Notes under the pieces: generated by a model
What the model saw: the letters and a program-made list of their open reading frames with translations, nothing else
Databases searched by the model: none
Told to the model about the DNA's origin: nothing
Translations under genes and position numbers: made by a program
Source: Gemmatimonadales bacterium
GTDB lineage: Bacteria > Gemmatimonadota > Gemmatimonadetes > Gemmatimonadales > GWC2-71-9
Length of the DNA stretch: 53,748 nucleotides
Assembly (NCBI GenBank): GCA_039930845.1
Contig: JBDTTA010000002.1
Coordinates: 1-53,748, forward strand
Direction: 5' to 3'
Shown here: positions 1 through 53,748 of the stretch, in pieces
Numbering within the stretch: position 1 is the first letter of the stretch
Layout: the number at the start of each line of letters is the position of its first letter

Positions 1-1148
1 CCGGCACGAACGGGAAGACGACGACCGCCGGTCTCCTCAAGCATCTCTTCAACGATCGGGACACGGCGGCCAGCATCGGCACGCTCGGCGCGTTCGACGG
101 CCAGGGGCGACAGATCCCGTCCTCTGCCGGGACGCTCACGACACCCGGACCGATCGATCTGCAGGCCACGCTCGCCGAGCTCGTGAAACGCGGGACGACC
201 CACGTGGCGCTGGAGGCTTCGTCACACAGCCTCGACCAGGGACGCCTCGACGGCCTCGTGTTCGCGGCGGGGATCTTCACCAACCTCACCCGCGACCATC
301 TCGACTACCACGGCACGATGGAGTCCTATCTCGGCGCCAAGCTCAAATTGATCTCGCTGCTGAGCTCGACGGGCCTCGAGGTCGTGAACCTCGACGATGA
401 CGCCTGGCGTGCATTACCCCGCGGCCCGGCCCGGGTGACCTTCGGCCTCGACCGGGCAGCGGATGTCCGCGCATCCGGCGTCGTGCTCGACGCGGCCGGG
501 AGCCGCTTCGAGCTGAGCGGCCGTTTCGGCACCGCCGAAGCCTCGGTCCCGCTGCTCGGGGATTTCAATGTGTCCAACGCGCTCGCCGCCGCGGCATGCG
601 CCCTGGGACTCGGACATTCGCTCGACCGGGTGATCGTTCGCCTCGCCACCCTCCCGCAGGTGCCGGGACGGATGGAACGGATCTCGGACACGCCCTGCGT
701 GGTGCTTCGCGACTACGCGCATACCCCCGACGCGCTCGAGCGGGCGCTCGCCACGCTGAGACCCCTCACACGAGGGCGGCTCATCGTGGTTTTCGGCTGC
801 GGCGGCGATCGTGACCGCGGCAAGCGACCGATCATGGGCCGCATCGCCGCGCAGGGGGCCGACCTCGCGGTGGTCACGTCGGACAATCCCCGCACCGAGG
901 AACCCGGCGCCATCATCGACGACGTGGAGCAGGGAATGGGCGACGTGCCTCACGCGCGCATCGTCGACCGTCTCGCCGCCATCCACGCGGCGCTCGACGA
1001 GGCGCGCCCCGGCGACACGCTGCTGCTCGCCGGCAAGGGGCACGAGACCTACCAGGTGATCGGGACGGACAAGGTGCCGTTCGACGAGCGGGAGATCGTG
1101 GAGAGCGCGGTGAAAGGGGACCGGGGAAAGGGGAAGGGGGAAAGGTGA
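1..1148 (+). CDS. murE: UDP-N-acetylmuramoyl-L-alanyl-D-glutamate--2,6-diaminopimelate ligase (MurE). 5' end truncated by the window edge; frame 3 is open from base 3.
   Basis: Frame 3 reads GTNGKTTT (Mur ligase P-loop) at bases 3-26, so the GTG at 183 is internal. Also DYAHTPDALERAL and VTSDNPRTEEP, typical of MurE. The stop overlaps the murF start (GTGA). Confidence 0.9.
   Translation, partial: GTNGKTTTAGLLKHLFNDRDTAASIGTLGAFDGQGRQIPSSAGTLTTPGPIDLQATLAELVKRGTTHVALEASSHSLDQGRLDGLVFAAGIFTNLTRDHLDYHGTMESYLGAKLKLISLLSSTGLEVVNLDDDAWRALPRGPARVTFGLDRAADVRASGVVLDAAGSRFELSGRFGTAEASVPLLGDFNVSNALAAAACALGLGHSLDRVIVRLATLPQVPGRMERISDTPCVVLRDYAHTPDALERALATLRPLTRGRLIVVFGCGGDRDRGKRPIMGRIAAQGADLAVVTSDNPRTEEPGAIIDDVEQGMGDVPHARIVDRLAAIHAALDEARPGDTLLLAGKGHETYQVIGTDKVPFDEREIVESAVKGDRGKGKGER
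1116..1140 (+). other. G-tract run (GGGG-acc-GGGG-aaa-GGGG-aa-GGGGG) with a canonical G-quadruplex pattern, just upstream of the murE stop / murF start
   Basis: Read directly. There are four runs of 4 or more G with loops of 2-3 nt, and a fifth GGGG at 1151-1154. It encodes the low-complexity MurE tail KGDRGKGKGER. Confidence 0.5.
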
Positions 1149-2524
1149 AAGGGGAGCGAGGCGAAGAGCCGGGTGGCATCGTCTGGACCGACGCCGATGT
1201 GCGGGCCGCGCTCGAGCTCGCTCCCTCCGGCGAGAAGCCGGTCATGTTCAGCGGGGTCACCACCGACAGCCGAGCCGTTTCCGCCGGTGCGCTCTTCGTG
1301 GCGCTATCCGGGGATCGCTTCGACGGGCACGACTACCTTGGAACGGTGGCGGCGGCCGGGGCGCTCGGCGCAGTGGTGAAGCGCGGCACCCCCGCCGTGC
1401 CCGGGCTCGCGCTGTTCGAGGTGGACGACACGCTCCTGGCCCTCGGGTGGCTGGCGAGGGCGCGTCGCCGGCGGATCGCCGGACCGGTCATCGCCATCAC
1501 CGGCACCAATGGAAAGACGAGTACCAAGGAGATGCTCGCCGCCGCGCTTCGTATCCGGTATGCGGTGTATGCCACCCGCGCCAACCTCAACAATCTGATC
1601 GGCGTTCCGCTCACCATCCTCGAGGCGCCGGCCGCCGCCGATGCGCTCGTGGTGGAGGCCGGCGCAAGCATTCCGGGTGAGATCCGCCGGGCACGGGGGA
1701 TCATCGAGCCGGACATCACCGTCGTGACGAACGCGGTCGCCGGACATCTCGAGGGCTTCGGCTCGCTTGCCGGCGTGATCGAGGAAAAGCTCGCGCTCAC
1801 CGACCGCGTCGAGCTCGCCATCGTCGGCCCCGACCCGGCAGAGCTGGCCGCGGGCGCGCGGCAGCGGGCGAAGCACGTGCGGACCGCCGGGCTCCGCGCC
1901 TCGGAGCTGGTGCCGGAGCATGTCGTGCTCGGCGAGGACGCACGGCCGGTCATGACGATCGGCGGGCAGACGTTTACCCTGGCCGCGCGCGGCCTGCACC
2001 AGGCGGACAATGCGGTACGGGTCTGGGCGGTGGTCGAAGCGCTCGGTCTCGATCGCGACGCAGCGGCGCGGGCGCTGGAGCGGTTCACCATCCCGGGCGG
2101 GCGCGGCGAGCTCATGCAGGTGGGCCGGCTGACCATTCTCAACGACTGCTACAACGCCAACCCGCAATCGTTCCATGCCGCCATCGACACGGCACGGGCG
2201 CTTCGCACCGGCCGCCGGCTGGTGTTCCTCGCGGGGACGATGCGGGAACTCGGGCCGGAGGGTCCCACGCTGCACGCCGCTGTCGCCCGGGCGCTCGTCG
2301 AGTTGGAGCCGGACCTCCTCGGCGCGGTCGGCGAGTTCGTCCCGGCGCTCGAGCCGTACGCGGCCCGGCTGGGCGAGCGCCTGGTGACCGCCGCCGATCC
2401 GATCGCGCTCGGGGAGCGGCTTGCCGGGCGGCTTGCCGGCGACGAAGTCGTGGTCCTCAAGGCATCCCGCGGCGTGGCGCTCGAACGTATACTTCCGGCG
2501 CTGCTGGCTGGTGTACACGAATAA
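1145..2524 (+). CDS. murF: UDP-N-acetylmuramoyl-tripeptide--D-alanyl-D-alanine ligase (MurF). The last 7 codons and the stop are supplied by the inserted DNA.
   Basis: VTTDSRAVSAGALFVALSGDRFDGHDY and ITGTNGKTSTKEM P-loop. Position between murE and mraY. Confidence 0.9.
   Translation: MKGERGEEPGGIVWTDADVRAALELAPSGEKPVMFSGVTTDSRAVSAGALFVALSGDRFDGHDYLGTVAAAGALGAVVKRGTPAVPGLALFEVDDTLLALGWLARARRRRIAGPVIAITGTNGKTSTKEMLAAALRIRYAVYATRANLNNLIGVPLTILEAPAAADALVVEAGASIPGEIRRARGIIEPDITVVTNAVAGHLEGFGSLAGVIEEKLALTDRVELAIVGPDPAELAAGARQRAKHVRTAGLRASELVPEHVVLGEDARPVMTIGGQTFTLAARGLHQADNAVRVWAVVEALGLDRDAAARALERFTIPGGRGELMQVGRLTILNDCYNANPQSFHAAIDTARALRTGRRLVFLAGTMRELGPEGPTLHAAVARALVELEPDLLGAVGEFVPALEPYAARLGERLVTAADPIALGERLAGRLAGDEVVVLKASRGVALERILPALLAGVHE
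2482..2502. repeat. Left copy of a perfect 21-bp direct repeat, cgaacgtatacttccggcgct, inside the murF 3' end
   Basis: Identical 21-mer at 6291-6311. The flanking bases differ on both sides. Confidence 0.9.
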
Positions 2525-2904
2525 GTGACACCATAACATTGACTTACGATTTGTCACGGCGAGCAGTGGCTAAGCGATCTCCAGTCCTCCTCATTGCGGC
2601 TCGACTTGATCGTCCTAAACGTCTTCACCATGCGCACGGAAGCCCCCGGAGTGAGGGCCGTGCTGGAGCGGCAGTTCCCGAGCGTGCTCCTACTCCGGCT
2701 CGAGGAAGTTGCCCCCTTTCCCGTGGACCAGTTGTGGCCTTGGCCGCGGAGCGATCCGCGCTGGTCAGCTCGCCGCTAACTAGAAGAATCCAATGACTAT
2801 CGGCATGGCAGGGGAGGGATGATGCTGACATCCCGCATGAGCTTTGAGGTGGAAGGCTGCTGCGACGCACTCGTTGATCAGATCCACGCCACGATCGGCG
2901 GACA

Positions 2905-3894
2905 ATGATGGTGGAGGCGCGGCCGATCTTCGTCTTCGGCTGCCCACGCTCGGGCACCTCCGTCCTCGCCCGAATGTTGGACACCCACCCCGACATCGGG
3001 ATCCCCTACGAGTCGCACCTGTACAACAGGGTCTATCCCGTGGTGCGGCAATTCGGCATTGATCTGGGGCAGCCCAGCACGCGCGCCCGATTCATCAAGG
3101 AGCTGCTGCGCACCGATCCTCTGTCACTGTGGACGCCTCGACCTTCCGTCACCGATACCATGACGGCTATCACCCGGAACGATTTTCACGGTGTCGTCGA
3201 AGGTCTGATGCGAGCTTGGCTCAGCACGCAGGGCAAATCGCGCTGGGGCGAGAAGACCCCACCTCACACGCTGTGCTGGCGTGACATTCGTGAAGGGTTT
3301 CCGAACCTCCAGGTCATCAACCTAATCCGTGACGGCCGAGACGTGGCGTTGTCCCACAAGGCCGCACCCTTTGGGCCCAAGCACATCTACCACCTGGCCC
3401 GCCGCTGGGTGCAATACCTCGATGCGGCCGAGCAGGCGCAATCTGCGCTCGGACCGGAGGCGTTCCTCTCGGTGCGCTACGAGGACCTTGTCGCGGACCC
3501 CGAGCGCGAGCTGCGCCGCATCTGCGTATTTTTGGAGGAGGATTACAGCCCCACGATGCTCGGGTTCCATCGGACAGATGTAGCGTATCCGACCGATCAT
3601 CGAAACGACGACAACCTCCGCCGGCCGGTACTCGCGCATAACACCGAGAAGTGGCGAGGGCAGATGACGCCGAGAGAGTTGCGGATCTTCGAGACGTTCG
3701 CGGGAAATCACCTGGAGCGATATGGGTACCCAAGGGCAGTCCGTGAACCGCATCTGCCGGCATGGGAAGAATTCTCGTGCCGATTCATCGAGCACCCACC
3801 TCGTCGAGCGCTGGCCATGCTGACCAATCGCCAGGGGTACCGTTTTGCCTTCCAGCGGTTCCGGCTGAACACGCGGATCCGTTTCGGACTTTAG
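2905..3894 (+). CDS. PAPS-dependent sulfotransferase family protein
   Basis: N-terminal FVFGCPRSGTSVLARML (5'-phosphosulfate-binding loop) and LIRDGRDVALSH (3'-phosphate-binding RxxRDxxxS motif). 329 aa. Confidence 0.8.
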   Translation: MMVEARPIFVFGCPRSGTSVLARMLDTHPDIGIPYESHLYNRVYPVVRQFGIDLGQPSTRARFIKELLRTDPLSLWTPRPSVTDTMTAITRNDFHGVVEGLMRAWLSTQGKSRWGEKTPPHTLCWRDIREGFPNLQVINLIRDGRDVALSHKAAPFGPKHIYHLARRWVQYLDAAEQAQSALGPEAFLSVRYEDLVADPERELRRICVFLEEDYSPTMLGFHRTDVAYPTDHRNDDNLRRPVLAHNTEKWRGQMTPRELRIFETFAGNHLERYGYPRAVREPHLPAWEEFSCRFIEHPPRRALAMLTNRQGYRFAFQRFRLNTRIRFGL

Positions 3895-4916
3895 GCCATG
3901 CTGGCGACAGTCATCAATATGTAGCCGAAGTCGCGATACCACTTCAGCGTCGATCTGATCCCGTCACTCAGGCTCACCTCAGGGCGATAGTCGAGCACGC
4001 GCCGCGCCTTTTCAATGGTGAATGCCCGACTCTTGGTGTAGAAGTCCACGCGGCGTCGGTGAATGGGTGGCTCAATGCCGAACGGGATGCAGGCTTTCTC
4101 ACACAACGTCCCGAGGATCTGGAACGGCCGAGCCGGCAGCCGGAGCCAGGACTGAGACACGCCGGCCGCCTCGGCGATGAGGCCGGCGACCTGACGTAGC
4201 GTGTAGTAGCGATCGCCGCCCAGGATGAACACTTCCCCTGCAGCGCGCGGATCGGTGCCCAGCAGGCGCAGGCCCGCCACCAAGTCGTACACGTGTACCA
4301 TGTGGTAGAAGATGTCGCCGGTTCCGAGTACGATGAAGCGCCGCCGAGCGATCATGCTGAACAACTTGAGGAGCCGAGTGTCGCCTGGCCCGTAGATCGC
4401 GGTGGGACGCGCCACCGTAACAGACAGCCCGTTGGGATCGTTGTAGGAAAGAGCTAGCTGCTCTCCCTCGAGCTTGGTCCGTTGATACACGTCCCCCGGC
4501 GCGTACGGAGCGTGTTCGTCAGCGGGGGGCGACAGAATATCTCCGTGCACTCCAACGGTACTACAGTGCACGAAACGCTCGACCCCTCGGGCCTTCGCCG
4601 CGTCGAGGAGGAGCCGGGTCGCGTCCACATGCACTCGGGCATAGTAATCGTCGTGGTGTTTCGCCTCCCGGTACGCCGCGGCCAGATGATAAACCGTGTG
4701 TGCACCGGCAACTGCGCGCTCAACTGTGACGCGATCGGTAACATCACCCTCCACGATGTCCAAACCGGCCGGAAGCTTCTCGTCAGCCTTCGTCCCCGGA
4801 CGGGCGATGACCCGCACGGACTCTCCGTCAGCCGTGAGCGATCGAACGAGGTGCGCACCCGTGAAGCCCGTCGCGCCGGTCACGAGAGTGACTGGTTTCT
4901 CCGAGTCTCCGCTCAT
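3891..4916 (-). CDS. Extended SDR family NAD(P)-dependent epimerase/dehydratase
   Basis: VTLVTGATGFTGAHLV Rossmann GxxGxxG motif, HCSTVGVHG and the YQRTK (YxxxK) catalytic motif. The ATG at 4916 is preferred (aagg 6 nt upstream). The longest ORF starts at the GTG at 4940. Confidence 0.8.
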   Translation of the reverse strand: MSGDSEKPVTLVTGATGFTGAHLVRSLTADGESVRVIARPGTKADEKLPAGLDIVEGDVTDRVTVERAVAGAHTVYHLAAAYREAKHHDDYYARVHVDATRLLLDAAKARGVERFVHCSTVGVHGDILSPPADEHAPYAPGDVYQRTKLEGEQLALSYNDPNGLSVTVARPTAIYGPGDTRLLKLFSMIARRRFIVLGTGDIFYHMVHVYDLVAGLRLLGTDPRAAGEVFILGGDRYYTLRQVAGLIAEAAGVSQSWLRLPARPFQILGTLCEKACIPFGIEPPIHRRRVDFYTKSRAFTIEKARRVLDYRPEVSLSDGIRSTLKWYRDFGYILMTVASMA

Positions 4917-5021
4917 GTTGCGCCTTTGATTCGGGTTCACCGACTACGACTCTCTCGCATGAATCGTATCCCAAGTATCCATCATCCAGCCGTGATGCTG
5001 GTCACGGGCGCTGCAGCTCTA

Positions 5022-5546
5022 TCAACGGCGAGTGATTATAACCTTCGCTGGGTTGCCTTGAACGATCGCGCGCTCAGGAATGCGTCCACTGACGGTCGAG
5101 CCGGCCGAGACGATCACGTCATCACCGATCTGTGTCCCATCCAGGATGACGGAATTGGCACCCAGCCACACCCGGTTTCCGATTCGGACGCCCAGGCTTT
5201 CCGTGCCCTGCTCGGTCAGCGGAACACCCAGCTGGTCGTACTTGTAGTTGATTGTCAGAATTGTGCAGTTGGGACTGATGAGCACATCGTCTCCCACGAT
5301 CAGTCCGGCCGCTGCCGCACCGATGTACGTGTTGCTGCCGATCTGTACACCCTTACCCATCACGAAACGCCCGGAGATCTTGATCTTCGCGAACGCCGAG
5401 ATCACGCAGCCTCGACCCCAATCGGTCGTGGTGGCGAGTTCGACTTCGGACCGACGACTGATCACAGTGCCATGCTTTGCGAGGTAGTAGAGCCGCACCA
5501 CGATCGATGGGATAAGCGCCCGGCGGACCGAGCGCAGCTTATACAC
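5022..5546 (-). CDS. Left-handed beta-helix (hexapeptide-repeat) acyl/acetyltransferase, sugar O-acetyltransferase-like
   Basis: Hexapeptide repeats IGSNTYIGAAAAGLIVGDDVLISPNCTI and VRIGNRVWLGANSVILDGTQIGDDVIVSAGSTV, ending in IVQGNPAKVI. Confidence 0.8.
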   Translation of the reverse strand: MYKLRSVRRALIPSIVVRLYYLAKHGTVISRRSEVELATTTDWGRGCVISAFAKIKISGRFVMGKGVQIGSNTYIGAAAAGLIVGDDVLISPNCTILTINYKYDQLGVPLTEQGTESLGVRIGNRVWLGANSVILDGTQIGDDVIVSAGSTVSGRIPERAIVQGNPAKVIITRR

Positions 5547-5730
5547 GTACGCTCACGCCGTCCGCCGCCCAGACTGGCTCTGCCCAGGGGCCAAGGTATG
5601 AGTCCATCATCGTGGCCTGAGGCATTGGGATCCCTGGAGTGAGGGGTGTGGCTATCGCCGAACAGTGTAAAGTAACACTGAACAGGACGTAAGCGGCACT
5701 GAACACGATCCAGGCGCCGTCCTCACCAGC

Positions 5731-5823
5731 GCAAAGTTGAGTGCGGCTGGTGTGCAAATTTCTGTGCAAAGTTCAAACGATCATCCTGCACATTTCAGCT
5801 GGTCCGCTCATGCATCCTGCACA
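5731..5823. promoter_or_regulatory. AT-rich repeat array upstream of the minus-strand acetyltransferase/epimerase pair: 2x tgtgcaaa, 2x atcctgcaca, 2x gcaaagtt
   Basis: tgtgcaaa at 5751-5758 and 5763-5770. atcctgcaca at 5783-5792 and 5814-5823. gcaaagtt at 5731-5738 and 5767-5774. The cores tgtgca and tgcaca are reverse complements of each other. Confidence 0.35.
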
Positions 5824-5828
5824 GGTCA

Positions 5829-5846
5829 CCCATTCCCCCTCTGAAG
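5829..5846. repeat. Left copy of an 18-bp imperfect direct repeat (cccattccccctctgaag) flanking the RecQ relic
   Basis: 16 of 18 bases identical to 6228-6245 (cccattctccctctgagg). Confidence 0.7.
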
Positions 5847-5855
5847 CAGGCTAAA

Positions 5856-6010
5856 TGTTCGCCAGGCCCTAGCCAGCGGGCTCACGCATCGACAAGCCCG
5901 ATGTCCGTCTGGTCGTCCACTGGACCCTCCCGCCACGCCGGAGGCGTAGCATCAGTAGCCGTGCGGCCTGGCAGCACGGCGAACTCGCCCCGGGCATCCT
6001 CCGGCGCGAG
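5856..6010 (+). pseudogene. Decayed fragment of a RecQ-family helicase (motif V/VI region)
   Basis: 5888-5935 reads IDKPDVRLVVHWTLPP. After a 1-nt frame slip, 5935-5958 reads TPEA*HQ*, which matches the RecQ xxEAYYQExGRAGRDG motif with Tyr and Glu codons turned into TAG. No intact ORF or start codon. Confidence 0.45.
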
Positions 6011-6227
6011 GGGCGGGCCGATAGTTCTTCCCACCCCATTGTGAAATTTTTCGGGGGAGCCCTGCTCGCGATATTCTTCGCAGCGACGGGCCGCGCCCTC
6101 GCCACCCGGCCTTTTCCACGGGCCGGGGCCTTGCCATTTGAGGGGGGGCAGTCGGCGACGTGCCGACTGTGAAGCCCTTGTGAAGGTGTGGAAGCGTAGA
6201 CGCCACTAGTGTAGACTACTCCGCCGG

Positions 6228-6245
6228 CCCATTCTCCCTCTGAGG
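6228..6245. repeat. Right copy of the 18-bp imperfect direct repeat
   Basis: See 5829-5846. Confidence 0.7.
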
Positions 6246-6290
6246 ACGCGTCCCCAGCTATCCTGAGACGTCTCCTTTTTCCGCCTGGAA

Positions 6291-6311
6291 CGAACGTATA
6301 CTTCCGGCGCT
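6291..6311. repeat. Right copy of the perfect 21-bp direct repeat
   Basis: Identical to 2482-2502. Confidence 0.9.
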
Positions 6312-6363
6312 CACGGCCCAGGCGGGTCCCGACGCGGGCAATGCTCCTCTTCGATCACGCTGA
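6292..6363 (+). pseudogene. Displaced ancestral 3' end of murF (ERILPALTAQAGPDAGNAPLRSR*)
   Basis: The first 7 codons, ERILPAL, match murF 2483-2503 at the protein level, and the first 20 nt are identical. The frame stays open to a TGA at 6361-6363, 6 nt before the mraY ATG. A gagg Shine-Dalgarno-like sequence for mraY sits around that stop codon. Confidence 0.6.
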
Positions 6364-6369
6364 GGTTCG

Positions 6370-7497
6370 ATGTTCTATCACCTGCTCGCTCCGCTCGGCA
6401 AGACCTACATCATCTTCAATCTCTTCAACTACATCAGCTTTCGGGCGGCGGGTGCCACGGTCACGGCGCTGCTGCTCGCCTTCCTGGTCGGCCCGCCGGT
6501 GATCGCGCGCCTGCGTGCGCGCAAGGTGGGACAGGTCATCCGCGCCGACGGCCCCGCGACACACCAGGTCAAGCGCGGCACGCCCACGATGGGCGGGCTC
6601 ATCATCATCCTCTCGACGGTGGTGCCGACACTTCTCTGGGCCCCGCTCACCAATCGCTTTGTCGTTGTGGCGATGCTCTCGACACTCTGGATGGGGTGCA
6701 TCGGATTTCTCGACGACTATCTCAAGATCGTGCAGGGCAAGTCTCGCGGACTGGTGGCCCGCTGGAAGCTCGCGGGCCAGGTGAGCTTCGGACTGCTCCT
6801 CGGCCTCTTCCTCACCTTTCACCCCGTCGTTTCGATCGACACCATCCCCGCCACTGCCACGACACTCCCCTTCTTCAAGTATCTCGTCGTGAATTTCGCG
6901 CCATGGCTGTATGTAGCCTTTGTGACGCTGGTCATCACGGGCACCAGTAACGCGGTCAATCTCACCGACGGGCTCGACGGGCTCGCCACCGGCCTCGCGG
7001 GGATCGCGGCCGCCGCCTTCGCCACATTCGCCTATCTGTTCGGCCGTGTCGACGTGACGGGCTACCTCAATCTCTTCTATCTCCCGGGCGCCGGTGAGCT
7101 CACGATCTTCTGCGCCGCGCTCATGGGCGCGACCATCGGCTTTCTCTGGTTCAACGCGCATCCGGCCCAGGTCTTCATGGGGGACACGGGGAGTCTGGCC
7201 ATCGGCGGCGCGCTCGGCACGGTGGCGATCCTGCTCAAGGCGGAGTTTCTCCTCCTGGTGATCGGCGGTGTGTTCGCCACGGAAGCCGTCTCGGTGCTGC
7301 TGCAAACCGGGACCTACAAGTGGTACAAGCGAACCCGCGGCAGGGAGTACGCCGATGCGCACCGGGTGTTCCGAATGGCCCCGCTGCATCACCACTTCGA
7401 GAAGCTCGGCTGGGCCGAGACCACGGTTGTCACCCGTTTCTACATCCTCGGGCTCTTCTGCGCGCTGATTGCGCTGTCCACCCTGAAGGTGCGCTGA
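6370..7497 (+). CDS. mraY: Phospho-N-acetylmuramoyl-pentapeptide-transferase (MraY)
   Basis: MFYHLLAPL N-terminus, GTPTMGG, NAVNLTDGLDGLA, HHHFE. A polytopic membrane protein of 375 aa. Confidence 0.95.
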   Translation: MFYHLLAPLGKTYIIFNLFNYISFRAAGATVTALLLAFLVGPPVIARLRARKVGQVIRADGPATHQVKRGTPTMGGLIIILSTVVPTLLWAPLTNRFVVVAMLSTLWMGCIGFLDDYLKIVQGKSRGLVARWKLAGQVSFGLLLGLFLTFHPVVSIDTIPATATTLPFFKYLVVNFAPWLYVAFVTLVITGTSNAVNLTDGLDGLATGLAGIAAAAFATFAYLFGRVDVTGYLNLFYLPGAGELTIFCAALMGATIGFLWFNAHPAQVFMGDTGSLAIGGALGTVAILLKAEFLLLVIGGVFATEAVSVLLQTGTYKWYKRTRGREYADAHRVFRMAPLHHHFEKLGWAETTVVTRFYILGLFCALIALSTLKVR

Positions 7498-7499
7498 CG

Positions 7500-8867
7500 G
7501 TGGCGCCGGTGCCGCTGTTCGAGGAGTGGCGTCGTAGCGGACTGGAAGTCGCCGTCGTGGGGCTGGGAAAGAGCGGCGTGGCCGCGACGCGACTGCTCCG
7601 GAGTCTGGAAATCCCGGTATACGCGTCCGACACCGGTACCGGTGCACGGTTCGATGCCTGGGGCACCGCGTTGCGCGCGGTAGGTGCCGCGGTGGACGTG
7701 GGGCGCCACGATCTCGAGCGGATCGGGCGAGCGGTCTCGGTGGTGGTCGCCCCCGGGGTGCCGCCCGGCGTGCCGCCGCTCGAGACGGCGAAACAGGCTG
7801 GTCTTCCTGTATATGCCGAGGTGGACATCGGGTTTCTGGCGCTCGACGGTGCAAAATGTATCGGGATCACGGGAACCAACGGGAAGACGACCACCACCTC
7901 GCTCGTCGCGCATGCGATGGTGGCCGGCGGCCTCCGGGCGGAATCGGCGGGCAATATCGGCCGGCCGCTCTGCGACGTGGCGCTCTCCCTGGACCGTCTT
8001 GACTGGATTGCCCTCGAGCTTTCCTCATTCCAGCTCCACGATGCACCGCACCTGCGGCCTGCCATCGGGGTGCTGACCAACCTGGCACCCAATCACCTCG
8101 ATCGCTACGAAACGCTCGAGGCGTACTACGGCGACAAGGCCGAGCTGTTCCGGAATGCGGACCCGGATTCGGTGTGGGTGACCAATGCCGATGACCAGGC
8201 CGTGCAGGAGATGGCGAGCGGCGTCGCGGGCCATCACCTGCGATTCTCGATTCAGCGCCGCGCCGACGGCTGGTTCGATCGGGCAGGCGCCCGGCTCATG
8301 CTCGACGCCGAGGTGGTCCTCCCCCGCGGCGAGCTGCCGCTCCTTGGCGATCACAATGTCGCCAACGCGCTGGCGGCCGCGCTCGTCGCCCGGCGCGCGG
8401 GGTGCACGCTCGAGCGCATCGCGGCGGGGCTCCGGACCTTCCGCGCCATCCCGCATCGGGTCGAGCCGGTACGCGAGGTGGACGGCGTGCTCTGGATCAA
8501 CGACTCGAAGTCCACCAACATCACCTCGACGGCGGTGGCGATCGCCTCCCTCGACCGGCCGTTCGTGCTCCTGCTCGGCGGACGGCACAAGGGCGAGCCG
8601 TACACGCGCCTGGCTGGACCGCTCCAGGGACGCTGCCGGGCCGTCGTGGCCTATGGAGAGGCGGGGCCGCTCGTGATCCGGGATCTCGGCGGCGCGGTGC
8701 CCGTGGTCCCGGCGGGCGATTTCGACGACGTCCTCGCCACCGCGCGGCGTCTGGCCCAGCGGGGCGATGCGGTGCTCCTCTCTCCCGCCTGCTCGAGCTA
8801 CGACATGTTCCACAACTACGAAGAGCGCGGCGAGCGCTTCAGGGCCGGCGTCGAGGCGATGAAATGA
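7500..8867 (+). CDS. murD: UDP-N-acetylmuramoylalanine--D-glutamate ligase (MurD)
   Basis: VVGLGKSGVAATRLL and ITGTNGKTTTTSL. The GTG at 7500 lies just after the mraY stop. The ORF portion from 7320 overlaps mraY and is judged spurious. Confidence 0.9.
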   Translation: MAPVPLFEEWRRSGLEVAVVGLGKSGVAATRLLRSLEIPVYASDTGTGARFDAWGTALRAVGAAVDVGRHDLERIGRAVSVVVAPGVPPGVPPLETAKQAGLPVYAEVDIGFLALDGAKCIGITGTNGKTTTTSLVAHAMVAGGLRAESAGNIGRPLCDVALSLDRLDWIALELSSFQLHDAPHLRPAIGVLTNLAPNHLDRYETLEAYYGDKAELFRNADPDSVWVTNADDQAVQEMASGVAGHHLRFSIQRRADGWFDRAGARLMLDAEVVLPRGELPLLGDHNVANALAAALVARRAGCTLERIAAGLRTFRAIPHRVEPVREVDGVLWINDSKSTNITSTAVAIASLDRPFVLLLGGRHKGEPYTRLAGPLQGRCRAVVAYGEAGPLVIRDLGGAVPVVPAGDFDDVLATARRLAQRGDAVLLSPACSSYDMFHNYEERGERFRAGVEAMK

Positions 8868-10036
8868 CTGAGGGCAGATCGATCCGGCATCCGGGCGAGA
8901 TGCGGTGGGAAACCCGGCTGCTGGGCATGGTCACGGCGGTGCTGGTCGTCTTCGGCATCGCGGCGACGTACGGCGCGGCGAGCCTGGTGACCGTCAAGGG
9001 ACAGAACGTCGGCATCTGGTTTGCCGGGCGTCAGCTCGTCGGCGCCCTGATCGGCGGCGCGCTGCTGCTGCTCGCATCCCGGCAGGATTACTACCGCTGG
9101 CGGCGGGTAGCCTGGCCGCTGCTGCTTTTGACCCTCGGCCTCCTCCTCATCCCCCTGCTTCCGTTCACCAGGTCCATTTCGCCCCTGCTGAACGGCGCAC
9201 GCCGATGGGTGGACATCGGGCCCCTGAACTTCCAGCCCTCGGAGCTTGCCCGACTGGCCGTGGTGATCTGGTGTGCCATGCTGGCGTCGAAAAAAGGACA
9301 GCAGATGCGCGACTTCAAGCGTGGGGTCGTGCCGTTCATCATGATTCTCGGTCTCGTTTCCCTGCTCATTGCCCTCGAGCCCAACCTCTCGATGGCGACG
9401 CTCGTGGCGATTCTCGGCGGCCTCGTGCTGTTCACGTCCGGGGCGAGGATCGGACACTTCTTCCTGCTGTTCGGTGTCGGGATGATTCTCCTTTTTCACC
9501 AGATTCGCGACGCGCAGTATCGGCTTGCGCGGTTCGTGACGTTCCTCAATCCGGGGGACGCCACGAGCGATGCGGGCTTCCAGATCCATCAGTCGCTCGT
9601 CGGCATCGGCTCCGGTGGAATACTGGGCACCGGGTTTGGGGAGGGTCAGCAGAAGCTCGGATATCTCCCCTACGCCTATTCCGATTTCCTCTTCAGTACC
9701 ATCGGCGAAGAATGGGGATTTCTCGGCGTGGTCGTCGTCGTCTCGCTCTTTGCGCTATTCTGCTGGCTCGGCTTCCGCATCGCGCGCACCGCCGCCGATC
9801 CGTTCGGCCAGTATCTCGCGGTCGGCCTCACCGCCACGATCGGCCTCACCGCGTTTCTTCACATGGCGGTCTCGCTGGGGATGATGCCAACCACCGGGTT
9901 GACGCTACCGTTCATGTCCTACGGCCGCTCGAGCCAGGTGATCTCGCTGCTCGGCACGGGAATCCTGATCAATATCGGCCGCCTGCGTGGTCGACCCGCG
10001 CCCGTCAGAAAGTCCCGCGAGGGCAAGGAGAAGTGA
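8864..10036 (+). CDS. ftsW: Peptidoglycan glycosyltransferase / lipid II flippase-type SEDS protein FtsW
   Basis: ATGA overlap with the murD stop. Multi-TM protein with the QPSELARLAVVIW motif (SEDS family). Confidence 0.9.
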   Translation: MTEGRSIRHPGEMRWETRLLGMVTAVLVVFGIAATYGAASLVTVKGQNVGIWFAGRQLVGALIGGALLLLASRQDYYRWRRVAWPLLLLTLGLLLIPLLPFTRSISPLLNGARRWVDIGPLNFQPSELARLAVVIWCAMLASKKGQQMRDFKRGVVPFIMILGLVSLLIALEPNLSMATLVAILGGLVLFTSGARIGHFFLLFGVGMILLFHQIRDAQYRLARFVTFLNPGDATSDAGFQIHQSLVGIGSGGILGTGFGEGQQKLGYLPYAYSDFLFSTIGEEWGFLGVVVVVSLFALFCWLGFRIARTAADPFGQYLAVGLTATIGLTAFLHMAVSLGMMPTTGLTLPFMSYGRSSQVISLLGTGILINIGRLRGRPAPVRKSREGKEK

Positions 10037-10043
10037 CGTTGCC

Positions 10044-11132
10044 GTGAAGCGCATTCTCGTCGCCGGAGGTGGCACGGGTGGCCACCTCATGCCCGCGTTG
10101 GCAATCGCCGGCGCACTCAAGGAGCGGATGCCTGACATCGAGCCGGTGCTGGTGGGCGCCGTCCGTGGCGTCGAGGCTCGCATCCTGCCGACCCGCGAGT
10201 TCCGTTACCATCTACTCCCGTCCGAGCCGATCTACCGCCGCGCGTGGTGGCGCAACGTCCGCTGGCCGCTTCTCGCGGGTCGCCTGCTCATCCAGCTCGA
10301 GCGACTGTTCGAGCGGGAACAGCCCGTGGCCGTGATCGGCACAGGTGGGTACGCATCGGGTCCGGTGGTCTGGTGGGCCGCGCGCAAGGGAATTCCGACT
10401 GCCATCCAGGAGCAGAATGCGTATCCGGGTGTCGCGACCCGCTGGCTCAGCCGCCGGGTCCGCCACATCTATCTCGGGCTGCCCGAGACGGGCCGCCTGA
10501 TTCGGCCCGGCCCGCACACCACGGTGTTCGACACTGGCAATCCGATCGCCCCGCCGACACCCGAGCGGCGTCCCGAGTCACTGGAGCTCTTCGGTCTCGA
10601 CGGCTCACGGCCCGTCGTCCTGGTGACCGGCGGGAGTCAGGGGGCGCTGGCCATCAATCGCGCGGTCGCCGGGTGGCTCGACGGCGGCGGGGCGGCCGAC
10701 CTGTCACTGCTCTGGGTCACCGGCCGGCAGACCTACCAGCAGTTCACCCGCTTCCACCGGCCTCCCGGTGTTCGAGTCGTCGATTTTCTCGACCCGATGG
10801 CGGACGGCTACGCGGTGGCGGACCTCGTCATTTCCCGGGCGGGGATGCTGACGGTGGCGGAACTGTGCGCCTGGGGACTGCCGAGCATCCTGATCCCGCT
10901 CCCCTCGGCGGCGGCGGACCACCAGACCCACAACGCACGCGTCCTCGGGGATGCCGGTGCCGCCCTGCTCATGCCGCAGCGGGAGCTGACCCCGGAGAGC
11001 CTCGCGGGGACGGTGAGGAGAGTGCTGGCGAACACGTCGTTCAGGACCGCGATGGCACAGCGGGCGCGGGAGCGCGGCCGGCCCCAGGCCGCGCAGGAAA
11101 TCGTGTCGAATTTATTGACGCTGATTTCCTGA
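10044..11132 (+). CDS. murG: UDP-N-acetylglucosamine--N-acetylmuramyl-(pentapeptide) pyrophosphoryl-undecaprenol N-acetylglucosamine transferase (MurG)
   Basis: VKRILVAGGGTGGHLMPALAIA N-terminus and AADHQTHNA near the C-terminus. GTG start at 10044. Confidence 0.9.
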   Translation: MKRILVAGGGTGGHLMPALAIAGALKERMPDIEPVLVGAVRGVEARILPTREFRYHLLPSEPIYRRAWWRNVRWPLLAGRLLIQLERLFEREQPVAVIGTGGYASGPVVWWAARKGIPTAIQEQNAYPGVATRWLSRRVRHIYLGLPETGRLIRPGPHTTVFDTGNPIAPPTPERRPESLELFGLDGSRPVVLVTGGSQGALAINRAVAGWLDGGGAADLSLLWVTGRQTYQQFTRFHRPPGVRVVDFLDPMADGYAVADLVISRAGMLTVAELCAWGLPSILIPLPSAAADHQTHNARVLGDAGAALLMPQRELTPESLAGTVRRVLANTSFRTAMAQRARERGRPQAAQEIVSNLLTLIS

Positions 11133-11141
11133 CGCGTGCAC

Positions 11142-11172
11142 TTTGAGTTGACAGATGGCCTACTTACATTTG
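11142..11172 (+). promoter_or_regulatory. Candidate promoter for murC of the Bacteroidetes type: tttg-N19-tacatttg (TTTG / TAnnTTTG)
   Basis: A 50-bp AT-rich gap in an otherwise gapless GC-rich cluster. tttg at 11142-11145 and tacatttg at 11165-11172, 10 nt before the ATG at 11183. A TTGACA at 11148-11153 has no usable -10 box. Confidence 0.25.
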
Positions 11173-11182
11173 CTCATCCATC

Positions 11183-12556
11183 ATGGACCTGTTCTCTCCC
11201 GCCGATAGGCGCCCTGTTCATTTCGTAGGTATCGGCGGGGCGGGAATGAGTGCATTGGCGCTCATCGCCAGCCGGCGCGGCATCGTGGTGAGCGGGTGCG
11301 ACACCGATCTCACCGGGGCGGCCGATCTGGCCGCGAGGGGCGTGCCGCTCTTCACCGGTCACGATCCCGCGCACCTCGAGGGAGTCCGCGCCGTCATCGT
11401 GACGGCGGCGGTGCCGCCGGGACACCCCGAGCTGGTCCGGGCGCATGAGCTGGGCGTGCCGGTTGTTCCGCGCAAGGACGCGCTGGCCCGTCTGATCGGT
11501 CACGCGAGATCGGTGGCGGTGTCCGGCACCCATGGGAAGACCACCACCACGGTCATGGCCACCGAGGCGCTCACCGCCGCGGGGTTCGATCCCACCGGGA
11601 TTGCCGGCGGCCGGGTGAGCGAGTGGGGCGGCAACGCCCGGCTCGCCGGTGATTCGCTCTTCGTGGTGGAAGCGGACGAGTACGACAAGGCCTTTCTTAC
11701 CCTGCAGCCAACCATCGCGATCGTGAACAACGTGGAGCCCGACCACCTCGAGTGCTACGGGTCGGTGAACGCGCTTGAGGACGCCTTCGTGGAGTTCGCC
11801 GGGCGCGCCTCGACCGCCATCGTCAGTGCCGACGATCCCGGTGCCCGCCGGGTGGGCCTCCGCCTCCCGGCGAAGGTGCTGCGCTTCGGATTCGCGGACG
11901 ACGCCGAGATCGCCATCTCGAATGTGGTGCAGGCCAGCGAGCGGACCGAGGCCCGGGTCACCTGGAAGGCCGGCCCCGCACTCTCCGTGAGGCTTGGCGT
12001 GCCCGGCATCCATAACCTCCGGAATGCCGTCGCCGCTCTCGCCGCGGTCGAGGCGCTGGGCGGCGACCTCGCCGCGGCAGCGAGTGCACTGGAAAGGTTC
12101 CACGGCGTTGGCCGGCGGTTCGAACGGCTGGGCGAGCATGGGGGTGTCGCGGTCGTCGACGACTACGCGCATCATCCCACCGAGCTGGCGGCCACCCTTT
12201 CGGCGGCCCGCCAGGCATATCCCGATCGCCGGATCGTCGCGGTGTTCCAGCCGCATCTCTATTCGCGGACGGCGCAGCACGGCCAGGCGATGGGACAGGC
12301 GCTGGCCGCGGCGGATCTCGTGATCGTCACCGAGGTGTATGCGGCGCGCGAGCAGCCCATCGTCGGGGTGAGTGGCCGCCAGGTGGCGGAGGCCGCCAGA
12401 GGTGCCGGTGCGAATGCGAGCTTTGAACCCGTGCGGGCCGACGTCGGACGGCGGGTCTACGAAGCGCTCAAGCCGGGAGACGTGGTGCTCACCCTGGGCG
12501 CGGGTGACATCACCCGCGTGGGTGCCGAGCTGGTCCGATGGCTGGACGCCGCCTGA
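11183..12556 (+). CDS. murC: UDP-N-acetylmuramate--L-alanine ligase (MurC)
   Basis: HFVGIGGAGMSALA, VSGTHGKTTTT, DDYAHHPTE. Confidence 0.95.
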   Translation: MDLFSPADRRPVHFVGIGGAGMSALALIASRRGIVVSGCDTDLTGAADLAARGVPLFTGHDPAHLEGVRAVIVTAAVPPGHPELVRAHELGVPVVPRKDALARLIGHARSVAVSGTHGKTTTTVMATEALTAAGFDPTGIAGGRVSEWGGNARLAGDSLFVVEADEYDKAFLTLQPTIAIVNNVEPDHLECYGSVNALEDAFVEFAGRASTAIVSADDPGARRVGLRLPAKVLRFGFADDAEIAISNVVQASERTEARVTWKAGPALSVRLGVPGIHNLRNAVAALAAVEALGGDLAAAASALERFHGVGRRFERLGEHGGVAVVDDYAHHPTELAATLSAARQAYPDRRIVAVFQPHLYSRTAQHGQAMGQALAAADLVIVTEVYAAREQPIVGVSGRQVAEAARGAGANASFEPVRADVGRRVYEALKPGDVVLTLGAGDITRVGAELVRWLDAA

Positions 12557-13227
12557 ATCGCCGATGGGCGGCGCTCGGCGCCCTGGCTGTGCTGCTCGGC
12601 GCCACGCTCGCCGGGCCTCGACTGCTGCAGCAGCTCAGTTTCTTTCGGGTGAGGCGAGTGGAGATTAGCGGATTGCAGTATCTTGCTCCGGCGACGGTGA
12701 TGCACGCGCTCAAACTGTCTCCCGACGCGAGCGTCTTCGACGATCCAGCGCTGCTCGCCCGCCGGGTCTTCTCGGTTCCGGGCGTCGAGTCGGCCACGGT
12801 GGAGCGACGGCTGCCGGGGACGCTCGAAATCGAGGTCGCGGAGGCGGTTCCAGTGGCACTCGTGGCCGCCAACGGCCGGCTTACGATGCTCGATGCGAAG
12901 GGCAAGGTGCTCCCGTTCGACCCGGTGACGTCGGCGCCGGATCTGCCCCTCGCGGCCGGTGGAGATAGAGTGGTGGCGTCCGTCCTCGCGCGGGTGCGCG
13001 ACTACGCCCCCGATCTGTTCGCGCGGGTGAGCGAGGGGTGGCGGGTGGGGCCCGACGTGGTGCTCGACGTCGAGGGACGGCGGCTCTGGTTCGGCGCGCA
13101 GGTTTCCGCGGAGGATATTCGAGCGGTGATGGCGGTGGAGCAGAGTCTCGCCCGGCAGGGGCGCCCATTTCAGGAACTCGACGGCCGCTACGCCGGCCAG
13201 GTGATCGTCCGCGGATGGCGCGGTTGA
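12538..13227 (+). CDS. ftsQ: Cell division protein FtsQ (POTRA domain)
   Basis: N-terminal TM segment, then FRVRRVEISGLQYLAPATVMHAL (POTRA). Position between murC and ftsA. Overlaps murC by 19 nt. Confidence 0.8.
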   Translation: MAGRRLNRRWAALGALAVLLGATLAGPRLLQQLSFFRVRRVEISGLQYLAPATVMHALKLSPDASVFDDPALLARRVFSVPGVESATVERRLPGTLEIEVAEAVPVALVAANGRLTMLDAKGKVLPFDPVTSAPDLPLAAGGDRVVASVLARVRDYAPDLFARVSEGWRVGPDVVLDVEGRRLWFGAQVSAEDIRAVMAVEQSLARQGRPFQELDGRYAGQVIVRGWRG

Positions 13228-14477
13228 GCGCTCCGCCGCAGCGGCTCGTCGCCGCCCTCGACCTCGGCTCCACGAAGGTCGTGGCGCTCATCGCCGAGGT
13301 AACGGGCGATGCGAGGGAGAGCGGCGCCAAGATTCTCGGCGTCGGTGTCGAGCGCAGCAACGGCATCCGCCGCGGGGTCGTCCGGGACATCGAGGAAACC
13401 ACCCGCGCCATCGACCGCGCCATGAAGAGCGCGCAACGAATGGCCGGCGTCGAAGTCGGCTCGGCGTACTGCGGCATCGCGGGCGAGCACACGGCGGGGC
13501 GCAGCAGCCACGGCATGGTGTCGGTCACCGGCGACGAGATCCGGACGAGTGACGTCGCCCGAGTCAACGACATGGCGAGCAATATCAGCTTCGGCCGTGA
13601 CCACGAGCTGCTGCACGCCATCCCCCAGGACTACCTCATCGACCAGCAGGGCGGCATCAGCGAGCCGATCGGGATGACGGGCTCGAGACTTGAAGCCGAG
13701 GTATATCTGGTTACCGTTCTGTCGAGCGTCCTGCAGAATCTCAGGAAATGCGTCGAGCGGGCCGGGTACCACGTCGCGGAGTTCGTGCTGGAACCGCTCG
13801 CGGCCTCGCTCGGTGTGCTGACGCCGGACGAGATCGAGCTCGGCTGCGCCATCATCGAGCTGGGCGGCGGTTCCACCAACGTCTCGATTTTCTACAATGG
13901 AAAGATCCGCCACACCGGCTCGCTTCTTTGCGCCGGCGGTCACGTCACCGCGGACATCGTGCACGGCCTCCAGGTTACCCAGCTCGACGCTGAGCGGCTC
14001 AAGGAGCGCTACGGCGCCGGTTTCGAGCCGCTGGTGCCGGAGAGCGACACCTTCGATCTTCCCAGCACGCCGGGCCAGGGCGCCCGGAATGCCCAGCGGC
14101 GGGTCCTCGCGCATATCATGCACATGCGGCTCCAGGAAGTGCTGGAGTACGCGCTCGACGAGATCACCCGGGCCGGCTTTCACCAGGCCCTGCCGGCGGG
14201 AGTCGTCCTCACCGGCGGTGGGGCGCTGACCCCGGGGATCGTCGAGCTGGCCCGTGAGGTGTTCGCCATGCCGGCCCGCTGCGGGATTCCAGGGCAACGG
14301 CTGCGGGGTCTGGCGGACAGCGTGGAATCCCCCAGGATGGCGGTACCGGCGGGACTGGTGCTTTACGGTGCCCGCCAGGTTACGATGAGCGGCGGGTTCG
14401 GCACAGGCGCGCGGAAATCGCCGGCCGTCGAAAAGGTGCTCGCTCCGGTGAAACGGTGGCTCCAGGACTTCTTCTGA
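13215..14477 (+). CDS. ftsA: Cell division protein FtsA
   Basis: [18 protein letters not shown] actin-like phosphate-1 motif and [13 protein letters not shown]. The upstream part of the ORF (13038-13214) overlaps ftsQ and is judged spurious. Confidence 0.9.
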
Positions 14478-14497
14478 GCTGGGCCGAGGAACAGACT

Positions 14498-15670
14498 ATG
14501 ATTTTCGAGCTGGAAGAGAGCATCGTCCAGACCGCCAGAATGAAGGTGGTCGGCGTCGGCGGCGGTGGCGGCAACGCGGTCAACCGCATGATCGAGGATC
14601 AGCTCGGCGGGGTTGAGTTCATCTCGGTCAACACCGATGCGCAGGCGCTTGCCATGTCAAAATCCGACATCAAGATCCAGATCGGCCGCAAGCTCACACG
14701 CGGTCTCGGCGCCGGCGCCCGCCCGGAGATCGGACGGCAGGCCATCGAGGAATCCCGGGACGAGGTCGCGGCGGCGGTGCAGGGGGCCGATATGGTCTTC
14801 ATCACTTGCGGCATGGGCGGCGGCACCGGCACCGGCGCCGCGCCGGTCGTTTCGCAGATGGCGCGCGAGACCGGGGCTCTCACGGTGGGCATCGTCACGA
14901 AGCCGTTCCTCTTCGAGGGGCGCCGCCGGATGAAACAGGCCGACAGTGGCATCGCCGAAATGCGGAAGAACGTGGATACCATGATCGTGGTACCCAACGA
15001 ACGGCTGCTCGCCGTGGTCGGCAAGGGCATACCCTTCCAGGATGCGCTCAAGAAGGCCGACGAAGTCCTCCTCCACGCCACGCAGGGCATTGCCAGCCTC
15101 ATCACGTCCACGGGCATCATCAACGTGGACTTCGCCGATGTCCGCACCGTCATGCAGAACGGCGGCGCAGCGCTCATGGGCACCGGTATCGGACGCGGGG
15201 AGAACCGCGCGCTCGAGGCGGCGCAGCAGGCCATCTCGAGCCCGCTGCTCGACAACGTCTCCATTGCCGGCGCCACCGGCGTGCTCATCAACATCATCGG
15301 TGGCGACGATCTGACGCTCGGGGAAACCACCCAGATCAACGACATCATCCACGACGCGGTGGGCGATGACGCCGAAATCATCTTTGGTGCGGGCAACGAC
15401 CCCGCCATGCGCGGCGAGGTACGGGTGACGGTTATCGCCACCGGCTTCGACCGGGTTGTCAGCGGCGATCAACCACTCGGCCGGGTGTCCGGCGCGGCCA
15501 GCGTCATCAACTTCCCCCGGCACGGCCGAGTGTCATCCCCGTCGATGCCGGCGCAGCAGATCCCGCAGACAGCGGCCCCACGGGTCCAGCCTCGGGTGCC
15601 AACGCCGCCGCCGCCCACCGAAGTGCCGGAAATGGAAATCCCCACGTTCATCAGACGGCAGATGGACTGA
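14498..15670 (+). CDS. ftsZ: Cell division GTPase FtsZ
   Basis: [13 protein letters not shown], the [11 protein letters not shown] tubulin signature, and the C-terminal [11 protein letters not shown] peptide. Confidence 0.95.
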
Positions 15671-16911
15671 TGTTCCGGGGATGGCTCGCCGCGGCCCTCG
15701 CGCTCGCGGCGGTCGCCGCCGTGGTTGCGGCGATTGCACTGGGGGCCGGGCGGGCAGGAAGCGCCGAAGTGATGCAGCCCGCCGCCGTCTCACGCCCTGC
15801 CATTGTGATGAACGAAACGCCGGACACCCTTCGCCGGGGCGAAACGGTGTCGGACCTCTTGGCCCGGCACGACATTCGCCTCGATTTCGGCGCGCTCGGC
15901 ACCACGCTTCCCTTCAATCCCCGGCGGCTTCCCTCGGGTCTCGTGTTCAGCTTCGGCCAGACCCTCGCCGATTCCTCCCCGAGCCGCATCACCGTTCGCA
16001 GCACGCCCGAGCAGCGCGTCATCTTTCGCCGCCTTGGTAACAACTGGAGCACTGCGGTGGAGACGATTCCATGGACGCCCGAGCCGGTCCGGATCGAGGG
16101 CGCCATCGACAACTCGCTGTACGAGGCGCTCGATGCGCAGGTGAGCGACGACGAGCTCGATTCCGGCGGACGCCAGCGTCTGGCGTGGGATCTTGCGGAT
16201 GTGTTCGCCTGGCAGGTGGACTTCACGCGCGATATCCGTCCCGGTGACCGATTCAAGGTCCTCTTCGAACGACTCGTCTCGCCGGACGGCGAGGTGCGAT
16301 TCGGACGAGTGCTCGCGAGCCACCTCACCATGTCCGGAAAGAATCTCACCGCATTCCGATTCGATTCGGGTCCTCGTCCGGCCTACTACGACTCCGCGGG
16401 CAACTCGCTTCGCCGGGCCTTCCTGCGCGCGCCGGTGCAGTTCCGCCGCATCTCTTCGAGCTTCGCACGGGCCAGGTTCCACCCGGTGCTCGGCATCACG
16501 CGCCGCCATGAGGGCACTGACTACGCCGCCGATCCCGGGACGCCGGTCCTGGCGGCAGGCGACGGCGTCGTTTCACGGGCCGGATGGGCCGGCGGCTATG
16601 GGAACCTGATCGAGCTCCGGCATCGGAATGGGATCGTCACACGGTACGGGCACCTGCGCGGCTTCGCCAGAAATGTTCGGGCGGGAGCGCGTGTCTCCCA
16701 GGGCCAGGTGATCGGCTACGTCGGATCCACCGGACTCGCCACCGGACCGCACCTCCATTACGAGTTCCGGGTCAATGGCGCGGCCCGCGATCCGCGGCGG
16801 GTGGCGACGGGCAATGGAGAGCCGATACCCGGCGCGCTCCGCGGCGTGTTCGAGCGGGAGCGAGAGAGACTCCTGGCTCTCGGCTCTTCGCTTCTGGCCA
16901 ATAGCCAATAG
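15670..16911 (+). CDS. M23 family (LytM-type) metallopeptidase with an N-terminal membrane anchor
   Basis: HEGTDYAA (HxxxD) and GPHLHYEF (HxH) zinc ligands are intact. The ATG shares one base with the ftsZ TGA. Confidence 0.85.
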   Translation: MFRGWLAAALALAAVAAVVAAIALGAGRAGSAEVMQPAAVSRPAIVMNETPDTLRRGETVSDLLARHDIRLDFGALGTTLPFNPRRLPSGLVFSFGQTLADSSPSRITVRSTPEQRVIFRRLGNNWSTAVETIPWTPEPVRIEGAIDNSLYEALDAQVSDDELDSGGRQRLAWDLADVFAWQVDFTRDIRPGDRFKVLFERLVSPDGEVRFGRVLASHLTMSGKNLTAFRFDSGPRPAYYDSAGNSLRRAFLRAPVQFRRISSSFARARFHPVLGITRRHEGTDYAADPGTPVLAAGDGVVSRAGWAGGYGNLIELRHRNGIVTRYGHLRGFARNVRAGARVSQGQVIGYVGSTGLATGPHLHYEFRVNGAARDPRRVATGNGEPIPGALRGVFERERERLLALGSSLLANSQ

Positions 16912-16938
16912 CCAATAGCGAACAGCGCACAGCGCCCC
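16897..16938. repeat. Six-unit tandem heptamer array (gccaata x3, gcgaaca, gcgcaca, gcgcccc). It runs from the last codons and stop of the M23 gene to the hisA start.
   Basis: Read directly. A 7-bp period covers 42 bp, with the units degenerating in the 3' direction. Confidence 0.7.
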
Positions 16939-17670
16939 TTGCATCTCTACCCCGCCATCGACATTCGGAACGGTCAAGTCGTTCGCCTCAGCCAGGGCGA
17001 GGCCGGCCGGCAAATCGTCTACGGACACGATCCGGTGGCGGTCGCCGAGCGATTCGTCGCGCAGGGGGCGGAGTGGATCCACGTGGTGGATCTCGACCGG
17101 GCGTTCGGTAGCGGGGAAAATGTCGAGAGCGTCCGCCGCATCGTCACCGCCGTCGGACAGCACGTCCGGATACAGCTCGGTGGGGGACTGCGTTCGCTCC
17201 CGCAGCTTCGCGAAGGACTCGACCTCGGTGTCGCGCGGGTCGTGGTCGGTACTTCCGCTGTGCTCGACCCGGCCTTCGTTCCGGCAGCGATCGCGGAGGC
17301 GGGGTCCGCCAGACTCGCTGTGGGCGTGGATACGCGCGATGGGATGGTCGCGGTGCGAGGGTGGACGGAGACGTCCACGCAGCGCGCCGAGGACCTGGTC
17401 CGGCGGGTGGCGGCCGATGGGGTGGAGACGGTCATCTATACCGACGTGTCGCGCGATGGGATGCTCCAGGGTGCCGACGTATCGGGAGCGCTTGCCTTGC
17501 AGCAGGCCGGTACCCGGGTGATCGCGAGCGGCGGCGTCTCGAGCCTGGCCGATGTGCGGGCGGTGCGGGACGCGGGGCTCGCGGGCGCCATCATCGGTCG
17601 CGCGCTCTACGAAGGGCGATTCGATCTGGCAGAAGCGCTCGAAGCCGCGCGATGCGCGTCGCCCTCGTAA
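16939..17670 (+). CDS. hisA: HisA-type ProFAR isomerase ((beta/alpha)8 barrel). TTG start.
   Basis: LYPAIDIRNGQVVRL, VVDLDRAFG, QLGGGLRS, YTDVSRDGMLQG, ASGGVSSLADV. No other his genes lie nearby. Confidence 0.8.
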   Translation: MHLYPAIDIRNGQVVRLSQGEAGRQIVYGHDPVAVAERFVAQGAEWIHVVDLDRAFGSGENVESVRRIVTAVGQHVRIQLGGGLRSLPQLREGLDLGVARVVVGTSAVLDPAFVPAAIAEAGSARLAVGVDTRDGMVAVRGWTETSTQRAEDLVRRVAADGVETVIYTDVSRDGMLQGADVSGALALQQAGTRVIASGGVSSLADVRAVRDAGLAGAIIGRALYEGRFDLAEALEAARCASPS

Positions 17671-19448
17671 TCCTCGCCGCCGCTGCGCTGGCGGCCTTCA
17701 CCTACCTGTATCTGGAACGGGCCGGCGCACGCGGCTGGGCCGCCGCCACCTGCCGAGCCATCGCCTGGTCGGCCATCGGACTCCTCCTGCTCAACGCCGG
17801 CTGTCCGGTGGCCGGCCCGTCACTCCGGCCGCTGGTGCTGCTCGACGGGTCGCTCAGCATGACCGCGGCGGGCGGACGCTGGGCCGAGGCGAAGGATTCG
17901 GCCGCGCGCTGGGGCGAGGTCAGGCTGTTCGGCGACGAGCGTGGTCCCACCGACTCGACGCCATCACGAGGCCGGTCGTTGCTGGCGCCCTCGCTCCTTG
18001 CCGCTTCGGCGTCGCCGCGGCGGGTGATCGTCGTGACCGACGGCGAAATCGAGGATGTGCCCGACATCCCCGCTGACATCCTGGCCCGGACCACCGTCCG
18101 GCTCTTCGCTCGAGCGCCGGCATTCGACGTCGCGCTGACGAGACTCAGCGGGCCCTCGCGCGTGACCGCGGGCGACTCCATCGCGCTCGACATCGAGATC
18201 GAGATATCGGGAGGCACGGCACCCGATACGGTGTCGGTCGAGATGACCCTCGCAAAGAAGCGGCTCGCACTCCGGCGCGTGCGGATCACCGACGGCGTGG
18301 GCAAGGGAAGAATCGTGGTGCCGAGCTCCGCAGTGGGTCCGGGAGATCATCTCCTCGGCGTGTCCCTGGTAGGCGTGACGGATGCGGAGCCTCGGACCGA
18401 CTCCCGGCTCCATCTGGTCACGGTCGCCCCGACGCCAGGCGTCGTGCTGCTCGCCGCACCCGCCGACTGGGACAGCCGATTCCTTTATCGAACGTTGCGC
18501 GAGGTGGCGCAGCTTCCCGTCCAGGGCTTCGTCCGGCTCGACCCCGATCGCTGGCGCTCGATGAGTGACCTCCGGGTGGTGACCGCTGAACAGGTGCGCA
18601 GGTCCGCGCGTCGCGCCGACCTCCTGATTCTCAAGGGCGGCGTCGAGTCTCTGGCGGAGGGGACGACCGCGCGGGGAATACTCGCCTGGCCGGCGCCCGA
18701 GGCGGCGGACGCCCAGCTCACCGGCGATTGGTATCTCGCCGCCGATGGAAGCTCGCCCCTCGGCGGAGCGTTCGTGGGGCAGCCGGTAGACTCCTTTCCC
18801 CCCGCGATTCAGCTCACACCACTCGAGACAGGGCCCGCCGACTGGATTGCACTCTCGGCGCGGCTTGGTCGCAGGGGTGCGCCGAGGCCGGCGGTCTTCG
18901 GCCGGGACGAGGGGCGCACGCGGCGAGTCGTGGTGGCGGTTGACGGACTCTGGCGCTGGGCGTTCCGCGGCGGATCGAGCGAGGAGAGCTACCGTTCCTG
19001 GGTGGCGGCGACGGCGAGCTGGCTCCTCGGTGGCGTCGATACGGTTCAGGGACTGGCCAGGGCGATACGGCCCGTCGTTCCGAACGGACGACCGCTGGTC
19101 TTCGACTGGACGGGGTCGGGTCCTGCCATCCCCCTGGCCATCGCCTGGTCCGGAGCAGGCGCGAGCGGGACCGACACGCTCACATTCGACGGGTCCGGGA
19201 GGGCAACGCTCTGGCGACGACCGGGTGCCTATCGCTATCGACTCGCGCGGGGCGGATCGGGAGCCGTGGCCGTAGAGGAATACTCCGATGAGCTGCGCCC
19301 GCACCGCGTGACACTCAAGGGCAGGGAATCGGCGGCGCCAACGCCGACCGGGCAGCAATCGGCACGAGACTGGCCCTGGTTGTTCGTCTTCTGCATTCTG
19401 GCGCTCGCCGGGGAATGGCTTGCGCGGCGGCGGCTGGGACTGCGGTGA
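17652..19448 (+). CDS. Membrane protein with two N-terminal TM segments, a degenerate vWA-like region and a C-terminal TM anchor (BatA-like architecture)
   Basis: Two N-terminal hydrophobic helices, LLDGSLSM (DxSxS MIDAS-like), VIVVTDGEIEDV, and the C-terminal WPWLFVFCILALAGEWLARRR. The ORF upstream of 17652 overlaps hisA. Confidence 0.45.
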   Translation: MRVALVILAAAALAAFTYLYLERAGARGWAAATCRAIAWSAIGLLLLNAGCPVAGPSLRPLVLLDGSLSMTAAGGRWAEAKDSAARWGEVRLFGDERGPTDSTPSRGRSLLAPSLLAASASPRRVIVVTDGEIEDVPDIPADILARTTVRLFARAPAFDVALTRLSGPSRVTAGDSIALDIEIEISGGTAPDTVSVEMTLAKKRLALRRVRITDGVGKGRIVVPSSAVGPGDHLLGVSLVGVTDAEPRTDSRLHLVTVAPTPGVVLLAAPADWDSRFLYRTLREVAQLPVQGFVRLDPDRWRSMSDLRVVTAEQVRRSARRADLLILKGGVESLAEGTTARGILAWPAPEAADAQLTGDWYLAADGSSPLGGAFVGQPVDSFPPAIQLTPLETGPADWIALSARLGRRGAPRPAVFGRDEGRTRRVVVAVDGLWRWAFRGGSSEESYRSWVAATASWLLGGVDTVQGLARAIRPVVPNGRPLVFDWTGSGPAIPLAIAWSGAGASGTDTLTFDGSGRATLWRRPGAYRYRLARGGSGAVAVEEYSDELRPHRVTLKGRESAAPTPTGQQSARDWPWLFVFCILALAGEWLARRRLGLR

Positions 19449-19467
19449 GAGGAGTATAGGTTTCGTC

Positions 19468-20397
19468 ATGACCAACAGCAGACTGGGCGAGCGGAAAGAG
19501 GGGCTGTGGACCCGCATCAAGCAGCTGGCAATGACGGACGTCGGCGCCCTGATTCGCGGTCTCAATGCCGAGGATGTCGAGAAGATCGAGCGCATTCTCA
19601 TCGAAGCCGATTTCGGGGTCGCCGCCACCGTCGAGCTGACGCAGGTGCTCGAGGATGAAATCCGCGATGGCAAGCTCAAGAGCGAGGCCGATCTGCGCGA
19701 GGCGCTCCAGGGGCGGCTCGCCGCCATGCTCGATGGCGGCCCCGCGCCGGGCCATCTCGCCCGTGCGGCCGAGGGCCCAACCGTCATCCTCATCGTCGGC
19801 GTCAACGGCACCGGGAAGACCACCACCGCCGCCAAGCTCGCCCGGAGATTGCAGCGCGAAAAGCGAAAGGTCCTCCTGGCCGCGGCGGATACATATCGCG
19901 CAGGGGCCATCGCGCAGCTTCAGGTATGGGCGGAGCGGCTCGCCTTGCCGTGCGTGGCCGGTGCGCCGGGCGGCGACCCGGCCGCGGTGGCGTTCGACGC
20001 CATCGACGCGGCCATCTCGAGGGGGCTCGACACGGTCGTGGTCGATACCGCGGGGCGCCTGCATACGCAGGAAGGGCTCATGGATGAATTGCGCAAGGTG
20101 GTGAGGGTGGTGGCCCGGCGGCTCCCCGGCGCACCGCACGAAACGCTGCTCGTCCTCGACGGAACGGTGGGACAGAACGCCCTGCAGCAGGGGAGGCTCT
20201 TCGTGCAGGCGGTCAATCCCACCGGAATCGTCGTCACCAAGCTCGATGGCAGCGCGCGGGGTGGCGCCGTGACCGCCCTGAGGCGGGAGCTGGGCCTGCC
20301 CATCCGGTTTATCGGCGTGGGTGAAGGAGTGGACGATCTCGAGCCCTTCGATGCGCGTCGCTTCGCCGCTCATCTGCTCTCGGACGATGCCGCGTGA
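19468..20397 (+). CDS. ftsY: Signal recognition particle receptor FtsY (short form, lacking a long acidic A domain)
   Basis: VGVNGTGKTTTAAKLA, DTAGRLH, TKLDGSARGG. gaggag lies upstream of the ATG at 19468. Confidence 0.9.
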   Translation: MTNSRLGERKEGLWTRIKQLAMTDVGALIRGLNAEDVEKIERILIEADFGVAATVELTQVLEDEIRDGKLKSEADLREALQGRLAAMLDGGPAPGHLARAAEGPTVILIVGVNGTGKTTTAAKLARRLQREKRKVLLAAADTYRAGAIAQLQVWAERLALPCVAGAPGGDPAAVAFDAIDAAISRGLDTVVVDTAGRLHTQEGLMDELRKVVRVVARRLPGAPHETLLVLDGTVGQNALQQGRLFVQAVNPTGIVVTKLDGSARGGAVTALRRELGLPIRFIGVGEGVDDLEPFDARRFAAHLLSDDAA

Positions 20398-22502
20398 GTG
20401 TCTCACATGCATCGAGGACTCGGCCCAGCGGGGCCTTGAGGCTCGACACCCCGGTCAAGTTTCTCAAGGGCATCGGCGAGCGCCGCGCCGAGTTGCTGGA
20501 GCGGCTTGGCGTCCGCACGGCCCGCGACCTTCTCTGGCATCTTCCCCATCGCTACGTGGACGCCTCCTCCGTTACTCCCCTCGCCAGGGCTCGGGTGGGC
20601 ATGGAGGTCGCGTGCGTCGGGAAGGTTGTGGCCAAGGGGGTTCTCCCGACTCGCCGGGGCCTCCGGATCTTTCACGCCGTCCTCCGCGATGACAGCGGCG
20701 TGCTCGAGTGCGTATGGCCTGGTCAGGCCTTCCTCGATCGAACCATCACCATCGGTCAGACAATCCTCGTCTCCGGTCCCGTGCGGTTTTATCACGGCCG
20801 CCAGCTCGTCCCCCGCGAGTTCGTTGTTCTTGTCGACGCCGACGCCGACGGCGACCCCGATCCACTCTCGGCCGGCAAGGTGCTGCCGGTGTATCCCGCC
20901 ACCGAGGGATTGAGCCATAAGGTCATCAGGTCGCTTCTCGAGCGGCACCTCGACGCGCTCATCGCGCTTTCCGTGGACATTCTTCCCGAATCGCTCCGCC
21001 TCTCGCTCGGCCTGCTGGCGCTCCCCGAGGCGCTCAGAGCGGTGCATCGGCCCACGTCATCCGAGGAGGCGGAGAAGGGCCGTCGTCGTCTGGCTTTCGA
21101 CGAGCTGCTCGATCTCCAGCTGATGCTCATCCGCGCGCGTACCGTCGCCAAGCGGCAGCGCAGCGGCATCGCGTTCGAGGTGAAACGGCTGCATACCACA
21201 CGGCTTCGGGAGAGCCTGCCTTGGGAGCTCACGCACGACCAGCAACAGGCGATCCGCGAGATCACCGCCGACATGACGGCGCCCGACCGGATGCACCGAC
21301 TGTTAATGGGTGATGTCGGCACGGGGAAGACGGTCGTTGCGCTCTTTGCGATGCTGCTCGCGGTGGAGAACGACTTTCAGGCCGCGCTGATGGCGCCGAC
21401 CGAGCTTCTCGCCGAGCAGCACGCCGTGACGCTCACCCGCCTGCTCGAGCGGCTGGAGATGCGCCCCGAGCTCCTGCTCGGCCGGCAGTCCGCCGCGGAC
21501 AAGTCGGCCGTGCGCGCGCGGCTGGCGTCGGGCGAAAGCCGCCTCGCCATCGGCACGCATGCGCTCATGCAGGAGAGCGTGTCGTTCCGGAGGCTCGGCC
21601 TGGTCGTGATCGACGAGCAACACCGTTTCGGGGTAGAGCAGCGGGCGGCGCTCATCGGCAAGGGCGCGGCGCCCGATGTGCTGCTGCTGACCGCCACCCC
21701 GATCCCGCGCACCCTCGCCCTCACGCTCTACGGCGATCTCGACGTGTCCACGCTGCGCGAGCGCCCACCCGGCCGCGGCACCATTCGGACGGCGGTCCGG
21801 CGCGAGAGCCAGCGGGACAACGTCCTCGAGTTCGTGCAGGGGGAGTGTGAGCGCGGGCGGCAGGCGTATGTCGTGCTGCCGGTCATCGAGGAGTCGGAGC
21901 GTGCGGATTTGCGAGCGGCGACCACCATGGCGCAGGCCCTCGCGGCGCGCTGGCCCGATCTCGAGGTGGGACTGGTGCATGGACGGCTCAAGGCGGATGA
22001 GCGCGATGACGTCATGCGCCGATTCCGGGCCGGCGAGGTCGACGTGATGGTGGCCACGACGGTCATCGAGGTGGGCATCGACGTGCCCAACGCCACGATC
22101 ATGGCCATCGAGCATCCCGAGCGGTTCGGGCTGGCGCAGCTCCATCAGCTCAGGGGACGTGTGGGGCGCGGCGCCGACGAGAGTTTCTGCATCCTCCTCG
22201 ACAACGGGCCCGGCGCCGATCGGCTTCGGGCCTTTGCCGGAACGCATGACGGATTTCGCATCGCGGAGCTCGACCTCCAGGAGCGGGGAATGGGGGACCT
22301 CATCGGCGCCCGCCAGGCGGGAAGCTTCGAGGTGCGGCACGCGCGCCTGCCAGGGGATGAGGATCTCCTCACCCGCGCGCGCGAGCTGGCCATCCGGCTC
22401 ATCGGGGCCGACCCGGCACTGCAGCGGCCGGCCAACCAGCCGCTGCGGGAGCGGGCGGTGTCGCGCTATCCGCGGGCGGTGGAGTTGTTTCGGGTGGGGT
22501 AG
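20394..22502 (+). CDS. recG: ATP-dependent DNA helicase RecG
   Basis: LMGDVGTGKTVVA (motif I), VIDEQHRFG (motif II), QLHQLRGRVGRG (motif VI), and an N-terminal wedge/OB region. GTGA overlap with ftsY. Confidence 0.9.
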   Translation: MSVSHASRTRPSGALRLDTPVKFLKGIGERRAELLERLGVRTARDLLWHLPHRYVDASSVTPLARARVGMEVACVGKVVAKGVLPTRRGLRIFHAVLRDDSGVLECVWPGQAFLDRTITIGQTILVSGPVRFYHGRQLVPREFVVLVDADADGDPDPLSAGKVLPVYPATEGLSHKVIRSLLERHLDALIALSVDILPESLRLSLGLLALPEALRAVHRPTSSEEAEKGRRRLAFDELLDLQLMLIRARTVAKRQRSGIAFEVKRLHTTRLRESLPWELTHDQQQAIREITADMTAPDRMHRLLMGDVGTGKTVVALFAMLLAVENDFQAALMAPTELLAEQHAVTLTRLLERLEMRPELLLGRQSAADKSAVRARLASGESRLAIGTHALMQESVSFRRLGLVVIDEQHRFGVEQRAALIGKGAAPDVLLLTATPIPRTLALTLYGDLDVSTLRERPPGRGTIRTAVRRESQRDNVLEFVQGECERGRQAYVVLPVIEESERADLRAATTMAQALAARWPDLEVGLVHGRLKADERDDVMRRFRAGEVDVMVATTVIEVGIDVPNATIMAIEHPERFGLAQLHQLRGRVGRGADESFCILLDNGPGADRLRAFAGTHDGFRIAELDLQERGMGDLIGARQAGSFEVRHARLPGDEDLLTRARELAIRLIGADPALQRPANQPLRERAVSRYPRAVELFRVG

Positions 22503-22504
22503 GG

Positions 22505-22957
22505 CTAGAAGTTGACCCGGACCCCGAGGCCGGTGGCCTGGTTCAAGCTCCGCACTTCCGGCTCGAACGGGATGTTGTCGGGCTTCGTGGTGTGCCGTGT
22601 CAGCTCCCAGACGAAAATGGCGGCGGAGCCGAGCAGGGCCGCCTCGCCGCCGAAGAGCAGGCGGCGCGCGCGCCGGTCGTAGTGCGCCGATTGCTGGTAC
22701 AGCAACTCGCTCGTCGCGTCCAGGTATCGTCCGGACGCGTCGAGATCGCACAGGCGATTATCGCCAAGGCACCGCGTCTCGAGCACGCCGAAGCTGTCAT
22801 CGGCCCGGTGGTGATCTCGTGAGGCAAGATAGTTCAAGCCGAGTGCACCGGCGGCCATCACCCATTTGCCGTACTTGAACAGCGGTCTGCTGCCCTGCGC
22901 AGACGCCGGCGCGGCCAGGAGCACCAGCAGGAGCGACCAGATCAGGCCGCGGATCAT
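22505..22957 (-). CDS. Hypothetical secreted or outer-membrane-associated protein (150 aa)
   Basis: Signal peptide MIRGLIWSLLLVLLAAPASAQ and a C-terminal ...GVRVNF. ATGA overlap with the upstream BamB-like gene. No recognisable family. Confidence 0.45.
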   Translation of the reverse strand: MIRGLIWSLLLVLLAAPASAQGSRPLFKYGKWVMAAGALGLNYLASRDHHRADDSFGVLETRCLGDNRLCDLDASGRYLDATSELLYQQSAHYDRRARRLLFGGEAALLGSAAIFVWELTRHTTKPDNIPFEPEVRSLNQATGLGVRVNF

Positions 22958-24021
22958 CGGCGGAACCGGTGCAGGTCGCCGTCGCCACCCACCGCAAGAA
23001 TGCCATCGCTCAGCGCGATCGGACCGAGTTCGACAGGCCGCCACAGTTGTACCCTCCACCGCTCTTCACCTGCCGGTGTGAGCGCGCGGATGGCACCGTC
23101 GGCGCCACCGAGCAGGATCTGTCCATCCACAATCGTCACCGGAGCGGTGATCGGCCAGTCGAGCGCGACAACTGGCTGGGCGCGGGGGGCGGAGTCGGCC
23201 ACAATCCGGTAGAGAGTCCCACGGCGGGTGGCCGCATAAATCGTGTCACCCATGGCGGCGGGAGAGGCGAGCACCGGGGCGTCCAGATTGACGCGCCACT
23301 CGACGCTCACATCGTCGGCGCGCACGGCGATGACCAGCGAATCGGTGGTGCCGGCCACGAGCAAGCCATGCAGCGGAATCCACGGCGAAAGCACCGTGCC
23401 CGGCGAGCGTGCCCGGTGGGAGACCTTGCCATCGGCTACACCAACCACAAAGAGCGAATCCACGGTTGCCACCATCACGGAGACGCTGTCGGCGGGGACG
23501 GCAGCCACCCGGGCGACCCCCACGCGCCGCCGCCACTTGATAGCGCCGCTGGCGGCGTCGAGTCCGAGCAGCTCTCCGCGCTGGGTGGGAGCGATCAGCA
23601 CGCCCTTCCAGATGGCGAGTGGCGCGCCCACGAGACCGGTCGAGGACTGCCAGTAGCGACGGCCGGTGAGCCGGTCCAGCGCAAAGACCCGTCCCTGCGG
23701 CCGTGAGGTCGCGGCGTATACTGTGTCGCCCGAGACCAGCAGGCCGCCCGCGATGATGCCCGAGAGACGGCTCGACCAGCGCGTGATGCCGCTCGAGAGC
23801 TCCACGGCGTACACCTTCCGGTCTACACCCGCTCCGTAAAAGGTCTGGTCGTCGATAGCCACCGGTCCGGTGAACCGCCGGCCGACGCTGGCGGCCCACG
23901 CCTGGGTGGGTGCGTCGCCGGCGGCCGTCACGGAGAGCGGCGCGGGCGCGGGGCGAAAGTTCACACACGCCGCGTTGACGGCCCCGGAGAGGAGGGCTAG
24001 ACTGAACGCTCCCCGGCGCAC
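22954..24021 (-). CDS. PQQ-like beta-propeller repeat lipoprotein, BamB-like
   Basis: The GTG at 24021 gives MRRGAFSLALLSGAVNAAC (lipoprotein-like signal). Repeated motifs such as RVFALDRLTGRRYWQ, ELLGLDAASGAIKWR and AIRALTPAGEERWR. The ORF part at 24022-24696 is antisense to asnS and is rejected. Confidence 0.7.
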   Translation of the reverse strand: MRRGAFSLALLSGAVNAACVNFRPAPAPLSVTAAGDAPTQAWAASVGRRFTGPVAIDDQTFYGAGVDRKVYAVELSSGITRWSSRLSGIIAGGLLVSGDTVYAATSRPQGRVFALDRLTGRRYWQSSTGLVGAPLAIWKGVLIAPTQRGELLGLDAASGAIKWRRRVGVARVAAVPADSVSVMVATVDSLFVVGVADGKVSHRARSPGTVLSPWIPLHGLLVAGTTDSLVIAVRADDVSVEWRVNLDAPVLASPAAMGDTIYAATRRGTLYRIVADSAPRAQPVVALDWPITAPVTIVDGQILLGGADGAIRALTPAGEERWRVQLWRPVELGPIALSDGILAVGGDGDLHRFRR

Positions 24022-24045
24022 CCCAATTCTCAGAACGGAACAGGC

Positions 24046-25341
24046 ATGGCGGGAGTACTGATCAGCGAGCTGTCCGAGCACGCGGGCACGAGCGTCACGC
24101 TGCGCGGGTGGGTCGTCACCACCCGCTCGAGCGGAAAGATCGCCTTTGTAGTGCTGCGCGATGGATCGGGGCAGGTACAATGTGTCCTGTCGAGACGAGA
24201 GGTCGCCGAATCCGACTGGGAGGCGTTCGGGACGCTCACGCAGGAAACGAGCGTCGCAGTGACCGGCACGGTACGCGCCGAGCCGCGGTCGCCGGGCGGG
24301 TACGAGCTGAACGTAACCGGGCTCGGGGTGCTCGGGCCGAGCCCGGACTTTCCGATCACTCCTAAAGAGCATGGGACGTCGTACCTCTTCGAGCATAGAC
24401 ACCTGTGGCTCCGGAACCGGCGGCAGCTGGCCATTGCCAGGGTCCGGCACGAAGTGGTCCAGGCGATCCGGGACTTTTTCTACCAGGAGGGATTCACCCT
24501 GGTCGATACGCCGATCCTGACCGGGGCGATCGGAGAGGAGGCGGGGAATCTCTTCTCGACGGAATACTTCGATCTGGGCAAGGCGTACCTGGCGCAGACC
24601 GGCCAGCTCTACGTCGAGGCGGCGGCGGCCGCGCTGGGCCGGGTGTACTGCTTCGGCCCGACATTCCGGGCGGAAAAATCGAAGACCCGCCGCCATCTGA
24701 CCGAGTTCTGGATGGTGGAGCCCGAAGTGGCGTTCAACGATTCGAACGACAACATGCGCCTGCAGGAGTCGTTCGTGAGCTACATCGTGGCACGAGTGCT
24801 GGAGCGCCGCAAGGCGGAGCTGGCGGACCTCGAGCGCGAAACGACGACGCTCGAACGTGTCGTGGCGCCGTTCGGACGGATCTCGTACACCGACGCGGTG
24901 GCCCGATTAAACGCCCTCGGCTCCGACATCCAGTGGGGACACGATCTTGGCGGCGACGACGAGACGACGCTGGCCGGGGACTACGACCGGCCGGTGTTCG
25001 TGTACAACTATCCGAAGGAGGTCAAGGCGTTCTACATGAAGGAGAACCCCGACGACCCCCGCACCGTCCTCAACAACGACTGCCTGGCCTCCGAAGGTTA
25101 CGGAGAAATCATCGGCGGTTCGCAGCGCGAGGACGACTACGACAAGTTGCTGGCGCGCATCAACCAGCAGCACCTCGATCCCGAGGTCTACCGCTGGTAT
25201 CTCGATCTCCGCAAGTACGGGACCTTCGTGCATTCCGGCTTCGGACTCGGCGTCGAGCGGACGGTCGCGTGGATCTGCGGCCTGCCTCACATCAGGGAAG
25301 CAATCGCCTTCCCGCGGCAGATTCACCGGTTGTACCCGTAG
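24046..25341 (+). CDS. asnS: Asparagine--tRNA ligase
   Basis: Class IIb aaRS, 431 aa. N-terminal OB fold (VTLRGWVVTTRSSGKIAFVVLRDGSG), FRAEKSKTRRHLTEFWMVE (motif 2), GFGLGVERTVAW (motif 3). Confidence 0.9.
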   Translation: MAGVLISELSEHAGTSVTLRGWVVTTRSSGKIAFVVLRDGSGQVQCVLSRREVAESDWEAFGTLTQETSVAVTGTVRAEPRSPGGYELNVTGLGVLGPSPDFPITPKEHGTSYLFEHRHLWLRNRRQLAIARVRHEVVQAIRDFFYQEGFTLVDTPILTGAIGEEAGNLFSTEYFDLGKAYLAQTGQLYVEAAAAALGRVYCFGPTFRAEKSKTRRHLTEFWMVEPEVAFNDSNDNMRLQESFVSYIVARVLERRKAELADLERETTTLERVVAPFGRISYTDAVARLNALGSDIQWGHDLGGDDETTLAGDYDRPVFVYNYPKEVKAFYMKENPDDPRTVLNNDCLASEGYGEIIGGSQREDDYDKLLARINQQHLDPEVYRWYLDLRKYGTFVHSGFGLGVERTVAWICGLPHIREAIAFPRQIHRLYP

Positions 25342-26080
25342 CCAGCTTTACCTCCTCCCACAGCCCGTCCAGCACCTCGAGCCCGGCGCGCTCCACGTCG
25401 ATCCCACGGTCCCCCGCGAGTTGCTCCACTTTCTCGAATCGTTCCCGGAATTTTCGGTTCGCGCGGTCGAGCGCGAGCATCGGATCGGTGCCCGCCTTCC
25501 TCGCCAGATTGACGACGGCAAACAGCAGATCTCCGATCTCATTCTGGAGTGCCGGGCTCGCGGCGGCGCCCGGCGTCAGCTCGGTCTCCACTTCCGCCAG
25601 CTCCTCGTGAACCTTGGCGAGCGGCCCGTCCACGCTCGGCCAGTCGAAGCCGACGGACGCTGCGCGCTCCTGCAGCCGAACCGCCTTGAGCAATGAGGGA
25701 AGGGTCGGGACGATGCCCGACATCGTTCCGTCCCGCTCCCTGCGCTTGAGCCGCTCCCAGGATTCGACGTCACCGAGTCCGAAGAGATGCGGATGCCGGC
25801 GTCGCATCTTGGCCTCGAGCGAGTCGGCCACCTCACTGGAGGTGAAGTCGCCCGCCTCCTCGGCGATCACCATCTGAAAGGCGAGATGAAGGAGGAGGTC
25901 GCCGAGCTCGGACCGGATCGCGGACGTGTCGCCGGCGCCCAGTGCTTCGTCCAGCTCGAGCGCTTCCTCAACGAGGTACGGGCGCAGCGTTTCCCGGGTT
26001 TGCGCCTTGTCCCACGGGCAGCGGTCGCGCAGATCCCGCACCATCGCGAGAGCTCGCCCAAGCGCTGAATTGTCTTGCAT
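25292..26080 (-). CDS. mazG: Nucleoside triphosphate pyrophosphohydrolase MazG
   Basis: RCPWDKAQTRETLRPYLVEEALELDEAL and a second MazG repeat, ELAEVETEL...EIGDLLFAVVNLAR. The 3' end overlaps the asnS 3' end by 50 nt. Confidence 0.85.
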   Translation of the reverse strand: MQDNSALGRALAMVRDLRDRCPWDKAQTRETLRPYLVEEALELDEALGAGDTSAIRSELGDLLLHLAFQMVIAEEAGDFTSSEVADSLEAKMRRRHPHLFGLGDVESWERLKRRERDGTMSGIVPTLPSLLKAVRLQERAASVGFDWPSVDGPLAKVHEELAEVETELTPGAAASPALQNEIGDLLFAVVNLARKAGTDPMLALDRANRKFRERFEKVEQLAGDRGIDVERAGLEVLDGLWEEVKLATGTTGESAAGRRLLP

Positions 26081-26103
26081 TTACCTACCCCGCCGAATAA
26101 GAT
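26075..26103 (+). promoter_or_regulatory. Candidate sigma70-like promoter for alr: TTGCAT-N17-TAAGAT
   Basis: Read directly. The -35 box overlaps the mazG start codon on the other strand. Confidence 0.25.
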
Positions 26104-26113
26104 ACCTGCCGCC

Positions 26114-27214
26114 TTGACCACGCCCTTTACTCCCGAGACCACCCGCGCATGGGTGGACGTCGATCTGGCCGCATTGGCCGCGAACGCGCGCACGATTGCC
26201 GCCGTATCCGGACGGCCCCTGTTGCCGATGGTCAAAGCTAACGGCTACGGACTGGGTGCGATCGAAGTCGCAAAGGCACTCGATCCACTCGAGCCCTGGG
26301 GATTCGGTGTCGCGCTGGTGGAGGAGGGAGCGGGGCTTCGCTCCGCGGGAATTTCCCGGCCGATTCTCGTCGTCAGCCCACTGCTCGCAGGCGAGGTCGA
26401 CCGATACCTCGCGCACGATCTTCGGCCCTCCATCGGCGACCCCGTCGCCCTCACCGCCTGGACCTCTCGATCGGCTCGGCCCTTTCACATCGAAGTCGAC
26501 ACCGGGATGAGCCGCGCCGGGGTGCGCTGGGACGATCTTTCCGCGCTCACCGCCATGCGCGGATCGCTTGAGACCGCTCCCGGGTGGGAGGGCGTGTTTA
26601 CCCATTTCCACTCGGCGGAATCCGACACCGGTTCGGTGAGCGCCCAGTGGGATCGGCTCCAGGGCGTCGTGGCGGCCCTGCCTCGAAGGCCCAGTCTGGT
26701 GCACGCGGCCAATAGCGCGGCGGCGCTCCGGGGGAAGGTCTTTGCCGCCGATCTGATCCGGCCGGGCATCTTTCTCTACGGCGGCGAGGCCGGTGTCGTG
26801 ACGCCCAGGACGGTGGTCGTACTCCGGGCGCGGGTGGTAGCGCTGAGGACGGTGCGCGAGGGTGGGACGGTAAGCTACGGAGCCACCTGGCGCGCCCCGC
26901 GCGAATCGACCATCGCCACGCTGTCGCTCGGCTACGCCGACGGATTTCCCCGTGCCACGCGCGAGACTTCGAGTCCCTCGGACCGACCTCCGAGACTGGT
27001 CGAGGTCGGCGGCCACACCGCCGAGGTGGTCGGCCGGGTCACCATGGATCAGACGATGATCGCGACCGAGGGGCCCGTGAGCATTGGCGATGTGGCGACG
27101 GTATACGGCGGAATCGTCTCCCTCGACCAGCAGGCGCGAGCGGCGGGGACGATCTCCTACGAGCTCCTCACCGCGCTGGGCTCTCGGTTGCCCCGGTTGT
27201 ACTCCTCATCGTGA
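26114..27214 (+). CDS. alr: Alanine racemase
   Basis: PMVKANGYGLG (PLP lysine) and the WVDVDLAAL N-terminal region. The start is uncertain: TTG at 26114 is preferred. The longest ORF starts at the TTG at 26075, which would overlap the mazG start divergently. Confidence 0.85.
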   Translation: MTTPFTPETTRAWVDVDLAALAANARTIAAVSGRPLLPMVKANGYGLGAIEVAKALDPLEPWGFGVALVEEGAGLRSAGISRPILVVSPLLAGEVDRYLAHDLRPSIGDPVALTAWTSRSARPFHIEVDTGMSRAGVRWDDLSALTAMRGSLETAPGWEGVFTHFHSAESDTGSVSAQWDRLQGVVAALPRRPSLVHAANSAAALRGKVFAADLIRPGIFLYGGEAGVVTPRTVVVLRARVVALRTVREGGTVSYGATWRAPRESTIATLSLGYADGFPRATRETSSPSDRPPRLVEVGGHTAEVVGRVTMDQTMIATEGPVSIGDVATVYGGIVSLDQQARAAGTISYELLTALGSRLPRLYSSS

Positions 27215-27227
27215 TGGTGGCCTCCAC

Positions 27228-28397
27228 ATGACGCGTCGCGCGGCCATTATCGTGCTCGATGGGCTCGGCATCGGACCGGCGCATGACAGCGGTGTCTATG
27301 GCGACGGTGGCAGCAACACGCTCGGAAACGTCGCCATGGCGGTGGGCGGGCTCGATCTGCCCAACCTCTCCGCGCTCGGTCTCGGCAACTGCGCACCGGT
27401 GGCGGGTATCGGGCCTTCGACGGCGCCGCGCGCCGCCTACGGCGTCTGCGAGCCGTCGAGTCCGGGCAAGGACAGCACGACGGGCCACTGGGAAATCTGC
27501 GGCCTGATCCTGCCCGCTCCCTTTCCCACCTATCCCGAGGGCTTTCCGGTCGAGGTCATCGAGGAATTTTCACGGCGCACCGGACGTGGCGTGCTGGGCA
27601 ACCGCCCCGCTTCGGGAACGCAGATACTCGATGCACTGGGTGAAGAGCATCGGCGCACCGGGAAGTGGATCGTCTATACCTCGGCCGACAGCGTGTTCCA
27701 GGTGGCGGCGCACGTGGAAACGATACCGCTGGCCGAGCTGTACGCCGCCTGCCGGTCTGCGCGTGAGTTGTTGCAGGGGCGGCACGGGGTCTCCCGCATC
27801 ATCGCGCGGCCGTTCGCGGGCCATCCCGGCGCCTGGGTGCGGACCGCCGACCGCAAGGACTTCAGCCTTCCGCCTCCGGGCCCTACGCTGCTCGACCGCC
27901 TCGCCGAGAAGCATGTGCCTCGAGTGGGTGTCGGCAAGGTGGACGACCTCTTTGCCGGCCGGGGGATCACGAGTATTCACACCGCGACCAACGCCGAGGC
28001 CTATGGCTTGATCGAGGGGGCGATGGCCTCCATGCACCGGGGCCTTCTCCTGGCGAATGTCATCGAGTTCGATCAGACGTGGGGACACCGAAACGATGTC
28101 GCCGGGTTTCACAGGGGCCTGGCGGAGCTCGACCGCGCCATCCCCCGGCTGCTCGCGGGGGTGCACAAGGAGGACCTCGTTATCTTTACCGCCGATCACG
28201 GCAACGACCCTACCACCCCGTCCACCGATCACTCGCGCGAGGTCGTGCCCATGCTCGTCGTTGGCCCGAGCGTCCGGCCGGTGCCGCTGGGGAGACGAGC
28301 CTCCTTCGCCGACATGGGCCAGACGGTGGCGGAGTTTCTCGGTGTGTCCGCGCTGCCGGCCGGCATCTCGTTTCTATCCGAGGTATGGAGTGATTGA
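27228..28397 (+). CDS. deoB: Phosphopentomutase
   Basis: IIVLDGLGIG N-terminus and FTADHGNDPTTPSTDHSRE metal-binding motifs. 389 aa. Confidence 0.85.
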   Translation: MTRRAAIIVLDGLGIGPAHDSGVYGDGGSNTLGNVAMAVGGLDLPNLSALGLGNCAPVAGIGPSTAPRAAYGVCEPSSPGKDSTTGHWEICGLILPAPFPTYPEGFPVEVIEEFSRRTGRGVLGNRPASGTQILDALGEEHRRTGKWIVYTSADSVFQVAAHVETIPLAELYAACRSARELLQGRHGVSRIIARPFAGHPGAWVRTADRKDFSLPPPGPTLLDRLAEKHVPRVGVGKVDDLFAGRGITSIHTATNAEAYGLIEGAMASMHRGLLLANVIEFDQTWGHRNDVAGFHRGLAELDRAIPRLLAGVHKEDLVIFTADHGNDPTTPSTDHSREVVPMLVVGPSVRPVPLGRRASFADMGQTVAEFLGVSALPAGISFLSEVWSD

Positions 28398-28776
28398 TCC
28401 TCTCGTCGCCGCGGCGCAGGCCGTACAGCGCCGGGCCTACGCCCCCTACTCGAATTTCCAGGTGGGCTGCGCTCTCGAAGCCGAGGACGGCGCGATCTAC
28501 GTTGGCTGCAATGTGGAGAATGCCTCATACGGACTTACGATCTGCGCCGAGCGGGCCGCCATCTGTGCCGCGGTCAGCGCCGGCGCGCATCGGTTTCGGC
28601 GCGCGGTGGTGGTCTCCGACGTCGATCCGCCGGCCGCGCCCTGCGGCGCCTGCCGCCAGATGCTCGCGGAATTCGGACCGGGGCTGCGGGTCGACGGCGT
28701 CGGGCCTTCGCGGTCGGTATCGTGGACGGTGGCGGAGCTGTTGCCTTCGGCTTTCGGCAAAGAGCAGCTTTCGTGA
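28390..28776 (+). CDS. cdd: Cytidine deaminase
   Basis: CAERAAI and PCGACRQ zinc-binding motifs. GTG start overlaps the deoB end. Confidence 0.85.
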   Translation: MIDPLVAAAQAVQRRAYAPYSNFQVGCALEAEDGAIYVGCNVENASYGLTICAERAAICAAVSAGAHRFRRAVVVSDVDPPAAPCGACRQMLAEFGPGLRVDGVGPSRSVSWTVAELLPSAFGKEQLS

Positions 28777-29996
28777 GCCGGGGGTTGCGCTGGGCCGCGG
28801 GAGTCGCGGCCATCGCGGCGGGAGCGCTTGCGTGCCAGGAGCATCTCACCTCGCCCGGGCAGTGCCCCGAGCTCTGCCCCGGAGGCACGCCCGTCGTGTA
28901 CGACACCGTGCTGAGTGTGCGTCAGGACGGAGATGAGAGCGTGCAGGGGTACGTCGCCCGCGGCGGCGGCGTCGCGCTGCTCACCTCGAACGGTCTGCCC
29001 GCATCCGAAGACCGCGCCATCTATCGGTTTGGCTCCAGGCTCGATTCCATTTCCGTGCGCGACACGGCACGCGCCTATGCCGTCGATTCCGTGGTGCTCG
29101 GCGTCAACGTCGTGGCGCGCGATACGCTGGTCGGCGGGCTCAAGATCTACCTGTATCGACTCCCTGCCGATCTCCTCCCCGATACCGCGACGTTTGCGGG
29201 CGTCGATCCCCAGTTGGTCGAGGCGGCGCTGATCGACAGCATCGCCGTGCCCGATTCCGTCCACTCGGGACAGGTCAGCACGGTACTTCGAGGGACGGAC
29301 GTCGATCGCGTCGCGATTCCCGCAGGCACGGGGGGCGTGCTTTCGATCGGGCTCAAGATCGTCGCTGCCAGCCCGACCGGCATTCGCGTCGGCTCGCTCG
29401 CCGGGGGCAACGCCGCCACGTTCACGACCTACGTGACCGTCGACGTGCCCGACACGGCAACGGCGATCCTCCACCAGTCGTTGCAGCGCGGTGCGCAGGC
29501 GAACAGCTTCGTCACCCAGACTCCGTACGCGGCGCAACCCGGCACGCTGCTGATCGGGGGCGAGCCCTCCTCGCGCACCTTCATCAGATTTGATCTTCCG
29601 CCTCGCATCAAGGACTCCGCGTCGGTCGTCCGGGCCACGCTGGAGATGGTGCTGGTCTCGCCGGTGCCCGGCCTGGCCAACGATCCCGCGGTACTCGAGG
29701 CGCTGGCTGTCCTCTCCGATCTTGGCCCCAAGTCCCCGCTCACCGGCGATGCGCAGTTCGTCTCGCAGGACACGCTGGCCACGGGATTCTCGGACACGGT
29801 GAGGATCGACGTCACCAAAATGGTGCAGCTCTGGCAGACGTCCTCCGAGCGACCCGAGGAAATCGCGCTGCGGGTGAGGCCGGAAGGCGCCACGTTCACC
29901 CGGCTGCGCTTCGGCTCGACCAACGCGCTTTCACCGGTGGGCGCGCCGAAACTCCACGTCACCTACCTCCTTTCCTTCCCCTTCGAGAGTCCCTGA
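28773..29996 (+). CDS. Hypothetical lipoprotein (407 aa)
   Basis: GTGA overlap with cdd. N-terminus VSRGLRWAAGVAAIAAGALAC (lipobox-like). No recognisable catalytic motif. Confidence 0.45.
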   Translation: MSRGLRWAAGVAAIAAGALACQEHLTSPGQCPELCPGGTPVVYDTVLSVRQDGDESVQGYVARGGGVALLTSNGLPASEDRAIYRFGSRLDSISVRDTARAYAVDSVVLGVNVVARDTLVGGLKIYLYRLPADLLPDTATFAGVDPQLVEAALIDSIAVPDSVHSGQVSTVLRGTDVDRVAIPAGTGGVLSIGLKIVAASPTGIRVGSLAGGNAATFTTYVTVDVPDTATAILHQSLQRGAQANSFVTQTPYAAQPGTLLIGGEPSSRTFIRFDLPPRIKDSASVVRATLEMVLVSPVPGLANDPAVLEALAVLSDLGPKSPLTGDAQFVSQDTLATGFSDTVRIDVTKMVQLWQTSSERPEEIALRVRPEGATFTRLRFGSTNALSPVGAPKLHVTYLLSFPFESP

Positions 29997-31133
29997 GTGC
30001 GTCGAGCTCTGATCGCCTCGCTCTGCACCCTGGTGCCCGCGGTTGTGGCGGCCCAGTCTTCCCAGTTCGGCGTGCGCGGTCTGGGGAATCCGGGCCGGAT
30101 GCTCTCGGCGCACGCGGTCGCCAGCGGGGGGGCCTTCGGCATGTTCGATCCGGAGTCGAGCGTCAATCCGGCCGCGCTCTCGGCGTTGACAGCACTCACG
30201 GCGACATTCACCGGATTGCAGGACTACCGGCATGTCGAGAATCCGGCCGGTGCCGAATCGGTGCGAGAGAGCCGCTTCCCGCAGCTCGGCGTGTCCGGTC
30301 CGCTCAAGAAGATCCCGCTCGCACTCGGCGTCAGCTTCTCCAACTATACGAGCCGCGACTTCACGCTCACCAGCGGCGATACGATCGCGTTGCGTGGCGT
30401 GGCCGTGCCGGTCAGCGACACGTTCTCATCGCGCGGCGGCATGAGCGACCTGCGGTTTGCGGGATCGTACAAGCTTCACGACAAGTGGGCGTTCGGTGGA
30501 GCGCTTCACCTCCTCACGGGGTCCAACCGCATCACGTCGGTCCGGGCCTTCGCGGACTCCAGCTTTCAGCCGGCCTCGCAGAGCGCGGAAATCTCCTATG
30601 CCGGCGTGGGCGTCGAAGTGGGAGTGGTTCGGACATTGGGTCCCAATTTCTCCCTGGCCGCCTCGGCGAGGTCGGATGGCCACGCCATCGTCGACCGGGA
30701 CTCCACCCGGGTGGCCCAGGTTGATCTCCCGTATACCTTCGGCGTCGGCGTCAGATGGCGGCCCACAGCGGCCCTTGACCTGGCGAGCAGCCTGCTCTAC
30801 CGGACCTGGTCGGGCGCCAACAGCGACCTGCTCGCGCAGGGCGGCACCGGTGCCGAGAACAGCGTGCAGGTCGCGCTGGGCGGGGAGTTCATTCCCGATG
30901 TGCGACGTCCCAACCGGCGCCCCATCCGGTTCGGCGTTCGCTACGGCACGCTTCCGTTTCCGCTCGTCCCCGGCGATCAGCCCACCGAGTTTGGCGTCTC
31001 GCTTGGCAGCGGGATGCGTTTCGCCCAGCAGCGTGCGGCCATCGACCTGGGTCTGGAGCACGTCTGGCGGTCAGCGGGCGCGTATTCGGAGCGGGCCTTC
31101 GTGGTCACGCTGGGTGTGGCCGTGAGACCGTAA
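29997..31133 (+). CDS. Predicted outer-membrane beta-barrel protein (FadL/PorV-like appearance)
   Basis: Signal peptide MRRALIASLCTLVPAVVAAQ, alternating beta-strand pattern, and a G/S/A-rich N-terminal SGGAFGMFDPESSVNPAAL reminiscent of FadL-type barrels. Confidence 0.45.
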   Translation: MRRALIASLCTLVPAVVAAQSSQFGVRGLGNPGRMLSAHAVASGGAFGMFDPESSVNPAALSALTALTATFTGLQDYRHVENPAGAESVRESRFPQLGVSGPLKKIPLALGVSFSNYTSRDFTLTSGDTIALRGVAVPVSDTFSSRGGMSDLRFAGSYKLHDKWAFGGALHLLTGSNRITSVRAFADSSFQPASQSAEISYAGVGVEVGVVRTLGPNFSLAASARSDGHAIVDRDSTRVAQVDLPYTFGVGVRWRPTAALDLASSLLYRTWSGANSDLLAQGGTGAENSVQVALGGEFIPDVRRPNRRPIRFGVRYGTLPFPLVPGDQPTEFGVSLGSGMRFAQQRAAIDLGLEHVWRSAGAYSERAFVVTLGVAVRP

Positions 31134-31138
31134 AGAGC

Positions 31139-31277
31139 GGGGAAGGGGGAACGGGGAAAAGAAGTCGACATGTGGGAATGGGGGACGGTGAAGGGACGCG
31201 GGAACGCGATCTCCCATTTACATTTCCCCATTATCCGTTCCCGTTCCCCGTTCTCAGTTTCCTATCCCCCTTTTCCC
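31139..31277. repeat. Intergenic purine-tract / pyrimidine-tract imperfect inverted repeat (GGGGAA and GGGAACG units followed by their complements)
   Basis: Nested complementary pairs: 31150-31158 aacggggaa with 31244-31252 ttccccgtt; 31200-31206 gggaacg with 31236-31242 cgttccc; 31140-31149 with 31266-31277. Confidence 0.5.
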
Positions 31278-31284
31278 TGCTGCC

Positions 31285-32594
<1,310 letters not shown>

Positions 32595-32598
<4 letters not shown>

Positions 32599-32882
32599 TT
32601 CGAAACCTTGCCGAAGACCACGTGATTGCGGCCTACGACTCGTTGCTGGCCCATTTCCCGGAGTTCTGCGGCTGCGAGGTGTGCAAGGACGACGTCATGG
32701 TGTTCACGCTCAATCGCGTGCAGCCGCGGTATGTCTCGGGACGCACCGGCTCCGTCGTCACCGAGGTCAGCCTGGAAAAGGAGCAGAGCCGCGCACCCAT
32801 CGACGTCGCCATGATGGAGGCGCTCAGGCGCATTTCGGTCACCCCTCGCTGCGGCGGCAAGGGAAGAGCAACGCAGCCGTAG
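32595..32882 (+). CDS. comFB: ComFB-family (late competence development protein) small protein
   Basis: FPEFCGCEVCKDDVMVFTLNRVQPRYV matches the CxCxxCxxDv..LN..PrY ComFB signature. 95 aa. GTGA overlap with miaB. Confidence 0.65.
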
Positions 32883-32898
32883 GCGCTGCGGTGGGCCG

Positions 32899-35142
32899 GT
32901 GAAGCCACGGCCCGCCATTCTGCTGACGCTTGCCTACGGGGCCGGTCTCGCGACCGGCCTCTTGCGTATCGGTGAACCACTCGGCGCGGCCGTGCTGCTC
33001 TCCGTGGCTCCATTGGCGGGCCAGGGCCTCCCCGCCGTGTTCGTCACCGGTGCCATGCTGGGCCGCGTGAGCGGCGAGCTGGCATGGCTGGCGGAGCGGT
33101 CCCGCTGCGCGTCACGGCTTCCGGAGGGAAGCGGCAGGATCCGGCTTCGGCTCGTCGAGCCCGCCGCTGCCGATGGTGGACGCGTGGAAGTCCAACCGCT
33201 CGGTGCGCCATGTTGGGGGGAAGTGTCGGCGTCGTGGCCGCGGCGTCACCCGCTCGCCGCGGGACTCGAAGTGACGGCCGACGCCCGCTGGATTCCGAGA
33301 CCGGGTGTCGCGGGCCGACCCGGAGGGACGCTCGCGGTCACCTCCATCGGGACGCCCGCCGGCGTGCCGTCCATCGAGGCGCGTCTCCGGACGGCCCTCG
33401 CCGCGGCGAGCCTCTCGCTCTACGGTGCGAGGGCGCCGCTGGTGAACGCGCTCATTCTCGGGCGGCGCGGCGGCATCGATCCCGTGCTCCAGCAGCGCTT
33501 CGCCGACGCCGGCCTCGTCCATCTGCTGTCGATCTCAGGCTTCCACGTCGGGCTGATCGGCGCGTGGGTGCTGCTCATCGCGCGATCATTGCGCGCCGGC
33601 AGGTCTCAGGCGCTCGTGATCGCCGCGGGCGCCAGTGCCGCCTACGTCGCGTTCCTCGGCTGGCCCGCTCCGGCGACCCGGGCCGCGGCGCTTGCCGCCA
33701 TTGCGGCGCTCTGTCGCATTCGCCAGCGGCACGTCCATGCCGATTCGGTGCTCGCGGCCACCTGTCTCATTGTGCTGCTCGTCGATCCCTGGGCCATCCT
33801 CGACCTCGGCGGCTGGCTCTCCGCTGCCGCGCTCTGGGGCGCGTCCCGTTTCAGCCGATGGTCCGATGCGGCGCTCGGCGCCAGCTTCGGTTGGCGAACG
33901 CTCGGAAGCTCGTTGGGCGCCACGCTCGCGACCGCGCCAATCACCGCGGCGGCGCTCGGCACCGTCGCGCTCGCGGGGCTCGCGCTCAATTTTGTGGCGA
34001 TTCCCATTGCGGCGCTGGCGGTCCCCGGCGTACTGGCCAGTCTCCTGCTCTATCCGGTGTCGCTGGTGGCCGCCCGCGCATTCGCGGCCGGCGCTGGCTT
34101 CGCGCTCCATCTTCTCGAGCTGGCCGCCATGGCCGGCGCGGCGATCCCGGGTGGGCACTCGGCCGTCGACCCGTGGAATCCCGTCGCCGTCCTCCCGTGG
34201 GTACTGGCGCTGGGCCTCGGTCTCTGGGTGATGGCCCTGCGGAATACCGTTGTCGAAGCGGGACGGCGGTTCGGCTGGGTCTTGGCGGCGGGGCTCTGGG
34301 CGGCGCTGCTTCCGGGCGCACTACACGGGTCGGCTGCCAGTGGTGGGGGCCTCGCGTTACATTTTCTCGACGTCGGACAGGGCGACGCGGCGGTACTCCG
34401 CACGCCGGCAGGGCACTGGATCGTCGTCGATGCCGGCCCCGCCGGCGACCGGGGCGATGCCGGCCGCCGGGTGGTGGCGCCCTTTCTCGCCCGCCAGGGC
34501 GTCCGGAATCTGGACCTCGTCGTCGTCTCCCATGAACACGCCGACCATCTGGGTGGGGTGCCGGCGGTGCTCGACCGCTTCCCAGCGGGCCTGGTGCTCG
34601 AGCCGGGCGACCTGGTGCCCGACCCTCGCTACCGCGCCTTTCTCTCGGAGTTGCAGGAGAAAGGAATCGCCTGGCACCCTGGGCGCGCCGGCGAGCGCTT
34701 TACCCTGGATGGCGTCACCTTCACGGTATTGCACCCGTCGCCCGCCTGGGCGGGGTGGGGAGAGGACGTCAACGAGGACTCCCTGGTGCTCCTCGTCGAG
34801 TACGGCGCCTTTCAGGCCCTCCTCGCCGGTGACGCCGGGTTTCCCGCCGAGTCGGCGATGGCGGGGACGCTCCGCGCGGTGGACGTGCTCAAGGTCGGGC
34901 ATCACGGAAGCCGCGGCAGCACGGGTGATGCATGGCTCGACGCGCTGCGCCCCAGGGCGGCCATCATCTCGGTCGGTCGAAACGATTACGGCCACCCGTC
35001 GCCGCCGACGCTCGCCCGGCTCTCCAGACATCGGATCGACGTTCTGAGGACCGATATCGAGGGCACGATCAGCATTACGACGGACGGCGAGCGGATGACG
35101 ATTCGGTCCCGCGGCCGGACGACGTCCTGGGACGTTCGCTGA
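32899..35142 (+). CDS. comEC: DNA internalization-related competence protein ComEC/Rec2
   Basis: Polytopic competence domain ([14 protein letters not shown]) plus a C-terminal metallo-beta-lactamase domain ([32 protein letters not shown]). Confidence 0.85.
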
Positions 35143-35197
35143 CGGCACTCGATTGGTTCGACTCGTTCGACGCCTTTTCTCACCTCCCGGGGGATTC

Positions 35198-36238
35198 GTG
35201 CAGACGTCCGTCACGACTATCGAGCGCTTCATTCTCGATCAGGAAGATCGCTACCCCGAAGCGACGGGTGAGCTCTCGAATCTGCTCTACGATATCGCGC
35301 TCGCAACGAAAATCATTGCCGCGGCCATTCGCCGCGCGGGCCTGGTCAACATCCTCGGGACCGACGGCGTCAGGAACGTGCAGGGTGAGATCCAGCAGAA
35401 GCTCGACGTCCTGGCCAATGAGACCATCAAGAATTGTCTGAATCACACCGGCCGGGTGTGTGTCATGGCCTCCGAGGAAGACGAGGAGATCATCCCGGTT
35501 CCGCCGGAATACGGCGTGGGCAAGTATGCGGTGCTCTTCGATCCGCTCGACGGCTCGTCCAACCTCGATGTGAACGCCGCGGTCGGCACGATTTTCAGTA
35601 TCTACCGGCGTCTCAGCTTGGAGGGGCGCGGCACGTCGGCCGACGTGTTGCAGCCTGGATGCCGGCAGGTCGCGGCGGGTTACGTCATGTATGGCTCCAG
35701 TACGATGCTGGTGTACACCACCGGCCAGGGAGTGCACGGGTTTACGCTCGATCCGACGATCGGCGAGTTCCTCCTCTCCCACCCGAGGATCATCACACCC
35801 CGCATCGGCACCTACTACAGCGTCAACGAGAGCAACTTCGGGCGGTGGGACAGGCCGATGCAGCTCGCCGTACGCGGCCTCAAGGGTGATCAACCCGGCG
35901 TGATGGAAGCGAAGAACAGTCGGTATATCGGTTCGCTCGTGGGCGACTTCCACCGCAACCTGGTCAACGGGGGCGTCTTCCTGTATCCGGCCGATACCCG
36001 CAATCCCGGCGGCAAGCTGCGGCTGCTGTATGAGGCGAGCCCGATGGCCTACATCGCCGAGCAGGCGGAGGGAAGTGCCACCGATGGTGTCAATCGCATC
36101 CTGGACATCGTTCCCCATCATTTGCACCAGCGCACGCCGCTCGTGATCGGGTCGCGGGAGGACGTGGGTTTCGTGGCCGACACCATCCGGCAGGCGGCGT
36201 CCCGGATCAGCGGCGCCACGGCCCAGCCGTCGCTGTGA
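35198..36238 (+). CDS. fbp: Class 1 fructose-1,6-bisphosphatase
   Basis: [48 protein letters not shown] at 35198 is preferred over the longer ORF start at 35153. Confidence 0.85.
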
Positions 36239-37776
36239 AGCGGATCTACGGCCCCGACGACTGGGCCGGCGATCCGGTACGCGATCTCGGCGCGCCCGGC
36301 GAGTTTCCGTTCACGCGTGGCGTGTATCCCACGATGTACGCCGGCCGGCTCTGGACGATGCGCCAGTATGCCGGGTTCGGCACCGCGCAGGAAACCAACC
36401 ATCGGTTCAGGCAGCTTCTCGCCGCCGGGCAGATGGGACTCTCCACCGCGTTCGATCTTCCCACCCAGATGGGCTACGACTCCGATCATCCGATGGCGCA
36501 CGGCGAGGTGGGCCGTGTCGGCGTCGCGATCGATACGGTGGACGACCTCGAGACGCTCTTCCGCGACATCCCGCTCGACCAGGTGTCGACCTCGATGACC
36601 ATCAACGCCACCGCCGCTATCCTGCTGGCGATGTATGTCGTGGCCGGCGAGGAACAGGGCGTGCCCCGCGCCAAACTCACCGGCACCGTGCAGAACGACG
36701 TGCTGAAGGAGTACGTGGCGCGCGGAACGTATATCTATCCCGCGGGTCCGTCGCTTCGGCTCGTTGCCGACATCTTCCGGTTCGTGACCGACGAGGGCAT
36801 GAGCTTCAATCCGATTTCGATCAGCGGCTATCACATGCGGGAAGCGGGAGCCACCGCCGTGCAGGAGGTCGGGTTCACCCTGGCCAATGCGCTCGAATAC
36901 GTTCGGGTCGCCACGGAGGCGGGGCTCGCCATCGATGTGTTCGGACCGCGACTCTCCTTCTTCTTCGCCAGCCACAATGATCTGTTCGAAGAGGTGGCCA
37001 AGTTCCGGGCCGCCCGAAGGCTATGGGCACGGCTTGTTCGCGAGCGCTTCGGTGCCGGCGACGCGACCGCCCGCCTTCGTTTCCATACCCAGACGGGCGG
37101 TGTCACGCTGCAGGCGCAACAGCCGCTCACGAACGTCGTACGCGTCACGCTCCAGGCGCTGGCCGCGGTGCTGGGCGGTACCCAGTCACTCCACACCAAC
37201 GGGTACGACGAGGCGCTGGCACTGCCAACCGCCGAATCAGCGACGCTGGCCCTGCGCACGCAACAGGTCATCGGATACGAGAGCGGGGTTCCCGAGGTGG
37301 TGGACCCGCTCGGAGGGAGCTACTACGTCGAGCGTCTCACCGACGAGCTCGAGGAGGGGGCCCGCCAGCTGATCGCGCAGGTCGATGAGCTCGGCGGCGC
37401 CGCCAGGGCGATCGAGCGAGGATTCTTTCAGGAGGCCATCGCGAGGAGCGCGTACGCGGTGCAACAGGCGCAGGAATCCGGAGCGATGGTGGTCGTCGGC
37501 GTGAATCGATTCACCGATGAGTCGCCTGCACCGGCCATCGAGGCTCCCGATTTCTCGGCGCTGGAGGGGGAACAGCGCGCGAGGCTCGCCGAGGTCAGAC
37601 GGACGCGGGACGGAGCGGCGGTGCGCGCGCGACTCGAGGACCTTCGCAACGCCGCGGCCGGCGTGACGCCGCTCATGCCGACGATACTCGAGGCGGTGCG
37701 CGCCCGGGCGACGCTGGGTGAGATCAGCGACGCGCTCAGGGAGGTCTGGGGAGTGTACAAGGCGGGAGGGCGGTAG
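36235..37776 (+). CDS. Methylmalonyl-CoA mutase family catalytic (large, N-terminal) subunit, without a fused B12-binding domain
   Basis: [63 protein letters not shown]. 513 aa, ending before any DxHxxG B12 domain. Confidence 0.85.
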
Positions 37777-37785
37777 GCGCTCTCC

Positions 37786-37814
37786 TTGAACCCCCCCGGG
37801 TACTGATCTAAGTT
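37786..37814 (+). promoter_or_regulatory. Candidate sigma70-like promoter: TTGAAC-N17-TAAGTT, upstream of the fmdB-like gene
   Basis: Sits in a 72-bp AT-richer gap at the head of a ~14 kb gapless gene array. Confidence 0.3.
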
Positions 37815-37848
37815 TACATGCTGGTTTTGTTTACCTCAGCGAGAGACC

Positions 37849-38178
37849 ATGCCGACCTACGAGTACGAGTGCCCCGAAGGCCACGTCTTCGAGAAGTTCC
37901 AGAAGATGACGGACAAGCCCCGCGCCAAGTGTCCCGTGTGCGGCAAGCCGGCGGTCCGCAAGATCTCGGGTGGGGCCGGGCTGGTTTTCAAGGGCAGCGG
38001 TTTCTACATCACCGACTACGGCAAGGACGGCAAGGGACCGCGAAAGGACCCGACGCAGCCATCGGCCGATTCCACCCCCAAGCCTGACGCGACCGGCAAG
38101 CCGGGCAAGGACGCCCCGAAGACCGGGGCCGCCGAGCCTCCCTCCCCCAAGACGAAGACGAAGGCCTCCGGCGAGTGA
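37849..38178 (+). CDS. FmdB-family zinc-ribbon protein with a low-complexity Lys/Pro-rich tail
   Basis: MPTYEYECPEGHVFEKFQKMTDKPRAKCPVCGKPAVRKI. The first knuckle is CPEGH rather than CxxC. GTGA overlap with argS. Confidence 0.7.
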   Translation: MPTYEYECPEGHVFEKFQKMTDKPRAKCPVCGKPAVRKISGGAGLVFKGSGFYITDYGKDGKGPRKDPTQPSADSTPKPDATGKPGKDAPKTGAAEPPSPKTKTKASGE

Positions 38179-39818
38179 GTGACGCGCTCCGCGCCGAGCT
38201 TTCGCGGGTGGCGACGCGGCTCGGCGCCGACGGGGTGGAGTTCGTGCTGGAACGCCCGCGCGACGCCGGCCACGGCGATCTCGCGACCAATCTCGCGATG
38301 GTGCTGGCGAAGCAGGAGCGCGCCAACCCGCGGAAGACCGCCGAGCGCGTGCTCGAAGAGCTCCGGCTCCCCCCGACGCTCGTGGCGCGCACCGAGATCG
38401 CCGGCCCCGGCTTCATCAACTTCTGGCTGGCGCAGGATCAGCTCACCATCGCGCACGGGCGCATTCTCGCCGAGGGGTCGAATTACGGTCGCTCGGTTGC
38501 CGATGCCCCGCTCAGGGTGAACATCGAGTTCGTCTCCGCCAATCCCACCGGACCGCTCCACGTCGGCCACGGCCGCGGCGCCGCGCTGGGAGATGGCATC
38601 GCCGCGCTGCACGAGTGGACCGGCCATGCGGTCACGCGCGAGTTCTACATCAACGATGCCGGTCTCCAGATCGACCGCGTCGCGCAAAGCCTGTGGGCCC
38701 GCGTCCAGGAAGAAGTGGGCCGACCGGGGGTGATACCCGAGGGTGGCTACTTTGGCGAGTATCTGCGCGACAACGCCCGCCTGGTGCTGGCGCGCGAAGG
38801 CCGCGCCTTTGCCGACCTGCCTCCGGAGGTGGGCGTCCCCCGCTGCCGCGAGCTGGCGCTCCAGATCCAGCGCGAAGAGCAGGATCGCGATCTCCTCGAG
38901 TTCGGCGTCCGGTTCGAAGTGATGAGCTCCGAGCAGTCGCTGTACGAGGACGGCAAGGTCGATCGCGCACTCGCCCTGCTCGCCGAGCGCGGGCTCACCT
39001 ACGACGCCGAGGGCGCGCTCTGGCTCAGGACGACGGAGTTCGGCGACGACAAGGACCGCGTGCTTCGAAAGGGCGATGGGAGCTACACCTACCTCGTTCC
39101 CGACATTGCCTATCATATCGACAAGCACGATCGGGGCTTCGATCGCGCCATCGACGTCTGGGGAGCGGATCACCACGGCTACATCCCGCGGATGCGCGCG
39201 GTGCTTCAGGCGCTCGGCTACCCGGCCGAATTCTTCGACGTGGCGCTGGTACAGCTCGTGAAGGTCGAACGGTCGGGTGAAGAGGTGAAGATGTCGAAGC
39301 GGTCGGGGCAGTTCGTCACCCTGCGCGATCTCTACGAGGAAGTCGGCGTGGACGCCGCCCGGTACTACTTCCTGCGCACCAAGGGGGAGACCCCGATGGT
39401 GTTCGACATCGACCAGGCGCTCAAGCAGAACGACGAAAATCCGATCTTCTATGTCCAGATGGCGCATGCGCGCCTGAGCGGCATCTTCCGCACCGCCGAC
39501 CGCGCGCCCGAGTCGGTGGCAGGCACGCTCGATCCGTCCGCGTTGCCGACGCCCCAGGACCTCGAGCTTCTCAAGAAGCTGGTCCTCCTCCCCGAAGTCG
39601 TGGAGAAGGCCGCGCGTGAGCGCGAGCCGCACCGGGTCACCGTGTATCTCCACGAGCTGGCCACGGCGGTGCATTCCTGGTATCACCATACCCGTGCGGT
39701 CGGGGCCCCCGAAGGCCCCGCGACCGAGCAGGCCCGCCTGCTCCTGGCGCGGGCGGCGCGGATCACCCTCGCCAACGCTTTGACCCTGCTCGGTATTTCC
39801 GCCCCGGACCGGATGTGA
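38175..39818 (+). CDS. argS: Arginine--tRNA ligase
   Basis: SANPTGPLHVGHGR (HIGH), KMSKRSG (KMSKS), and a C-terminal DALR anticodon-binding region. Confidence 0.95.
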   Translation: MSDALRAELSRVATRLGADGVEFVLERPRDAGHGDLATNLAMVLAKQERANPRKTAERVLEELRLPPTLVARTEIAGPGFINFWLAQDQLTIAHGRILAEGSNYGRSVADAPLRVNIEFVSANPTGPLHVGHGRGAALGDGIAALHEWTGHAVTREFYINDAGLQIDRVAQSLWARVQEEVGRPGVIPEGGYFGEYLRDNARLVLAREGRAFADLPPEVGVPRCRELALQIQREEQDRDLLEFGVRFEVMSSEQSLYEDGKVDRALALLAERGLTYDAEGALWLRTTEFGDDKDRVLRKGDGSYTYLVPDIAYHIDKHDRGFDRAIDVWGADHHGYIPRMRAVLQALGYPAEFFDVALVQLVKVERSGEEVKMSKRSGQFVTLRDLYEEVGVDAARYYFLRTKGETPMVFDIDQALKQNDENPIFYVQMAHARLSGIFRTADRAPESVAGTLDPSALPTPQDLELLKKLVLLPEVVEKAAREREPHRVTVYLHELATAVHSWYHHTRAVGAPEGPATEQARLLLARAARITLANALTLLGISAPDRM

Positions 39819-39822
39819 ACCG

Positions 39823-40743
39823 ATGAGCCTGCTCGTGGTCGGCAGCATCGCCCTCGACTCCATTTTCACGCCCTTCGGCGAGACCGCCGACGCACTCGGC
39901 GGCTCGGCAGTGTATTTCAGCATCGCGGGGTCGATCCTCCATCCGGTGCAGGTAGTGGGCGTGGTGGGGAGCGACTATCCCTTCGCGGAGCTGGAACGGC
40001 TCGCGCCGCGGGGAATCGACTGGTCCGGGGTGGAGCACGCCGAGGGCGAGAGCTTTCGCTGGAAAGGGAAGTACTCCTACGATCTGCAGAGCAGGGAAAC
40101 GCTGGAGACGCGCCTCGGGGTCTTCGCCGATTTCCAGCCCAAGCTGCCGGAGAAGTTTCGCTCGGCGGAGTTTCTGTTCCTGGGCAACATCGACCCCGAG
40201 CTTCAGCTCGGAGTTCTGTCGCAGGTCCAGCGGCCGAAGATGGTCGTCTGCGACACGATGAATTACTGGATCCAGGGCAAGAAGCAGGCTCTGCTCGATC
40301 TCCTCGCCCGCGTGGACGTCCTGATGGTGAACGACAGCGAGGCCCGGGAGCTGAGCGGGGACTGGAACATCCATCGTGCCGGAAAGTGGATTCTGGGCCA
40401 CGGGCCGAGCCGCGTGGTCATCAAGCAGGGCGAGCATGGCGCGCTGCTCATCGGCTCCAATCGCACGTTTTACGTTCCCGCCTTTCCGCTCGAAACGGTG
40501 TTCGATCCTACCGGAGCAGGCGACGCATTCGCCGGCGGATTCATGGCGTACCTCGCCCGCACGGGCGAGGTGTCCGACGAGAATCTGCGGCGCGCAATGG
40601 TCTACGGCGCCACCATGGGGTCCTTTGCCGTGGAACAGTTCGGCATCCGCGGCTTCGAAGGAATCACCCTTGCTGACGTCGAGTCGCGCGCGCGCGCCTT
40701 TCAGGATCTCACCCACGTCGAGCTCGCCGTGGAGCTGCCGTGA
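39823..40743 (+). CDS. PfkB-family carbohydrate/nucleoside kinase
   Basis: DPTGAGDAFAGGF (PfkB signature 2). 306 aa. Confidence 0.8.
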   Translation: MSLLVVGSIALDSIFTPFGETADALGGSAVYFSIAGSILHPVQVVGVVGSDYPFAELERLAPRGIDWSGVEHAEGESFRWKGKYSYDLQSRETLETRLGVFADFQPKLPEKFRSAEFLFLGNIDPELQLGVLSQVQRPKMVVCDTMNYWIQGKKQALLDLLARVDVLMVNDSEARELSGDWNIHRAGKWILGHGPSRVVIKQGEHGALLIGSNRTFYVPAFPLETVFDPTGAGDAFAGGFMAYLARTGEVSDENLRRAMVYGATMGSFAVEQFGIRGFEGITLADVESRARAFQDLTHVELAVELP

Positions 40744-41762
40744 GCGAGTACGCCTCGGCGGGAGTGGATCTCGCGGGGGCCGATGCGGCGAAAGCACGGA
40801 TCGGCGAGCTCGTTGCCGCCACCCGGACGCCGCTTTCGGTCGGCCGGGTGGGCGCCTTCGGTGGAATGGTGCGGATACCGACGGGAATGCACCAGCCGAC
40901 GCTGGTGTTGAGCACCGACGGCGTCGGCACCAAGGTGCTGGTGGCGCTTCAGGCGGGTCGCTTCGATACGGTGGGAGAGGACCTCGTCAATCACAGCGTG
41001 AACGACATCCTCGTTCACGGCGCCACGCCCATCGCCTTCATGGACTACGTTGCCGGCTCGGGGCTCGACGTCGCACAGATCGCCGCGCTGGTCGAGGGGA
41101 TCGCCCGAGGCTGCCGTCACCACGCGATGGCGCTCGCCGGAGGCGAGACCGCCCAGATGCCCGGCCTCTATCGGGCAGGAACGTACGATCTGGCCGGGAC
41201 GATCGTCGGCATCGTCGAAGAGGCCGCGGCGATCCACGGCGATGCGATCGTCCCGGGTGATGTGCTCCTGGGCTATGCATCCACCGGTCTGCACACCAAC
41301 GGGTACACGCTGGCCCGGCGCATCGTGTTCGAGCGAATGGCCCTCGGTGTGGGCGATGCACTGCCGGCGACGGGCCTCACCGTCGCGGACGCGCTGCTCG
41401 CCGTTCACCGCAGCTACTTCCGCAGCGTGATGCCCGTCATCGGCCGGATCCACGGCATGGCCCATATCACCGGCGGTGGAATACCGGGCAACCTGGTGCG
41501 CATATTGCCCGCCGGCTGTGAAGCGGTGGTGGACCCCGCCGCTTGGGAGCCCCCGCCGCTCTTCGCCACGTTGCAGCGGGCGGGAGAAGTCTCGACCGAA
41601 GAAATGCGCGACGTCTTCAATCTCGGCGTGGGATTCATCGCCGTGCTGCCGGCGGATGCGCTCCCGGTGGCGCAGGCGGCCGCGCGAGCCGACGGGGTGG
41701 TCACCTGGCCAATGGGTGAGATCCGCCGCGGAACGACCGCGGTCCGATTCACGCGGGGCTGA
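40740..41762 (+). CDS. purM: Phosphoribosylformylglycinamidine cyclo-ligase (AIR synthetase)
   Basis: YASAGVDLAGADAAK, DGVGTK, DLVNHSVNDILVHGA, HITGGG. Confidence 0.9.
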   Translation: MSEYASAGVDLAGADAAKARIGELVAATRTPLSVGRVGAFGGMVRIPTGMHQPTLVLSTDGVGTKVLVALQAGRFDTVGEDLVNHSVNDILVHGATPIAFMDYVAGSGLDVAQIAALVEGIARGCRHHAMALAGGETAQMPGLYRAGTYDLAGTIVGIVEEAAAIHGDAIVPGDVLLGYASTGLHTNGYTLARRIVFERMALGVGDALPATGLTVADALLAVHRSYFRSVMPVIGRIHGMAHITGGGIPGNLVRILPAGCEAVVDPAAWEPPPLFATLQRAGEVSTEEMRDVFNLGVGFIAVLPADALPVAQAAARADGVVTWPMGEIRRGTTAVRFTRG

Positions 41763-41767
41763 CGAAG

Positions 41768-42841
41768 ATGGACGAGCGCGAGGCGATGTCTCGTGCCCTC
41801 GACCTCGCCTGGAAAGGCTGGGGACGGGTACAGCCGAATCCTCTCGTCGGCGCGGTATTGCTGAGAGACGGCAACGTCGTGGCCGAGGGGTGGCACGCCG
41901 AGTTCGGCGGCGCTCACGCGGAGGCCGCCGCACTCGCAGCCGCGGGTGAGGCGGCGCGCGGCGCAACGGCCGTCGTCACGCTCGAGCCCTGTACGCACCA
42001 GGGGAAGCAGCCGCCCTGTACCGAGGCGCTGATCGCCGCGGGCGTGCGCCGCGTGGTGGCGGCAATGGCCGATCCCAATCCTGTCGCGGCCGGCGGTGCA
42101 GCTCGCCTTCGCGCCGCGGGCGTCGAGGTCGAGATCGGACTCCTCGAGCGCGCCGCGGCCGCGCAGAATGCCATCTTCCTGCACCACCTCAGGGAACCGG
42201 CCCGGCCGTTCGTCGCCTTGAAGCTGGCGACGACCATCGACGGGCGTATCGCCGATGCGAACGGAAACTCGCGCTGGATCTCGGGCGCCGAGGCGCGTGG
42301 GTTCGTTCACTGGCTGAGGGCGGGGTTCGACGCGATCGGGGTCGGCGGGGTCACGGCCCGCACGGACGATCCGTCGCTCACCGTGCGAGGGCCCCTGCAG
42401 CCGCAGACGAGCCCGCTGCGCATCGTGTTTGCGGCCGACGGCGACATTCCCCCCGCCCTCACTGTGGTCAGGACGGCGAGGGAGACGCCCACGGTGGCGA
42501 TCGTCGCGCCCGGCGCCAGCTCCTCCATCCTCGCTCCCGCCGAAGCCGCGGGCGTGGAGGTCATCCGCAGCGCCGATCTCCTCTCGGCGCTGCGCACTCT
42601 CCGGACGCGCGGGGTGGACTCATTGCTGGTGGAAGGCGGAGGCCGGCTCGCGGGAGCATTGCTGGCGGCGGGTCTCGTGGATCGCTATTACTGGGTCCAG
42701 AGCCCTCTCTGGCTCGGCATGGGCGCCGTACCCGCTACCGCGGGGCTGCCAGGGAGCGCGCTGGGCGAGGCCACACGGTGGAGCGTGAGCGAGCGCCGGG
42801 CGCTTGGGGAGGACACGTTGCTCGTGCTGGACCGCATCTGA
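41768..42841 (+). CDS. ribD: Bifunctional riboflavin biosynthesis protein RibD (pyrimidine deaminase / uracil reductase)
   Basis: HAEAAALAAAG...TLEPCTHQGKQPPC deaminase zinc motif, followed by a reductase domain. Confidence 0.9.
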   Translation: MDEREAMSRALDLAWKGWGRVQPNPLVGAVLLRDGNVVAEGWHAEFGGAHAEAAALAAAGEAARGATAVVTLEPCTHQGKQPPCTEALIAAGVRRVVAAMADPNPVAAGGAARLRAAGVEVEIGLLERAAAAQNAIFLHHLREPARPFVALKLATTIDGRIADANGNSRWISGAEARGFVHWLRAGFDAIGVGGVTARTDDPSLTVRGPLQPQTSPLRIVFAADGDIPPALTVVRTARETPTVAIVAPGASSSILAPAEAAGVEVIRSADLLSALRTLRTRGVDSLLVEGGGRLAGALLAAGLVDRYYWVQSPLWLGMGAVPATAGLPGSALGEATRWSVSERRALGEDTLLVLDRI

Positions 42842-43431
42842 TGTTCACCGGAATCATCGAGGCGACGGGGACCGTCACAACCGTTGATCGGACCGCTGCC
42901 GGCCTCGCGCTTTCCATCACCCTCCCGTGGACCGATGTGCGGGAAGGGGAAAGCATCGCGGTGAACGGTGCCTGCCTGACGGTGGAGCAGGTCGCGGCAG
43001 GCACCTTCAAGTGTCACGTGATACGAACGTCCATAGCGCGTACTGTCTTCGATACTTACGAAGTCGGGCGAGTGGTAAATCTGGAGCGCGCGCTCCAGGT
43101 GGGCGACCGGCTCGGCGGACACCTCGTACAGGGCCACGTCGACGGAGTGGGTACGGTGCAGTCCATCACGGACCACGACGATGCGCGCCTCCTGGACATC
43201 GGCGTGCCCGCTGATGTGGCGCTGGTCTCGATGCCCCTCGGCTCCATCACGGTGGACGGGGTGAGCCTCACCGTCAACGCGCTGCCGGCGCCCGGCGTCG
43301 TTCAGATCTCCCTGATCCCGTTTACTTTACGGCACACCACCTTGAGTCAATTGCACCCCGGCGACCGGGTACATCTCGAGGCCGATACGATCGGGAAATA
43401 TGTAAGACACTTGCTGGGCGGGGCTTCATGA
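42841..43431 (+). CDS. ribE: Riboflavin synthase (alpha chain)
   Basis: [13 protein letters not shown]-terminus and the duplicated lumazine-binding repeat ([15 protein letters not shown]). Confidence 0.9.
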
Positions 43432-44633
43432 CTTTCGGCACCATCGAGCAGGCAATCGAGGATATGCGCAACGGGAAAATCGTCATCGTGGCCGATGACG
43501 AGGACCGTGAGAACGAGGGCGACCTCGTCTGCGCGGCCGAGCTCGTCACGCCCGAGATGATCAATTTCATGACGCTGCACGGTCGTGGCCTCATCTGCCT
43601 CGCGTTGACAGGCGAGCGCTGCGATCAGCTCGGCCTTCCGCAGATGGCGGAGCGGAACACCGAGGAGCTCTCCACGGCGTTCACGGTGAGCATCGATGCG
43701 GAACGCCGGTTCGGCGTCACGACCGGCATTTCGGCGAGCGACCGCTCCACCACCATCCATGTCGCCATCAACCCCGCCACCGTTCCCTCCGACCTTCGCC
43801 GCCCGGGCCACATCTTCCCGCTTCGCGCGCGCCCGGGAGGCGTGCTGCAGCGGGTGGGGCAGACCGAGGCGAGCGTGGATCTCGCCCGTCTCGCCGGGCT
43901 GGTTCCCGCGGGGGTGATCTGTGAGATTCTCAATCCCGACGGATCGATGGCGCGGCGCCCGGACCTCGAAGCCATCTCCCGGCAGCATCAGCTGACATTC
44001 GTCACGGTGGCCCAGCTCGTCGCCTATCGGTTGCAAAAGGAACAGCTGGTTCATCGCGTCGCCGAGGCGAGGTTGCCCACCGAGTTCGGCGAGTTCACGA
44101 TCATCGGCTACCAGAACGACGTCGACCACGCCGAGCACATCGCGCTGGTCTTCGGCGAGGTGAGCGGGCGGCAGGATGTCCTCGTGCGCATGCACTCCAA
44201 GTGTCTCACCGGCGATGTCTTCGGCTCCCGGCGGTGCGACTGCGGGATCCAGCTTCATCGCGCCATGGAGCTGATCGCGCGCGAGGGACGGGGCGTCATC
44301 GTGTATCTCGACCAGGAGGGCCGCGGCATCGGGCTGCTCAACAAGCTGCGCGCCTACGCGCTGCAGGACACCGGCGCGGACACGGTGCAGGCCAACGAGC
44401 GTCTCGGATTCGCGCCGGATCTCCGCAATTACGGAATCGGCGCGCAGATTCTCCGCGACCTCGGCCTTTCCTCCATTCGCGTCATGACGAACAACCCGCG
44501 AAAGCTCGTCGGACTCGAGGGATATGGACTGCAGATCACGGCGCGCATCCCGCTTCTCGCCGATCCGAACCAGGAGAATCGCGGGTACCTCCAGGTCAAG
44601 CGCGACAAGCTCGGCCACCTTCTCGCCCACTGA
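43428..44633 (+). CDS. ribBA: Bifunctional 3,4-dihydroxy-2-butanone-4-phosphate synthase / GTP cyclohydrolase II
   Basis: [12 protein letters not shown] (DHBP synthase) and [19 protein letters not shown] (GCH II zinc site). Confidence 0.9.
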
Positions 44634-44637
44634 GCCT

Positions 44638-45117
44638 GTGCCCGACTCTTCCTTCCGCCTCCGCCCTACCGGGCGCGTGGCGATCCTCGTGAGCCGCTAC
44701 AACGAGCTGATCACTTCGCGCCTTCTTGAGGGCGCGCTCGGGTGCTGTCATGAGGCGGGTGTCTCCCGTGACGACGTCGATGTCGTGCATGTGCCCGGCG
44801 CCTTCGAGCTGCCGGTCGTGGCGGCGGTGGCGGCCGGCAGCGGCCGCTACGCCTGTGTCGTGGCGCTCGGCGCCGTGATCCGGGGAGACACCCCGCACTT
44901 TGAGTACGTCGCCGGCGAGGCGGCTCGCGGCCTCACCGACGTGGCCTTGCGGACGGGTGTGCCGGTGGGATTCGGCGTGCTCACGGTGGACACCCTGCAG
45001 CAGGCCATCGATCGTGCCGGCGGTGTCGCGGGCAACAAGGGGCACGAGGCCGCCGCCGCGGCCCTCGGGGCGGCCGACGTCATCGCGCAGATGCGCGGTT
45101 CCGATGCTCAGACCTGA
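44638..45117 (+). CDS. ribH: 6,7-dimethyl-8-ribityllumazine synthase
   Basis: VAILVSRYNELITSRLLEGA, VPGAFELP, GVPVGFGVLT. GTG at 44638 lies just after the ribBA stop. Confidence 0.85.
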   Translation: MPDSSFRLRPTGRVAILVSRYNELITSRLLEGALGCCHEAGVSRDDVDVVHVPGAFELPVVAAVAAGSGRYACVVALGAVIRGDTPHFEYVAGEAARGLTDVALRTGVPVGFGVLTVDTLQQAIDRAGGVAGNKGHEAAAAALGAADVIAQMRGSDAQT

Positions 45118-45517
45118 AACCAAGAGTCGTGCGCGCGCGCTGCAACTTCTCTATGCGTGGGAATTGCAGGGTGGACCCGGCATCACGTCGATCGCCACCG
45201 GCGTTTCGCGGCTGACCGGGCCCGAGCCGGCGATTCTCGATCGCGCGGAGGCGCTGGCCAACGGCGTCGTGGCCGACGTCCGCGCGCTCGACGCCGAAGC
45301 CGAGCGCGCGAGCGACAACTGGCGGCTCAACCGGATGGCCGTGGTCGAACGGAATATCCTCCGGCTCGGCATCCACGAACTGCGGTGTGGCACGGTGCCG
45401 CCCAAGGTGGCCATCGACGAAGCCGTGCGGCTCGCGCACTGGTTTGGCGGTGCGAGAGCGCCGGGCTTCGTCAACGGCGTGCTCGACGCAATCGCGCACG
45501 CCAGCGGACGGTTGTGA
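45104..45517 (+). CDS. nusB: Transcription antitermination factor NusB
   Basis: RSRARALQLLYAWELQ and VERNILRLGIHEL...VAIDEAVRLA. The ribH-nusB order is classical. Confidence 0.85.
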   Translation: MLRPETKSRARALQLLYAWELQGGPGITSIATGVSRLTGPEPAILDRAEALANGVVADVRALDAEAERASDNWRLNRMAVVERNILRLGIHELRCGTVPPKVAIDEAVRLAHWFGGARAPGFVNGVLDAIAHASGRL

Positions 45518-45533
45518 GCGCCGGGCTCGATCG

Positions 45534-46658
45534 ATGCCGCTGAATGTCCTGCTCGTCAACTGGCAGGATCGTGAGAATCCGCAGGCGGGGGGAGCGGAGG
45601 TCCACCTGTTCGAGATCTTCGGCCGGCTCGCCGCGGCGGGGCACCGGGTGAGGATGGTGTGCTCGGGGTGGGCTGGGGCACCGGGGTCGGCGATGGTGGG
45701 CGGTATCGCGGTCAGACGCGTGGGACGACGGAACACCTTCGCCTTCCTCGGCCGTCGCGCCGTACGGCGGGCGATTCGCGTCGAGCGGCCCGATGTCCTC
45801 GTCGAGGACATCAACAAGGTTCCCCTGTTCCTCGCGCGCCAGGGCGTGCCCTTCTGCGCCATCGTGCCGCACCTTTTCGGGGAGACGGTTTTCGAGGAGG
45901 CCCCGTGGCCGCTGGCCGCCGCGGTGTGGCTCGCGGAGCGGCCGCTCCCGGCGGCCTACAGAGATTCGGCCTTTCACGTGATCAGCGAGAGCACGCGGGA
46001 TGATCTGATCGGACGCGGCATTCCGGCCGCGGGCATCCGCGTGATCCACCCGGGCGTGGACAGCGTGCACCTGACTCCCGATCCGAATGGACGGCGCACG
46101 CCGACACCGACCTTCTTGTACGTTGGACGGTTGAAGCGTTATAAAGGAATAGGGCTCGCGATCGCCGCGCTCGCCGCCGCCAGGCGAGTCAGACCGGATC
46201 TCCGTTTCGTCGTGGCGGGGGCCGGTGACTACCTGCACGAACTGCGGCGGCTCGCGAGCGAGCAGGGCCAGGTGGACGCCGTGGACTTTCGCGGATTCGT
46301 GACTGACGCCGAGAAGCTCGATCTGTTCAGAGCATCCTGGGCAAACCTCTTTCCTTCGCCCAAGGAAGGCTGGGGCATCACGGTGGTCGAGGCGGCCGCG
46401 TGCGGCACGCCTTCGATCGCCTCGGACAGCCCCGGCCTTCGGGATTCCGTCCGCCATGGCGAGACTGGCTACCTTGTGCCCCATGGTGACGTCGAAGCGC
46501 TCGCCGCCCGCATGCTGGAGCTCGCGGCATCGCCGGATCTGGTCACCCGGCTCGGCGTCGCCGCCCGCCGATTCGCGGAGGGGCTCACCTGGGAGCACGC
46601 CGCCGCCGCCACCGAACGACACCTCGATGACATCATCGCCGGCACGGCGATCCGCTGA
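45534..46658 (+). CDS. Glycosyltransferase family 4 (GT-B fold)
   Basis: FLYVGRLKRYKGI and PSPKEGWGITVVEAAACGTPSIAS (EX7E region). Confidence 0.8.
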   Translation: MPLNVLLVNWQDRENPQAGGAEVHLFEIFGRLAAAGHRVRMVCSGWAGAPGSAMVGGIAVRRVGRRNTFAFLGRRAVRRAIRVERPDVLVEDINKVPLFLARQGVPFCAIVPHLFGETVFEEAPWPLAAAVWLAERPLPAAYRDSAFHVISESTRDDLIGRGIPAAGIRVIHPGVDSVHLTPDPNGRRTPTPTFLYVGRLKRYKGIGLAIAALAAARRVRPDLRFVVAGAGDYLHELRRLASEQGQVDAVDFRGFVTDAEKLDLFRASWANLFPSPKEGWGITVVEAAACGTPSIASDSPGLRDSVRHGETGYLVPHGDVEALAARMLELAASPDLVTRLGVAARRFAEGLTWEHAAAATERHLDDIIAGTAIR

Positions 46659-46673
46659 CCTGGAGGAGGAGCC

Positions 46674-46988
46674 ATGCAGACCACCATCACCGCCCGCCAC
46701 TGCGAGATCTCCATCGCCCTGAAGGAGCGCGCGCTCAGCGTCGTCGAGCGGCTCGGCAACCTGGCCTCGAGACCGGTCGAATCGGCGATCGTGTTCGATG
46801 TGGAAGGACCGTCGCAGCGGGCCGAGCTGCGGCTGCACCTCTCGAGCGGCGAGCTGCTGGTGGCGCGGGGCGAGGCCGCCGATCATCGCAGCGCCCTCGA
46901 TCGCGCCGAGGACAAACTGCGACGCCAGCTCGAGAAGCGCTCGCCGTACCCGCGCCGCACGCGGGCGCCCCAGGCGCCGCCGGCCTGA
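46674..46988 (+). CDS. hpf: Ribosome hibernation promoting factor (HPF/RaiA family, short form)
   Basis: MQTTITARHCEISIALKERA...ADHRSALDRAEDKLRRQLEK. ggaggagg lies upstream of the ATG. Confidence 0.8.
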   Translation: MQTTITARHCEISIALKERALSVVERLGNLASRPVESAIVFDVEGPSQRAELRLHLSSGELLVARGEAADHRSALDRAEDKLRRQLEKRSPYPRRTRAPQAPPA

Positions 46989-47950
46989 TGCTGCGCCTGC
47001 GCGATTTCCTCTCCCGCCGGGGCGATCCGCTCCAGCTCGAAGCGCTCACCGGCGATCTCGGGCTCGACCGGCAGATGCCGGAGGCCGAAGTGGCGAGTCC
47101 CGGGCTGGTGCTGGCGGGGTACACGGGGCGGTTTGCGCCGAGCCGCATTCACGTCCTCGGCGAAACCGAGATCACCTATCTCAACTCGTTGAGTCCCGAG
47201 CAGCGTCAGATCGCGCTCGAGAAATTCTTCAGCTTCGAGCTGCCCTGCATCTTCGTCACAAAGGGCCAGGACGTGCCGCCGGAGCTGTTGGAGCTTGCCC
47301 GCGCCCGCGGGGTGCCGGTGCTGCGCAGCAAGCTCAAGACGGCCGAGTTCTATCGGCGGGTCAAGCCGATCGTCGAGGAGGCGTTCGCGCCACGCACCAC
47401 GCTGCATGGCTCGCTGGCGGATGTGTACGGCGTGGGGTTGCTGTTCGTGGGCCGGTCGGGCATCGGCAAGAGCGAGTGTGTGCTCGACCTGGTCGAGCGG
47501 GGCCACCGGCTCGTCGCGGACGACGTCGTGCAGGTGACGCGGCGGGGCAACGACGTCCTCATCGGTCGCGGCCACGAGCTCGCCGCCCATCACATGGAAA
47601 TTCGGGGCATCGGCCTGATCGACATCCCGGCCCTCTTCGGGGCGCGGTCGGTGCGCCAGCAGAAGCGCATCGAAGTCGTGGTTCAGCTCGAAGCGTGGGA
47701 CACCGCCAAGGACGCGGACCGGACCGGGCTTTCGCAGGAGGAGACGATCATTCTGGACGTGGCGCTCCCGAGGGTCGTGGTGCCGCTCAATCCGGGGAAG
47801 AACATTACGGTCATCTCGGAGGTTGTTGCGATGATGCATCTCCTCCGTTATTCCGGGGTCGATGTTGCCGCGACGTTCAACGCGCGACTCATCAAGCGCA
47901 TGAAGGAGCAAAAGGGCGTGCGGGAGTATCTCCAGGAAGACTATGAGTGA
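46988..47950 (+). CDS. hprK: HPr kinase/phosphorylase, full length (320 aa)
   Basis: GRSGIGKSECVLDLVERGHRLVADD (P-loop), MEIRGIGLIDI. Confidence 0.9.
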   Translation: MLRLRDFLSRRGDPLQLEALTGDLGLDRQMPEAEVASPGLVLAGYTGRFAPSRIHVLGETEITYLNSLSPEQRQIALEKFFSFELPCIFVTKGQDVPPELLELARARGVPVLRSKLKTAEFYRRVKPIVEEAFAPRTTLHGSLADVYGVGLLFVGRSGIGKSECVLDLVERGHRLVADDVVQVTRRGNDVLIGRGHELAAHHMEIRGIGLIDIPALFGARSVRQQKRIEVVVQLEAWDTAKDADRTGLSQEETIILDVALPRVVVPLNPGKNITVISEVVAMMHLLRYSGVDVAATFNARLIKRMKEQKGVREYLQEDYE

Positions 47951-48317
47951 CGAGCTGCGAGGCGTCGTCGTCTGCCACGGGAAACTCGCGGGAGCGTTGG
48001 TCGACGCGGCCGAGCAGATCAGCGGCGTGCGAGGGGCGCTGATGCCGATCTCCAACACCGACTGCGACCGGGGCACGCTCGAGCAGCGAGTGGCGGAGGC
48101 GGTGGACGGCGCTCCTTCCGTCGTCTTCGTCGATCTGTCGAGCGGCTCCTGTCTCTTCGCCGTGCTCAACCGATTGCGTGAGGCGGCGGGCGTCAGGGTG
48201 GTCACCGGAGTGAATCTCGCCATGCTGGTGGATTTCGTCTTTCATCGCTCCCTCTCGGCCGGCGAGGCGGCGGCCCGCGCAGCGGACGCCGGCGGCAAGG
48301 CGATCGGGACGCGCTGA
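47943..48317 (+). CDS. PTS EIIA component, mannose/fructose/sorbose family
   Basis: GVVVCHGKLAGALVDAAEQI (N-terminal phospho-His loop typical of EIIA-Man). 124 aa. Confidence 0.75.
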   Translation: MSDELRGVVVCHGKLAGALVDAAEQISGVRGALMPISNTDCDRGTLEQRVAEAVDGAPSVVFVDLSSGSCLFAVLNRLREAAGVRVVTGVNLAMLVDFVFHRSLSAGEAAARAADAGGKAIGTR

Positions 48318-48793
48318 TGCCGATCGTGCTGTGTCGCGTGGACGACCGGCTGGTGCACGGCCAGGTCGTCATCGGATGGGGACGCTCGCTGGCCATCGAG
48401 CTGATCGTACTGGTCGACGACACGGTGGCCGCGAGCCAATGGGAGCAGGACCTGTATCGCATGGCGGTGCCGCCCGAAATCGAGGTGCGCTTCACGACGA
48501 TCGCCGACGCCTCGACCCACCTCGCGGAGTGGCAGAGCGGCGCGCGGCGCACGCTCATCCTCACCGGCGACCTGCCGAGCATGATCGCGCTGCACGCCGC
48601 CAGCCCCTCCTCGATCCATGAGGTCAACCTCGGTGGCATCCATCATCGCGCGGGGCGCCGCGAGCGGCTGCCCTATCTTTATCTGACTGACGATGAGCTG
48701 CGATCCCTGCTCGCGCTCGAGGCCGCCGGCGCCGACGTTCGCGCCCAGGACCTGCCCACGAGCGCACCGGTGCCGCTGAGGTCGTTGTCATGA
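48317..48793 (+). CDS. PTS EIIB component, mannose/sorbose family
   Basis: CRVDDRLVHGQVVIGW matches the RIDDRLIHGQV phospho-His motif. Confidence 0.8.
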   Translation: MPIVLCRVDDRLVHGQVVIGWGRSLAIELIVLVDDTVAASQWEQDLYRMAVPPEIEVRFTTIADASTHLAEWQSGARRTLILTGDLPSMIALHAASPSSIHEVNLGGIHHRAGRRERLPYLYLTDDELRSLLALEAAGADVRAQDLPTSAPVPLRSLS

Positions 48794-49470
48794 TCGAGCT
48801 GCAGCTGCACGGCGCCCTGCTGCTGATCGTCTGGGGAATGGTGGTCGCGCTTGATCTGGTGAGTGTCCCCCAGGGATTGCTGTCGCGGCCTCTGGTGGCG
48901 GGGACGGTGGCGGGCTGGATTGCCGGAGACCTCGAAGCGGGACTCCGGATGGGCGTGTTATTCGAGTGTTTCGCGCTCGATGTGCTCCCCATCGGCGCGG
49001 TGCGCTACCCCGACTACGGGCCGGCGACGGTCGTCGCCGCGGCGCTCGCCGCCCACGCGCCGTGGGAATTCGGGCTCGGCGTCAGCGCGCTACTCGGCCT
49101 CGTCCTCTCGGTGATCGGCGGGTGGAGTCTCCAGTTCGTGCGGCGGTGGAACGCTCGTGCGATTCAGCGGCGTGCGGCGGCCCTGGCCGCGGGAGGAAGC
49201 AGCGCCATTCGCCGCCTGCAATACGGCGGACTTCTGCGGGACGCGCTTCGCGGCGCGGTACTCACCGTGGTCGGGCTCGCGGCCGCCTGGCTGATCGCCC
49301 GGGTCATGCCGACCGCCCGCCAGACGGCGGTGGGCCTGAGTCTGGTGGCGGTCGGCGGCGCGCTTGCGGCAGCGATCAGCGGCGCCGTCCGGAGTGCCGG
49401 TCGCGGTGCCCGCCTCCGCTGGCTCATCGGCGGTGCGGCGGTGGGCGTACTCCTCGCGGTGCTGACATGA
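48790..49470 (+). CDS. PTS EIIC component, mannose family
   Basis: LDLVSVPQGLLSRPLVAGTVAGWIAGDLEAGLRMGVLFECFAL aligns by eye with the N-terminal region of ManY as I recall it. Polytopic. Confidence 0.8.
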   Translation: MIELQLHGALLLIVWGMVVALDLVSVPQGLLSRPLVAGTVAGWIAGDLEAGLRMGVLFECFALDVLPIGAVRYPDYGPATVVAAALAAHAPWEFGLGVSALLGLVLSVIGGWSLQFVRRWNARAIQRRAAALAAGGSSAIRRLQYGGLLRDALRGAVLTVVGLAAAWLIARVMPTARQTAVGLSLVAVGGALAAAISGAVRSAGRGARLRWLIGGAAVGVLLAVLT

Positions 49471-50201
49471 CGGGCGGATGGCGGGCACTGCTCCGGCTGC
49501 TCGCGGTGCAGGGCACCTGGAATTACGAGCGGATGCTCGGTGTGGGGATGGGGTACGCGGCGGAGCCGCTGCTCGAGGATCTCAAGACGGTCGACCCGGT
49601 GCGCCACAGCGAGGCCATCGTGCGGTCGACGGAGTTCTTCAACTGCAATCCCAATCTTGCGGGCCTGGCACTTGGCGCCACGACCCGCGCCGAATACGAA
49701 GCGGTGCCGGGCGACCAGATCGCGCGGCTTCGGACCGCACTCTGCAGCCCGCTCGGCGCCCTCGGGGACGAGCTGTTCTGGACTGGCGCGGTGCCGGCGC
49801 TGGTGGGCGCGGCGCTCGCGGCCGTCGTACTGGGGGCGGGCTGGTGGGCGATCGTCGGATTGCTCATCGTGTACAACCTGTTTCGTCTCGCCACCGCCAT
49901 CTGGTCGCTGCGCACCGGATTCGATGCCGGCATGAAGGTGGGCGCGGCGATCAGCGCCTCGTGGGTGCCTCGCGCGGTGGCGAGGGTGGGGCCGGTCGCG
50001 GGGTTTACCGTCGGTGTCGCCATCCCGCTGGTGGCGGGCTGGTTCCTCCGCGGCTTCGGATGGCCCGGCGGGCTCGGGGCACTGGCGCTCGCCGCCGTGG
50101 GCGTGATGGTCACCCGGTGGTTCGGTCCGGGGCTCAACACCGTCCGGTTCACGCTACTCGCCATGCTACTGCTGCTCCTGTTCCGCCGGGTCGGACTGTG
50201 A
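49467..50201 (+). CDS. PTS EIID component, mannose family
   Basis: VQGTWNYERMLGVGMGYA...TEFFNCNP...GDELFWTG aligns by eye with ManZ motifs as I recall them. ATGA overlap with EIIC. Confidence 0.8.
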   Translation: MTGGWRALLRLLAVQGTWNYERMLGVGMGYAAEPLLEDLKTVDPVRHSEAIVRSTEFFNCNPNLAGLALGATTRAEYEAVPGDQIARLRTALCSPLGALGDELFWTGAVPALVGAALAAVVLGAGWWAIVGLLIVYNLFRLATAIWSLRTGFDAGMKVGAAISASWVPRAVARVGPVAGFTVGVAIPLVAGWFLRGFGWPGGLGALALAAVGVMVTRWFGPGLNTVRFTLLAMLLLLLFRRVGL

Positions 50202-50464
50202 TCGAGCGCGAGGCGGTCATCGTCAACCGTGACGGCCTCCATGCGCGGCCCGCGGCCCGCATCGTCCGGCTGGCCAGCAGCTTCGCCGCGGATATCGAGA
50301 TCGCGAGGGAAGGAGTGGGCGTGAATGGCAAGAGCATCATGGGGGTGATGATGCTGTCCGCGGAATGCGGCAGCTCGATCACCATTCGCGCCGATGGGGT
50401 CGACGCGGAGCAGGCGGTCACCGCGCTGGCGGAGCTGGTGGCCGGCGGATTCGGGGAGCCGTGA
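50198..50464 (+). CDS. ptsH: Phosphocarrier protein HPr
   Basis: NRDGLHARPAA (His15 site) and NGKSIMGVM (Ser46 site). 88 aa. GTGA overlap with EIID. Confidence 0.85.
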   Translation: MIEREAVIVNRDGLHARPAARIVRLASSFAADIEIAREGVGVNGKSIMGVMMLSAECGSSITIRADGVDAEQAVTALAELVAGGFGEP

Positions 50465-52275
50465 TGTCCCGGGTGATCAGGGGCATCGGCGTATCGCCTG
50501 GCGTGGCCTGTGCTCCGGCCCTCGTGGTGCGCTGGGACTTCCCCGAGGTGCCCGACCGGGCCGTACGACCCGACCAGGTCGAAGACGAAGTGCACCGGCT
50601 CCGCACCGCGGTGGAGCACGTCGTCGCCGATCTCCACGTCCTCGGTGGTCGCGTGCTCGAACGCGCCGGACCCGAGGAATCGCGGATTTTCGACGCGCAG
50701 ATCCTGATGGCGCAGGACGTCGATTTTCTGGCGTCCGTCGAGACCCTCATCAGGAAGAACCAGCTCAGTGCCGAAACCGCCTTCGAGTTCAAGGCACTCG
50801 AGCTTCGCAATCTCTGGTCGGGCGCGGCGCGCCTGCGTGAGCGGCTGGCCGACCTGCACGCCATCCAGCTTCGCATGCTCAATCAGCTCATGGGCCGCTC
50901 CGGCCCGGAACCGTGGTCGGTCCCCGTCGATGAGCATGTCATCGTCGTGACCCACGAGCTGTCTCCCGGTCTCACCGTCCAGCTCGACCGCGAGCACGTC
51001 GTGGGCGTGGTGAGCGAGGAGGGCACCCGTACCGCGCATGCGGCGATTCTCGCGCACTCCCTCGGCATCCCCGCGGTGATGGGCGCGGTCGGCGCGGTCA
51101 CCCAGATCCCCGCCGGCACCATGCTGCTGCTCGATGGCCAGAGCGGAACGATCACGCTCGAGCCGAATCGGAGCGAGCTCGAAGAGGCCCGGGTGCAGGT
51201 CAGCCGGCGGCACCGCCTGGAGATGCAGCTCGAGGCCGTCGTCGACCAGCCTGCGGTGACGCCGTCGGGGCGCCCGATCCGGTTGATGGGCAACGTGGAC
51301 CTCCCGGAGGAGATCGAGCCGGCGGTGCGGATGGGCGCACAGGGGGTCGGTCTCCTCAGGACGGAATTCCTGCTGACCGGCCGGGCGACATTGCCCACCG
51401 AGAACGAGCAGACCGACTACTTCCGCCGCATTGCCGCAGCGTTCCCGGGAAACCCGGTGGTGATCCGCTCATTCGACCTCGGCGGCGACAAGTTCCCGGT
51501 GGCGTTCAAGGCGGCACAGGAGGCCAACCCCTTCCTCGGCTGGCGCTCCATTCGCGTCTGCCTCGACGAGCCCGAGGTGTTCCGGCCGCAGATCCGCGCC
51601 ATTCTCAGGGCCGCCGTGGACCGGGACATCCATCTCATGCTTCCGCTGGTGACGCTGGTGGAAGAGGTGGAGCAGACGCGGGAGATCATGCTGGAGGAGG
51701 CCGCGGCGCTGAGCCGGGAAGGGGTCCGGGCCGCCGCATCGGTGCCCGTCGGCGTCATGATCGAGACGCCCGCGGCCGTGCTCATCGGTGACCGGCTGGC
51801 CGAGGTGAGCGATTTTTTCAGCGTGGGCACCAATGACCTCACCCAGTACACAATGGCGGTGGACCGCGGCAACGCCCGGCTCGCGAACCGCTTCACACCG
51901 CATCATCCGTCGATCGTACGGCAGTTGCGGAACGTGCTGGAGATCGGCCGCGCGGCGAACATCCCGGTGAGCGTGTGCGGAGAGATGGCCTCGGAGGCGT
52001 TGAGCGCGGTGTTGCTCATCGGGCTGGGGTACGACCGTCTCAGCGTCTCGCCTCCCGCGCTCCCGCTGGTCAAGTGGGTCGTCCGGACGGTGCCCGACTC
52101 CGCCGCACGGCAGGCGGCGGAGTCGGCGCTCTCGGCGCGCAGCGCGGAGGAAGTGTCGGAAGCGTTGCGGAGCGTCGTCGGCGAGTACATCGACGTGCGC
52201 CTGCTCGACCCCCAGTCGGCGTTGCCCGGTCGCGGACGGGTTGCTAGCTTGCCACCCGGCACGGCGGCGTCGTAG
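50464..52275 (+). CDS. ptsI: Phosphoenolpyruvate-protein phosphotransferase (PTS Enzyme I)
   Basis: [19 protein letters not shown] (phospho-His), [27 protein letters not shown]. Confidence 0.9.
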
Positions 52276-52287
52276 GCCGCCTTTTTT
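52263..52287 (+). terminator. Rho-independent terminator: GGCGGC-gtcgtag-GCCGCC followed by TTTTTT
   Basis: Read directly. The stem-loop overlaps the ptsI stop (52273-52275) and a T6 tract follows at 52282-52287. Confidence 0.6.
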
Positions 52288-52318
52288 CACTTGCTCCCAT
52301 TCGAGGAAACCGCCACTC

Positions 52319-53554
52319 ATGGCTGCACCGAAGCGACATGTGTTCACCTCCGAGTCCGTGACCGAAGGGCATCCCGACAAGGTGGCCGATCAGATCTCCG
52401 ATGCCGTGCTCGACGCCATTCTGGCGCGCGATCCGGCCGGGCGTGTCGCGTGCGAGACGCTGGTGACGACGGGCATGGCGGTCGTCGCGGGTGAGATCAC
52501 CACCAAGACGTACGTGCACATTCCCGATCTGGTGCGCAAGACGGTCCAGGACATCGGCTACGTTGACGCGTCATTCGGCATGGACGGGCGGACCTGTGCG
52601 GTACTCACCGCGATCGACCGGCAGTCCACCGACATCGCGATGGGTGTGGACTCGGACGCCGAGCGCGCACAGGGCGCGGGCGATCAGGGGATGATGTTCG
52701 GCTACGCCTCCAACGAGACGAAGGAGCGGATGCCGCTCCCGATCATGCTGGCGCACCGCATCGCCGAGCGGCTGGCCGCGGTACGGAAAGGCACCGGCGG
52801 GCTGCGGCCCATCGAGTGGCTCCGGCCCGACGGCAAATCGCAGGTGTCGGTGGAGTACGAGGGCGACCGGCCGGTGGCCGTCCGTACGGTGGTCGTCTCG
52901 ACCCAACATGCCGAGCGCAACGGCAACCGGCAGCTGGGCCAGAGCACCATCCGTGAGGGTGTGATCGAGGAGGTCATCAAACCGGTGCTCGATGCGGCGC
53001 GCCTCGACTACCGGCGCACCCGGTTTCTGATCAATCCGACCGGCCGATTCGTCATCGGCGGTCCGCATGGTGATGCCGGCCTCACGGGACGGAAAATCAT
53101 CGTGGACACCTACGGCGGCATGGCGCGGCACGGGGGCGGCGCCTTCAGCGGCAAGGACCCCTCGAAGGTGGATCGCTCCGCGGCCTACGCGTCGCGGTGG
53201 GTGGCGAAAAACATCGTCGAAGCGAAGCTGGCCCGCCGCTGCGAGGTGCAGTTCGCCTACGCCATCGGCGTGGCGCATCCCGTCTCCATCATGGTGCAGA
53301 CATTCGGCACCGGCGTCCTGCCCGATGCCGCGCTCGAGAAGATCGTCGACGAGGTGTTCGATCTGACGCCGCGCGGCATCATTGACGCGCTGAAACTCAA
53401 GCGGCCGATTTACCAGAAGACGGCGGCCTACGGCCATTTCGGCCGCAAGCCGTTTCGCGGGACGTACATGACCGATTCGAAGAAGCTCACTGTCGATTAT
53501 TTCACCTGGGAAGAGACCGACCGCGTGAAGGACCTGCTGTCGGCCGCCCGCTGA
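52319..53554 (+). CDS. metK: S-adenosylmethionine synthase
   Basis: [56 protein letters not shown]. Confidence 0.95.
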
Positions 53555-53561
53555 GGAGCCC

Positions 53562-53748
53562 ATGACCGCATCGATTACCGTGGCCCAGCATGACGTCAAG
53601 GACCTCGGGCTCGCCGATGAAGGGAAGCGCCGCACCGAGTGGTCGGAGCGCTCCATGCCGGTGCTCCGGCAGATCCGCAACCGGTTTGCCAGGGAGCAGC
53701 CGCTCAAGGGGCTCAGGCTCTCGGCCTGTCTCCACGTCACCACCGAGA
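53562..53748 (+). CDS. ahcY: Adenosylhomocysteinase, 3' end truncated by the window edge
   Basis: VKDLGLADEGKRRTEWSERSMPVL...QPLKGLRLSACLHVTTE matches the AhcY N-terminal region. Confidence 0.8.
   Translation, partial: MTASITVAQHDVKDLGLADEGKRRTEWSERSMPVLRQIRNRFAREQPLKGLRLSACLHVTTE

Follow-up and report, generated by a model that had tools for sequence, protein, structure and literature searches.

In Streptococcus thermophilus, ICESt1, ICESt3 and the CIMEs use the 3′-end of fda as integration site and are flanked by direct repeats of approximately 20 to 30 bp. The CIMEs are att-flanked derivatives without an integrase, which rely on a recombinase acting in trans. In staphylococci, SCCmec and pseudo-SCC elements reside at the 3′-end of rlmH (orfX), many of them without recombinase genes. 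The serine recombinases CcrAB or CcrC are encoded by many SCC copies, and SCC often forms composite arrays that contain internal repeats. Hot spots of horizontal gene transfer, which homologous recombination within flanking core genes maintains, exhibit variable cargo, few or no mobility genes, a mosaic structure and presence/absence polymorphism. To our knowledge, they normally lack a 21-bp core that is duplicated precisely and adjoined by conserved ends on the element side. The site of the dusA-specific integrase islands is reported to lie at the 5′-end of dusA (PMC4482086).

We analyzed a stretch of 53,748 nucleotides of a Gemmatimonadales bacterium (the window), in which murF and mraY of the dcw cluster are separated by an insert. 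Our best reading is that this insert belongs to a family of CIME- or pseudo-SCC-like islets, att-flanked and reshuffled in their contents by homologous recombination, a mechanism that we infer. Like the CIMEs, ICESt1 and ICESt3, the islet occupies the 3′-end of a housekeeping gene between direct repeats and lacks an integrase. It differs from them in that neither an integrase-bearing parent element nor tandem accretion was observed, that its site separates two essential, co-translated members of the dcw operon, and that its core apparently doubles as a host signal made of rare codons. With SCC it shares one conserved gene-end site docking highly variable cargo between direct repeats; unlike SCC, the islets have no linked recombinase of any kind and form no arrays with internal repeats. 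Variable mosaic cargo between two core genes, polymorphic among close relatives, also resembles a transfer hot spot, from which the precise 21-bp duplication and the conserved element-side ends set the islet apart. Phage 21 and e14 (icd) and the dusA islands likewise integrate within a coding gene and provide a substitute gene end, so that the target stays functional. However, they carry their own tyrosine integrase adjoining the att site, and the substitute end of the islet comprises only about seven codons unlike the native tail. An integron, too, is a fixed platform taking small recombinase-less cassettes of unrelated function. This class was rejected, since the genes upstream of the site are murE, ftsI, ftsL and rsmH instead of an adjacent intI, neither internal repeats nor, as judged by eye, attC-like sites exist, the islet genes have both orientations, and a 21-bp duplication is no feature of attI x attC products.

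Results

Junctions of the insert

The 21-mer CGAACGTATACTTCCGGCGCT, termed O, occurs exactly twice in the window, as the first-pass annotation had claimed, and nowhere else even if up to three mismatches are allowed. Both copies are identical (21/21), one of them lying within murF (Table 1). By chance, 0.01 matches were expected, and two copies were obtained in none of 100 shuffled sequences. Between positions 2300 and 6500, O was the sole notable direct repeat, and the same search did not disclose terminal inverted repeats of the insert. The flanks of the two copies showed no similarity above shuffled controls, so the boundary is sharp; the shared sequence ends at 21–24 bp.

As also proposed earlier, the second copy continues in the murF frame, reading on as ERILPALTAQAGPDAGNAPLRSR to its TGA, with a GAGG ribosome-binding sequence (6362–6365) in front of the mraY start codon. 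No start codon was found in the open frame of this stranded tail in the window. The present murF indeed ends in foreign codons, LLAGVHE and a stop, after the first copy: by comparison with the tails of 120 homologues, residues 453–459 and the TAA are insert-derived. The Mur_ligase_C domain already stops at residue 441 (Pfam). Among the dcw genes of the window ftsZ was confirmed, and comEC was located in the window as well.

Table 1. Features of the murF-mraY region (positions in the window)
Feature	Position	Strand	Remarks
murF as now read	1145..2524	+	459 aa; Pfam Mur_ligase, Mur_ligase_M, Mur_ligase_C
Left O copy, attL core	2482..2502	+	Encodes (L)ERILPA(L); rare codons GAA CGT ATA CTT
Replacement tail P′	2503..2524	+	Insert-borne; remainder of 7 codons and TAA
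Left non-coding part of insert	2525..2904		Common only to L094/L095, about 89% identity
Sulfotransferase cargo gene	2905..3894	+	Pfam Sulfotransfer_3, E = 2.5e-35
NAD-dependent sugar epimerase/dehydratase (SDR family)	3891..4940	-	Antisense to dcw; Pfam Epimerase, E = 2.7e-42
Hexapeptide-repeat O-acetyltransferase (WbbJ/WcaF-like)	5022..5546	-	Antisense; Pfam Hexapep
Mosaic joint	5751..5816		About 65 bp common to window, L094/L095 and L018
RecQ-family helicase-like scrap (IDKPDVRLVVHWTLP)	5888..5932	+	PDB phmmer top matches BLM, RECQ4, E = 0.3
Right arm P	6040..6290	+	T-run, GACC(A/C)GGCCTTTT..., TTGAGGGGGGG; conserved in family
Right-junction motif	6265..6290	+	GAGAYGTCYYC.NTTTYCNCC....
Right O copy, attR core	6291..6311	+	Non-coding here, same sequence as left copy
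Stranded ancestral murF tail	6312..6363	+	TAQAGPDAGNAPLRSR*; TGA 6361–6363 overlaps mraY Shine-Dalgarno GAGG
mraY	6370..7497	+	Intact; Pfam Glycos_transf_4 and MraY_sig1; remaining dcw genes downstream

Composition and contents of the insert

The insert (2503–6290) is foreign DNA. It had been described as AT-richer than its flanks, which is corroborated by a GC content of 0.615 versus 0.681 ± 0.009 in 93 equal-sized segments elsewhere (z = -7.5), by a tetranucleotide distance exceeding that of all other segments (z = +10.9) and by GC3 values of 0.72–0.76 compared to 0.84–0.87 in the flanking genes. Its three cargo genes are, as noted before, unrelated to division, and two of them are antisense to the cluster. 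Every NCBIfam match of the epimerase gene fell under the curated cut-off, as did a WbbJ-like match of the acetyltransferase. Together with the sulfotransferase, these proteins most likely modify an envelope polysaccharide.

The insert has a mosaic structure: the left 3.3 kb match L094/L095, whose sulfotransferase copies are 97.6% identical, and the right 0.54 kb match L018, the internal joint at 5816 being found in the window contig alone. Open reading frames in the left non-coding part gave no Pfam match. The same was true for the helicase-like scrap, probably a pseudogene remnant, which is also present in L018.

Empty and occupied sites in relatives

We examined 71 loci with the exact 21-mer, each containing one exact copy; three MAGs supplied two contigs each. 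Fifty-five were empty sites, ten right junctions and one a left junction. One match, within a large Terriglobus ORF, was due to chance; in all other loci the 21-mer resides at the murF-mraY junction and hence is not a common dispersed repeat. Among the 70 Gemmatimonadales loci, 55 were empty and at least 11 occupied.

The nearest relatives, L073 (MraY 99% identical) and L074 (96%), align to the window up to position 2502 and again from 6291, both alignments including the 21 bases. As had been predicted, murF and mraY are joined there at window positions 2502|6312, and murF reads uninterrupted through the ancestral tail. L074 is collinear with the window up to position 16885. The product of an in-silico excision equals the empty site in L073, L074, L077 and L029, the latter two having occupied sister contigs. 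Occupied and empty sites alternate within a single MraY lineage and even within a single MAG. Empty sites are the majority in every clade, the nearest relatives included. Compared with L073, the murF end is 99% but mraY only 93% identical, an imbalance suggestive of recombination breakpoints in the vicinity.

In soil Gemmatimonadales, gene sets of many kinds recurrently use this 21-base spot for docking. Besides an IS3-family element nested inside the islet of L018, which possesses 24-bp inverted repeats of its own, we found CBASS (L035), a STAS protein together with an ABC transporter (L012, L042, L080–88, L090) and SnoaL-like proteins (L091). Inserts exceed 10 kb in L092 and 5 kb in L093; that of L089 comprises 129 bp only. 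Contrary to the first-pass annotation's view of a fixed, decaying element, the insert is not a singular case, as many Gemmatimonadales have unrelated cargo at this site and presence varies within a lineage or MAG.

Conserved ends of the inserts

Despite differing cargo, all 12 left junctions consist of O, a short tail and TAA or TAG. The tail has seven codons in ten of them, and six and five in the remaining two. Short insert-type tails were detected in 32 (~27%) of the 120 closest MurF clusters listed, and in all nine short-tailed MurFs with readable downstream DNA, the DNA that follows is not mraY. The left boundary of the repeat is the same in every insert; in some elements the likeness of P′ to the native tail continues past the repeat. 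At the other occupied loci, the left O copy has 0–7 mismatches and the right one 0–3.

For the right end, we aligned eight arms, among which the native murF tail is of three kinds. They are conserved over approximately 250 nt where the sequence was long enough, and a motif of about 26 nt adjoins O without any indel in all aligned right junctions. Within this motif the window has ACG, as against an in-frame ATG in the seven other arms; the hairpin of its inverted repeat is stable only in some of them (z from -4.1 to +1.5). The window arm also contains a direct repeat of TGTGAAG (6168–6174 and 6179–6185). Hence, conserved element-side sequences adjoin the core on the left (tail and stop) and on the right (motif and arm). 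Arms are 0.62–0.91 identical and mraY genes 0.82–0.90. For the pair L076–L047, the arms (0.91) surpass the mraY genes (0.85), a closer match than is expected of non-coding DNA that diverges along with the host. To some extent the arms group according to host clade, a pattern that vertical descent explains as well. A structured RNA family was considered for the arm and dismissed: there was no Rfam match at the gathering threshold or E ≤ 1, and covariation was weak (RNAalifold term -0.42 kcal/mol; 5 of 47 pairs compensatory).

Search for a recombinase and for attP

Neither the six complete inserts nor 5–10 kb of three incomplete ones contain a recombinase gene. Tyrosine or serine recombinase Pfam domains were absent from the inserts of the window, L018, L012 and L035, and no recombinase was encountered among the window genes tested or in the precomputed gene tables of L080–L093. 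The window insert was thus not classified as an autonomous integrase-mediated island. The earlier statement that no integrase is left holds for its absence; loss from one element does not account for an absence throughout the family, which as a whole looks non-autonomous. A joined P-O-P′ (attP) was found neither among the 71 exact matches in genome and metagenome contigs nor in IMG/VR, plasmids or phages, and the inserts revealed neither a further O inside nor tandem arrays. Xer/dif-exploiting elements (IMEX) are bounded at either junction by 28-bp dif-like sites that include a conserved XerD arm; on visual inspection, a TTATG-type arm of this kind is missing from O and its flanks.

O as a putative host signal

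O overlaps the last conserved residues of murF and is composed of unusual codons. ATA is used in none of 55 Ile codons, and the joint probability of the rare codons of O is about 7e-6. In nine coding O copies, approximately 15 wobble changes occurred at sites 4, 7, 10 and 13, nearly all to G or C. No substitution affected these sites in any mraY-side copy, not even in the L080 lineage, which is old and fixed and in which TATACT has become TATAAT; the right copy of L091 has a 4-nt insertion ahead of position 7. Since ten right-hand copies were retrieved through an exact-match search, ascertainment accounts for part of their perfection, and the unbiased lineages number only five. Judging from the codon and drift patterns, O appears to act, besides being the att core, as a host cis-signal that mraY needs immediately in front of it. 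It is possibly a -10-like box (TATACT), for which no sigma-70 -35 partner was found, or an RNA signal.

Discussion

That the insert at 2503–6290 is a non-autonomous integrated islet, one of a Gemmatimonadales family whose attachment sequence is the 21-bp O in codons 446–453 of murF, is a reading in which we place about even confidence. The earlier notion of a genuine insertion, placed at the repeat in the 3′-end of murF, stranding the tail and supplying a new stop, was borne out. Its variant, integration of random DNA through short homology, is at odds with the conserved element-side ends common to the inserts.

Doubtful, yet a possible account, is that a single ancestral insertion, by whichever mechanism, created the O...O frame and that ordinary hot-spot turnover followed, with no site-specific recombinase today. 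Cargo would have been gained, lost or swapped by illegitimate and homologous recombination, and empty sites restored by allelic replacement or deletion between the repeats. The missing recombinase, attP junction and tandem arrays agree with this, as do the mosaic with its common 65-bp joint, the unequal similarity of L073 on the two sides, the partial grouping of arms by host clade and the highly conserved flanks (MraY at least 90% identical over the 120 clusters listed). With comEC in the window, natural transformation is conceivable. However, since empty sites prevail in every clade, precise loss would have had to happen many times independently. Furthermore, the perfect O copies and the intact stranded tail in the window point to a recent event, some arms resemble each other more closely than do the mraY genes next to them, and the ends stay conserved on both sides while everything in between turns over. 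Quite improbable, in our opinion, are independent illegitimate insertions among which selection kept the rare O-duplicating ones, since O has a part in murF coding as well as in mraY expression. The nucleotide-level constraint on O and the drift of the left copy beside a maintained right copy would suit such selection, but independent events would yield ragged, unrelated junctions. This explanation is strained by the common left boundary, the prevailing seven-codon tails and the homologous, indel-free right motif.

We attach hardly any credence to an assembly artefact, i.e. a de Bruijn-graph loop or chimera through the 21-mer with an intact murF-mraY junction in reality. A k of 21 is the smallest used by common metagenome assemblers, the window is an entire MAG contig and its joint at 5816 is unique. 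Against this, two Logan runs (L094, L095) yielded independent assemblies of the left junction with the cassette, the right arm and junction recur in many other assemblies, among them contigs of 0.17 to 0.87 Mb (L002, L012, L035), and older versions show diverged repeats. Equally remote is the possibility that an insertion sequence or a transposon duplicated 21 bp of its target site. The flanking direct repeats would suit this class, which was discarded: terminal inverted repeats and, by Pfam, a transposase are missing from the window insert, the site is invariant in all genomes, the likeness of P′ to the native tail passes the repeat in some elements, and the insertion sequence of L018 lies inside an islet between repeats of its own.

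On the preferred reading of an integrated islet, incoming P-O-P′ DNA would have entered through a conservative, site-specific recombination of its O with that in the chromosome, the recombinase having been supplied in trans or lost rather than encoded by the islet. Later swaps of cargo, and gain and loss of islets, may have occurred mainly by homologous recombination via the flanking murF and mraY, which would explain the window mosaic with its L094-like left and L018-like right part. The duplication of O would allow murF to keep ERILPAL, with the new seven-residue tail lying outside the ligase domain, while the upstream signal and the Shine-Dalgarno sequence would be preserved for mraY together with the old stop codon.

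Repeat copies, junctions and composition of the islet

The first-pass annotation had described the 21-mer CGAACGTATACTTCCGGCGCT as occurring twice, once within the 3' end of murF and once close to mraY. Both copies were recovered at these positions (see table), and no further copy was found in the window, even when three mismatches were allowed. By chance, 0.01 matches were expected, and none of 100 shuffled sequences yielded two. Around the insert the 21-mer was the sole notable direct repeat; tRNA or Rfam elements were not detected at the junctions. Behind the left copy, murF continues with seven codons (LLAGVHE) followed by TAA, while the right copy runs on in the murF frame as TAQAGPDAGNAPLRSR up to a TGA, with a GAGG located in front of the mraY start codon.

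The composition of the insert is foreign, as had been presumed from its AT-richer appearance. Its GC content amounts to 0.615 versus 0.681 +/- 0.009 in other segments (z = -7.5), GC3 to 0.72-0.76 versus 0.84-0.87, and by tetranucleotide distance (z = +10.9) it lies outside all 93 other segments of the same size. The three cargo genes gave only sub-threshold, polysaccharide-type matches to NCBIfam, and the remaining ~1.1 kb of the insert contain no convincing gene. A peptide encoded there and also at locus L018 (L-numbers denote the genome and metagenome loci compared with the window), IDKPDVRLVVHWTLP, resembles a RecQ-family helicase motif; its best PDB matches were BLM and RECQ4 at E = 0.3, Pfam returned nothing, and it is probably a pseudogene scrap from earlier cargo.

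Coordinates and cargo of the window and of compared loci
Feature	Locus	Position	Strand	Remarks
murF	window	1145-2524
21-mer, left copy	window	2482-2502
Sulfotransferase	window	2905-3894	+	Pfam
SDR-type epimerase/dehydratase	window	3891-4940	-	Pfam
Hexapeptide O-acetyltransferase	window	5022-5546	-	Pfam
RecQ-like peptide	window	5888-5932	+
ACG in place of mini-ORF ATG	window	6268-6270
21-mer, right copy	window	6291-6311
TGA of stranded murF tail	window	6361-6363
GAGG	window	6362-6365
mraY ATG	window	6370
ComEC-type competence protein	window	32815-35139
IS3-family element, inside islet	L018	1180-2460		perfect 24-bp inverted repeats; accompanied by unknown DNA
Third copy of the IS terminal repeat (88%)	L018	2412-2436
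CBASS cyclase (SMODS), 4TM effector (S_4TM), DUF499 ATPase fragment	L035	2040-4823
STAS protein, ABC permease, ATPase	MraY cluster P0046 lineage (L080-L088), L012, L042, L090		all antisense	~3.1 kb
Five small genes, two of them SnoaL/DUF4440 proteins	L091
TPR, PKD/LamG, BTAD, S8 peptidase genes	L092			>10 kb
Response regulators	L093			>5 kb
Mini-insert	L089	11390-11496		129 bp only
tRNA-Gln(UUG)-like 3' half	L094	3773-4052	-	contig ends inside
tRNA-Gln(UUG)-like 3' half	L095	3052-3359	-	contig ends inside

Empty and occupied sites in Gemmatimonadales

Scanning of genomes and metagenomes for exact matches to the 21-mer disclosed 71 loci, 70 of which belong to Gemmatimonadales. The exception, Terriglobus locus L040, is the only match outside this order; it resides in a 1121-aa ORF and was dismissed, as it corresponds to approximately the chance expectation in 596 Gb. 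At 55 of the 71 loci murF, the 21-mer, a short tail and mraY followed each other in this order (empty sites). Ten loci were right junctions with non-murF DNA left of the 21-mer, and one (L056) was a left junction with a foreign tail to its right.

Further loci were added through MraY and MurF protein look-ups, among them the closest relatives L073 (MraY 99% identical) and L074 (96%), which were found via MraY. L073 aligned to window positions 2372-2502 and then from 6291 on, L074 to 1-2502 and 6291-16885, the 21 bases being common to both alignment blocks. Thus, the murF-mraY join across 2502/6312 that the annotation had predicted in silico is the actual state of these relatives. MurF rebuilt without the insert would comprise 469 aa, similar to homologues of 470 aa. 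Compared to L073, the nearest empty-site relative, identity was 99.2% on the murF side (2372-2502) and 93.4% on the mraY side (6291-7673), a contrast that may reflect a recombination breakpoint at this join.

The insert between murF and mraY is not a one-off, and the cargo differs widely between loci (see table). For MraY cluster P0046, each of the ten places retrieved, which stem from different metagenomes, carried the STAS/ABC insert. Since L035, which comes from another MAG, harbors a CBASS anti-phage system, the site is able to host defence genes; leftward extension of L035 via DUF499 homologues gave only fragments, none of them identical. In the L089 mini-insert, the short tail and the right-end motif are accompanied only by a remnant that matches the 3' end of the ABC ATPase gene (tcagatgtaaggatggcgg); thus, the frame can outlast the loss of all cargo. 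Short L-x-A-x-A-x-K/R/E tails, in place of the longer native ones, terminate 32 of the 120 closest MurF clusters, and in all nine short-tailed MurFs with readable DNA the downstream DNA was not mraY. L096 was uninformative on the state of the site, its sequence ending 400 bp past murF.

The window insert itself appears from its sequence to be a mosaic. Its left junction and all three cargo genes recur at 96% identity in the Logan contigs L094 and L095, which part from the window right of 5816 and run into a truncated tRNA-Gln-like gene; tRNA-adjacent islands often bear integrases. L018 shares only the right 0.54 kb (5751-6290) at 80% identity, so that a segment of ~65 bp (5751-5816) is common to the window, L094/L095 and L018.

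Conserved ends of the inserts

In all 12 left junctions, the 21-mer was followed by a short tail that ends in TAA or TAG. The tail comprised seven codons in ten junctions and six and five codons in the remaining two; past the stop codon no conservation was found among the 12. On the right side, a gap-free motif of ~26 nt (GAGAYGTCYYC.NTTTYCNCC....) abuts the 21-mer in every aligned junction. It is part of a conserved right-end arm present in the window, L018, L009, L076, L035, L002, L047 and L089, which measures ~250 nt where the sequence suffices (only ~200 nt upstream in L002 and L047, a short piece in L089) and displays a TGTGAAG direct repeat, G-runs and T-runs. Arm identity (0.62-0.91) was comparable with that of the adjoining mraY (0.82-0.90), and in one pair it was higher (0.91 versus 0.85), which indicates that the arm is either constrained or moving between hosts. 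The right arm had no match in Rfam, and an interpretation of the motif as hairpin, terminator or structured RNA was unsupported, stability being inconsistent and covariation weak.

Seven right arms (L009, L076, L035, L002, L047, L089 and L028) carry an in-frame ATG 23 nt before the 21-mer, opening a mini-ORF of 23 aa (e.g., MSSFSALFERILPALTARANSLG). In six of them it terminates at the old murF stop codon, 6 nt before mraY; in L089 this stop is lost and the frame continues into mraY. In the window, L018 and L012 this position is taken by ACG, and a start codon is lacking. The mini-ORF could keep translational coupling to mraY.

The 21-mer as a putative host signal

Within murF, the 21-mer comprises the codons GAA CGT ATA CTT CCG GCG. 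None of the other 55 Ile codons of murF, mraY and murD is ATA; CTT, CGT and GAA occur at 7%, 9% and 18%, respectively, giving a joint probability of ~7e-6. In occupied genomes, the left, coding copy has changed at the wobble positions 4, 7, 10 and 13 about 15 times across nine lineages, nearly always to G or C. The non-coding right copy beside mraY revealed no substitution at these positions, although ten of the right copies had been selected by exact match, which bears on their apparent perfection; in L091, 4 nt are inserted immediately ahead of position 7. Even in the L080 lineage, whose insert is old and fixed, the right copy is unsubstituted at the wobble sites although the stranded tail has decayed. 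There (L080-L088), the relic GGTACGTATAATTCCGGCGCT is found 54 nt ahead of mraY; its TATACT has turned into TATAAT, the consensus -10 hexamer, and the stop codon of the stranded tail is lost. Most simply, the wobble bases would be constrained through mraY, for which they may form a -10-like box or else a processing or binding site, and not through MurF coding. A sigma-70 promoter reading into mraY was considered and rejected, as neither a consensus match on the + strand nor a -35 partner was present.

In AAG GCA TCC (window ~2461-2481), the rare codon GCA for Ala is conserved at all ~55 empty sites, and GCG is found in the two oldest occupied lineages, L080 and L090. The constrained block may extend ~20 nt further upstream of the 21-mer.

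Mobility genes and origin of the islet

That the insert encodes no integrase, as initially proposed, was borne out. None of the six complete inserts contained a recombinase gene, nor did three larger ones over the part that could be read. As this defining gene was searched for and is absent, the islet was not classed as an autonomous island. A subset of 20 further window ORFs, mostly housekeeping and four without Pfam match, likewise did not disclose a recombinase. The window also encodes a ComEC-type competence protein, which bears on islet exchange by transformation and homologous recombination. IMG/VR was scanned with three arm patterns and with the 21-mer as an exact string, and the window insert was compared with PLSDB and INPHARED; together these gave only chance matches and one distant epimerase match, and no viral, plasmid or phage carrier.

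For the origin of the islet we favour conservative site-specific recombination at the 21-mer, to which we give about an even chance. The partners would have been the chromosome and incoming DNA arrayed as arm, 21-mer and tail, and the recombinase would have acted from a source in trans or have been lost since; cargo would then have been swapped, gained or lost via homologous recombination across murF and mraY. The eight arm-bearing hosts possess three kinds of native murF tail, and a joined arm-21-mer-tail site was not among the 71 exact 21-mer loci; neither additional 21-mer copies inside inserts nor tandem arrays were found. According to the main rival, which we consider rather improbable, there was one ancient event and afterwards only hot-spot dynamics driven by homologous recombination. 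The state of the site varies within lineages: of five contigs encoding one identical MraY protein, four were occupied and one was empty, and a single MAG contained both states of the site (L009, L029).

Other explanations fit poorly. These include a transposon with a 21-bp target duplication (the window insert has no terminal inverted repeats), independent insertions filtered by selection, and an assembly artefact. A longer tandem duplication at the end of murF that has since decayed was rejected, since the copies are alike over only 21-24 bp and the Smith-Waterman scores of the flanks at five loci did not exceed those of shuffled controls.

Site-specific recombination at the 21-mer can be extended to a more speculative proposal, which we regard as unlikely. 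The Gemmatimonadales dcw operon would contain a cassette-docking platform, at which recombinase-less cassettes with a conserved end module of ~250 nt move in and out of the 21-bp murF site by means of an unlinked host or helper recombinase. The site would at the same time be a cis-signal of mraY, and the cassette end would restore the upstream context of mraY, in many members with an ATG mini-ORF keeping the coupling. Such a platform would resemble integrons or SCC in function, but would be built on another site and other ends. The closest analogues that we know of are the integrase-less, att-flanked CIMEs at fda and pseudo-SCC elements at rlmH, and replacement of the gene end is a feature shared with icd integrations. 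No relevant report on a murF/mraY islet or a murF attB was found in the literature. The islet is distinctive by its place inside the dcw operon, by the consistent absence of a recombinase and by the putative hidden signal linked to mraY.

The dcw cluster is a textbook example of conservation and is thought to be co-transcribed. Gemmatimonadales tolerate accessory DNA of 0.1 to more than 10 kb at the murF-mraY junction, antisense and defence genes among it, and one has to ask how the division genes further downstream are then expressed. Occupied and empty alleles constitute a natural experiment, which would reveal a 21-nt rare-codon signal within the murF coding sequence that functionally belongs to mraY. 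The site is a possible marker of strain-level variation and, in a soil phylum that is abundant and poorly cultured, a candidate landing pad. A trans-acting recombinase, if there is one, would define a new cassette system.
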